A DNA stretch of 46,911 nucleotides from an uncultured Verrucomicrobiales bacterium (GCA_903898185.1 CAIUEN010000523.1:1-46911), one strand, 5' to 3'; positions 1-46,911 are shown, numbered from the stretch's first letter. Numbers and translations are program-made. Notes: a model not told the origin generated them from the letters alone.

Positions 1-164
1 CCGCTTTTCTCACTATCCGAAGTCTTTTGCCCGGCAATTCGCATTTTGGCAGGGGGCTGTTGGGTTGAATCTCAAATTTGAAATTTGAAATCCACAACTG
101 AATATCTGACGTTACATGAGAATAAGGATGGGCGAGAGAAACAGAAGTTTTTGTCAGAATTCCT

Positions 165-245
165 CACTTCATTATTGGAAATTCCTTGTTCGATATTGGA
201 TATTCATTGGGTATTCTTGCTTGCCTGCCATAATGAGAATTGCTG
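165..245. repeat. Right end of MITE-like family C (inner inverted-repeat arm plus outer terminal repeat)
   Basis: cacttcattattggaaattccttgttcgatattggatattc...attgggtattcttgcttgcctgccataatgagaattgctg matches 35330-35370 and 35394-35432 almost exactly. Confidence 0.85.
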
Positions 246-322
246 ATTCCAACTGGGCTTTTCTTAACTCAATTGTAGTGAGGCATGCCCCACAGGGTTG
301 CTTTCCTGTAACGCGCACAATG

Positions 323-380
323 TCAGCGTCTTGCTGACACTCTCCGGAAAGAAAGGCACAGGCAAGATGGCCTACGCTAC
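323..380 (-). repeat. Degenerate copy of GTAG-type REP/MITE family A
   Basis: tcagcgtcttgctgacactc...ggcacaggcaagatggcctacgctac resembles the family A copy at 21310-21368. Confidence 0.7.
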
Positions 381-393
381 CTGCTGGCAAGCT

Positions 394-2073
394 CTACTGT
401 CCCACCTTGTATAACAGAATTTGGGCGGGACCATTGGTTGCATGTGGCACGGCGACGGCGAGGGTTTGCAGCTCGGGGATGAACAGGCCGGTTCGAGCTT
501 GGGGACGTGTCCAGATGCGAGTCAACAATACGGCTTCTGCGGCATTGTCGGGGACCATGAAAATGTCAATGGCGCCTTCACCGCCGATCACGTAGAGACG
601 TTTCAACGCGTCGTCATAAAACAGGCCGGCGGCGTCGCCGACGCACGGCGACTGAAAGAGCAGACGTCCCGTGCCGGTGTGATAGGCCAGGATGCAGGCT
701 GGCTTGCGGCAGCCGACAAATAGCCGGCTTTTTGCGGCGTCCAATGCCATTGGGAAGTTCTGCTCGGCAGCGCTTATTGACCATGAGGCTGAAGTCCTCC
801 ATTTGGACGATCTGACATCAATCACGGCAATCTGACGAGCATCGGGCACATTGACGAAAACCTGGCGATGTATGAAGTCGAATTGAAATGATTCAGGATG
901 CGCTGGCAGTTGGATTTGTGACAGGAGCGATGTTTGTTGTCCTGCTTTGTTTGGGTTGAAGAACGAGATGTCGATTCCTGTCAGGAGCCCCAGTCCTGAC
1001 TCCACCCGGGAGCCGACAAAAGCCATGTGGTCATCCAAACGGATATTGTCGGCGTTTTGTCCAAGATTGATTCGTGGTCCTTCTTCAAATGAATTGGCGT
1101 CGAAGCTGCGAACAGATCCATCGTTGCGGCTGCAGACCAGCAAACGGTTGGCGTCCGGCGCGAACGCCAAGCCTTGGGGTTCGTTGATTCCGGTAATCTG
1201 ACGGATCCGGCGGCCTGCCTTTAGATCAATCACCTCAACCGAATGATTCTCCGGCGCTGCGACAAAGAGTCGGCCTGTCTTGGGGGCGGCGGCAAAGTAA
1301 TCCAAGCGTCCATCCACTCCTTCGAGTGGGATCGAATTAATGCGCTTCATGCTTGGAGGTTCCAACATCGAAACCAGGAAATCCGCAGGCACTGTGGGAT
1401 TGGCCAAATGGCGGATGTCTCCTTCGAAAATAACGCGATTGGCCTCGACTCTAAATTTTGTTTTTCCGGCCAACGATGTTGCTTCGAGCAGTTCCCAACC
1501 GGTCAGATCGGATGCCGCGAAGCTGTGGCGGAAGAAATGATGGCTTTGAAGCGAGTTCGAGCTCGGTTCCACATGGATTCCCAAGGTCTTGGCCAGAAAT
1601 GGTTGGAGCGCACCCCAGTCTTGGTCGTCGAAACGAGCTTCCGAAGCTAATCGCGCGGCTTTGATGCGCTCGGCGGTGGGAGTGTCTGAGACAAAGCCGA
1701 TGGGATCCAGAGGATCTTCATCGGTGTGCAAGATGAGGAATGGGGCGCGCCAGATGGCGTGAAGTGGAGTCTGGTTAGTCAGAGCCACCACTGCGTCGGA
1801 CAGGCTGGGGTTGGGATTTTGCATGCGAACATGAACTCGGTGGAAGAAATAGAGTTCATCGGTTGCGCCCGGCATGAAAATCAGCGATTTCACCGATTTG
1901 CACCCATGAAACGCCTGGAGCATCAGCGGAATGCAATTGGTCTCATTGAGCTCGGAGGGATTGCCGCGCAAAGGCATCCGCGCCAAATCCTCGCGCCAGT
2001 CGGCTTGAACAGACGCTGCAAGGCACAAGAGCGCGGCCATTACGACGCATGGCGTTCGGTTGACGCAGGGCAT
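394..2073 (-). CDS. Exported protein: uncharacterised N-terminal domain fused to a YncE/YVTN-like beta-propeller
   Basis: Signal-peptide-like N-terminus (VVMAALLCLAASVQA). The C-terminal ~320 aa have YncE-type blades (GRLDY, RLFVAA..NHSVEVIDL, EPQGLAF, AHPESFQ, NFPMALD..RLFVGCRKP, ARTGLF). Confidence 0.75.
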   Translation of the reverse strand: MPCVNRTPCVVMAALLCLAASVQADWREDLARMPLRGNPSELNETNCIPLMLQAFHGCKSVKSLIFMPGATDELYFFHRVHVRMQNPNPSLSDAVVALTNQTPLHAIWRAPFLILHTDEDPLDPIGFVSDTPTAERIKAARLASEARFDDQDWGALQPFLAKTLGIHVEPSSNSLQSHHFFRHSFAASDLTGWELLEATSLAGKTKFRVEANRVIFEGDIRHLANPTVPADFLVSMLEPPSMKRINSIPLEGVDGRLDYFAAAPKTGRLFVAAPENHSVEVIDLKAGRRIRQITGINEPQGLAFAPDANRLLVCSRNDGSVRSFDANSFEEGPRINLGQNADNIRLDDHMAFVGSRVESGLGLLTGIDISFFNPNKAGQQTSLLSQIQLPAHPESFQFDFIHRQVFVNVPDARQIAVIDVRSSKWRTSASWSISAAEQNFPMALDAAKSRLFVGCRKPACILAYHTGTGRLLFQSPCVGDAAGLFYDDALKRLYVIGGEGAIDIFMVPDNAAEAVLLTRIWTRPQARTGLFIPELQTLAVAVPHATNGPAQILLYKVGQ

Positions 2074-2148
2074 GGTATCTTGGGGCTGAGGTCACCATGA
2101 TTCAACGATGTCATTGAGCCGCGGTGTCCTCGCCACAGTGTCGTGCCG

Positions 2149-4005
2149 CTAAATCACCATATCCGCAACCGTTCGTCCGGCGGGGATGAATGGGAGCACA
2201 TGCTCGGTGTTCGGACAAATCACATCCAGCAAATACGGCTGATCTGAGTCGAGCATGCGCTGGATCGCTCCGCGCAAATCCTGCCGGTACATGACACGTT
2301 CGGCGGGGACGTTGAAGCTGTTGGCCACGGCCACGTAATCGGGATAAATCTTTTTCCGGCATTCGGGATCGCCCAAGTAAGTATTGCCACGGTTGCCTTT
2401 GTAAAATCTATCCTCCCACTGCATGACCATGCCCAAGTGCTGGTTGTTTAGAATAATCACCTTGGCGGCAATTCTTTCAATGTGCGCGCAGGCCAGTTCC
2501 TGGACGTTCATCAGAAACGCGCCGTCGCCGTCAATATCAACAACCTGGCGATCAGGGAACGCCACCTTTGCTCCCATGGCTGCGGGATAGCCAAAGCCCA
2601 TGGAACCGAGCCCTCCGCTGGTCAGGAATTGGCGGGGATCCTTGAACTTATAGAATTGCCCGGTCCACATCTGGTGCTGGCCGACACCGGTTGAGATGAT
2701 CGCATCTCCTTTGGTCAATTCATACAGCATCTCAATTGCCATTTGTGGAAGAATCACATCGCCCTCGCGGCCTTTGAGATGATCTTGAACGTGGTCCGAA
2801 CGCATGATTTCTGAGGTCAGCTCATAGCGGAACGGAGCGCGTTGCTTCCATTCGGCGACTTGCGCGTGCCAAGCGGAAAGATCGCGAGAGAGCGAGCGTT
2901 TGGCCAGCATCTCGTTCAAACGGCCCAAGGCATATTTGATGTCGCTCTCAATGGCCAACTGTGCTTTCTTGTTCTTGTTATGCTCGGACCGGTCGATGTC
3001 GATATGGACAATCGTTCCGCCCTTGCAGAATTCGTCGAGCTTGCCGGTCACACGGTCGTCGAAGCGGACTCCAAACGCCAGCAGCAGGTCGGCGCCAGGA
3101 TTGATCTTCACCATCGGTTCGTCCACGCTCTTGCGATGCTTGTACTCGCCGTTGACCGCCCAATTGGCGAAGGCTGCGCCATGCATGCCCAGCCATCGAA
3201 GCGAGAGGGGATGCGTCTCGGGGAACGCGCCGCACCCCATTAACGTGGTGGTCACCGGGATTTGGGTCTTTTCGACGAATTCCCGCAGTTCAGCCGAGGC
3301 TTCACCGGTGATGATGCCGCCGCCGCAATAGAGCACCGGGCGCTCCGCTTTTTCGATCAGGTCGATAACGCGCGTCAGAGATGCGTCATCCGCCTTTCGG
3401 ATGGGATCATAACCGCGCAAGTTCACCTCGGTGGGCCAAACGGGCTTGGCCTTGGTTTGCTGGAGGTTCTTGGGGAAATCGATCAACACGGGTCCCGGTC
3501 GGCCAGTTCGGGCCACATAAAGAGCCTCTTTGACAATTCGCGTGATGTCGTTGACGTCGGTAATAAGGTAACTGTGTTTGACGATGGGAAGCGTGATGCC
3601 GTAAATGTCGATTTCCTGGAAAGCGCTTTTGCCGATCATTGCCTGTGCCACCTGGCCGGTAATGGCCACAAGCGGAACAGAATCCATGTAACAATCGGCG
3701 ATGGCGGTGACCAGGTTTGTCGCGCCGGGGCCGCTGGTGGCCATGCAGACTCCGGGCTTGCCGGTGGCTCGGGCGTAACCGGCGGCGGCAAATGATCCGC
3801 CTTGCTCGTGCCGGGGAAGAATGGTGCGAATGGTCGAACGGGTCAGCGACTGGTGAATTTCCAAGCTGGCGCCGCCGGGGTAGGCGAAGATGTGCTCGAC
3901 GCCTTCGCGTTCAAGAGACCTCACCAATATATCGCAACCGAGCATCAGCTCACCGGAGTCGGCTTGCGGGGCCGGGTTCGATTTTGTTTCTGTTTTGTGT
4001 GTCAT
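2149..4005 (-). CDS. ilvB: Acetolactate synthase large (catalytic) subunit
   Basis: [51 protein letters not shown] and ThDP motif GDGAF...NN; MVMQWE. Confidence 0.95.
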
Positions 4006-4043
4006 ATCTATTTTGCTCTATTTTGGCTGATGGTCATGCGCAT

Positions 4044-4076
4044 AAAAAAACCCACGACCGTTTCCAGCCGTGGGTT
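4044..4076 (-). terminator. Attenuator terminator upstream of ilvB
   Basis: Minus strand aacccacggc-tggaaacg-gtcgtgggtt followed by a T run, about 40 nt upstream of the ilvB start. Confidence 0.85.
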
Positions 4077-4092
4077 CTTGTTTAAAGCTATG

Positions 4093-4173
4093 CTAAGCGC
4101 AACAAGCACCTGCGGCGTAATCGTCTGTTACGACTACGACACTTACCAGAACTTGCAGCGTATTTGAATTCAT
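4093..4173 (-). CDS. ilv attenuation leader peptide MNSNTLQVLVSVVVVTDDYAAGACCA (26 aa)
   Basis: ATG 4173 to TAG 4093 with a Leu/Val cluster (LQVLVSVVVV). Followed by an antiterminator-capable segment and a terminator. Not in the ORF track (below its size cutoff). Confidence 0.85.
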   Translation of the reverse strand: MNSNTLQVLVSVVVVTDDYAAGACCA

Positions 4174-4182
4174 TACGTTGCG

Positions 4183-4211
4183 AGGCTAGACGAACAGTTT
4201 CGAACGGTCAA
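4183..4211 (-). promoter_or_regulatory. Sigma70-like promoter of the ilv leader
   Basis: TTGACC-17 nt-TAGCCT on the minus strand, ending 9 nt before the leader ATG. Confidence 0.6.
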
Positions 4212-4255
4212 GCGCCTTATTTGGCATTTAAGAAAGTCGCTTGATTGCGGATATT

Positions 4256-4327
4256 TATACTGTAAACGGGTAAGATCGTTCCTTGTTCTCGGCGCAAAAA
4301 ATAACATTCTTACCCGTTCAAAGTATA
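4256..4327. repeat. 72-bp palindromic MITE-like family B, copy 1
   Basis: tatactgtaaacgggtaaga...tcttacccgttcaaagtata terminal inverted repeats; second copy at 24892-24963. Confidence 0.8.
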
Positions 4328-4405
4328 GCATAGGCATCCTTGCCTGCGCCCCTCTTCCGGCGAGCGTCAGCGAGACGCTAATTTCTCCTTCTGACCTGAA
4401 CAGTT
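4326..4405 (+). repeat. REP/MITE family A copy overlapping the 3' end of the DAHP synthase gene
   Basis: tagcataggcatccttgcctgcgcccct...gagcgtcagcgagacgctaatttctccttctgacctgaacagtt is nearly identical to 21192-21273 and 22902-22983. Confidence 0.85.
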
Positions 4406-5803
4406 GGTGATGGTGTTCTCTTTGTTTCGGTTGCGGGCCATGAGACGGGCCAGCAAGAAAGCCATTTCGAGGGCTTGCTCGCCGTTAAGCCGGGGATCGA
4501 CTGGAGTTCGATAGTCCCTCCCCAAGTCTGCTTCGGTCACGCCGCTGGCGCCGCCAATGCATTCGGTCACGTTTTCACCTGTCAATTCAAAATGAACACC
4601 GCCCAGATGGGCATTGTGATCCCGCAAGATGAGGAATGCCTTTTCCAGTTCCGCCAGGATCTTTTCAAAACGCCGGGTCTTGACGCCGGAGGCCGTGATC
4701 TCTGTGTTTTTATGCATCGGATCGCAGCACCAGAGAACCGACTGTCCGGCTTCTTGAACAGCCTTGATGATTGGTGGAAACGTGGCTTCGATTTCGTCTG
4801 CGCCAAATCGGTGGACTAGCGTGAGTTTGCCGGGCTCGTTGTGAGGGTTGAGAATTTGGCACAGGCTCACCACTTCGTCGGGCGTGATGGGGGCGCCGAT
4901 CTTCAATGCCACCGGGTTTTGAATGCCGCGAAAAAACTCGACATGGGCGCCGTTCAGAGCGCGGGTGCGATTGCCAATCCACGGAAAATGAGCGCAGAGA
5001 TCATACCATCCGACGCGGCGCGGCACCTGGCGCGTCTGAGCTTGTTCATAATGCAGCAACAATCCTTCGTGACTGGTGAAAAAATCGACGCGATTCATGT
5101 CGGTCAACGAGGTGCCGGTAACCGTCTCCATAAACTGAAGCGATTCGCGGATGGAATCGACCATGTGCGTGTATTCGCCTGCCAAGGGCGAATTGTGGAC
5201 AAATTGCATGTTCCAATATTCGGGATGATGCAAGTCGGCAAATCCGCCGTCGATCAGCGCCCGAATGAAGTTGATCGTCAGCGCCGAGCGCTCATATCCG
5301 CGCAGCAGCAAAGCCGGATCGGGAATGCGTTCGGCCTTCGAAAATCCAGGACGATTCACAAGATCGCCTCGATAGACTGGCAGCGAGATTCCGTCGCGCA
5401 TTTCCGTTTCCGAAGAGCGCGGCTTGGCGTACTGTCCGGCAAAGCGCCCGACCCGTATGACCCGTTGGCGGCTGCCGTGGACAAGCACCAAGCTCATTTG
5501 CAGAAGAATTTTAAGCTTCGCCGCGATCTGAGTGGGCTCGCAGTCCTCGAATGTCTCCGAGCAGTCGCCTCCCTGAAGCAGAAAACGCCCGCCCCGGACG
5601 GCTTCGGCCAACTGAGATTTCAAACTCTCGACTTCCCAACTGGAAACCAGCGGCGGCAACCGGGAAAGCTGGGCTAACACCGCCCGTAACTCCTTATCGT
5701 CTGGATATGAAGGCTGCTGCAAAGCCCGTTTCATCTGCCATGAATTGGGTCGCCACGAGCTCGCAGGATCGGTTGGCTGAGTTAAAGGATTGGCTGAATG
5801 CAT
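4367..5803 (-). CDS. Class II 3-deoxy-7-phosphoheptulonate (DAHP) synthase
   Basis: LLQGGDCSE, GRFAGQYAKPRS, YRGD, TSHEGLLL.YE, WIGNRT, CDPMH.NT, GGVHFELTG, DPRLN. Start placed at ATG 5803; the track's GTG 5959 extension is doubtful. Confidence 0.93.
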   Translation of the reverse strand: MHSANPLTQPTDPASSWRPNSWQMKRALQQPSYPDDKELRAVLAQLSRLPPLVSSWEVESLKSQLAEAVRGGRFLLQGGDCSETFEDCEPTQIAAKLKILLQMSLVLVHGSRQRVIRVGRFAGQYAKPRSSETEMRDGISLPVYRGDLVNRPGFSKAERIPDPALLLRGYERSALTINFIRALIDGGFADLHHPEYWNMQFVHNSPLAGEYTHMVDSIRESLQFMETVTGTSLTDMNRVDFFTSHEGLLLHYEQAQTRQVPRRVGWYDLCAHFPWIGNRTRALNGAHVEFFRGIQNPVALKIGAPITPDEVVSLCQILNPHNEPGKLTLVHRFGADEIEATFPPIIKAVQEAGQSVLWCCDPMHKNTEITASGVKTRRFEKILAELEKAFLILRDHNAHLGGVHFELTGENVTECIGGASGVTEADLGRDYRTPVDPRLNGEQALEMAFLLARLMARNRNKENTITNCSGQKEKLASR

Positions 5804-5998
5804 CGTCAAATCACCGTCACGCTGCCACAGGAGAACGGAGGATGCAACGAAAACGCCAAAGTAGAACAGGCATCCTTGCCTGTTCCGGGCAAAGGGGAAA
5901 ATCCAAACAGGATCAAAAGAATTGATGAATTGGAAGAAGGGGTGGGCTTTTGGTAACACTTACGTTTTCGCGGATTGCATTCCCGGAACTAAATTGCT

Positions 5999-6601
5999 AT
6001 GAGCAATGCTATGTTGAAACTGTTTAAACTGGAAAACGTAATTCCAGAGCTGCGAGCCAAATTCGAAGAAGCTGGCATTAATGGCGAAAAGCTGATCCAT
6101 GTGGCGACTTTTGCCAAGTCGCCTGGATTGCCAGTGCCGCCCTCCCAGCAGCAGAGCAGTCGTTCGGTGGTGCGCATAGCCTTTGGCGAATCAATCATAC
6201 GTTGGGATGCGCAATCATTGCCATTGCTGTTCCGCGGCAGCAAGAAGCCGCCGGTGTTTAGAGGCGCACCGCCAGAGGATTACAATCTGATTTTCATGTT
6301 TCTTGAGCTTCAGATTGTGGAGTTCGGGCGCGTCGTTGGAGAGCCCAAGGATGTCGAGATGGAGGAGATCTATTCGTTGGTGCGACGGCGTCCCGATGGC
6401 AAAAGCATTGGCGCGCTCCACGATCATGTGTGGCAATCTGTGGCACTGATGCTGGGTGTTTTTCCGCTCAGCCGCGAGGAATTCGAGGCCATGTTGGGCA
6501 GGCTTGAGCGATCCTGCCGAAACTTCACCCTGAGCCCCAGTTCTCGCAATTACATTCAAACGTTGCGAATGACTATGGACCACAATCAGTGGAAACAGTA
6601 G
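5999..6601 (+). CDS. Hypothetical protein (200 aa)
   Basis: ATG-initiated ORF with protein-like composition filling the gap between DAHP synthase and the pyrophosphatase; no motif recognised. Confidence 0.7.
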   Translation: MSNAMLKLFKLENVIPELRAKFEEAGINGEKLIHVATFAKSPGLPVPPSQQQSSRSVVRIAFGESIIRWDAQSLPLLFRGSKKPPVFRGAPPEDYNLIFMFLELQIVEFGRVVGEPKDVEMEEIYSLVRRRPDGKSIGALHDHVWQSVALMLGVFPLSREEFEAMLGRLERSCRNFTLSPSSRNYIQTLRMTMDHNQWKQ

Positions 6602-6637
6602 ATCGCGCAGATCCCGTTGAACATTTACAAAAAAGTA

Positions 6638-6666
6638 TTGCGTTTGCCGATTTGCCTCGCGATACT
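6638..6666 (+). promoter_or_regulatory. Possible sigma70 promoter for the membrane pyrophosphatase
   Basis: TTGCGT-17 nt-GATACT, 11 nt upstream of ATG 6678. Confidence 0.35.
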
Positions 6667-6677
6667 TTAATCCAATT

Positions 6678-9128
6678 ATGTTAATGACTAAGTATTGGTG
6701 TCGGACAGCGGGGCTACTCGCTGCCGTCGGTGTTTCGCCCGCGGCTTTCGCGAGTGAAGCAGATATTAAGCTTCCTGATCTGAACGCGGTTAAGTTCGCA
6801 ATTGGCGATGGGGCTTTCGCCGGGATGAACATTCTATACGCCGGATTGTTTGTTTGCTTGCTTGGCGTGATTTTCGGTTTGGTTCAGTATGCGCAGACCA
6901 AGGCTCTGCCGGTTCACAAGCAGATGGCGTTTGTCTCGAACACCATTTGGGAAACCTGCAAAACCTACCTTGCCCAGCAAGGCAAGTTCCTTGCGATTCT
7001 GTGGGTTTTGATCGCGGCCTGCATGGCATACTACTTCCTGGGTTTGGAGCACAAGCCCATGGGCGACTTTATGATCATCCTAGGTTGCTCGGTACTGGGC
7101 ATCTTGGGTTCCTATGCTGTGGCTTGGTTTGGCATCCGTATCAATACGGTCGCCAACTCACGCACCGCCTTTTCCTCGCTCAAGGGAAACCCTCTCGCGA
7201 CGCTGTTGATTCCGCTCAAGTCGGGCATGAGCGTCGGCATGCTGCTCGTCAGTGTTGAGTTGTTCTTCATGATCTGTATTTTGGCGTTTCTGCCCAAGGA
7301 ACTCGTCGGCTCCTGCTTCATCGGTTTCGCCATTGGTGAATCCCTAGGTGCCAGCGCGTTGCGTATTTGCGGCGGTATCTTCACCAAGATCGCCGATATC
7401 GGTTCTGACCTTATGAAAATCGTCTTCAATCTTCCTGAAGATGATCCGAAGAATCCAGGTGTGATCGCGGATTGCACCGGTGATAACGCGGGTGATAGTG
7501 TCGGGCCAACGGCTGACGGCTTTGAGACCTACGGTGTGACGGGCGTTGCTTTGATCACCTTCCTGGCGCTGGCTTTAGGCGAAAATCCCGCCAACATGGG
7601 TGGCAAGCTGATCATCTGGATCTTCGCGATGCGTATTTTGATGGTTATTACCTCGCTTCTCTCTTATTTCCTTAATGGCGCAGTCAGCAAAGCCAAGTAT
7701 GGCAACAAGAAGGACTTCGATCTGGAAGCTCCTCTAACTCACTTGGTCTGGATTACCTCGATCGTTTCGATTATCGTCACCTTCGTCGCAAGCAAGTTTC
7801 TGTTGGGCGACCAGCCGGACGGCCTCTGGTTCGATCTCTCAGTCATTATTAGCTGCGGCACTTTGGCTGGCGCTCTGATTCCTGAGTTCACCAAAGTGTT
7901 TACCAGCACCAATTCCCGTCACGTCAAGGAAGTGGTCAATGCTTCCGGCCACGGCGGCGCTTCGCTGAACGTACTCTCCGGGTTCGTTGCAGGTAACTTC
8001 TCCGCCTTCTGGCAGGGATTGGTCATCATGGTACTGATGTTGGTCAGTTATAAAGTTGCCCAAAATCCGGCTCTGACAATCCTGATGCCTGGTTTCGCAG
8101 CTCCGATCTTCGCCTTCGGCTTGGTCGCGTTCGGCTTCTTGGGCATGGGGCCCGTGACCATTGCGGTCGATAGCTTTGGGCCGGTGACTGACAACGCTCA
8201 ATCTGTCTATGAATTGAGCCAGATCGAAAGCATCAGCGGCATCAAAGCCGAAATCAAACGCGACTTCGGATTTGACGCTGACTTTGTAGGTGCCAAGCAC
8301 CAACTCGAAAAAGGTGACGGCGCGGGCAATACCTTTAAAGCTACGGCCAAGCCGGTGCTCATCGGCACGGCGGTCGTCGGTGCCACTACAATGGTGTTCG
8401 GCATCATCATGCTGTTAAAGAAAATTTACCCTGACGTGATCGAAAGACTCAGCTTGGTTCAACCGGAAGTGCTCTTGGGGCTGCTCATGGGCGGTTCGGT
8501 GGTTTACTGGTTCACAGGCGCTTCGACGCAGGCGGTCGTGACTGGTGCCTATCGCGCTGTGGTTTACATCAAGGAACATATCAAGCTTGACGGTGGATCC
8601 GCTTCGATCGCTGACAGTAAGGAAGTCGTGAAGATTTGCACAATCTATGCGCAAAAAGGCATGTTCAACATCTTCATCGTCATCTTCTCCTTCTCGCTAT
8701 CACTGGCGTTCTTCAATCCCTTCTTCTTCATCGGCTACTTGATCGGTCTGGCGTTCTTCGGACTGTTCCAGGCTATTTTCATGGCCAATGCCGGTGGCGC
8801 TTGGGATAATGCCAAGAAAGTCGTCGAAGTCGATCTGCGTCAGAAAGGCACCCCATTGCATGCCGCCAGCGTCGTTGGCGATACTGTGGGCGATCCATTC
8901 AAAGACACTTCATCTGTCTCGCTGAACCCGGTGATCAAGTTCACCACGCTGTTCGGTTTGCTGGCTACTGAAATTGCTGTAACCATGAAGAATCAGGATA
9001 CCAAGTGGGCCATCGGCGGCGTCTTCTTCGTCATCGCACTGATCTTCGTTTATCGCTCGTTCTACGGAATGCGCATTCCTGAGGATACTGCTTCCGGCGC
9101 GAACGCTGGCGCTGGACATGGGCACTGA
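6678..9128 (+). CDS. hppA: Membrane-bound H+(/Na+)-translocating pyrophosphatase, K+-independent-type signature
   Basis: GGIFTKIADIGSDL, EDDPKNPGVIAD..GDNAGD, DSFGPVTDNA, GNTFKA, GGAWDNAKK, GDTVGDPFKDTS; many TM helices. Confidence 0.93.
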   Translation: MLMTKYWCRTAGLLAAVGVSPAAFASEADIKLPDLNAVKFAIGDGAFAGMNILYAGLFVCLLGVIFGLVQYAQTKALPVHKQMAFVSNTIWETCKTYLAQQGKFLAILWVLIAACMAYYFLGLEHKPMGDFMIILGCSVLGILGSYAVAWFGIRINTVANSRTAFSSLKGNPLATLLIPLKSGMSVGMLLVSVELFFMICILAFLPKELVGSCFIGFAIGESLGASALRICGGIFTKIADIGSDLMKIVFNLPEDDPKNPGVIADCTGDNAGDSVGPTADGFETYGVTGVALITFLALALGENPANMGGKLIIWIFAMRILMVITSLLSYFLNGAVSKAKYGNKKDFDLEAPLTHLVWITSIVSIIVTFVASKFLLGDQPDGLWFDLSVIISCGTLAGALIPEFTKVFTSTNSRHVKEVVNASGHGGASLNVLSGFVAGNFSAFWQGLVIMVLMLVSYKVAQNPALTILMPGFAAPIFAFGLVAFGFLGMGPVTIAVDSFGPVTDNAQSVYELSQIESISGIKAEIKRDFGFDADFVGAKHQLEKGDGAGNTFKATAKPVLIGTAVVGATTMVFGIIMLLKKIYPDVIERLSLVQPEVLLGLLMGGSVVYWFTGASTQAVVTGAYRAVVYIKEHIKLDGGSASIADSKEVVKICTIYAQKGMFNIFIVIFSFSLSLAFFNPFFFIGYLIGLAFFGLFQAIFMANAGGAWDNAKKVVEVDLRQKGTPLHAASVVGDTVGDPFKDTSSVSLNPVIKFTTLFGLLATEIAVTMKNQDTKWAIGGVFFVIALIFVYRSFYGMRIPEDTASGANAGAGHGH

Positions 9129-9162
9129 GCCAGGCAACCTGACTGTACCCCATTAAATTCAC

Positions 9163-9197
9163 AACAGGAGTCGGAGCAATCCGGCTCCTGTTTTTTT
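9163..9197 (+). terminator. Rho-independent terminator after hppA
   Basis: aacaggagtcgga-gcaa-tccggctcctgtt followed by a T run. Confidence 0.85.
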
Positions 9198-9201
9198 GCG
9201 C

Positions 9202-9538
9202 TTCTCATTATGGCAGATAGGCAAGAATACCCAATCAATGGAAGATTCCTCACTTCCGGGACTGCGCATGAATGGGATTGAATATCCAATATCGAACAAG
9301 GAATGTCCAATAATGAAGTAAAAAAGCGTTCCAACCCGAGTTCAGTTCCAGTGCAGCAAAGGAGTTCGAGATATCGTTTGCGATACAATAGAAGGAGCAA
9401 AGCAGCAGGCAGGATTGATGATGTTGGAGTGAGTTCACCTTTCGCGCGTGTTCCGTATTCTGCGATTTCAATTGCCAATTCCAGGTTTGATGGCTTCCCT
9501 ACTTCATCATTGGAGATTCTTTGTTCGATATTGGATAT
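9202..9538. mobile_element. MITE-like family C copy lacking an adjacent right outer end
   Basis: Colinear and highly similar to 35039-35368, including the internal inverted-repeat arms. Confidence 0.85.
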
Positions 9539-9561
9539 GCACCGGAGGAGGAACCAGGGAA

Positions 9562-9675
9562 GGCTCACACAAAGACACAAAGACACGAAGACACGAAGAG
9601 GCAGGAAAAGAACTCTCTTTTTTCGATTCTGTTTATACCCAATCCTCTTTGTGCCTTTGTGCCTTTGTGTGAGTC
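9562..9675. repeat. Inverted pair of 8-mer tandem arrays
   Basis: (acacaaag)2(acacgaag)2 ... (ctttgtgc)2ctttgtgt around a ~40-nt spacer. Confidence 0.8.
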
Positions 9676-9715
9676 TTCCGCTGATTTGAAATTTTAAATC
9701 CAAAAACTGCAAATG

Positions 9716-9834
9716 AACCGCAGAACACGCGGAAAAAGAACCCATTGCGAAGAATGTATTTCTAATCTGACGGATGGCATCTTCAAAACTTTATTCCACC
9801 TCTTCTTTTCGCGTGTTTCGCGTGTTCTGCGGTT
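9716..9834. repeat. Inverted repeat with 9-mer tandem unit
   Basis: aaccgcagaacacgcg ... ttcgcgtgtttcgcgtgttctgcggtt. Confidence 0.7.
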
Positions 9835-10122
9835 AACCCAACTGCGGTTTCCAAGCTGGAACAAATCAATTCACTGACTTGCGCCTGATACCCATCTGTG
9901 ACTTTCAAAATAAGCCTTTCACTTCTATTTGATATCATCTGCCTGCGCACGAAGTTTTCGATTCCCTTGCGGAGCCAGAGGCACCGCAACCGGCAGACCG
10001 GAGGTCTGCCCCACATAATGAGAACTGCTGTTTTTTGTCTATTCTTTTGTCTGGTGAATTGTGCGGAAAGTTTTAACATCGCGATTATTCTCGATTGCCT
10101 TTAGGCGCGAGCGGAAGTTTTT

Positions 10123-13100
10123 ATGACAATGCACAGCCAGAACGATCACCCCCAATTTGCCGTGGTGGTCAACGATAATCCCGCACAGCTTGATATGCTT
10201 GCCGGGAAGCTGCGCAAGGCGGGCATTGAACCCCATGTTTTCGCCGGGGCCGAGGCGGCCCTTGCCGCATTGGATGGCGAGCATCCACCCGCTCTCATCG
10301 TTACCGACCTCTACATGCCAGGGATTGATGGCTGGCGATTCTGCCGCTTGCTGCGTTCGCCCGAGTACGCCGCCTTTAATCAGATTCCAATCTTGGTGGT
10401 TTCGGCCACATTCTCTGGAGACGATGCCGCCCGCATCGCCACCGATCTGGGGGCGGAAGCATTCCTTCCCTCTCAGTTGGACGGGCAGCGTTTTTGCCAG
10501 CAGGTGCGGGCAGCTTTGAACCGTGAGCGGTTGCCGATACCGCCGCGCATCCTGATCGTGGACGACGACGACGCGCTCTGCGACTTGCTTAAGAAACTCT
10601 TCTCGATTAACGGCTACGAGGTCGAAACGGCGCTTACGTTGCGATCTGCCTCTGAAGCTTTCGGGAAAAACGTCTTCGATGTGGCGGTTTTGGACTACCA
10701 CCTGTCCGACGGCTTTGGCGACGTCCTGCTTGATGAGTTTCGCGCATTGCGACCGGACTGCGTTTGCCTGATGATCACGAGCGACACCGACACCAATCTG
10801 GCCGTCAAGTGGATGAGGAAAGGGGCCGCCGCATACTTGTGCAAACCCTTCCAAGCGGCGTATCTCATTGAGTTGTGCGCACGGGCGCGCCGGGAGCGGG
10901 CGCTGCTGCGAGTGCAGGACTTGCTCGAACTGCGCACCCGCGAACTGCGCCAGAGTGAGGCATTTGCTCGAAATGTGATTAATTCACTCTCTGCGCAAAT
11001 TGCGGTGCTTGACGAAAATGGAGTCATCGTGGCCGTCAATGAAGCCTGGAAGCGTTTTGCCATGGATAATGGCGGCAAATCCGATGATGTTCATATAGGA
11101 GTAAGTTATTTTTCGGTCTGTCAGACAGCCATTGACTCGCCGATGAGCGAACTTGCGTCAGTGGCGTTGCAGGGCATTCGCTCGGTCATGAATGGCGCTC
11201 AGTCGTCTTTCTCTTTGGAGTATCCATGCCATTCTGCCGCCGAGCAACGGTGGTTTTGCATGAATGTTCGACCTCTTGGAGAAAGACCGATGTGGGTGGT
11301 TGTCGCTCACGAGAACATCACCGAGCGCAAACGAGTTGAGATTGCGTTGCGCGAGAGTGAGGATGCCGCCTTGCGCAAGAACGCTCTGCTACGTTCGATC
11401 ATGGAAAGTCCATTGGACATTATTATTTTCGCTCTCGATACCCATTACCACTACACCATGTTTGCCCAAGCGCATAAGAGGGCGATGAAGGCGATCTGGG
11501 GCACTGATATCGAATTGGGTATGAACATGCTCAATGCAATTACCAACCCGATTGATCGCGAAAAGGCCCGGAAGAACTTCGATCGTGCTTTGCAGGGGGA
11601 ACATTTCATTTCGATCGAAGAATATGGGGACCCGGCGCTGTTCCGAACCGTCTTCAAAGATCGCTACAACCCCATTCTTGGCGATGGTGGCGTTGTGTCC
11701 GGACTGACCGTCTTCGTCAACGACATTACCGAGCGAAAGCGGGCGGAGCAGGAAACGAAAAATGCCCTGGCCTTGCTGGAAGCCTCAATTTCGCAGTCGC
11801 CTTCCGGAATTTTGATTGCCGATGCTCCTGACGTTACCATCCGTTGGGCCAATGCCGCTGCCTTAAGCATCCGGGGCGAAACCAACCAACCACTGACCGG
11901 GATCAAGGTTGCTCAACATACCGATCATTGGCAGACGTTTCGACCCGATGGCACGGTCTATCCGTCTGAGGACCTGCCCCTTTCTCGGGCCGTGCTCAAA
12001 GGCGAGATCACGCATAATGAAGAACTCATTATTCACAATGTCAAAGGCGAAGACCGCTGGGTGTCCGTAAATGCGGCGCCTATCTACAACCAGGACGGTG
12101 CCATCACCGCCGGTCTTGTCATCTTTCACGACATCACTGAGCACAAGCGCACCGAGGCGGAGAAGTCGAAACTTGAGGGGCAGCTTCACCAGGCCAAAAA
12201 GATGGAATTAGTGGGGCGGCTGGCTGGCGGCGTAGCTCACGATTTTAATAATATGATCCAAGTCATTATAGGCAATGCGGATCTGGCCTTGGACAGAATT
12301 TCGCCAGCCAGTCCGATTCGGGAATGCTTGGATGAAATCCAAAACAGCGCCCAGCGCGCGGCCGATATGACCCGGCAACTGTTGGGCTTTGCCCGCCAGC
12401 AGACCATCATGCCCAAGGTGCTGGATTTCAATGAGAGTGTGGAAGGTCTTCTCAAACTGATGCGCCGACTCATTGGCGAGAACATCGACCTGATCTGGAA
12501 GCCAGCGGCAGGCTTGGGGTTGGTCAAAGTGGACCCAACCCAAATCAATCAGATATTGACCAACCTCTGTGTCAATGCCCGGGACGCTATCGCTGGGGTG
12601 GGCGAGGTTATCATTGAGACGGAGGGCGCGGTGTTCGACCAAGCCGATTGTGCCGAGCACCCCGGGTTTATTCCAGGCGACTATGTAATGCTGGCCGTCA
12701 GCGACAACGGGTGCGGCATGGATAAGGAAACGCAGGCCCGCATTTTCGAGCCGTTCTTCACAACCAAAGGCGTGGGCAAGGGCACTGGCTTGGGGCTGGC
12801 TACGGTCTATGGCATTGTCAAGCAGAACAACGGGTTCATCACCGTTTACAGCGAGCCCAACATGGGCACGACCTTCAAGGTTTACCTGCCTCGGCACACG
12901 GGCCAGGCTGCCGCGTTCCGAACTGAAAGCGCTTCGCCACCGCCCAAGAGTTGTGGAGAGACGGTGCTGCTGGTGGAGGACGACTTGCCAATATTGTCCA
13001 GCACGCAGAGAATTCTCAATCGTTTGGGTTACACCGTGCTGACCGCGAGCACCCCAAGCGAGGCGATCCGGTTGGCGGAAGCGCACACTGGGGAGATTCA

Positions 13101-13320
13101 TCTGCTGATAACCGACGTGGTGATGCCCGATATGAATGGGTTGGATTTGTCCAAGCGGTTATTGTCTCGCAATCCCAAGCTCAAGTGCCTATTCATGAGC
13201 GGCCATACCGCTGACGTCATAGCCGATCACGGCGTGCTCAATGAAGGCGTGTGTTTCGTTCATAAACCGTTCACAACAAAAGACCTGGCGAGCAATATAC
13301 GAAAGACGCTGGATCAGTGA
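10123..13320 (+). CDS. Cytoplasmic hybrid sensor histidine kinase (REC-REC-PAS x3-HisKA-HATPase-REC)
   Basis: Receiver motifs IVTDLYMPGIDG, ILIVDDD..VLDYHL and LLVEDD..ITDVVMP; three PAS ends (ENITERK, DITERK, DITEHK); H-box AHDFNN; NARDA, DNGCGM, FEPFFTTK, GTGLGL. Confidence 0.92.
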   Translation: MTMHSQNDHPQFAVVVNDNPAQLDMLAGKLRKAGIEPHVFAGAEAALAALDGEHPPALIVTDLYMPGIDGWRFCRLLRSPEYAAFNQIPILVVSATFSGDDAARIATDLGAEAFLPSQLDGQRFCQQVRAALNRERLPIPPRILIVDDDDALCDLLKKLFSINGYEVETALTLRSASEAFGKNVFDVAVLDYHLSDGFGDVLLDEFRALRPDCVCLMITSDTDTNLAVKWMRKGAAAYLCKPFQAAYLIELCARARRERALLRVQDLLELRTRELRQSEAFARNVINSLSAQIAVLDENGVIVAVNEAWKRFAMDNGGKSDDVHIGVSYFSVCQTAIDSPMSELASVALQGIRSVMNGAQSSFSLEYPCHSAAEQRWFCMNVRPLGERPMWVVVAHENITERKRVEIALRESEDAALRKNALLRSIMESPLDIIIFALDTHYHYTMFAQAHKRAMKAIWGTDIELGMNMLNAITNPIDREKARKNFDRALQGEHFISIEEYGDPALFRTVFKDRYNPILGDGGVVSGLTVFVNDITERKRAEQETKNALALLEASISQSPSGILIADAPDVTIRWANAAALSIRGETNQPLTGIKVAQHTDHWQTFRPDGTVYPSEDLPLSRAVLKGEITHNEELIIHNVKGEDRWVSVNAAPIYNQDGAITAGLVIFHDITEHKRTEAEKSKLEGQLHQAKKMELVGRLAGGVAHDFNNMIQVIIGNADLALDRISPASPIRECLDEIQNSAQRAADMTRQLLGFARQQTIMPKVLDFNESVEGLLKLMRRLIGENIDLIWKPAAGLGLVKVDPTQINQILTNLCVNARDAIAGVGEVIIETEGAVFDQADCAEHPGFIPGDYVMLAVSDNGCGMDKETQARIFEPFFTTKGVGKGTGLGLATVYGIVKQNNGFITVYSEPNMGTTFKVYLPRHTGQAAAFRTESASPPPKSCGETVLLVEDDLPILSSTQRILNRLGYTVLTASTPSEAIRLAEAHTGEIHLLITDVVMPDMNGLDLSKRLLSRNPKLKCLFMSGHTADVIADHGVLNEGVCFVHKPFTTKDLASNIRKTLDQ

Positions 13321-14069
13321 GGACATCTAATGGAGCTATGGATTTGAAATCCGTGAAATCATTTTGTCTGGGAAGCTGCGTCATATTATTTCTTAGATTG
13401 ACAGTTGTCCTTTTCTTCGTGTTTGCGGCTCAGCCTCAGTCTTACGCCCAAGGGGCATCAACTGTCTTGAACGGGGTGATTCTCAAGCTCTTCGGAAAAC
13501 ACGATAATTTCGCTGTGGATTCCGAGTTTCAGCTCATGGACGAGAATCAAAAACTGGCGATCACCCTGACGCTGAGCATCGCAGTGGGCGAAGGCAAGAT
13601 GCGCGCCGACGCGAATATGGCCACAGCCAAAGGCCCCGCGATTTCGCCTGAGGATATTGCCCAAGCCAAGGCGGCGGGTCAGGATCGGGTGATCAGCATC
13701 CTGCGCCAGGACAAGGGGCGAATGTTCATTCTCTATCCCGCCCTTCGCAGTTATGAGGACGCAATCTTGCCCAAGGAACTTGCCAGCGTCAGCGGACTGG
13801 CCAGGATTCAAAAAACGCCTCTCGGAAAAGAGACTATCGACGGCCATCTCTGTATAAAAAACAAGGTTGTGCTCACGGATGACAAAGGGCGTAAACAGGA
13901 GATGATTGCGTGGGAAGCATCCGATTTGAAGGAGTTTCCGATCAAGGTCAAGCTGTCCGACGGCGGGCAGAACTGGATTGTCCACAATCGCAATATCCGT
14001 TTTGGGAAGATTGACGTGGTTCACTTTGATGTGCCGGCTGGATTTACAAGAATGGCACCTAAGAAATAA
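13317..14069 (+). CDS. Exported protein, DUF4412-like C-terminus
   Basis: Hydrophobic N-terminus; GKETIDGHLC..WEASDLKEFP..FDVPAGF pattern. Start uncertain (GTG 13317 or ATG 13338). Confidence 0.7.
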   Translation: MRTSNGAMDLKSVKSFCLGSCVILFLRLTVVLFFVFAAQPQSYAQGASTVLNGVILKLFGKHDNFAVDSEFQLMDENQKLAITLTLSIAVGEGKMRADANMATAKGPAISPEDIAQAKAAGQDRVISILRQDKGRMFILYPALRSYEDAILPKELASVSGLARIQKTPLGKETIDGHLCIKNKVVLTDDKGRKQEMIAWEASDLKEFPIKVKLSDGGQNWIVHNRNIRFGKIDVVHFDVPAGFTRMAPKK

Positions 14070-14075
14070 TATCAC

Positions 14076-14110
14076 AAAAAAAGGGCGGACGCCGTTGCGG
14101 CGTCCGCCCC
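14076..14110. terminator. Strong hairpin terminator, with the U-tract on the minus strand
   Basis: aaaaaaa-gggcggacgccg-ttg-cggcgtccgccc. Confidence 0.8.
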
Positions 14111-14195
14111 CCAACAACCAAACTAACCAACCCTTGTGCTCAGAAGCATGGTTGGAAATGTAAACCAAAAAACCAACCTATCCACTTCTGCCACA
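14076..14195 (-). ncRNA. Candidate small RNA (5' hairpin, GU-rich linker, terminator)
   Basis: The minus-strand terminator has no minus-strand CDS upstream; cagaag..ggttgg/ccaacc..cttctg hairpin; repeated TTGGTT. Confidence 0.4.
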
Positions 14196-14263
14196 TAAAT
14201 AATGACGCATATTATGGCGTTATGTTCAATCTTTTTTTAAGAATCTGTTCTTAGCTTAAAATT

Positions 14264-15640
14264 ATGCAAATTACCAACCTTAACCCAGACCCGGAAATTG
14301 GTGCCAGCGCGTGGTGCCTTGATATTGAGGATCATCGACTCCTTATGGATGCTGGCACCCATCCCAAGCGGGAAGGTCTCGCCAGCCTGCCCCTTTATAG
14401 AGCCATCGCGAAACAGGAATTGGATGCCATCGCCATCTCCCACTGCCACCACGACCACGTCGGCACTCTGCCGGTGGCTATGCGCCACTTTCCAAAAGCA
14501 CATGTTCTGATGACTGAGTTGAGCTATTTCCTCGTCGAGCGGGTTCTGCACAATTCCGTCAACGTGATGACCCGACAGCGCGACGAGCTGGGAATCAAGA
14601 AATACCCTCTATATACCCACGACGAGGTGGACGACATCGCCCCTTTGTTTCAGGGGTTTAAGTACAACCGTGAGGTCGAATGGGCTGCATTTAGCAAAAC
14701 GCGGGCTGGGTTCTTTTCGCCGACAGTCGAGTTTTACGACGCCGGCCACACCCTGGGTTCTGCTGGAATCATGGTGCGAGGTCAAAAACAGACGCTTTTT
14801 TATACCGGCGACGTCTGTTTTCACGATCAGACGATCCTACGCGGCGCCCGGTTCGACGATGTTCGTGCCGACGTTTTGATCATGGAGACGACGCGGGGTA
14901 ACCGGGCGGTTCCTCCCGGTTTTACACGCGAAGCGGAAATCTTAAGGCTGGCCGAAGCCATTCGGGAGGTCATCAAACGCAAAGGCTCGGTTTTGATTCC
15001 CTCGTTTGCATTGGGACGCACCCAAGAGATTCTTGCCCAGCTAGCTTTGATGATGAAAGCTGGCCAGCTTGATCCCCAACCAATCTACATTGGCGGTTTG
15101 GGGCGGGTCTTTACGGAAATCTACGACTTGGAGGCTCACCGCGCCAACCGCCAGCATAGCAACCTCAAGTTCTCGGAAGCCCTTACACTCTTGGTTCTTG
15201 AGAAAAATCAAGCTGACAAGATGAAACTGACTGGCGGTCGCATTTTTGTGGTCACCGCCGGGATGATAACCGAGCACACGCCCGCGCATCAGTTGGCCAT
15301 CCGAATGCTGGGCGATGAGCGGCATGCGATCTTTTTTGTCGGATACGCGGATTCGGGCACCCCTGGTGGCCGTCTCAAAGCCGCCAAGCCAGGGGAAACA
15401 TTTGTCTTAAGCCCCAGCGCCGGTGAGGTGACCGTTCGCTGTGATGTTCGCGACTATGACCTGACCGCCCATGCGAACCGCGATGACCTCCTCGATTTTG
15501 TTGGATCGGTGGGGCCGAAAACGGTGGTGCTGGGGCATGGAGAATCCGGTTCCTGCAAATGGTTTACGGAACAAATCGGGGCTCGTTACCCTCGCATCAA
15601 GATTCTCCAACCCGGTCCGGGTGAAACGGTCGAGGCTTAG
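14264..15640 (+). CDS. MBL-fold beta-CASP ribonuclease (YSH1/CPSF-like)
   Basis: SHCHHDH, AGHTLGS, YTGD, METT, FALGRTQE, FVGY, AHA, GHGE motifs. Confidence 0.88.
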   Translation: MQITNLNPDPEIGASAWCLDIEDHRLLMDAGTHPKREGLASLPLYRAIAKQELDAIAISHCHHDHVGTLPVAMRHFPKAHVLMTELSYFLVERVLHNSVNVMTRQRDELGIKKYPLYTHDEVDDIAPLFQGFKYNREVEWAAFSKTRAGFFSPTVEFYDAGHTLGSAGIMVRGQKQTLFYTGDVCFHDQTILRGARFDDVRADVLIMETTRGNRAVPPGFTREAEILRLAEAIREVIKRKGSVLIPSFALGRTQEILAQLALMMKAGQLDPQPIYIGGLGRVFTEIYDLEAHRANRQHSNLKFSEALTLLVLEKNQADKMKLTGGRIFVVTAGMITEHTPAHQLAIRMLGDERHAIFFVGYADSGTPGGRLKAAKPGETFVLSPSAGEVTVRCDVRDYDLTAHANRDDLLDFVGSVGPKTVVLGHGESGSCKWFTEQIGARYPRIKILQPGPGETVEA

Positions 15641-15663
15641 CGGAGAATGCGTTTGAATCGTTC

Positions 15664-17082
15664 TCAAATTCGACTGACCTGAACGATTCTCAGGTAATCG
15701 TTAATAGCCTTTGCCGTGTTCTTGCCATCGCCCATAGCCAGGATAACGGTCGCAGCGCCGCGAACGATGTCGCCGCCGGCAAAGACGCCGGGAATGCTGG
15801 TCATCCCTTTGTCGTCCACCATGATGTTGCCCCGCTTGTCCAACTTGAGGTCCGGGCAGGTGTGGGTCAGGAGTGGGTTGGCGCGGGAGCCCAAGGCGCT
15901 GATCACCATATCGCATTCGACGACGAATTCGGAACCCGGGATTGGCTCGGGTCTGCAGCGTCCCGATGCATCCGGTTCGCCCAGTTGCATTCGCAGGCAC
16001 TTCAAGCCGGTGACCCAGCGATTCTCGCTGCCGAGTATTTCCACCGGGAGCGATAGCAGTTCAAACTCGATTCCCTCCTGCTCGGCATGATGAACTTCTT
16101 CGGCACGGGCCGGCATTTCAGCCTTGCCGCGCCGGTAAACAATGGCCACCCGCTGAGCGCCCATGCGCTTGGCGGTGCGGGCGGCGTCCATGGCGACATT
16201 TCCGCCGCCGACCACGGCAGCCCGCGCCGGACGCAGAACCGGCGTCTGCGCGTCTGGATCATAAGCGGCCATCAGGTTTACTCGCGTAAGATATTCGTTG
16301 GCGGAATAGACACCTTTGAGGTTCTCGCCGGGGATATTCATGAAAGTTGGCAGGCCAGCGCCGTTGGCAATGAATACCGCGTCGAATCGTTCCTTCAATT
16401 CGGGAAGCGTGTAGGTGCGGCCCACGATGATATTACATTCGATCTTCACGCCCAAACGTTGGAGCCGCTCGATTTCCTGAGCGACAATGGCTTTTGGGAG
16501 GCGAAACTCGGGAATCCCGTAAACCAAAACTCCACCCGGCTGATGCAGCGCTTCGTAAACCGTAACCGCATGACCGAGTTTGGCTAATTCACCCGCTGCT
16601 GTGAGGCCAGCGGGGCCGGATCCAATGACGGCAATTTTTTTGCCGGTGGGAGCCGCCACTGACGTGGAAAGTTGATCTTCATGCCCGCGCGCCCAATCAG
16701 CGACGTATCGCTCAAGATAACCAATGGCGACAGGCAAGCCTTTGAATCCCCGCACGCACTCGCATTCGCACTGGGTCTCCTGTGGGCAGACGCGTCCGGT
16801 CACGGCGGGCAGGGCGTTGTCGCCGAGCAGGCTGAGCGCGGCGGCTGGCATATTGCCTTGCGCCACAAAGTCAATGAACTGGGAGATGTTGACATTGACA
16901 GGACAGCCGCTCATGCACTTGGGTTCTTTGCATTGCAGGCAGCGCTGAGCCTCCATGATGGCGACTTGTTCTGGAAGCCCCAGGTTGACTTCAGCGAAAT
17001 TAGCGTTGCGAATAGTCGCCAGTTGCTCAGGCATGGTTTGCCGGTTGATTTTTAGGCGCTCTTTGACGGTGATTTTGCTCAC
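15664..17082 (-). CDS. nfnB: NfnB/SudA-like large subunit (GltD-like) of NADH-dependent ferredoxin:NADP+ oxidoreductase
   Basis: RCLQCKEPKCMSGCPV, GRVCPQETQCE, GSGPAG, YGIPEFRLPK, GGGNVAMD, GGDIVRGAATV; adjacent to nfnA. Confidence 0.88.
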   Translation of the reverse strand: MSKITVKERLKINRQTMPEQLATIRNANFAEVNLGLPEQVAIMEAQRCLQCKEPKCMSGCPVNVNISQFIDFVAQGNMPAAALSLLGDNALPAVTGRVCPQETQCECECVRGFKGLPVAIGYLERYVADWARGHEDQLSTSVAAPTGKKIAVIGSGPAGLTAAGELAKLGHAVTVYEALHQPGGVLVYGIPEFRLPKAIVAQEIERLQRLGVKIECNIIVGRTYTLPELKERFDAVFIANGAGLPTFMNIPGENLKGVYSANEYLTRVNLMAAYDPDAQTPVLRPARAAVVGGGNVAMDAARTAKRMGAQRVAIVYRRGKAEMPARAEEVHHAEQEGIEFELLSLPVEILGSENRWVTGLKCLRMQLGEPDASGRCRPEPIPGSEFVVECDMVISALGSRANPLLTHTCPDLKLDKRGNIMVDDKGMTSIPGVFAGGDIVRGAATVILAMGDGKNTAKAINDYLRIVQVSRI

Positions 17083-17090
17083 GAGAAAAG

Positions 17091-17933
17091 TTAAATCTTG
17101 TTCAGGCCAACCCGGCAGGCGCCGGGCGCGCAGGCAGTTGCGGCCTGCTCCAGTTCGCGGTAGGTCGTCAACCTGTCACTCAACAGGTCAAAATCGACCA
17201 GGTGACCGTCAAACTCCGGCCCATCCACGCAGGCAAACTTGGTTTCGTTTCCCACGCCCACACGGCAACCGCCGCACATTCCGGTGCCATCGACCATCAC
17301 GGGATTAAGCGAGACGATGGTTCGCACGCCAAAAGGCCGCGTCAGATTGGCAATCGCCCGCATCATCGGCACAGGGCCGATGGCATAGACGATATCGACA
17401 CCTCCGGCGGCGAGCAATTCGCGTGTGGCCTCGGTGACGAAACCCTTGCGTCCGTAACTGCCGTCGTCGGTGCAAACAACCACTTCGCCCAGCAACCGCA
17501 ATTCGGGCTCCATGATGACCCATTCGCGGGAACGTCCACCGATGACACTGGTGACGCGCGCTCCCGCGCGGCGCAGCGCCTGCGCAATCGGATGAACGAC
17601 CGCCGTGCCAACCCCGCCACCGACGCAGACGGCGTGACCTGAAGAGATCAATTCGGTGGGATGCCCCAGCGGACCAGCCACGTCCTGAATGGCTTCGCCA
17701 GGTTCCATTGCGACCAATTCACGCGTGCTTCTGCCGACCGCCTGGATGATCAGCGTAATCGTGCCGCTGGCTGAATTGGAATCGGCAATGGTGAGAGGAA
17801 TCCGCTCGGAGCCCTCGCCACGGCGCACAATCACAAATTGTCCGGCCCGGCGAATTTCCGCCAACCGGGGAGCTTCGACGTCCAATCGAGTGACATTCGG
17901 ACTAAGTTGAGCTTTGGCTACGATTTTATGCAT
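17091..17933 (-). CDS. nfnA: NfnA/SudB-like small subunit (FNR-like FAD/NAD domain + 2Fe-2S)
   Basis: GQFVIV..ERIPLTI, GPLG, GGGVG, TDDGSYG, IGPVPMM, MVDGTGMCGGCR..CVDGPEFD. Start placed at ATG 17933. Confidence 0.9.
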   Translation of the reverse strand: MHKIVAKAQLSPNVTRLDVEAPRLAEIRRAGQFVIVRRGEGSERIPLTIADSNSASGTITLIIQAVGRSTRELVAMEPGEAIQDVAGPLGHPTELISSGHAVCVGGGVGTAVVHPIAQALRRAGARVTSVIGGRSREWVIMEPELRLLGEVVVCTDDGSYGRKGFVTEATRELLAAGGVDIVYAIGPVPMMRAIANLTRPFGVRTIVSLNPVMVDGTGMCGGCRVGVGNETKFACVDGPEFDGHLVDFDLLSDRLTTYRELEQAATACAPGACRVGLNKI

Positions 17934-18205
17934 TACTGGACCTTGCACGCGCGAACGATGGCGGTCGAATGATTGTGATGCCATTGGCCGATGCCTTCTT
18001 CGCAATGGTGGACCGCAAGACTCAGATGTCGAAAGATCAGGACATAGTTCATGCGCATGATTGTGATCAATCTGACTCAATCGTCAAGGAACTGTTGGTG
18101 TTGGCCAACGGCGGTCACTGAATTGTTGCATTTTGAGCACAGAATCATTAGGTTTTGCCACTCGCGATGGCGGACAACCTGCGCTCGCAATCAAAACTGA
18201 AAGAA

Positions 18206-19426
18206 ATGGCACTCATCGTCCAGAAATTTGGTGGAACTTCGGTCGCCAATCCCGACCGTATTAAGAACGTGGCGACGCGCGTGGCCAAATACCATGCCGC
18301 CGGCGACCAAGTGGTGGTAGTGGTCTCGGCCATGAGTGGCGTGACCGATGGCCTGATCAAGATGGCCAAAGAGATCATGCCTTTGCCAAATGAACGCGAA
18401 ATGGACATGCTTCTGGCTACCGGTGAGCAAACGACCATCGCGCTGATGGCGATCGCGTTGCACGCTTTGAAAGTGCCGGCCGTTTCGATGACCGGAGCGC
18501 AAGCAGGGATCGTCACAGATGGCGTCCATACCAAGGCCAAAATCCAGAATATCACTCCAAAGCAGGTCCGCTCTCTGCTCAATCAAGGGAATGTGGTTAT
18601 TGTCGCCGGATTTCAGGGGCAGACCCACGAGGGGCAGATTACAACGCTGGGACGCGGAGGTTCGGATTTGACCGGCATTGCGCTGGCGGCTGCGTTGAAA
18701 GCCGACTTGTGCCAGATTTATACCGATGTGGACGGCGTCTATACGGCCGATCCTCGCATTGTGCCCGGCGCGCAAAAGCTCAACGAAATCTCGTATGACG
18801 AGATGCTGGAGCTGGCCAGCCTGGGCGCTAAAGTAATGCAATCCCGCTCAGTGGAATTCGCCAAGAAATTTGGCGTCGTTTTCGAAGTCCGCTCCAGTTT
18901 GAATGACAACCCAGGAACGATTGTGAAAGAAGAAACTCGCAGCATGGAAGGCGTCGTGATTCGCGGCGTCTCGCTCGACAAAAACCAGGCCAAAATCACT
19001 TTGATCAGCGTGCCCGACCGTCCGGGCGTCGCCGCCGCCGTTTTCAAGGCGATTGCCGACGCCAACATTAACGTCGATATTATTGTCCAGAACGTCAGCC
19101 ATCAGACCGACGCTCCCTCGACCGATATCTCCTTCACGGTGGACAAGCCCGATTTGCTCAAGGCGAACAAGGTCATTGAGAGCCTCAAGGAGAGCATCGG
19201 CTATCGCGCGGTTACGACGAACGAGAAGATTGGCAAGGTATCAATTGTTGGCGTGGGCATGCGCAGCCATCCCGGCGTGGCGGCGAAGATGTTCGAGACG
19301 CTGGCCCGCGAATCGATCAACATCGACATGATTTCGACCAGTGAAATCAAGGTCTCGGTCGTCATCGACCTCGCCAAGGGCGAGCAGGCGATGCGCGCCG
19401 TTCACGAAGCGTTTCTTGGCAAATAA
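18206..19426 (+). CDS. lysC: Aspartate kinase with two ACT domains
   Basis: [43 protein letters not shown]; start ATG 18206. Confidence 0.95.
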
Positions 19427-19435
19427 GGCCGCTCT

Positions 19436-20494
19436 ATGAAACCCAAAGTGGCGATTGTAGGGGCATCTGGTTATTCCGGCGAAGAGCTGGTTCGGCTGCT
19501 TTTACGGCATCCAGAGGTGGAATTATCGGCGGTAACCTCAAGGCAGTACGCCGGGCAGACGCTGGCCCAGATTTTTCCAAAGTTTGCAGGTTTTCCGGTT
19601 GCCCGGACGCTTTGCTTCACTGAGCCCAAGTCTGACTGGCTTGCCCGCGAGGCTCAGATTGTTTTCCTGGCACTGCCTCATGGCGTGGCTGCGGAATATG
19701 CGGTGCCGCTGCTGGAACTTGGCAGCCAAGTGATCGATTTGAGCGCGGATTTCCGGCTCAAGAGCGCGGACGTTTACAAAGATTTCTACGGCCACGATCA
19801 TCCGGCCCCGGCGTTGCTCGCAAAATCTGTTTACGGCCTGCCGGAGGTTTACCGCAACCAGATCAAGAGCGCCAAGCTCATTGCCTCGCCGGGCTGTTAT
19901 CCCACGAGCATTCTGCTGCCCACATTGCCGTTGATCCGGTCCAAGCTCATCAAACCCGGCGAGATCATTGCCGACTCGCTCAGTGGCGTCAGCGGCGCTG
20001 GACGCAAGGCGGAGTTGGACTATTTGTTTGTGGAATGCAACGAAAGCGCGCGGCCTTACGGCTTGCCCAAACATCGGCATCTGTCAGAGATCGAACAGGA
20101 GTTGAGCGTGGCTGCCGATCAGCCAGTGGTGATGCAATTCACGCCGCATTTGATCCCGGTCAATCGCGGTATTCTGACGACTCTTTACCTGGCGCCTGAA
20201 AAACCGGTCACCAATGCAGCCGAGGCTGCTGAATTGGCGGCGCAGGTTTCCGGTTGCTACCAAGCGGCCTACGCGCAGGAACCGTTTGTGCGCTTGCTTG
20301 CAGGCAAGGCGCTGCCAGACACAAAGAATGTCGTTGGATCGAACCAGATTGAGATCGGCTGGCGTGTGGATCCGCGATCGGGGCGGTTGATCGTGATGAG
20401 CGCCATAGACAACATTACCAAAGGTGCCAGCGGCCAGGCAGTTCAAAGCATGAATGTCTTGTGCGGATTCCCTGAGATAACCGGGCTTCTTTGA
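19436..20494 (+). CDS. argC: N-acetyl-gamma-glutamyl-phosphate reductase
   Basis: GASGYSG, LALPHG, DLSADFR, YGLPE, PGCYPT, SGVSGAG, DNITKGASGQA. Confidence 0.96.
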   Translation: MKPKVAIVGASGYSGEELVRLLLRHPEVELSAVTSRQYAGQTLAQIFPKFAGFPVARTLCFTEPKSDWLAREAQIVFLALPHGVAAEYAVPLLELGSQVIDLSADFRLKSADVYKDFYGHDHPAPALLAKSVYGLPEVYRNQIKSAKLIASPGCYPTSILLPTLPLIRSKLIKPGEIIADSLSGVSGAGRKAELDYLFVECNESARPYGLPKHRHLSEIEQELSVAADQPVVMQFTPHLIPVNRGILTTLYLAPEKPVTNAAEAAELAAQVSGCYQAAYAQEPFVRLLAGKALPDTKNVVGSNQIEIGWRVDPRSGRLIVMSAIDNITKGASGQAVQSMNVLCGFPEITGLL

Positions 20495-20496
20495 CC

Positions 20497-21195
20497 ATGA
20501 GCCTTGCCGGGAATTTAGAGAAAGTTGAGCGTCGCATTGCGGATGCCTGCGCGCGGTCTGGACGGAATCCGGACGAAGTCCAATTGGTGGCCGTTACCAA
20601 AGGCCATCCGCCGGAGGCTATCCGTGAGGCCGTTGACTTGGGACTTACGCTTTTCGGAGAAAACAAGTTACAGGAAGCCAAAGTCAAGATCAGCCGTTGT
20701 CCTGGACGGTTGCGCTGGCACATGATCGGCCATCTCCAATCCAACAAGGTCCGAGACGCAGTGCATTTTTTCGAAATGATCCAGAGCGTGGATAGTCTCT
20801 CGCTGGCTGAGGAAATAAACAGGTGGGCAGATCGTGGAGCCAAGACCATGCCGATCCTGCTGGAGGTCAATGTGGCCGGTGAATCGAGCAAGTTCGGCTA
20901 TCGTCCGGACCGGCTGCTCGCTGAACTTGCGCAGATCAATGCCCTGCCGAAAATTGAAATTCACGGCCTGATGACCATCGCGCCATGGACTCCGGAGCCT
21001 GAGAAAGTCCGTCCGGTGTTCCGGCGTTTGCGCGAGCTCAAGGCCGAATGCGATGCGATTCTTGGCGCGCCGCTGCCGCACCTCAGCATGGGGATGAGCG
21101 GCGACTTGGAGGTGGCGGTGGAGGAAGGCGCCACGATGGTGCGGATCGGCAGCGCGCTCTTTGGTCCGCGTCAAAAGATCGTAACGGAACGGTAG
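20497..21195 (+). CDS. yggS: PLP homeostasis protein, YggS family
   Basis: LVAVTK, FGEN, WHMIGHLQSNK, GLMTI, LSMGMSGD, GATMVRIGS. Confidence 0.95.
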   Translation: MSLAGNLEKVERRIADACARSGRNPDEVQLVAVTKGHPPEAIREAVDLGLTLFGENKLQEAKVKISRCPGRLRWHMIGHLQSNKVRDAVHFFEMIQSVDSLSLAEEINRWADRGAKTMPILLEVNVAGESSKFGYRPDRLLAELAQINALPKIEIHGLMTIAPWTPEPEKVRPVFRRLRELKAECDAILGAPLPHLSMGMSGDLEVAVEEGATMVRIGSALFGPRQKIVTER

Positions 21196-21380
21196 CATAG
21201 GCATCCTTGCCTGTGCCCCTCTCTCCGGCGAGCGTCAGCGAGACGCTAATTTATTCCGGCGACCCGAACAGTTACAAAAAATCGTAACAGTTCAGGTCAG
21301 AGGGAGAAATTAGCGTCTCGCTGACGCTCGCCGACCGAGGGGGGCACAGGCAAGGATGCCTATGCTACGTGAACAGTTAC
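21181..21380. mobile_element. Two inverted family A MITE/REP copies (21181-21275 and 21284-21380) separated and flanked by near-identical 8-mers
   Basis: Copy 2 has termini gtaacagttca...tgaacagttac and AAAAAATC on both sides; copy 1 is preceded by AAAAGATC. Confidence 0.85.
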
Positions 21381-21437
21381 AAAAAATCAACAAGCAGGAA
21401 GATGTGTGCTAGTGTAGGGTAACGGGAAATTGAATCT

Positions 21438-21722
21438 ATGGAATTGACGGTAAAGACATTTGAACAGGAGCTTGCGGAAGCCAACAAGGCATACGAGAGA
21501 TTTATCGTGTGCATTGACAAGGTGCCGGAGGAGTGCGGAGAATCTCTGCTATCCCTGATGGAAAAGGCGATCAAAGCCTACGTCAATCGCGGCCCCGGTT
21601 TGCGCCACGGCATCGCGTTGGATAAATTCGTCACGATCATCCTGAGCCAGACCGATGACGACCGCCCCCTATGCGGAATCTACTTCAATTTGCATTCGCC
21701 TTATAAAAAGCCGAGGAAGTGA
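21438..21722 (+). CDS. Small hypothetical protein (94 aa)
   Basis: ATG ORF with protein-like composition, convergent with the PLD gene; no motif recognised. Confidence 0.7.
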   Translation: MELTVKTFEQELAEANKAYERFIVCIDKVPEECGESLLSLMEKAIKAYVNRGPGLRHGIALDKFVTIILSQTDDDRPLCGIYFNLHSPYKKPRK

Positions 21723-21740
21723 GGGAGTCGGCGTGAACAG

Positions 21741-22883
21741 TTACCGTCTTTGTTTCAGCCTCTGTCCTATATTCCGCCATTGGTAGTGGGCGATGCTGGG
21801 ATCGAGCCGGGCCAGAAGGAGATATGACATCCGCGCTTTGAGTTTTTCCCACATGCTCCTTGATTTGCGCCACTGTTGGGGGTCGATGCGTCGGCAGAGT
21901 GGCAAGTCGTGAGCAAAGATGTCACGTCCCTGAGCGGCGAGATGCGAATTCGCCAACCTGAGAGTTAATTCGTAGTTGATGCCCAAGCTGCGAGTATCGA
22001 GGTTTGCGGAACCAGCGTAAACGACGTCGTCGATGAGAATCAGCTTCGCATGTAAAATTTGAGGTTGATACTCGAAGATTTCAACCCCGGACCGCAAAAG
22101 CCGGGTATAAAAGCTTTGTGCTGCGAGAGACGACAGGGGGACATCGGTTTTGCCCGGAAGAATGAGCTGAACTTGAGCCCCGCGCCGCGCTGCTTTAGCG
22201 AGAGCGCGCCGCAGGCGCCAAGTCGGAAGGAAATAAGCCGACATGATCTGGATTCTGGAGGCATTTTGAAAATCGTTTAGTAGCGCTCGTTTGATCGGAT
22301 TGTTGCGTCCAGGACCGCTCAGCAGGAGGCGTCCCCCAGAGGTCTGAATGGTCCGCTGCCGCGACGGAAGCAGCCGCGCAAATGGCGGATGTGTGAAATC
22401 CGCGTCTGTGAACATTTCATCGAACGCCAGCGCCAACTCCTGAGCAAGGGTACCGCAAAGGGCCACACCGAGATCACGCCAGCCGCGCGTGACCCCGTCG
22501 CCTGTATAGGATGGCCCGATATTGAATCCACCGATTATGGCCGACTCGTCGTCGCAGACCAGCATCTTGCGATGATCGCGGAATACGAGTTGACGAAGGG
22601 TTATCGGATTGAACCAGCGAAATTGACCGCTGTTCACTCGGAGAATATCCCAAAAAGTCGAGGGCAATCCGATGGAACCCCAAGCGTCAAGCAGGATACG
22701 GACCCGAACACCTCGTTGGCAGGCGCTGACCAATGCATGTCTGAGCAGCTCCGCCGATGGCCCCGGTGCAAAGATGTACATTTCCATTCGAATCGAGCGC
22801 TTGGCTCCGCTGATGGCGGCCATCATCTCGGCTATGACTTGGTCGCCGGTCGTAATCCAGCGAAACGGAACGTTTGGGTCCAT
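21741..22883 (-). CDS. Phospholipase D family protein, cardiolipin synthase (ClsB-like)
   Basis: Two HKD motifs (DHRKMLVCD..GGFN; LHAKLILID..GSANLD). Start placed at ATG 22883 because GTG 22901 lies in a repeat terminus. Confidence 0.88.
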   Translation of the reverse strand: MDPNVPFRWITTGDQVIAEMMAAISGAKRSIRMEMYIFAPGPSAELLRHALVSACQRGVRVRILLDAWGSIGLPSTFWDILRVNSGQFRWFNPITLRQLVFRDHRKMLVCDDESAIIGGFNIGPSYTGDGVTRGWRDLGVALCGTLAQELALAFDEMFTDADFTHPPFARLLPSRQRTIQTSGGRLLLSGPGRNNPIKRALLNDFQNASRIQIMSAYFLPTWRLRRALAKAARRGAQVQLILPGKTDVPLSSLAAQSFYTRLLRSGVEIFEYQPQILHAKLILIDDVVYAGSANLDTRSLGINYELTLRLANSHLAAQGRDIFAHDLPLCRRIDPQQWRKSRSMWEKLKARMSYLLLARLDPSIAHYQWRNIGQRLKQRR

Positions 22884-22889
22884 GCGAAG

Positions 22890-22985
22890 ATAACTATTCA
22901 CGTAGCATAGGCATCCTTGCCTGTGCCCCTCTTTCCGTTGAGCGTCAGCGAGACGCTCATTTTTCCTTCTGACCTGAACGGTTAT
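22890..22985 (+). repeat. Family A MITE/REP copy
   Basis: ataactattcac-gtagcataggcatccttgcctgtgcccct...gacctgaacggttat. Confidence 0.85.
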
Positions 22986-23080
22986 GAATGAAGATAGGGA
23001 CCGAAGCGCGGATTTTCAAGGCCTTAGGCATTTTTCATATTCTTATTTCCTGCCCGCCCGGAAGGGTTTAAAACTCATCT

Positions 23081-24100
23081 ATGAATCGAACGACGTTGTC
23101 GGTAGGGCAGGTGCGCCGGTTGCTGGAAGGGGCGGCCAAAGCTCGCATTGTTGTCTTGGGGGACGTGATCCTGGATCAATTCGTCTGGGGGCGAGTCACT
23201 CGAATATCCCCGGAAGCTCCCGTGCCGGTTGTCGATTTCGACCGCGAAAGTTTCATCCCCGGCGGCGCAGCCAACGTGGCGCGCAACTTGGCGAACTTGA
23301 ACGTTACGACCGAGATTCTCGGCGTCGTTGGCCAGGATGACGCGGCGCACACGCTGCGCAAGTTGTTAACGCAAAACAAGATTGGCTGTTCAGGGCTCCT
23401 CTCGTTGCCAGGACGGATCACGAGCATCAAAACCCGCATTGTTGCCCATCAGCAGCAGGTGGTGCGGGTGGACCGCGAAACGCGCGGCGATATTAGTGGT
23501 CCGATGCTAAAACGCCTTCTGCGACAATTGGAGAAAACGCTCGATGGCGCAGACGCCTTGATCCTGGGGGACTACGCCAAAGGGGTGATCACTCAACCGC
23601 TGCTTGACGTCGTGAGCAAGCTTTGCCGTGAGCGAGGCATTTGGCTGAGCCTCGACCCAAAGCCGCTGCATTCTCTCGACCTTTCCGGAGTATCGCTCCT
23701 GACACCGAATCGCAAGGAGGCGTTCGAACTGGCCGGCATGACCGACAATGGTCGGCATGATTCTCCCGCGCAGGATGCGAATCTTTTGCTGGTTGCTGAC
23801 AAGTTGTTCGTTGACTACGCCCCCGCGCTGCTGTTGATTACGCTTGGCGAGCAGGGCATGTTGCTCTGCCAGCGCGAGCAGAAGCCCTTTCACATCCCGA
23901 CCGTGGCACAAGAGGTGTTCGACGTCTCTGGCGCGGGAGACACCGTCATCGCCTCATTCACGCTGGCGGTGGTTTTGGGAGCCTCACCAATCGAGGCGGC
24001 CATCTTCTCGAATCACGCCGCTGGAGTTGTCGTTGGAAAGGTTGGCACCGCGACGGTTCACGCGCAGGAGTTGATCGATAGCTTTAACGGACAAAGGTAA
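23081..24100 (+). CDS. rfaE1: D-glycero-beta-D-manno-heptose-7-phosphate kinase (HldE kinase domain)
   Basis: GDVILDQ..RISPEAPVPV, GGAANVA, KTRI..QQVVRVD, DYAKG, TPNRKEA, DVSGAGDT. Confidence 0.92.
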   Translation: MNRTTLSVGQVRRLLEGAAKARIVVLGDVILDQFVWGRVTRISPEAPVPVVDFDRESFIPGGAANVARNLANLNVTTEILGVVGQDDAAHTLRKLLTQNKIGCSGLLSLPGRITSIKTRIVAHQQQVVRVDRETRGDISGPMLKRLLRQLEKTLDGADALILGDYAKGVITQPLLDVVSKLCRERGIWLSLDPKPLHSLDLSGVSLLTPNRKEAFELAGMTDNGRHDSPAQDANLLLVADKLFVDYAPALLLITLGEQGMLLCQREQKPFHIPTVAQEVFDVSGAGDTVIASFTLAVVLGASPIEAAIFSNHAAGVVVGKVGTATVHAQELIDSFNGQR

Positions 24101-24104
24101 TTGC

Positions 24105-24878
24105 ATGAGTCAGAGCAAGAGCACATCAATTCGGGATATGAAAGGCCGTCAGCGAGTGGCGGCATTGACAGCATACGATTATCCAACTGCCTGCATCCTT
24201 GATCAGGCGGGCATCCCGCTGATCCTTGTCGGCGATTCGCTCGGCATGGTCGTTCTGGGCTACCCGGACACCACGCATGTAACGATGGGGGAGATGGAGC
24301 ACCATGTTCGTGCCGTCGCGCGGGCAAAACCGCAAGGACTGCTGGTGGCCGATCTTCCGTATCGCAGTTGCGAGACCCCGGAACAAGCGGTTGAAAATGC
24401 GCGTCGTCTTGTCGCCGCCGGTGCGGAGGCGGTCAAAGCCGAAGGCGGACAAGCCATCCTGCCGCAGGTTCAGGCAATCCTCACGGACGGTATCCCCTTC
24501 TGCGGGCATTTGGGGATGCTGCCGCAAAGTGTTCTGGAAGAGGGCGGATACCATGTTAAGGGCAAGGCCGAGGCCGAACGCCAGGCGCTGCTCGCCGATG
24601 CGCGGGCCTTGGCTGACGTCGGCGCTTTTGCCATTGTCCTCGAATTAGTCACGGCGGTCGTCGCGCGCGAGATTTCGGAAAGCATTTCAATTCCCACCAT
24701 CGGCATCGGAGCCGGATCCCATTGCGATGGCGAAATACTCGTTGTAACCGACTTGTTTGGAACCTCTGGAGATTACATTCCCCGACATGTGAAAAAAAGT
24801 TGGCGTTTGAGCCAACAAATGCGATCAGCCGTTGTTGAATGGAAAGAGAGCGTGGTCAATCCCGTTCCGATCGGGTAG
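24105..24878 (+). CDS. panB: 3-methyl-2-oxobutanoate hydroxymethyltransferase
   Basis: LTAYD, LVGDSLGM, ADLP, VKAEGG, GHLGMLPQ, IPTIGIGAG..CDG. Confidence 0.95.
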   Translation: MSQSKSTSIRDMKGRQRVAALTAYDYPTACILDQAGIPLILVGDSLGMVVLGYPDTTHVTMGEMEHHVRAVARAKPQGLLVADLPYRSCETPEQAVENARRLVAAGAEAVKAEGGQAILPQVQAILTDGIPFCGHLGMLPQSVLEEGGYHVKGKAEAERQALLADARALADVGAFAIVLELVTAVVAREISESISIPTIGIGAGSHCDGEILVVTDLFGTSGDYIPRHVKKSWRLSQQMRSAVVEWKESVVNPVPIG

Positions 24879-24891
24879 GCACTCTGACGGC

Positions 24892-24963
24892 TATACTTTG
24901 AACGGGTAATATCGTTCATTCTTCTTGGTGCAAAAAACAACCTTCTTACCCGTTCAAAGTTTA
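24892..24963. repeat. 72-bp palindromic MITE-like family B, copy 2
   Basis: tatactttgaacgggtaata...tcttacccgttcaaagttta; same length and similar interior to 4256-4327. Confidence 0.8.
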
Positions 24964-24978
24964 AATGCCTTGTTCTTC

Positions 24979-25048
24979 ATCTGCGTTAATCTGCGTCATC
25001 TGCGGTTAACAGTTCTTTAACCACAGATGAACGCAGATGAACGCAGAT
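24979..25048. repeat. Inverted pair of short tandem arrays
   Basis: atctgcgttaatctgcgtcatctgcggttaa-cagttct-ttaaccacagatgaacgcagatgaacgcagat. Confidence 0.75.
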
Positions 25049-25113
25049 ATTATGAATCAAAGAAATAGGGAGACTCTTGCCAGAGATCTACCCCACATAA
25101 TGAGAATTCCTGT

Positions 25114-25482
25114 ATGCGAAATGCCCTGATTTTTTCCACGCTGCTGATGCTGACCGTCGGTTGCGTTTCAAAATCCGAAGCCCGTCGGCAGGCACATGAA
25201 GCGTTCATGGCCGGTCAGCTCCAATCCGTTGCGGCGGCAACCGCAAGGAGCCAACCTGCCGGCATAACTTTCCGGGGCGATGTCAAAAACGAGACTCTTC
25301 CCTGGACCGACGATCTCACTCTCACCCAGGCTATTGTCTCTGCCGAATACCAAGGCATGAACGATCCCAGTCGCATCGTCATCACCCGCAACGGCCAAAC
25401 CATCCAGGTCAAACCGCGCGATTTGCTTCATGGAAAAGACGTGCCGCTGGAACCGGGTGATATTATTGATCTCCAGCATTAG
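25114..25482 (+). CDS. Putative lipoprotein with SLBB-like C-terminal domain
   Basis: Lipobox-like LTVGC; GDVKN..LTLTQAI..IVITR..DVPLEPGDII resembles an SLBB fold. Confidence 0.7.
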   Translation: MRNALIFSTLLMLTVGCVSKSEARRQAHEAFMAGQLQSVAAATARSQPAGITFRGDVKNETLPWTDDLTLTQAIVSAEYQGMNDPSRIVITRNGQTIQVKPRDLLHGKDVPLEPGDIIDLQH

Positions 25483-25499
25483 TCTGATAATCTGAGCGC

Positions 25500-26306
25500 A
25501 TGAAGCAGATGCAAAACGCATTCCGTAATTGGCCCAGAGTTCAATGTCTTGCCTTGGGCCTCGCAATTTTGGCGTTGATCGCCGGATGCGCCGGCCCCGC
25601 AATCGACCCGCAACGTGACAATGAGGCTCTCGAAATTCCTGGATTTCTCATCAGTCCCGCAATGGCGCTGATGACCAATACCGATGGGTTTACCGCGCGC
25701 GTCGAAGTTCAGACGCCAAGCTCCCTCGGTATAAAGACTCAGACGGGGCGCGTTTTTGGTCGAGGCTCCCGTCTCTTGTTCCTGCCCGACTATCGAAAAA
25801 GCGCCTTCAGCAAACAACGCGCAGCCGAGAAAACCAGCTTTGTCTGGGATGTGGCCGAGAGCAAAGGTTACGTGTTTAACGAGGCGCTGCAAGGTTATGC
25901 GCCCTATTCCATATCAGCTCGTGTCACCAGCCTTAAGGTGACTGACGTGGAATCGGTGTTCAACGAGTTTGATGGTCACCGCTGCCACCGGGGCGAAGCA
26001 TCAATCGGCATTAGTGAAGGTCCCGAAGCCCTGTTTACCATCTGGCGCGCCACTGATCTCAAAGCATTGCCGCTGCAGATCAAAGCCGCCAACGGACAGT
26101 GCGTCATTAATTTTTCAAAAATCAGCTTCGAACGGATTGGCGCCAGCCTCTTCAATCCGCCGGAAGGCTTTACCAGGCACGCGAGCCCGGAGATGATGCA
26201 AGGCACGCTGCTCGAACGCCAGATCTCAGCCAAGAAAAAGCGATACGAATCCGGCGACTCCGACATCGAGAACACCTCCGACCAGTCTCACAAGACACCC
26301 AAGTAG
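25500..26306 (+). CDS. Putative lipoprotein, DUF4412-like
   Basis: Lipobox LIAGC; DGHRC..WRATDLKALP..FNPPEGF parallels 13317..14069. Confidence 0.7.
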   Translation: MKQMQNAFRNWPRVQCLALGLAILALIAGCAGPAIDPQRDNEALEIPGFLISPAMALMTNTDGFTARVEVQTPSSLGIKTQTGRVFGRGSRLLFLPDYRKSAFSKQRAAEKTSFVWDVAESKGYVFNEALQGYAPYSISARVTSLKVTDVESVFNEFDGHRCHRGEASIGISEGPEALFTIWRATDLKALPLQIKAANGQCVINFSKISFERIGASLFNPPEGFTRHASPEMMQGTLLERQISAKKKRYESGDSDIENTSDQSHKTPK

Positions 26307-26338
26307 AGCAGCGCTTCCAGCCTGCTCAGCGTCGGCGT

Positions 26339-26378
26339 GAATCGTTGAATCGTTGAATTGTTGAACCGTTGAATCGTT
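26339..26378. repeat. Five copies of an 8-bp tandem repeat
   Basis: gaatcgtt gaatcgtt gaattgtt gaaccgtt gaatcgtt. Confidence 0.85.
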
Positions 26379-26509
26379 TCAAGCTTTTGGAGTGTGACAT
26401 TACACTGGGGATGAGAAATAAAACAGTCGTTGCCGCCGCCCCGTTCAAGGCTCTGTTCAAAGAGTTGTTCACTTGGTATTTTATCTACTCACTGCTGCGT
26501 CAATGCGGC

Positions 26510-26774
26510 TTGCGTCGCCGTTGTCCACCAGAATCTCCCCAAGATGAATAAGCGAGACCGGGTCCGGGCCTGCTATCAACACAGTTGCTTACTCCATGTC
26601 TCGAACAAGGTCATGACTAACACAACGCTTCGCGAGCGATTCAAAATCTCGGAAGCCGATTATCCCATAGCTTCCAGAATTATTCGGGAAACGGTACAAT
26701 CCACGTTGATCAAGTTGGAAGATCCAGAGAGTAAATCCAAGAAGCATGCCAAATACGTTCCCTTTTGGACTTAA
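26510..26774 (+). pseudogene. C-terminal remnant of an AlbA/RecG-C-like ATP-binding transcription-regulator-type protein
   Basis: DRVRACYQHSCL..MTNTTLRERF..ASRII..YVPFW resembles, from memory, the C-terminus of that family; the N-terminal part is missing. Confidence 0.55.
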
Positions 26775-26928
26775 GTTCTTATGTGCTGCTTATGTGCAAA
26801 ACAAACCATCCCACCACAACCTGTTGCGGTCAGGACTCTGATTGCATCCATACCATTGAAATGCTTATGTGCCGCTTATGTGCAAAGTGCGTCAGAACCA
26901 TTCAAACCTAGCTTTAGTGCTCAATCCC

Positions 26929-27092
26929 ATGCCGCTCAAACCCTGGTATAAAGTCGTCAGTCGTCACCCCGCGCGAAGACCTTCGCGAGGGCAAGCCGCA
27001 CGACGCATCCAAATTTGCCGTCCATCTTGATCGGGTGCGCGAAGGCTCTGCCCCCGCCGATTATCAAAATCCGGAAAGGTTTTTGAGCGCAT
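26929..27092 (+). pseudogene. Frameshifted, truncated N-terminus of a DUF499-family ATPase
   Basis: Removing the 7-bp duplication agtcgtc (26952-26965) gives MPLKPWYKVVTPREDLREGKPHDASKFAVHLDRVREGSAPADYQNPERF, which looks like a DUF499 N-terminus (recognised from memory). Confidence 0.65.
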
Positions 27093-27104
27093 GAGAGCGC
27101 GCGG

Positions 27105-28892
27105 CTATTTCTGGTAGGCGGGGCGGTTGGTATAGCCGGTGTGCAGCAGCGACTCGGATTTGTGGCTGAGCGGTTTTTCCAGAAAGTCAGCGTAGAGTTG
27201 CTGAACGTAGGGGTTCTGGTGCGAGCAGCGCCAGAGTCCGGAGCCATCTTCGTGATAGAGTCCCTTGGCTCGGGCTTTGCGCAAAACGTCCGTCACCCCG
27301 TAAGGTTGGCCGCCGCCGCCGACGCAGCCGCCGGGACATGCCATCACCTCGATGAAGTGGTAGGGCATTTCAGCGCCTTTATCCTTGGCTTCGCGAACTT
27401 TGTTGATCACATATTCGACATTGCCCAGGCCGTGGGCAACCGCCACCCGGACTTTTGTCCCAACGATGTTGATCTCGCCTTCCTTGACGCCTTGAAGCCC
27501 GCGGACGACTTCAAACTCGAAACGAGGTGGGTTGCTGCCGGTAATCAGGTTGTAGGCAGTGCGCAAAGCGGCTTCCATGACGCCGCCGGTGGCGCCGAAG
27601 ATCGTGCCCGCGCCGGTGTAGGCACCCAGAATGTGATCGGGCTGATCGTCCGGAACGGTGATGAAGTCGATGCCTGATTGCTTGATCATGCGAGCCAGTT
27701 CGCGGGTGGTCAGGGAGACATCAACGTCTTGGAACCCGGATGCCTGCATTTCCTTGCTGCGACAGATTTCAAACTTCTTGGCGGTGCAAGGCATGATGGA
27801 CACCATGAATATCTTCGCCGGATTGAGCTTCATCTTCTGCGCGTAGTAAGTCTTGGCCAGCGCGCCAACCATGGCGTGGGGTGACTTGCATGTCGAGAAA
27901 TGCGGAATCATGTCGCCATGAAATTTCTCCATGAAATCAACCCAGGCCGGGCAGCAGGAGGTGATGAGAGGCAGAACCGATTTACCCTTCGTGAAGCGTT
28001 CGACGAACTCGCTGGCCTCCTCCACGATGGTGAGGTCCGCGCCGAAGTTGGTATCAAACACCGCTTTGAATCCCATGCGGCGCAGCGCGGCGTAGATTTT
28101 GCCCGTCAGGTTGGTGCCGGGCTCGAAGCCAAATGCTTCGCCAATGGCGACGCGGACAGCCGGGGCAATCTGCGCGACACAATAGGCGTGGGGATCGAGC
28201 AACTTGCTCCACACGGCCTCGGTCTCATCGTATTCGACAATGGCGCCTGTGGGACAGTGCGCGGAGCACTGACCGCAGCGCACGCAGGGAGAGTCGGCCA
28301 GATTGATGTCGCCGGCGGGGGCGATACGCGTCTCGATGCCGCGTTGCAGGAACGACAGCGCCCAGACATTTTGAATTTCCTGGCAGACTTGGATGCAGCG
28401 TCCGCAGGTGATGCACTTCTTGGGATCAAGCTTGATGGACAGTGTCGAAGTATCGGTGGGCAGTTGGGGCACGATGTTATCAAGTCCGTCCCAGACAAGG
28501 TTGAAATCCGCGGCCAGCGTTTGAAGTTCGCAATTCTGATTGCGCCCGCAGGTCAGGCACTGGTTGGGGTGTTTCGAGAGGATCAACTCCAGCACTGAGC
28601 GGCGGACTTGGATGATTTCGGGATCTTCGGTGGTGATGTCCATGCCGTCCTCAATGGGCGTGCAGCAGGCGCGCAGCATCTTGGGGGTGTTTTTGATGCG
28701 CACGATGCAGATGCCGCAGGCGGCGGTCGCGTCAAGATCCGGGTGTTTGCACAGTGTTGGAATTTTGACATGCACTTTGTGTCCGGCGTCGAGGATGGTG
28801 GTTCCCTGTTCGACTTGGACCGGCACTCCGTTGATAATTGCGTTAACCATGTTGACAGTTCTTTCAGGCGGTTCGAGTGAGTGATGGATCAT
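27105..28892 (-). CDS. hydA: [FeFe]-hydrogenase catalytic subunit, group A (HydA/HndD-like)
   Basis: 2Fe-2S (IPTLC..ACGIC..AC), His-ligated cluster (HPNQCLTC..NC), two CxxCxxC ferredoxin motifs; H-cluster P1 TSCCPAW, P2 MPCTAKKFE, P3 EVMACPGGCVGGGGQP. Confidence 0.96.
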   Translation of the reverse strand: MIHHSLEPPERTVNMVNAIINGVPVQVEQGTTILDAGHKVHVKIPTLCKHPDLDATAACGICIVRIKNTPKMLRACCTPIEDGMDITTEDPEIIQVRRSVLELILSKHPNQCLTCGRNQNCELQTLAADFNLVWDGLDNIVPQLPTDTSTLSIKLDPKKCITCGRCIQVCQEIQNVWALSFLQRGIETRIAPAGDINLADSPCVRCGQCSAHCPTGAIVEYDETEAVWSKLLDPHAYCVAQIAPAVRVAIGEAFGFEPGTNLTGKIYAALRRMGFKAVFDTNFGADLTIVEEASEFVERFTKGKSVLPLITSCCPAWVDFMEKFHGDMIPHFSTCKSPHAMVGALAKTYYAQKMKLNPAKIFMVSIMPCTAKKFEICRSKEMQASGFQDVDVSLTTRELARMIKQSGIDFITVPDDQPDHILGAYTGAGTIFGATGGVMEAALRTAYNLITGSNPPRFEFEVVRGLQGVKEGEINIVGTKVRVAVAHGLGNVEYVINKVREAKDKGAEMPYHFIEVMACPGGCVGGGGQPYGVTDVLRKARAKGLYHEDGSGLWRCSHQNPYVQQLYADFLEKPLSHKSESLLHTGYTNRPAYQK

Positions 28893-30583
28893 TTCCTTGC
28901 GATTCCCGGTTCTTTGCGGGCTGTTTTGGCGGCGGCGATACGTTCCATGAATTCCGGTTCAAAATATCGAAGCGCCGACAGGATGGGATTGGGAGCGGTC
29001 TGACCCAAGCCGCAGAGGGACGCCTTCTGCATGGCGTGAGCGATACGGCGCACGGTGGCGATGTCTCGCTCTGTGCCCTTGAGATCGGCGATACGATTGA
29101 GGGTGCGCAGAATCTGAGTGCCGCCAATCCGGCAGGGCGCGCATTTTCCGCATGATTCATCGACACAGAAGCCAAGGTAAAACCGCGAGAGTTCGACCAC
29201 GCTGTCGGTGTCGTCCATCACAATCATGCCGCCCGATCCCATGATTGAGCCCAGCGCCTGGAGATGCTCGTAGCTGACAGGAGTGTCAAGATGCTGCTCG
29301 GGAATCAGGCCACCCGAAGGGCCGCCCGTCTGCACGGCCTTGACGCGTCTGCCCGATGCGATGCCGCCGCATATTCCGTTTACCACTTCCCGCAGCGTTG
29401 TACCCATCGGAATTTCAACCAGGCCGGAGTTCTTGATTTTGCCGGTGACAGCGAAAACTTTGGTGCCGGTGGATTTACCAATGCCAATCGAGCCGAACCA
29501 CTTACCGCCGCGCACCAGGATCGGCGCGATGTTGGCCAGTGTTTCGACGTTGTTGATCATCGTCGGCATATTCCACAAACCTTTGACGGAGGGAAATGGA
29601 GGGCGCGGTCGAGGTGTGCCGCGTTTGCCTTCGACCGATGCGATGAGAGCCGTTTCTTCGCCGCAGACAAACGCTCCGGCGCCAAGGCGAATTTCGAGAT
29701 CGAATGAAAACTCGGTGCCCAGGATGTTCTTGCCAAGCAGTCCAGCAGCGCGCGCTTGGCGGATTGCTTTTTCGATGCGCTGGACGGCCAGCGGATATTC
29801 CGCGCGAATGTAAAACACGCCCTGGCGCGCGCCGATCACATAGCCGCCAATGATCATGCCTTCGATGATCGAGTGAGGATCGCCTTCGAGCACCGATCTA
29901 TCCATGTAAGCGCCGGGATCACCTTCGTCTCCGTTGCAAATGATGTAGTGCTCGTCGCCTTGGGCATCACGCGTCAACTGCCACTTGTGCCAGGTTGGAA
30001 AACCAGCGCCGCCGCGTCCGCGCAGTCCGCTGACCTTGAGTTCCTCAATAATCTGTTCGGACGTCATGCCCGAGAGCGCTTTCTGGAGCGCTTGGTAGCC
30101 CTCGCGCGCGATGTATTCGTCGATGCTTTCGGGATCAATCACGCCGCAATTGCGCAGAACGATGCGGTATTGCCTTGGCCCCGAAGCGCCAGGTGGCGTG
30201 GGAGTGTCGGATTTATCGTAAGCCACTGCCAGAGCCTCAATGGAGGGTACCAGGCGTTCGACGATCGGCTGGCTGCTCAGGACGTGTTCGTTAATGATTC
30301 GGCGCGCCAGTTCGGCATCGACGTTTCCATACATGGCTGCGGGCTGGCCGGGGATGCAGACTTCAACCAGCGGCTCCATGCTGCACATGCCAGCGCAGCC
30401 GGTACGAGAGATGAGGATGTTGGCAGATTTGGATTTTGCTTCTTCAACCAGCGTGTCAAATGCTAACACAGCTCCAGCGGCCACACCGCATGTGCTCATG
30501 CCGACTTTAATCGAAGGCTTGTCGAGTAACTGGGTGACTTTTGCGCGGTGCGCGTCCAGTTCTTGCGCTGTAAAACGTGGCAT
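28889..30583 (-). CDS. hydB: NuoF-like NADH/FMN-binding hydrogenase subunit with N-terminal thioredoxin-like 2Fe-2S domain
   Basis: TCG..GCAGMC, GLRGRGGAGFPT, DEGDPGAYMDR, GAFVCGEETAL, GGPSGG, ESCGKCAPCR..SLCGLG. Start ATG 30583 overlaps the upstream TAA. Confidence 0.92.
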   Translation of the reverse strand: MPRFTAQELDAHRAKVTQLLDKPSIKVGMSTCGVAAGAVLAFDTLVEEAKSKSANILISRTGCAGMCSMEPLVEVCIPGQPAAMYGNVDAELARRIINEHVLSSQPIVERLVPSIEALAVAYDKSDTPTPPGASGPRQYRIVLRNCGVIDPESIDEYIAREGYQALQKALSGMTSEQIIEELKVSGLRGRGGAGFPTWHKWQLTRDAQGDEHYIICNGDEGDPGAYMDRSVLEGDPHSIIEGMIIGGYVIGARQGVFYIRAEYPLAVQRIEKAIRQARAAGLLGKNILGTEFSFDLEIRLGAGAFVCGEETALIASVEGKRGTPRPRPPFPSVKGLWNMPTMINNVETLANIAPILVRGGKWFGSIGIGKSTGTKVFAVTGKIKNSGLVEIPMGTTLREVVNGICGGIASGRRVKAVQTGGPSGGLIPEQHLDTPVSYEHLQALGSIMGSGGMIVMDDTDSVVELSRFYLGFCVDESCGKCAPCRIGGTQILRTLNRIADLKGTERDIATVRRIAHAMQKASLCGLGQTAPNPILSALRYFEPEFMERIAAAKTARKEPGIARK

Positions 30584-31062
30584 TATTTCTCCGCTCCTTC
30601 CTTGATCTGGCAAATGTGCTCGACCGCGTCGTGCGGGTTCATCTTGGCCAGCAATTGTTCGTTGATGGTAACCACCGGCGCCAGCCCGCAGCAACCGATG
30701 CAGCGGACAATCTGCAGATGGAATTCGCCATTGGGCGTTGTCTCTCCGGATTTGATGCCGAGGTGTTTGGTGATGTCGTGGTAAATTCCCGGCGCGCCTT
30801 TTAAATAACACGCGGTGCCCATGCAGACGGAAACGACGTGTTTTCCGGGCGGCTTGAGTTTGAAGTAATTGTAGAAGGTTAGCACCTCATAAATGCGCGC
30901 CAGAGGCACGTCCATGTATTTGGCGAGTTTCATCGCCGACTCGCGAGGCACATAGCCATGGCGGCTTTGCAGGTCATGCAAGGCCATGATGAGGCTGCCG
31001 CGCGTGTTATTCCAGCGCTTGGCGATGACAGCGACGTCATCGACGACGGATGTATGTGTCAA
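30583..31062 (-). CDS. hydC: NuoE-like 2Fe-2S hydrogenase subunit
   Basis: TFYNYF, VCMGTAC..G, RCIGCCGLAP; TTG start with AGGAG RBS. Confidence 0.92.
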   Translation of the reverse strand: MTHTSVVDDVAVIAKRWNNTRGSLIMALHDLQSRHGYVPRESAMKLAKYMDVPLARIYEVLTFYNYFKLKPPGKHVVSVCMGTACYLKGAPGIYHDITKHLGIKSGETTPNGEFHLQIVRCIGCCGLAPVVTINEQLLAKMNPHDAVEHICQIKEGAEK

Positions 31063-31095
31063 GGTATTCTCCTGGGGTTGATGCTCATTGCCAAT

Positions 31096-33534
31096 TTATA
31101 ATCTGGCCCCTGCCCCCTGGCCAGGCACTCGTCCGATGTTCTGGAGCCGCTCGATCAGGCAGGCGTGACATTGCTCGGCGGTCTCCGTGATGCATGCTTT
31201 GTTGGGATAGATTTCGTAAAGTTTCCGATACTGAGTTGGCGTCAAGTTGGGCATCACAACGTTTGCGCCACGGCTCAGGCCCAATTCGCGTCCCTGTCGC
31301 GCATTGATCGTGGCCAGCGCTGTCGTGACCGGGAGATTGGCCGACGGACAAACCAACCGCGCCAAGGCAACGGTCTTGTAAACCATTTCTTCGGTGGCGG
31401 GCGCCTGGTCTTCCGGCGCAACGGCGCGCATCCACTCGCCTTTTCCCAGCGGCGTTGCCGGGTGCGGAATGAATGGACCAATGCCAATCATGTCGAGGTC
31501 CAGCCGCTGAAATGTCAAAATATCCTCCGCCAGGCTGGCATAGGTTTGGCCCGGAATGCCCACCATGACTCCCCCGCCGACTTCGTATCCGAGGGCGCGC
31601 AATTTTCTCAAGTTTGCGATGCGATCCGAAACGCGTCCCGGCAGCGGCGGATGAATGGCATCGTACAACTCACGATCTCTGGTTTCAAAACGGAGCAAAT
31701 ATCTGTCGGCTCCGGCTTGTTTCCAAGCGGCGAAATCCTCGTCTGAACGCTCGCCCAAACTCAGCGTCACGGCCAGCGGCGTTTCCTGTTTGATCTGGCG
31801 CGTGAGACTGGCGATGAACTCGCCGGTCAGCGCATAATCTTCGCCAGCCTGGAGCACAACAGTGCCATAGCCCATGCGCACGGCGTCGCGGACGCAGGCG
31901 AGAATTTCTGCGGCGCTCATGCGATAGCGTGTCAACGAGTTGTTTCCCGCGCGCAGACCACAGTAGCCGCATTGACGGACGCAGTGATTGGAAATTTCGA
32001 TCAGTCCGCGCAAGTGAACGGCAGGGCCAACGTTTTCCGCGCGAACCTTGTTGGCCTCGGCGTAAAGTTTTTCCAACTCGACCGCGCGAGTTTCGCGCAG
32101 CCACCCTTCAATCGAGGCAGCCGACATCAGACGGCTCAAACTCCCGGAAGCCGGAGTCTTCTGACGCATAGGCGCTAACTTAAAGGCATTGTTCCGTGGC
32201 GCGGGCGTCTCGCCTGCGGGTTCCGGCATCGTCTCGATGCACGGAGCAAAACCTTGGAGAACACGGGGCGGGGACGCCCCTTTAACCCGCAGCCGAGACG
32301 GCCGCGCTACGAGGCGTCGGCTGCCACGCGCAACCGTTAGCGCTTCCGGAAACGGACTCAACGCGCGCTCGAATATCCCAAGGCTATATGCAATGACCAA
32401 TCCATAATTGGTTATTGGCACGCCAGCCCGGCGGCATTTCATAATCCGGCTGAGCACCTCGCGCCGGTTCGACATACATGCCCCGCAGTGAATGACCAGC
32501 TTGAAGCCGGACAGATCGTCTGGAAAATCGCGGCCCTGCACATTCTTGAATTCCAACGGACCACCAACGTATTGCGTGAGCCAGAGTGGAATCTTGACGC
32601 GCCCGATGTCCTCTCCAATGGGATGATGAGTGCATGCTTCGGCCACCAAAATCCGGTCGCCTGGAACCAACCGGTCCACCGCAATCGCGCCCCTGACCTG
32701 TTCCACCAGGTCGCCCTTGAAACGGGAGAATAGAATCGAGAAACTTGTCAGCCATATCTCCGGCGGCGTATCGGCGGCCACTTTCAAAAATGCCTGAGAA
32801 TCAGTAACCACCAATTTGGGCGGCGCTTTCAGACGATTTAACGCCGCGCTCAAGTCGCTCTCTTTGACAACCATGCATAGCGAGTCGCCATCAAGCAAAT
32901 CACGGATGCTCTGGACTTGCGGCAGAATCAGCCTGCCTTTGGGCGCCTCTTTGTCAATTGGCACCACGAGCACGGCCAATTCGCCCGGCCCCACAAGATC
33001 GCGAAGAATCGCCGTGTTTTCGACAAATTCAGCCGGGGCAGTTTTGAGAATCGCCTCGCGCAATTCCGAAATTCCCGCTCCACTGCTCGCCACGGTTTGC
33101 GCAATCGCAACTGTTTTGAGCTTTTGCAGTAATTCCGCATCCGGCTTGGCGAGATCGCACTTGTTGAACACCACCACGACGGGTATTTTGCGCTGGGAAA
33201 ACTCGCTGAGGAGTTGTTCTTCAAAATCGCCCCACTGACCTGCCGCAGCCACAAGAATGCCCAAATCTGCATGATCAAAGACTGATTGGGTTTTGCGCGC
33301 CCGCAAAGCGCCCAGAACGCCTGTGTCGTCAATGCCCGCCGTGTCAATAAATAGAACCGGCCCGAGGGGCAGCAGCTCCATTGGTTTCTCAACCGGATCA
33401 GTTGTGGTGCCGGCGATTTCCGAAACAATCGAAACGTCCTGTCGCGCAATGGCGTTGAGGAGGCTTGATTTTCCAACATTGCGCCGCCCGAAAATTCCAA
33501 TATGGAGGCGCATTCCTTTGGGCGTGGATGTCAT
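31096..33534 (-). CDS. Single ORF fusing H-cluster maturation GTPase HydF (N-terminal) and radical SAM HydE (C-terminal, from about ATG 32127)
   Basis: HydF: GRRNVGKSS, GTTTDPV, DTAG, NKCD, EACTHH, HCGAC. HydE: LRGLIEISNHCVRQCGYC, GANVVMPN, YEIYP. Start ATG 33534 with AAGGAG RBS. Confidence 0.88.
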   Translation of the reverse strand: MTSTPKGMRLHIGIFGRRNVGKSSLLNAIARQDVSIVSEIAGTTTDPVEKPMELLPLGPVLFIDTAGIDDTGVLGALRARKTQSVFDHADLGILVAAAGQWGDFEEQLLSEFSQRKIPVVVVFNKCDLAKPDAELLQKLKTVAIAQTVASSGAGISELREAILKTAPAEFVENTAILRDLVGPGELAVLVVPIDKEAPKGRLILPQVQSIRDLLDGDSLCMVVKESDLSAALNRLKAPPKLVVTDSQAFLKVAADTPPEIWLTSFSILFSRFKGDLVEQVRGAIAVDRLVPGDRILVAEACTHHPIGEDIGRVKIPLWLTQYVGGPLEFKNVQGRDFPDDLSGFKLVIHCGACMSNRREVLSRIMKCRRAGVPITNYGLVIAYSLGIFERALSPFPEALTVARGSRRLVARPSRLRVKGASPPRVLQGFAPCIETMPEPAGETPAPRNNAFKLAPMRQKTPASGSLSRLMSAASIEGWLRETRAVELEKLYAEANKVRAENVGPAVHLRGLIEISNHCVRQCGYCGLRAGNNSLTRYRMSAAEILACVRDAVRMGYGTVVLQAGEDYALTGEFIASLTRQIKQETPLAVTLSLGERSDEDFAAWKQAGADRYLLRFETRDRELYDAIHPPLPGRVSDRIANLRKLRALGYEVGGGVMVGIPGQTYASLAEDILTFQRLDLDMIGIGPFIPHPATPLGKGEWMRAVAPEDQAPATEEMVYKTVALARLVCPSANLPVTTALATINARQGRELGLSRGANVVMPNLTPTQYRKLYEIYPNKACITETAEQCHACLIERLQNIGRVPGQGAGARL
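32196..32310. repeat. GTAG-type REP doublet inside the hydF-hydE linker
   Basis: 27-bp arms gtggcgcgggcgtctcgcctgcgggtt / aacccgcagccgagacggccgcgctac (3 mismatches), enclosing two small hairpins. Confidence 0.8.
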
Positions 33535-33571
33535 TATTGTTCGTCTCCTTTGGTTGGCATCCTGTTGAAAA

Positions 33572-34972
33572 TTACACAAAAACATCGCGATGTCCGCTCT
33601 TCACACGGGACACCATTTTTTCGCACTTTTGGCGCGGAACCGGTGACATTGTTTCCATCATCGCCTGTATCCTTTTCTCCCCTTCGGCGCGGGTTTGCGG
33701 CGTGGCGTAGTCGCAAAGATACTCCTGGAAAGTGCTCAGCCCGTTGGGCTCGCAGTGTTTTTTGATTTCGCCCGGTTTGGCAAGGTCCATAAAATCCCGT
33801 CCCGTGCGTCCCATCCGGTAACAGCCAGTGCAGAACGAGGGGATGAATCCCATCCGCACGGCGTCCAGCACGACTTCATCCAAAGGCCGGTGATCGCCCA
33901 ACTGAAACTGGCTTGTGTCCTGGCCGCTTTGGTGGCTGGTGTAGCCGCCGGGATCGGTACGGCTGCCCGCCGAGATTTGCGAAACGCCCAGTTGCAGTGT
34001 TTGGTTTCGCAGTTCCGAAGATTCGCGCGTGGACATAATAATCCCCGTGTAAGGCACGGCGATTCTCAAAATGGCCACCAGTTTTAGAAAGTCCTGGTCG
34101 CTCACCGCAAACGGCGGACGGCTGGCCACGTTCGATCCCGCCGCCAACTCCATGCGGGGCACGCTGATTGTGTGCGGTCCGACGCCAAACACATCTTCCA
34201 GATGCCGCGCGTGTTGGAGAAGGCTCAGCAATTCGAAACGCCAGTCGTAAAGCCCAAACAAAGCGCCGATGCCCACGTCGCCAATGCCAGCCTCCATCGC
34301 GCGGTCCATCGCCTCCAGTCGCCAGTGATAATCCCGCTTTGGACCGGCCAAATGATGCTGGCGGTAGGTCTCTTCATGGTAGGTCTCCTGAAAAAGCTGG
34401 TAGGTGCCGATATTTTCCGCTTTGAGCTGCCGAAATTGATCCACGGACAGAGGCGCAATGTTCACATTGACCCGCCGGATCTCACCGTTGCCGACCTTTG
34501 TCGCGTAAATCGTGCGGATGGATTCCAAAACATAATGGATGTTCTTGCCAGCGCCGAATTCCTCACCAGCAACCAGCAGTAACCGCTTGTGCCCTTGCGA
34601 CACGAGCGCCTTCACTTCTTCGGCGATTTCGGCCTGTGTCAGGGTGCGGCGGCGCAGCGCCAGGTTCTCGCGGCGAAAGCCACAGTAAGCGCATTCGTTT
34701 AAACAAGCGTTGGAAATGTAGAGCGGAGCAAAGAGCACCAACCGCGAGCCATAAATCTCATCCTTAACCCGGCGCGCGGCAACATGCAGCTCGTGCAATA
34801 ACGCCATATCCTCCACGCGGAGCAAGAAAACAACCTCTTCCAATTCAAGTCCGCGCAACTCGCCCGCTTTGGCCAGGATTTCACGCACGCGGCTCCCATC
34901 GGGCATAGCGGCTGACCGCAGGAGAGTCTGCGTTTGGGCATTGCTGACAAAATCAACGATGGCGCTACTCAT
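33572..34972 (-). CDS. hydG: [FeFe]-hydrogenase H-cluster radical SAM maturase HydG
   Basis: FAPLY.SN.CLNECAYC, GEIRRVNVN, LFQETY, GPHTISVPR, auxiliary SFCTGCYR..C; start ATG 34972 with GAGG RBS. Confidence 0.95.
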   Translation of the reverse strand: MSSAIVDFVSNAQTQTLLRSAAMPDGSRVREILAKAGELRGLELEEVVFLLRVEDMALLHELHVAARRVKDEIYGSRLVLFAPLYISNACLNECAYCGFRRENLALRRRTLTQAEIAEEVKALVSQGHKRLLLVAGEEFGAGKNIHYVLESIRTIYATKVGNGEIRRVNVNIAPLSVDQFRQLKAENIGTYQLFQETYHEETYRQHHLAGPKRDYHWRLEAMDRAMEAGIGDVGIGALFGLYDWRFELLSLLQHARHLEDVFGVGPHTISVPRMELAAGSNVASRPPFAVSDQDFLKLVAILRIAVPYTGIIMSTRESSELRNQTLQLGVSQISAGSRTDPGGYTSHQSGQDTSQFQLGDHRPLDEVVLDAVRMGFIPSFCTGCYRMGRTGRDFMDLAKPGEIKKHCEPNGLSTFQEYLCDYATPQTRAEGEKRIQAMMETMSPVPRQKCEKMVSRVKSGHRDVFV

Positions 34973-35032
34973 AAAACCTCTTAAAGCTTGCTTCAAAAGC
35001 GGCAGCCGACGCAAGGATGCTCTGAGGGTCGC

Positions 35033-35432
35033 CAGCCATTCTCATTATGGCAGGTAACAAGAATATCCAATCAATGGAAGATTCCTGCCTTCCGGGCCTT
35101 GCTCATGACAGGGATTGAATATCCAATATCGAACAAGGAATGTCCAATAATGAAGTGAAAAAGCGTTCCAACCCGAATTCAGTTCCAGTGCAGCAGAGGA
35201 GTTCGCGAAATTGTGCGACATAATAGAAAGAGCAAAACAGCAGGCAGGATTGATGATGTTGGAGTGGGTTCACCTTCCGCGTTCCGTGTTCTGCGGTTTC
35301 AATTGCCAATTCCAGGTTTGACGGCTCCCCACTTCATTATTGGACATTCCTTGTTCGATATTGGATATTCGGGCAGAAACTTTCCTCTGCATATTGGGTA
35401 TTCTTGCTTGCCTGCCATAATGAGAATTGCTG
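35033..35432. mobile_element. Complete 400-bp MITE-like family C element with nested inverted repeats
   Basis: Outer TIR cagccattctcattatggcagg.. / ..cctgccataatgagaattgctg; perfect 41-bp inner IR at 35117-35157 / 35330-35370; flanks gagggtcgc / gaggggtgc. Confidence 0.85.
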
Positions 35433-35542
35433 GAGGGGTGCCAGCCATTCTTTGCGGCCATGTCGGCTGATTTGCACTCAAGAAACATTCAAAAGTGAAC
35501 TTTTGTGTACTATTTTTGTACCAAAATTCATTTTATGAGCGT

Positions 35543-36298
35543 TCATTTTAGGGCTTGGCAGTCCGGTGCTGAACCTGACGATGGCGCACGGGGGCACACA
35601 AGCCCGAACACGAGGTAGTCCTTTGCTTGAACGACCAAGGCGTCTTTCCGCTTCTGCCAGTCGGGCATCGCTCGACCAAGGGTGTTCCAAAAAGCAGGCC
35701 CGTGGTGGCCTTCGACCAAGTGAATCAGTTCATGCATGATGATGTAGTCCACCAACCGCACGGGCAACTGAAGAACTTTCCAGTTAAAAAGAACAACGCC
35801 ACTCTGGCTGCACGAGCCCCAGCGAAATCCCAAGTCGCGAACTTTGATTCGTTCCGGTTTGCGGGCGGTATGCAGTGAGAGCTGTTCGACCCGACGACGA
35901 AGCCAATCGGTGCCCGTGAGCAGATACCAGCGCCGGAAATGTTCCTCTGCCGGGCGGGCATCGCGTCGAAGAATGAACCGTGTGCCATCAAATTGGAGCG
36001 GATGCTCCTGTTTTGCCACAACCTTGAGTCCAAAGCGACGGCCCAAATAGCAAAACGCCTCCCCGGAAACGTATTCCGGCGCTTGCACCTTGGGAGCAAC
36101 TTCATCCTTTAGTGATAATTTGCGATGCACCCAAAGCAGTTTCTTGGTGATCCATCGATTGAGTTCTTCAACTGAAGTTTCAGATGGAGCGTGTGCAACC
36201 AACTCTCCAGCACGATCGACCGTCAGGCCGAGCGTTTTCCGCAAGTCGCTTCGGCGCACCTCAAAGACGAGGCCGCTGATATGAATCGTCTCTGTCAT
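35543..36298 (-). CDS. M48/YgjP (DUF45)-family metal-dependent hydrolase associated with type I RM
   Basis: RWGSCS, NWK, DYIIMHELIH..HGPAFW; ATGA overlap with the hsdR stop. Confidence 0.85.
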   Translation of the reverse strand: MTETIHISGLVFEVRRSDLRKTLGLTVDRAGELVAHAPSETSVEELNRWITKKLLWVHRKLSLKDEVAPKVQAPEYVSGEAFCYLGRRFGLKVVAKQEHPLQFDGTRFILRRDARPAEEHFRRWYLLTGTDWLRRRVEQLSLHTARKPERIKVRDLGFRWGSCSQSGVVLFNWKVLQLPVRLVDYIIMHELIHLVEGHHGPAFWNTLGRAMPDWQKRKDALVVQAKDYLVFGLVCPRAPSSGSAPDCQALK

Positions 36299-39200
36299 GA
36301 CCGGCTCAAATATTCGTGGTTCTCTTTCGCCAGCGCGACGAGACGTTGAGCGAGATCGCGTTCGCCGCCCGGACGGCATATTCCGGCCCGGTCGAGATCC
36401 CGAACCAGGGTCTTGGTCAGGAGGTCGCGCATGGCGTCGTTCTTCCAAAAACCGACTTTGCGAACTTCCTGACAGATGCGCTCAACCATGTCCAAGGTTG
36501 TTTTTATGATCTGCTCGCGCTTCTTCGCGTCAAGTTCCCGTCCTTCACTGCATTCTTCGATCACAAGACGAACGAACGGCACTTGCGCTTTAGCGTCCAA
36601 GTCCGGAAAATCGTTTCGGTCGCCATGCTGCAGCTCAGCAATGAGCTTTTTGAGTTCGCGTTCAAGCACGTCCCAATCGTCTTTGAACCGCTGAAGAATT
36701 TCCTCCAGCCGCTGGCTCATCTTCCGGGCGAAGGCTGGGCTCTGATTCGCAAAGCCGATTATGTGATAGCGCGCGGCGTGCTTCATCTCGGCCGCACGTT
36801 CGCGACTGCTCTTCTTGGATTTCAGAACCTTTTCAAAATCCGCGTCAGTGATGGCGGTGGACGGAATCTTCGGGTCAACGCCGCGAGCTGAGATGTGAGC
36901 ATCGATCAGTTCCTTGACCTTCTCCGCTACGCCGAAAAGATTGAGAGCGGGGTCGCGATAGAGGTTGGCCGCCACCTTGTTGATGAACCCAAGCAGCTTG
37001 GCATCTCGGAACACGTCGCCCGGAATTTCCGGACGGTGCTCCAATTGGCCCAGTGTTTCGTAAAACATCCGCAACTTGTTGATGAAATCGGCTCGAATCT
37101 TCAGGTCTTCAAGTAACTGCACGCACCTATCCACCTGCCCCTGCAAATCGGTGACGCCCAGGTCAAAGAATACCGCAACGGCGCGCGCCCGTCGGTCGAG
37201 CAACTTTGGCAACTCGACACTGATGTTGATCAATGCTCCTTCGGTGTCCTCGCCATCGTAATCGGTGAGAGCTTCCTTTAAGTGTCGGGCCACACCGATG
37301 TAGTCCACCACATAACCACACTTTTTCTGGCCGCAAGTTCGGTTTACCCGCGCAATGGCCTGCAAAAGGTCATGAGCTACGATTTTGCGGTCGAGGTAAA
37401 GCACCTGTTCAACCGGCGCATCGAATCCTGTCAATAGCATGTTCATCACGACAAGGATAGAGAGCGGATCGGTCTTTTCGGTCTTGGCTGGGGCAAACTT
37501 CCGCTTGAACCGTTTGATATACTCCTCCTGCTTTTCCTTGTCGGCCCATTCCCACCAGGATTCAGGGTCGTTGTGGTCGCCGGAAAAAACGGCCGCAATC
37601 TCCAGCGCTCGTAGCTTGGGCAATTGCGGGTGAATTTGCACCAGAAGGCGCGTCTTTGCATCGAGCTTTTCCACCTCATCATCGGGCAAGGCCAGTGTGG
37701 CGGCAGGCACAGCTTCCAATTCGCCGACAAATTCATCCCGAGCCCGCGCCAGCTTGTCGAGATAAGTCATGACCGCAGGGCGACTCGTCGCAACAACCTG
37801 CGCTTTGAATCCTTCCGGAAGCGCCACGCCAGCATAGTGCCTGATCATGTCGCGCGCCTTTTGTTCGATGAGCAAAGGCGCATCCATAACGTCCCCCTCG
37901 GTCGCATACTTGGCCTTGATAACGGCCAGTTCCTCTGGCTTGTAATCACGGAACATGTCCTCGAATACGGCGTCGAGGCTGGGGGCATCCTTGACAATGC
38001 CATCCGCCGTCCGGCCTTCGTAAAGAATCGGCACGGTCGCGCCATCCAACTCCGCGTCCCGGATAATATATTTGTCAATAAAGTCGCCGAAGATTTCGCG
38101 AGTCTCTTTCTTTTCGTGACTGAGGATGGGCGTTCCGGTAAAACCGATAATGGCCGCATTGGGCAGAGCCTTGCGCAGATTGCGATGCAACGTGCGTGTA
38201 TGCGAACGATGCGCCTCGTCCACCAACACGAGGATGTCCTCCGAGTCGTTAAGCAGCGGAAAATCCTCGAAATGTATATTCTCCGTAAAAGTGACCTCTT
38301 TTTCAATGACGGCCTCATTCTTGCCGGGCTTTTTCTCCTTGCGCAGAATGGTCATCGTAACCTTATCACCCGCCTCTGGCATCAGGGCCAGTTCATTGCC
38401 TTGGGACTTGCCGCCCACGGGCTGATATTTTTGCAACATCGCCATGATGATGTCCGGCGTCCGCTCGCTCAGGAGCCGCTGTGTCAATGCTGTCGGCGAC
38501 TCGCGCGATTTCAAATCTTCGTCCGTTGGGCGCACGGCTTCACCGCTCAACTGCGCCGTCGCGCCAAGCTGAGCCTGCAGATCGGTGCGGTCGGTCACCA
38601 CCACCACCATGAAACGGTTGAGGCGCGGCATCATGCGCATCTTGCGGACAAGAAAGACCATGGTGAGGCTCTTGCCGGAGCCTTGGGTGTTCCAGATGAT
38701 GCCGCCGCGCTTGTCGCGCTCGGCCCCCTGACTCTTTGTGCGGCCTTCCTGCAACTTGGTGACTGTCTTGTGAACGACGCGAAACTGCTGGTAGCGTGCC
38801 ACCACCTTGCGCGTCTTGCCATCCACCTGTTGAAATACAGTGAAGTTGCGGATCAGGTCGAGGAGGTGCGCTGGACGCAACATGCCGGCGGCGAGAATCT
38901 GCTGGCTTTGGAGCGTCGCGCCTTGGCCGCGCAACGCGGTGGGTCTTTGCTCGGCATTGCGGAAAAAGAGAGGGATGCCAGCACGGTCGCCTTGTTCCTG
39001 GCCGAGCGTGGTCAATTCCTGAGCGGCTTCTGTAACGTCAGCGGATGGCGGCAAGACACCCAGTTCCTGCGCCACGGTGCTCAGTGGCACGGGGCTGGTG
39101 TCCACCCATTCCAAGAAGGCTTCCGGCGGCGCGCCGACGGCGGCCGCGCGCGCCTCAAAGAAGTTGCTGGCGATAAGCAGTTGGTTTGTGTGGAACAGTC

Positions 39201-39813
39201 GCTCCACGCCTTCGTTATCAGTATAACGGGTCGGGTAAACCTCGCGGCGCTGATTCGTGTAGCGCAAGAGCTGGTTGATAGCCTCCTGCAACGGGTTCTG
39301 AATGCCGGGACTCTTAAATTCCGCCACTGACACGGGAATGCCGTTGATGAACATCACAGCGTCCGGGATGACGTGTCCGCACCCGCTGGTGAGTTCGACC
39401 TTGAATTGGTTGATGACGAGGAAATCGTTGTTGGCCGGATTCTTGAAATCAATGAACCGCACCGGCTGGTTGCGCCCAAAATTCCAATCGGGCACACCGT
39501 CAATCTCCGTTCCTTTCAGCAGAAGATTGGTCGCTGATTCGTTGATTTCCATCAGGCGATGGCCCCCGGCCTTTTCCAGCTTTTCAATAATGCGGCGGAT
39601 GCGGTCGTCATCCAGCCACGGCTGCCCATCGCGCAGATTGATCTTCCGCAGGGCTGCCGCTAGGCGGCCTTTCAGGAACACTTCTCGGAAATTGGCCCGC
39701 TCGGTAAAATCCGGCACGTCCTTGTCGCCTTTAATCCACTGCCAGCCCATCGCCTTGAGTTGCTCGCAAAAGGGGCGCTCGACCAGATCGTATTCCCATT
39801 GAATCTTGCTCAT
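36295..39813 (-). CDS. hsdR: Type I restriction endonuclease subunit R
   Basis: PD..(FINGIP)..EFK nuclease motif, QLLRY, TQGSGKS, DEAH, GFTGTP, MLLTGFDAP, LLQAIARVNR. Confidence 0.95.
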   Translation of the reverse strand: MSKIQWEYDLVERPFCEQLKAMGWQWIKGDKDVPDFTERANFREVFLKGRLAAALRKINLRDGQPWLDDDRIRRIIEKLEKAGGHRLMEINESATNLLLKGTEIDGVPDWNFGRNQPVRFIDFKNPANNDFLVINQFKVELTSGCGHVIPDAVMFINGIPVSVAEFKSPGIQNPLQEAINQLLRYTNQRREVYPTRYTDNEGVERLFHTNQLLIASNFFEARAAAVGAPPEAFLEWVDTSPVPLSTVAQELGVLPPSADVTEAAQELTTLGQEQGDRAGIPLFFRNAEQRPTALRGQGATLQSQQILAAGMLRPAHLLDLIRNFTVFQQVDGKTRKVVARYQQFRVVHKTVTKLQEGRTKSQGAERDKRGGIIWNTQGSGKSLTMVFLVRKMRMMPRLNRFMVVVVTDRTDLQAQLGATAQLSGEAVRPTDEDLKSRESPTALTQRLLSERTPDIIMAMLQKYQPVGGKSQGNELALMPEAGDKVTMTILRKEKKPGKNEAVIEKEVTFTENIHFEDFPLLNDSEDILVLVDEAHRSHTRTLHRNLRKALPNAAIIGFTGTPILSHEKKETREIFGDFIDKYIIRDAELDGATVPILYEGRTADGIVKDAPSLDAVFEDMFRDYKPEELAVIKAKYATEGDVMDAPLLIEQKARDMIRHYAGVALPEGFKAQVVATSRPAVMTYLDKLARARDEFVGELEAVPAATLALPDDEVEKLDAKTRLLVQIHPQLPKLRALEIAAVFSGDHNDPESWWEWADKEKQEEYIKRFKRKFAPAKTEKTDPLSILVVMNMLLTGFDAPVEQVLYLDRKIVAHDLLQAIARVNRTCGQKKCGYVVDYIGVARHLKEALTDYDGEDTEGALINISVELPKLLDRRARAVAVFFDLGVTDLQGQVDRCVQLLEDLKIRADFINKLRMFYETLGQLEHRPEIPGDVFRDAKLLGFINKVAANLYRDPALNLFGVAEKVKELIDAHISARGVDPKIPSTAITDADFEKVLKSKKSSRERAAEMKHAARYHIIGFANQSPAFARKMSQRLEEILQRFKDDWDVLERELKKLIAELQHGDRNDFPDLDAKAQVPFVRLVIEECSEGRELDAKKREQIIKTTLDMVERICQEVRKVGFWKNDAMRDLLTKTLVRDLDRAGICRPGGERDLAQRLVALAKENHEYLSRS

Positions 39814-40087
39814 AAAGGATGTTCACAAAATGGCGTTATCACAGAAGGGGGCGTTATGCTAAAAATAGATACGTACGCTATATATTGTGTATTCTTAAAT
39901 AATTGCGGCAAAGCATACAATTCAGGCTTTCTTAGACCTTGCGCTATTTAAGGTCTCTTGGACCATTGCGGCCCACGGTTCTGCCAGACAATAGTTCCTG
40001 ATCCGTAGCGTGCCCGGTTGTTCGGCTTGGGAGAAGCTCGACATCCTTGCCCTGCCACCATTCCACCACCTCCCGCATCATCTCCTT

Positions 40088-40163
40088 CCACTGGCAGCCC
40101 ATTGCCTTGAGCTGTTTGCAAAAGTGGCGCTCGACCAAATCGTATTCCCATTGGATTTTCATA
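40088..40163 (-). pseudogene. Duplicated 5' fragment of hsdR
   Basis: MKIQWEYDLVERHFCKQLKAMGCQW versus hsdR MSKIQWEYDLVERPFCEQLKAMGWQW; the DNA is a diverged direct repeat of 39735-39813. Confidence 0.85.
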
Positions 40164-40190
40164 AAGTCATCATGGCCGAGGCTATCTTGT

Positions 40191-40652
40191 TTAGACAAGC
40201 TCAGGCGCGCGATCAAAAACGCCAAGGTGCCCATCCAGCGACCAAATGAAAACCCGTCTTCCTCGATGGAGGGCGCATTGGCGTTCCCATTCTTTCACGA
40301 TGGTCAAATCGCCCAGACCCAGACCACCCATCGCCCGGTCTGGAAATTCTGCCAGCCAAGATTGTATTGAAACCATCTCAAAAAACGGCGTCGGCGTCCA
40401 GGGGGTGTGCCCATCGATGGCTGCGGTGACTTCGCTCACGAATCGCTCTGCCGCCCGGCGACGCTCGGCACCATTGCCATTTTGCGCAATATGGTTGCCT
40501 GTTTCGACCACTGCAGCCATGGGCAGAAGCAATGTAGTTCTCTCAGTGATGAGTTGCCTCAGTTGCGTTATGACGTCCGTATGGTACTGATCCCGGTTTG
40601 GCACCCGGATGACGTTGCAGAAGACACTGGTGTCGATTAAACAAATGCTCAT
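40191..40652 (-). CDS. PIN-domain-like nuclease (153 aa)
   Basis: Acidic tetrad in PIN spacing: LIDTSV, VVETGN, GLGDL, SLDGHL; ATGA overlap with the upstream ATPase. Confidence 0.75.
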   Translation of the reverse strand: MSICLIDTSVFCNVIRVPNRDQYHTDVITQLRQLITERTTLLLPMAAVVETGNHIAQNGNGAERRRAAERFVSEVTAAIDGHTPWTPTPFFEMVSIQSWLAEFPDRAMGGLGLGDLTIVKEWERQCALHRGRRVFIWSLDGHLGVFDRAPELV

Positions 40653-41956
40653 CGTTTGTCCGTGCTCAGTTCCAATTGCTCCACGTAGGCCAATGCCTCA
40701 CGCTGTTTTTCCTCTGACGGCTTTGCAGTCTTGACCATCCGATCCAAGACTCCCTGTGTCACCAAACGCCCCAACGGGCCTTGAGCAACCAGTTCGGGGT
40801 AATTTGGCAGTGCTTCCAATCGCACCAAGCGACTGTCCCCCTGTTGCGGGTCGCGGTAACAGAACACAACGTCGGGAATCGCGGTAATGGGCAAGGCATC
40901 CAGCAGGGCGGGATTATGGCTCGTCAAAAGAACCACCAGTTTCTGTTCCCGTGCCACCTTTTCAATATTGGCCAACAGCGTCTTTGCCCGGCTGGGATGC
41001 ACCCCATTGTCGATCTCCTCCACGACGACGGTTGAACCCGTGGGAGCTGACAGCAGCCCCGCCGCAACCGCGATTACCCGTAGTGTTCCATCGGACAAAA
41101 CGGCTGCCTCACGGAACTGCTTTTTGCCGCCAAAAGTCTCCTCCAGTTTAACCATCACTTCCTTCCTTGGCCCTTCGAGGAACTGGATGTCGCTGATATC
41201 CTGCTCGGGCAAATCGCGCACAAACGAGAGCATTTTCTCCTTGGCCTGCTGCGTGACGCATAAATCATAAAGCGTGCTGGAGATATTGCTGCCATCCCCT
41301 TTCAATACTTTGTCAACGATGAAACTGTAATTCCGCATTCGGCGCGGCATCGGGTCCAGAAAAAGAATGCGCTCCAATGCCTGCATGAACGACTTTGCCA
41401 CCGTGGAAATTTCTTTTTGCGAACGCTCGTGCTGCGCGGCAAACCGGGCTGGCGTCAGCAATTGTGTGAACACCGCCTGCTGATCGGTGCAGGTGATCTG
41501 CGGCTTGTTGCCGCCGCGCGAGAAATTATTGTAGCTGACCAGCAGATCATGCGAGAAGCCGCTGATACCCTGATCCACTTGATACAGCGGGAGATTTTCA
41601 TTGGGGCTTCCCACACGTTCCTGGACAATCCGCATTCCCTCCGGCCCGACGCTGATCTCGACCACCAAATCGCTCCACTCCGACAGGTGTTGGAGGACGC
41701 AGCCTAAACGGAAGCTGGCGGCACCTTCATAGGTCAGGTCGGAAACCGTCCCACGAATGAGCAATTCCGATTCCTGCACCGCTTGAAACACATCTTCAAG
41801 ACGCCGCCCCCGCGAGAGCCACGAAAGCATTTGCATGCCCTCCAAGGCATTGCTTTTCCCGGAAGCATTGGCACCAATCAACAAGGTCAGCGGCGAAAGG
41901 TCGAGCGATGCATCTCGATAACTCTTGAAGTTGGCCAATGTGAACTTCTTTAACAT
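40649..41956 (-). CDS. ABC-type (AAA_21/AAA_15-like) non-transporter ATPase
   Basis: NFKSY, Walker A GANASGKS, signature LSDGT, Walker B/D-loop VVVEEIDNGVHP, H-loop TSHNP; no TM partner. Confidence 0.88.
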   Translation of the reverse strand: MLKKFTLANFKSYRDASLDLSPLTLLIGANASGKSNALEGMQMLSWLSRGRRLEDVFQAVQESELLIRGTVSDLTYEGAASFRLGCVLQHLSEWSDLVVEISVGPEGMRIVQERVGSPNENLPLYQVDQGISGFSHDLLVSYNNFSRGGNKPQITCTDQQAVFTQLLTPARFAAQHERSQKEISTVAKSFMQALERILFLDPMPRRMRNYSFIVDKVLKGDGSNISSTLYDLCVTQQAKEKMLSFVRDLPEQDISDIQFLEGPRKEVMVKLEETFGGKKQFREAAVLSDGTLRVIAVAAGLLSAPTGSTVVVEEIDNGVHPSRAKTLLANIEKVAREQKLVVLLTSHNPALLDALPITAIPDVVFCYRDPQQGDSRLVRLEALPNYPELVAQGPLGRLVTQGVLDRMVKTAKPSEEKQREALAYVEQLELSTDKR

Positions 41957-41988
41957 AATGAAAATGTATCAGATGGGTGTGGCGTTGG

Positions 41989-42180
41989 TCATTTCTTAAT
42001 CTGAAGGGTGTCCTGCCCAAGCTGCGCCTCGCCAGAAAGCTCTGCCAGCTCTCGATTGATGATTTCAAGCCGCACCTTGAGGCTTCGCAGGTCAATCACA
42101 TCCTCTACTGGCATATCGGCAATCATGCGCTCCAGAGCAGACCGTTCCGATAAGAGACTTTGTTGCTCAATGCTGCGCAT
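41989..42180 (-). pseudogene. Short helical ORF, probably a truncated gene fragment
   Basis: MRSIEQQSLLSERSALERMIADMPVEDVIDLRSLKVRLEIINRELAEL looks protein-like (coiled coil) and ends after 63 aa. Confidence 0.4.
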
Positions 42181-42307
42181 AGTGTTCGGAAAAGGGGACG
42201 GCGTAGAGATCCCGATCGGACGATGTCGAAGCCTCCGCGTCAATCGGCGACAAGATGCCATCGACGTTCCAATGATGTATGGCCACAAGTGGCAGCATAG
42301 GGAAAGC

Positions 42308-43522
42308 TTATAGTTTCGTTGTGGACAAGTCGAGCACGGGCACGCGGACGCGGCCGGTGAGAAGGTCGGTCATCAGGCCGGATTTCAGATGGTGGAGTTT
42401 TGCCTTCTCGTTTTCCTCGGCGCTCAGGCTCTTATCGGCTGCGTCTAATTGAGCTTCGATAATCGTCTGCTCTTCAATCTTGGGGAGCGCGATCTTCTGA
42501 AACGATATTTTTTGAACGGACAGTCCAGGTTGAGCCGACGATTCGGAAAAGCGATTAAGATTCATGCGCGTGAGATAACAGGCCAACCATCCCGCACTGA
42601 TTTTTTTTACTGGAGCACAAACAACTGCGTGCTCAGTAGCGAAGAATTTTCCCGAGGCCATGACGATGTTTCCGCACAAAGCTCCCTGCCTCCCAATTAT
42701 GGCGTAACGCCCATGGTGGGTAAAACGCGAAGTAAATCCCCGAACGCCATTCCCGCCGAAAACGGGATACGTTCCCATTTCTGAAACGTCTTCACTGGTC
42801 AACATCTCGCCTGCTTGCATTGACAAAGCTTCCCCAAGACTCGTTACCTCCCACTCTTTGGGGATTTGCCCGAGAGGGGAGTCTTGGAATTGTTCAGGGT
42901 GGGCGATGGGGTCGCGGAGTTGGCCGTGCTGGTCGAGGCCGCGGGTGAGGAGGTCGTGGAGCAAGCCGACGCGCACCTGCCGCAGCTTCGCAATCACCGC
43001 ACCGGTCTTTGAGATTGCCTCGTCAACTGTGTCCAGAACCGCCGCAATGCGGGACTGCTCTGCAATTCCCAATTTGGGAACTCGGAAGTTCGTGAAAAAG
43101 TCTGACTGAACTCGCTGCTGCCCCGCAGAACCACCCATAAATGCAATGGCTCGCATGCGTGTGTTACTATCTTGTAAGCAATGGAAAAGGAAGCGTGCAG
43201 AATTTTCGCCCCGCGCGCGCAATACGTGAAACTCAGTGCTGCCAAAGCCTACCCCGTTCGCCAGACCTATAGCATGCGCTCCTTTGCCGTTCTCCATGCA
43301 AGGCGTGATTTTTGCGAAAAGCACGTCATCTTCAGCGAACGGCGTGTATCCAAAACGCACGTCATCAAAGCGTCGTTCCTGGCGATTCACCCATTGACCA
43401 CTTTCGGTCACGTCCGACATCCGGATGAAAGAAACAGGTGTGTCCTCGCGCATTCGCTGCAGATCCACCCTTGGATTCACTTCGGCTAGGTCGGCGATTG
43501 CGTTGGTTTCCTGTGCGTTCAT
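42308..43522 (-). CDS. hsdS: Type I RM specificity subunit
   Basis: Two TRDs (FAKITPCMENGK..GSTEF; YPVFGGNG..IGRQGALCG), conserved EQ..IA helices, linker DSPLGQIPKEW, C-terminal GLMTDLLTG. Confidence 0.93.
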   Translation of the reverse strand: MNAQETNAIADLAEVNPRVDLQRMREDTPVSFIRMSDVTESGQWVNRQERRFDDVRFGYTPFAEDDVLFAKITPCMENGKGAHAIGLANGVGFGSTEFHVLRARGENSARFLFHCLQDSNTRMRAIAFMGGSAGQQRVQSDFFTNFRVPKLGIAEQSRIAAVLDTVDEAISKTGAVIAKLRQVRVGLLHDLLTRGLDQHGQLRDPIAHPEQFQDSPLGQIPKEWEVTSLGEALSMQAGEMLTSEDVSEMGTYPVFGGNGVRGFTSRFTHHGRYAIIGRQGALCGNIVMASGKFFATEHAVVCAPVKKISAGWLACYLTRMNLNRFSESSAQPGLSVQKISFQKIALPKIEEQTIIEAQLDAADKSLSAEENEKAKLHHLKSGLMTDLLTGRVRVPVLDLSTTKL

Positions 43523-46317
43523 CTGTAGGCCAGTTGCGTCAAGAAGTTCTCCAAACCTGTTTCTACTCTGTACCGCTCGTGTCGCAAATCTGTCAGCGTC
43601 ACTCGATACTTATCCCACAGCCCCTCGATAAATCGCACCAACTCCTGCCGCTTCTCGACCAAGGCGGCGTCGAGTCCAGCCAACACGTCCTGCGCAAAGA
43701 GTTCGAGCACCAGTTCGCGCTTTTTCTTGTCAATCATCACGTCGCATCGGGACTTGAGTTCGTTTACAAATTCATCGGTCAGCGTGCGGAAACGGGCGCG
43801 GGCTTCTGCAAGGTGTTGCTTGAGCTGCTCATAGGGCAGGAGTCGCTGCTCAACTGAAGTGATACGATCGTGGCAAGGCTGGCAGGAGGACTCAATGGCG
43901 GCGAGTTGGACAGACAACTGTTCCAGTTCACCCTGACATTCTCTCTCCGTTGCTTTGTTTTGCCGCAGAGCCTCCTCCAGTTCGGCAGTGGGAATGCCTA
44001 TCTTACGAGCCCGCGCGATGGACTTCGGCCCTTCGCCGGAAAGCGTAGCGATTATTGTCGCAGCAGCCTTGGAAGCCTTTCCGAGGTTCTTTTGCCGGCC
44101 GGAAAGATATTTCGCAGCTTGGAGCTTTTCCTTGATGGCGTCCTTGGTCTCCTTGATTTGCGATTCGAGCTCCCTGGCGTAATTCCAGCTTGCCAATTCA
44201 TCCTCATCCAAGTCGTCGGGCGCGTTGCTTTGCTCGAAGGCTTCCTTCTCGCTCTTGAGCCGGGCGATGTCTGCCTTGGCAGCGGCGATACGTTCCAGAT
44301 AGTCGGCCATGATGCGGCGGACGAGCTTGTGGCCGAAGGGGTCGAGAACCGGCCCGGAAGCTTCGTCATCTTCCACGGCGTCGGCGATGGCATCCACCCA
44401 GCCGTCAATGACGCCGGGGAATCCGTTTTCGAGCAGGGTCTTGAAGTCGGGCAGCGTGTCCGTCCACCAAGTGGCGATGATGCCAGCAAGCTTGAAGCGA
44501 TCCAAGGTTTTCAAGGGGAGCAGTGTGGCGACGAACGTATCGAGGAAATCGGTGCGGACGCGATTGAGGTCGCGACGCTTGGGCAGGTCGGCGATGCGAG
44601 TTGAATGTTCCTGCCACCACGCGTCGAGGTGCTGGCGCACAGCCACGAACCGCGCCTGAACGCCTGGATCATTCTCGACCAGCGGGCGGATGGCCGCGCG
44701 ATCGGGGAGCACGGGCGCAAAATCGAAGTATCTCGGATCTTTCGTTCGTTCGGCGAAGGCGTGGGCCGGATTGAAACCGAGCGCGTCGAAGAGCGGGCGT
44801 TTGTCTGCCACTTCAACCACTGGCACGCCGCCGAGCAAGTGAGCGCGCACGTCGTGTGGTTCTGGCGGAGGCGAGTTGTCCACATAGCGACGTATGTTGA
44901 GATTGAAATCGTTGGCCTCGCTGCTGATTTCCTCCAGCGACACGCTGCGTGCGTAGCCGGGAATGTCCTGGTAGCGGTCGAAAGTGGAAACGACTTTCTC
45001 GACGTGCTCGGGGCGGAGATAATTTTGCGCGCGGCCGGCATGAAACTCGGCATCGGCATTGATGAACAACACATGGCCACGACGGTGTGCGGGCTTGTTG
45101 GGATTGGGCGACTTGCCGATGAGGTTGGGCCGCATCACCAGAATGCAGGCCGGGATGCCCGCGCCGTAGAACAGGTTTTGCGGCAGGCCGATGACGGCTT
45201 CGATGAGGTCTTGTTCAAGGAATTTCTTGCGGATTTCCTTTTCCGCGCCGCCACGAAAAAGCACTCCGTGGGGCATAACAGTAGCGACCATGCCATTCGA
45301 TTTGCAAACGGCGAGCATGTGCTGGGCAAACATGAGGTCGCCCTTCTTGCCTGAGGTCGGACACCAGCCCCAACGGAAGCGCTCGGGAAATTCCATGTTG
45401 CTGCGGGTGTAGTTCTGGCTGAAGGGCGGATTGGCAATGACGCGGTCGAAACGTTCCAATTCGCCTGCGTCGCGGTGCAGCGGGTGGAGAAGTGTGTCCT
45501 GCAACTGAATATCCGCGCCGGGCACTCCGTGCAGGAGCATGTTCAAGCGGCAGATGGACCACGCGGAGGCATCGTTGACCTGGCCGCAAAGGCGGAGGTC
45601 GGTTGGGTCGCCACCGGATTGCTCGATAAACTCGCGGCTTATGATGAGCATTCCGCCCGAACCGCAAGTCGGGTCATACACGCTCATGCCGGGAGTGGGC
45701 TTGAGAACACGCACCATGAGCCGGATAACATCGCGCGGTGTGTAGAAGTCGCCACCCTTTTTGCCCGCCGATTCGGCGAACATGTTGATGAGAAACTCGT
45801 AAGCCGCGCCGAGCAGATCAGAGAACTGAAAATCCTCGTTACGCAGGCGGTGGCGTCCAAAAAGGCGGACGAGGTCTTTGCAACAGTCGTCGGAAACAAT
45901 GCGTTTTGTCCCCTGAGTGCGAAGGAAGCTGATGTGATCAAGGACGTGTTCAAGAGATTCATTGGCCTCGCTCAAAGCACCCAAAGCCGTATCAAGGACG
46001 CTGCCATAGACAGCGGTGGCGTCGTTGAGCTTGTCTTGAAGGTTTTTCCAGCGGGCGCGCTCGGGAACGAAGAAGCCATCGTAGTAATCGGGGTTTTCAC
46101 CGTATTGTGTTTTCGCATCACTGAGCGCCATGCCTTGCTCGACCTTGCGCACGACAATCTTCTCGTTCTCTGCGTCAAACACGTCGGAGCAGCGTTTCAG
46201 GAAGAGTATTCCGAAGATGTAATCCTTGTAAGTGGCCGCATCGAGGCCCTCCTGCCGCAGCCGGTCGGCAACGGAATAGAGGTGGCGTTCGAGTTTGGCA
46301 AGGGATAGTCGAGGCAT
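43519..46317 (-). CDS. hsdM: Type I RM methyltransferase subunit M (m6A) with long C-terminal extension
   Basis: LFLKRCSD, AYEFLI..FA..GKKGGDFYTP, YDPTCGSGG, ANPPF, PHGVLFRG, NLFYG. Confidence 0.95.
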   Translation of the reverse strand: MPRLSLAKLERHLYSVADRLRQEGLDAATYKDYIFGILFLKRCSDVFDAENEKIVVRKVEQGMALSDAKTQYGENPDYYDGFFVPERARWKNLQDKLNDATAVYGSVLDTALGALSEANESLEHVLDHISFLRTQGTKRIVSDDCCKDLVRLFGRHRLRNEDFQFSDLLGAAYEFLINMFAESAGKKGGDFYTPRDVIRLMVRVLKPTPGMSVYDPTCGSGGMLIISREFIEQSGGDPTDLRLCGQVNDASAWSICRLNMLLHGVPGADIQLQDTLLHPLHRDAGELERFDRVIANPPFSQNYTRSNMEFPERFRWGWCPTSGKKGDLMFAQHMLAVCKSNGMVATVMPHGVLFRGGAEKEIRKKFLEQDLIEAVIGLPQNLFYGAGIPACILVMRPNLIGKSPNPNKPAHRRGHVLFINADAEFHAGRAQNYLRPEHVEKVVSTFDRYQDIPGYARSVSLEEISSEANDFNLNIRRYVDNSPPPEPHDVRAHLLGGVPVVEVADKRPLFDALGFNPAHAFAERTKDPRYFDFAPVLPDRAAIRPLVENDPGVQARFVAVRQHLDAWWQEHSTRIADLPKRRDLNRVRTDFLDTFVATLLPLKTLDRFKLAGIIATWWTDTLPDFKTLLENGFPGVIDGWVDAIADAVEDDEASGPVLDPFGHKLVRRIMADYLERIAAAKADIARLKSEKEAFEQSNAPDDLDEDELASWNYARELESQIKETKDAIKEKLQAAKYLSGRQKNLGKASKAAATIIATLSGEGPKSIARARKIGIPTAELEEALRQNKATERECQGELEQLSVQLAAIESSCQPCHDRITSVEQRLLPYEQLKQHLAEARARFRTLTDEFVNELKSRCDVMIDKKKRELVLELFAQDVLAGLDAALVEKRQELVRFIEGLWDKYRVTLTDLRHERYRVETGLENFLTQLAYR

Positions 46318-46911
46318 GGTTATGGGGTGACTTCAAAGTTCATCACGGCGAGAGCGCCATGCAGCGGTTCTGAGATTGGAACCAGATCAGACAGCTTCCC
46401 CTGCCCCACATGGGTTGCCCCATGGATGCATGAGTCTTCCGACACTGAGGTGCAGAGATTCATAAAGCAGATTCCGAAACAGCCACCGTTGATGCGCAAG
46501 AAAATGTATGCATTGAGAAGACAATTACCAGAAAAAACGGACAGCAAAAATATCAAATTAGTCTGCCATGTTAATTCGGCATTCCTTGGGCTTGGGAACC
46601 AGACCATGGAAAAACCACGGCACCCACGAAGGCGGGGTCTCCACATCCGGGAAAAAAAGGGCGTTGCAGCCAAAAACGGCGTCGAAACAACCTCCCGCGC
46701 TATGAAAAAACGATGGCGGACTGGAAAAATGACCAGCAATTCTCATTTTGAGCAAGGAAGTGGAAAAACACTAAGGGAGTTGGAAGAAATAATCATACCA
46801 GAGCGCACGGCTCAATAAGAACATCCCATTTAGGCAAAGTGGGTGATCGCTGCAATCGCTCTTCTAATTTCGCCTTGGCCGCTTTGCACAAGCGCACGCC
46901 TTTGGCATAGA

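Follow-up and report, generated by a model that had tools for sequence, protein, structure and literature searches.

In the maturation of [FeFe]-hydrogenases, HydE turns the HydG Fe-cysteine complex into a di-iron precursor, which dimeric HydF receives and delivers to HydA (PMC11826987, PMC5431965). The HydF dimer binds HydE and GTP binding releases it (PMC5431965). The release of the HydE product to HydF is still posed as a question (PMC11826987), and the contact areas of HydF were unknown as of 2017 (PMC5431965). A locus of an uncultured Verrucomicrobiales bacterium, in which HydF and HydE share one reading frame with a palindromic repeat in the linker, raises the question of whether a small mobile element joined the two enzymes or was inserted into an older fusion. 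In this study, we analysed the window carrying this locus, that is, the whole 46,911-nt contig C523 of the genome G000 (GCA_903898185.1; 4.48 Mb in 535 contigs). The DNA of the window was found in lake and freshwater metagenomes. The protein of the studied locus is referred to as P0001.

A single reading frame joins HydF and HydE

The HydF-HydE reading frame runs from 33534 to 31096 on the minus strand and encodes 812 residues without any stop (Table 1). The HydF half matches TIGR03918 over residues 4-392 (model positions 2-392) with 547 bits, against a curated cut-off of 325.55 bits, and the HydE half matches TIGR03956 over residues 475-801 with 318.8 bits, against 254.6 bits. Hence, the view taken in an earlier sequence-only reading, that one uninterrupted frame joins a complete HydF to a complete HydE, is borne out. 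This fused frame is also the sole hydF and the sole hydE detected in the G000 assembly. It lies between hydG and hydC-hydB-hydA, all co-oriented, and the NADH-linked [FeFe]-hydrogenase encoded by the latter genes is the likely client of the maturases.

Table 1. Features of the fused maturase locus and its surroundings (coordinates of the window).
Feature	Coordinates	Strand	Evidence
HydF part, residues 1-396: GTPase, dimerisation and FeS/tetramerisation domains	32347..33534	-	TIGR03918; PF01926, PF18128, PF18133
HydE part, residues 475-812, radical SAM	31096..32112	-	TIGR03956; PF04055
hydG, same orientation, upstream of the fusion	33572..35014	-	TIGR03955, 527 bits
hydC, hydB, hydA: NADH-linked [FeFe]-hydrogenase	27105..31062	-	NF040763, 789 bits; NuoE/NuoF-like matches
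Junction, 78 codons (234 nt), from P396 to I475	32113..32346	-	domain boundaries and model
TTG (L466), nine codons before I475, with an overlapping +1-frame TGA	32136..32139	-	relatives start HydE at the I475 position
In-frame ATG (M470) overlapped by a +1-frame TGA	32125..32127	-	weak, distant ribosome-binding site
GTAG-type REP doublet, GTAG at one end and GTGG at the other, read in frame	32196..32310		inverted arms, folding, relatives
149-nt multicopy unit containing the doublet; hydF-side terminal repeat absent	32167..32315		assembly depth, contig ends
17-nt terminal inverted repeat of a DDE (IS4/IS5-type) transposon	32167..32183	+	exact matches and transposase remnant

Both halves retain their metal-binding cysteines. 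In HydF, the motif C301-x-H303 ... H349-C350-x-x-C353, which we take to hold the cluster ligands, is intact and its residues are invariant in our alignments; G16-S23, T43-T45, D64-G67 and K125-D127, presumably the GTPase motifs, are present and conserved in the alignment. In HydE, the radical SAM CX3CX2C cysteines (C518, C522 and C525) and the intact second-cluster cysteines (C781, C789 and C792) are likewise invariant. A single-sequence AlphaFold model (pLDDT 36) was discarded and a model built on a 92-row alignment was used instead. In this AlphaFold2 model both halves fold confidently (mean pLDDT 88, pTM 0.57), residues 396-409 prolong the last HydF helix, and the relative orientation of the halves is not fixed. 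The pLDDT falls below 50 at residues 411-464, a segment of ~55 residues that is predicted to be disordered. Matches in the PDB cover the HydF and HydE halves separately, with none across both.

The hyd cluster (27105-35014) looks horizontally acquired, since hydF exceeds the cut-off in none of 30 same-family genomes and the maturases do not group with same-order maturases in trees. Upstream of hydG, in the likely promoter region, a perfect 41-nt inverted repeat lies within a larger nested palindromic stretch (35117-35370).

The linker carries a mobile repeat

The linker had been described as ~70 residues of low complexity containing a 115-nt inverted-repeat element. The repeat DNA does lie in frame in the linker, but the mobile piece is larger, comprising the 149 nt listed in Table 1. 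The doublet itself is a GTAG-type element as proposed, with GTAG/GTGG outer ends, an inverted palindromic pair and recurrence in the genome, the features that define GTAG REP dimers. Its arms (32195-32222 and 32284-32311) are 89% complementary, its DNA folds with a z of -6.6 (0 of 200 shuffles fold as well), and relatives occur on the G000 contigs C17 (two), C420, C4, C526, C455 and C341, as well as in 6 of 30 same-family genomes. A single tblastn search of G000 with a RAYT tyrosine transposase query, distant and unverified, gave no match.

The limits of the mobile unit emerge from the metagenome assemblies. In run X3, another sample of the same study as the possible source, the unit has a depth of 30 versus ~7. 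Unique flanks meet this high-depth piece exactly at 32167 and 32315, the unique contigs end 30 nt inside these positions, and in X3, X6 and X8 the loose ends at 32315 carry 32167-32183 in reverse complement. The copy in the window differs from the multicopy unitig at one position in 130 nt; the element is therefore young. The 17-mer at its hydE side occurs exactly in 5 of 300 other genomes of the order, often at contig ends, and in L223 a facing pair of these 17-mers, 1.3 kb apart, encloses a broken PF01609 DDE transposase. Thus, the unit has its end in common with a transposase-coding element, as MITEs do, but the window copy has the hydE-side repeat alone rather than terminal inverted repeats at both ends. 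Other copies extend past 32315 into a second terminal repeat, visible in the loose ends alone. We infer that the parent element was a MITE of 166 nt with the REP doublet inside it, and that 149 nt and a single end remain in this copy. By eye, no target-site duplication is obvious, one element end being missing. A candidate relic of the second end, 8 nt at the hydF end that match the terminal repeat, was dismissed, since the peptide encoded at this place is similar to native HydF tails. The unit is multicopy in all four metagenome runs but single in G000, where no PF01609-type transposase was found and no contig end holds a 14-mer of the unit; further copies may have been missed by the assembly or may come from other organisms.

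In-frame repeat peptides appear to be routine in this setting. Two of the 62 GTAG/GTGG doublets counted in G000 lie within frames having 150 codons on either side, namely the HydF-HydE linker doublet and one of two copies in an exosortase ORF (PF09721; 594 codons; C17:19349-21133, or L211:1279-3063). Both exosortase copies belong to the same GTAG family and are read in the same peptide frame. Moreover, the unfused hydF tails of L123 and L124 (68 and 46 residues) read, as judged by eye, through REP-like hairpins, which suggests that the hydF-hydE junction takes up such repeats repeatedly. In-frame REP peptides have been published for Opitutus terrae (PMC3733652) and in-frame MITE peptides for bacteria (PMC2229807).

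The +1 frame of the junction is marked by several stops. TAA 32339 and TAG 32309 follow the end of HydF, as had been pointed out from the sequence, and TAG 32177, TGA 32138 and TGA 32129 lie further on. The terminal repeat brings in TAG 32177 together with an out-of-frame TAA at 32182 and an in-frame ATG at 32169 (M456). The TTGA at 32139-32136, spotted post hoc, is likely a relic of an ATGA stop/start overlap.

Alleles and metagenome reads support the open frame

A one-base mutation or sequencing error had been named as the alternative to a true fusion. This is unlikely, given that four distinct 812-aa alleles exist and that no indel is listed at the junction in the metagenome assemblies of all four runs. 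These four proteins, present on 6, 2, 1 and 1 contigs, form a 90% cluster of seven members with three HydE-only calls (357-377 aa), which start at Met residues within the linker. Among the alleles, which are not independent, the linker changes faster than the domains (7/78 residues versus 21/734, Fisher p 0.013), as a neutral spacer would. The open frames of the four alleles were rejected as proof of selection, the changes being too few. The RNA run X13 holds 0.08 of the words, which is not evidence of expression.

Maturase fusions in other genomes

The statement that bacterial hydE and hydF are usually separate agrees well with our survey. Among 95 genome loci examined, hydE directly follows hydF in 49 (two of them identical), and the studied locus and L034 alone are fused. 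The 80 best metagenome loci include 45 adjacent pairs, one of them fused, and 35 loci without the hydF end. Overall, fusion is found at 2 of the 93 other adjacent loci. Within the order, hydF is present in 15 of 401 genomes and fused in two; within the phylum, none of 149 other hydF genes among the matches listed (202 in all, 52 unlisted) is fused to HydE. Long open frames around hydF in six genomes of the phylum proved to be GC-rich upstream frames and not fusions. In 20 of the 44 unfused metagenome loci, the first near start is a -4 stop/start overlap (ATGA).

Further fusions in the HydF-HydE (F-E) order, which the sequence-only reading had suggested looking for, do exist. The best 120 of 1055 protein matches (446-1421 aa) contain nine other clusters of full-length F-E proteins (P0002-P0009 and P0078), two partial ones (P0010 and P0014) and one E-F protein (P0012). 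P0011 and P0076, in which both domains matched but are apparently frameshifted, were excluded from these counts. The domain content and order of the F-E proteins are those of P0001, but their junctions are unrelated to it: they span 26-65 residues in the nine full-length clusters and 26-69 residues with the partial proteins included. The shortest are those of P0002 (26 residues), P0003 (31) and L154 (26). The GTAG doublet is absent from the junctions of L034 and L154, fusions whose DNA was seen. Automatic JGI names read HydF/HydE for P0005, P0008 and P0128. Several of the fusions, as single-contig records, may be errors or transient mutants.

A search among 50% representatives added an F-G (P0430) and an E-G (P0374) protein together with three long E-F proteins. 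In the HydF-HydG protein P0430, the HydE-HydG protein P0374 and the HydE-HydF protein P0012, each half exceeds its curated cut-off. Since E-F, F-G and E-G joins also occur, adjacency rather than a special F-E tether likely drives fusion. The F-E fusion is thus less singular than it had seemed. On four trees, 6-8 changes of the fused label are required, and with 30 chosen rows the AU test rejects a tree that unites the 10 fused ones in one clade (p-AU 1.4e-55); judged from these sequences, the F-E fusion arose several times. One fused clade (P0004, P0128, P0005 and L034 of G307) persists across ~10% divergence with junctions of 61-65 residues. The junctions of P0004, P0128 and L034 lack Met, so these fusions may be obligate and may make a better test object.

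G307 is the other member of the order with an F-E fusion, and the junction of L034 is without the element. The same genome carries ten copies of the 17-nt transposon end (L224, L228 and L230-L237), each followed by a shared, different palindromic interior, which likely represent a second MITE family with the same ends.

Origin of the fusion

We give an even chance to the reading in which the element created the fusion, landing in the hydF tail so that a single reading frame resulted. The ancestor would have had a hydF stop overlapping the hydE start, at what is now TTGA 32139-32136. The element would have landed in the short hydF tail, shifting hydF past the overlapping stop into the hydE frame, and the insertion plus the loss of the hydF-side terminal repeat would amount to a net in-frame join. 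Such a join would persist because it secures the translation of HydE, which has no good start site itself. The cell likely makes a single two-enzyme maturase with a floppy linker, tolerated rather than selected. What was observed, and what this scenario builds on, is the open frame with two intact domains, the multicopy unit with its transposon end, and the overlapping stop and start of relatives. That the element made the fusion is likely, given the surviving stop/start relics and the unfused state of the nearest relatives. Two stop/start overlaps in the +1 frame of P0001 fall in the frame class of the relatives' ATGA overlap, and the nearest stand-alone proteins (HydF P0253, 80%, and P0254, 78%; HydE P0133, 72%) belong to the same clade as P0001, although contig ends may have truncated P0253 and P0254. 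A search of the 80 best genome loci, as many best metagenome loci and 30 same-family genomes gave no empty-site relative with more than 80% identity. The frame arithmetic varies with the boundary chosen (115, 117 or 149 nt). In the unfused L124, L169 and L052, inserts separate the hydF stop from the hydE start, and hence stop/start coupling is not strictly needed. Given that the same join arose repeatedly elsewhere without the repeat, the fusion is likely a tolerated accident with no new mechanism.

A serious contender, which we nevertheless consider unlikely, is that the fusion predates the repeat: in a common ancestor of P0001, P0002 and P0003, HydF and HydE would already have been joined by ~26-31 residues, the element would have entered that linker later and in frame, and some lineages would have split again. 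In concatenated trees built without stand-alone proteins, P0001, P0002 and P0003 form a clade with support of 98-99, which suggests an older fusion, and AU tests do not reject a single origin of the three (p 0.26 and 0.40). The presence of the same repeat family in frame inside the exosortase ORF fits a later insertion, the 234-nt junction minus those of P0002 and P0003 (78-93 nt) comes close to the 149-nt unit, and three fused members in one small clade lie far above the 2/93 background, which counts against creation by the element. However, the unfused P0253, P0254, P0297 and P0133 sit in the same clade, and the three fused proteins group together in 0% (HydF) and 4% (HydE) of 200 bootstrap trees, which with 23 rows are unsettled. 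The linkers of the trio share little (6/23 and 12/31 aligned residues), off-frame stop/start relics would be expected to decay over ~30% protein divergence, and P0002 and P0003 are single-contig records. P0003 has a P0253-like tail followed by a Met that precedes the HydE core by 8 residues, and looks from its sequence like a separate recent join. Between a fusion created by the repeat and one spanned by it, which the sequence-only reading had left side by side, the evidence leans to creation, with an older shared fusion not rejected by the AU tests. Much less probable than either is an assembly artefact, in which two copies of the multicopy unit and the DNA between them collapsed and hid a stop codon. 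The unit is over-covered ~4-fold in X3 or more, short-read assemblies could all fail alike, and the absent hydF-side terminal repeat could be a collapse scar. The proposed inspection of reads at the junction revealed no indel, but none of the contigs listed in the four runs bridges the whole repeat and 48 pieces were unlisted, which leaves low odds for a collapse. Against this, the repeat is just 149 nt long, hydF-hydE is the expected neighbour order, and four different 812-aa alleles exist. In X3, unique contigs match 31000-32196 with 0 and 32286-33435 with 1 differing letter, without gaps, and the flanks of the repeat have equal depths (6.9 and 6.6).

Translation and function of the fused protein

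As no stop follows HydF, ribosomes that start at ATG 33534, where there is a Shine-Dalgarno-like site (duplex -8.7 kcal/mol), would continue across the hairpin and translate HydE. Each half would keep its usual job, and ~55 disordered residues would allow work in cis or in trans. By analogy, a long flexible F-E chain is likely functional, since HydE is proposed to make a di-iron product that goes to HydF (PMC11826987), HydF binds HydE, and the HydEF of Chlamydomonas works in E. coli (PMC2847965). Tethering might bring a benefit, though this is unsupported.

We regard as improbable that an internal start (TTG 32139, ATG 32127 or ATG 32169) gives rise to most of the HydE as a separate protein, with little of the long product, or with that product stalling at the hairpin or being clipped within the linker. 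These three in-frame start codons do follow a strong mRNA hairpin that could stall ribosomes, GGGAG lies 13 nt before ATG 32127 (duplex -6.9 kcal/mol), and the predicted disorder of the linker would suit clipping. However, with no HydF stop, every full HydF must continue into HydE unless cleaved. The ATG that the sequence-only reading saw at 32127 is present, but M470 is Arg in 3 of the 7 members of the 90% cluster, and its ribosome-binding site is weak and distant, the GGGAG sitting in a stretch that reads as self-complementary. TTG 32139 and ATG 32169 are without ribosome-binding sites (-0.9 and -3.4 kcal/mol, versus -8.7 for hydF). By eye, no slippery site for programmed frameshifting was seen. 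Least probable of all is an adaptive fusion, in which HydE tethered to HydF channels its labile di-iron product under positive selection. The repeated origins, the persistence of the P0004 clade with junctions free of Met, and the GTP-released binding of HydE to HydF (PMC5431965) speak for it. Yet F-E fusions are rare both at adjacent loci and among the phylum matches listed, their linkers are unconserved, every neighbouring maturase pair fuses somewhere, and the model (pTM 0.57) gives no fixed orientation of the halves.

Relation to known systems and significance

Like the algal HydEF of Chlamydomonas and Tetraselmis, P0001 holds both maturases in one chain with an unconserved linker (PMC3897525). 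As had been recognized from the sequence, the order is opposite, HydE then HydF in algae and HydF then HydE here, and the locus is therefore not of the algal type. In addition, the proposed origin of algal HydEF is an intron-mediated join, and it occurs in nearly all hydrogenase-bearing green algae, whereas bacterial F-E joins are sporadic (PMC3897525). The linker resembles intragenic GTAG REP dimers (Di Nocera, De Gregorio and Rocco 2013, PMC3733652), in which a GTAG/GTGG-ended inverted dimer is read in frame over tens of residues. Most intragenic GTAG repeats were reported from the verrucomicrobium Opitutus terrae, and those in linkers are thought to be neutral (PMC3733652). Unlike those REPs, which interrupt single genes, the present repeat is flanked by two genes that are normally separate and forms part of a transposon-ended unit. 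Bacterial MITE/RPE open-frame fusions (Delihas 2008, PMC2229807) are similar in that hairpin elements of 100-200 nt are in frame in protein genes, and Rickettsia gmk with such an insert stays active (PMC2229807). Those are element-to-gene fusions, whereas here an element with one terminal repeat joins two complete enzymes.

In the literature covered, mostly open-access main texts, we found the algal E-F fusion alone and no fusion in F-E order, nor any paper on a mobile element joining two genes. The accessible parts of PMC9431212, PMC11216029 and PMC7460606 contain nothing on F-E chains; 'HydFE' in PMC9431212 denotes HydF co-expressed with HydE. Other 'hydF-hydE' strings, as far as these sources could be followed, were an operon title or a complex and were rejected as fusions.

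The locus is a real but modest finding, a sporadic maturase fusion with a mobile-element linker. It shows no new chemistry, and among F-E chains it has the longest and least informative linker; its value is that of a recent small mobile element likely creating a gene fusion. A bolder reading, which we hold only tentatively and rather doubt, is that a spreading MITE welded two enzymes into one working protein in a lake population, as only an in-frame landing kept the coupled hydE expressed. F-E chains would then be an undescribed, repeatedly evolved architecture, whose junctions of 26-78 residues could trap the HydE-to-HydF hand-over. Natural F-E chains, especially short ones such as P0002, P0003 and L154, constrain the geometry of this hand-over and are ready single-chain constructs for structural work and heterologous hydrogenase maturation.

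Upstream of the hyd cluster, the window contains a type I restriction-modification set at 35543-46317 (hsdM, hsdS, hsdR, a YgjP-like gene and an AAA ATPase). Further palindromic repeat families lie at 4256-4327, 9558-9834, 21192-21368 and 24892-25048, and the GTAG-ended 177-nt palindrome at 21192-21368 recurs at many sites in G000.
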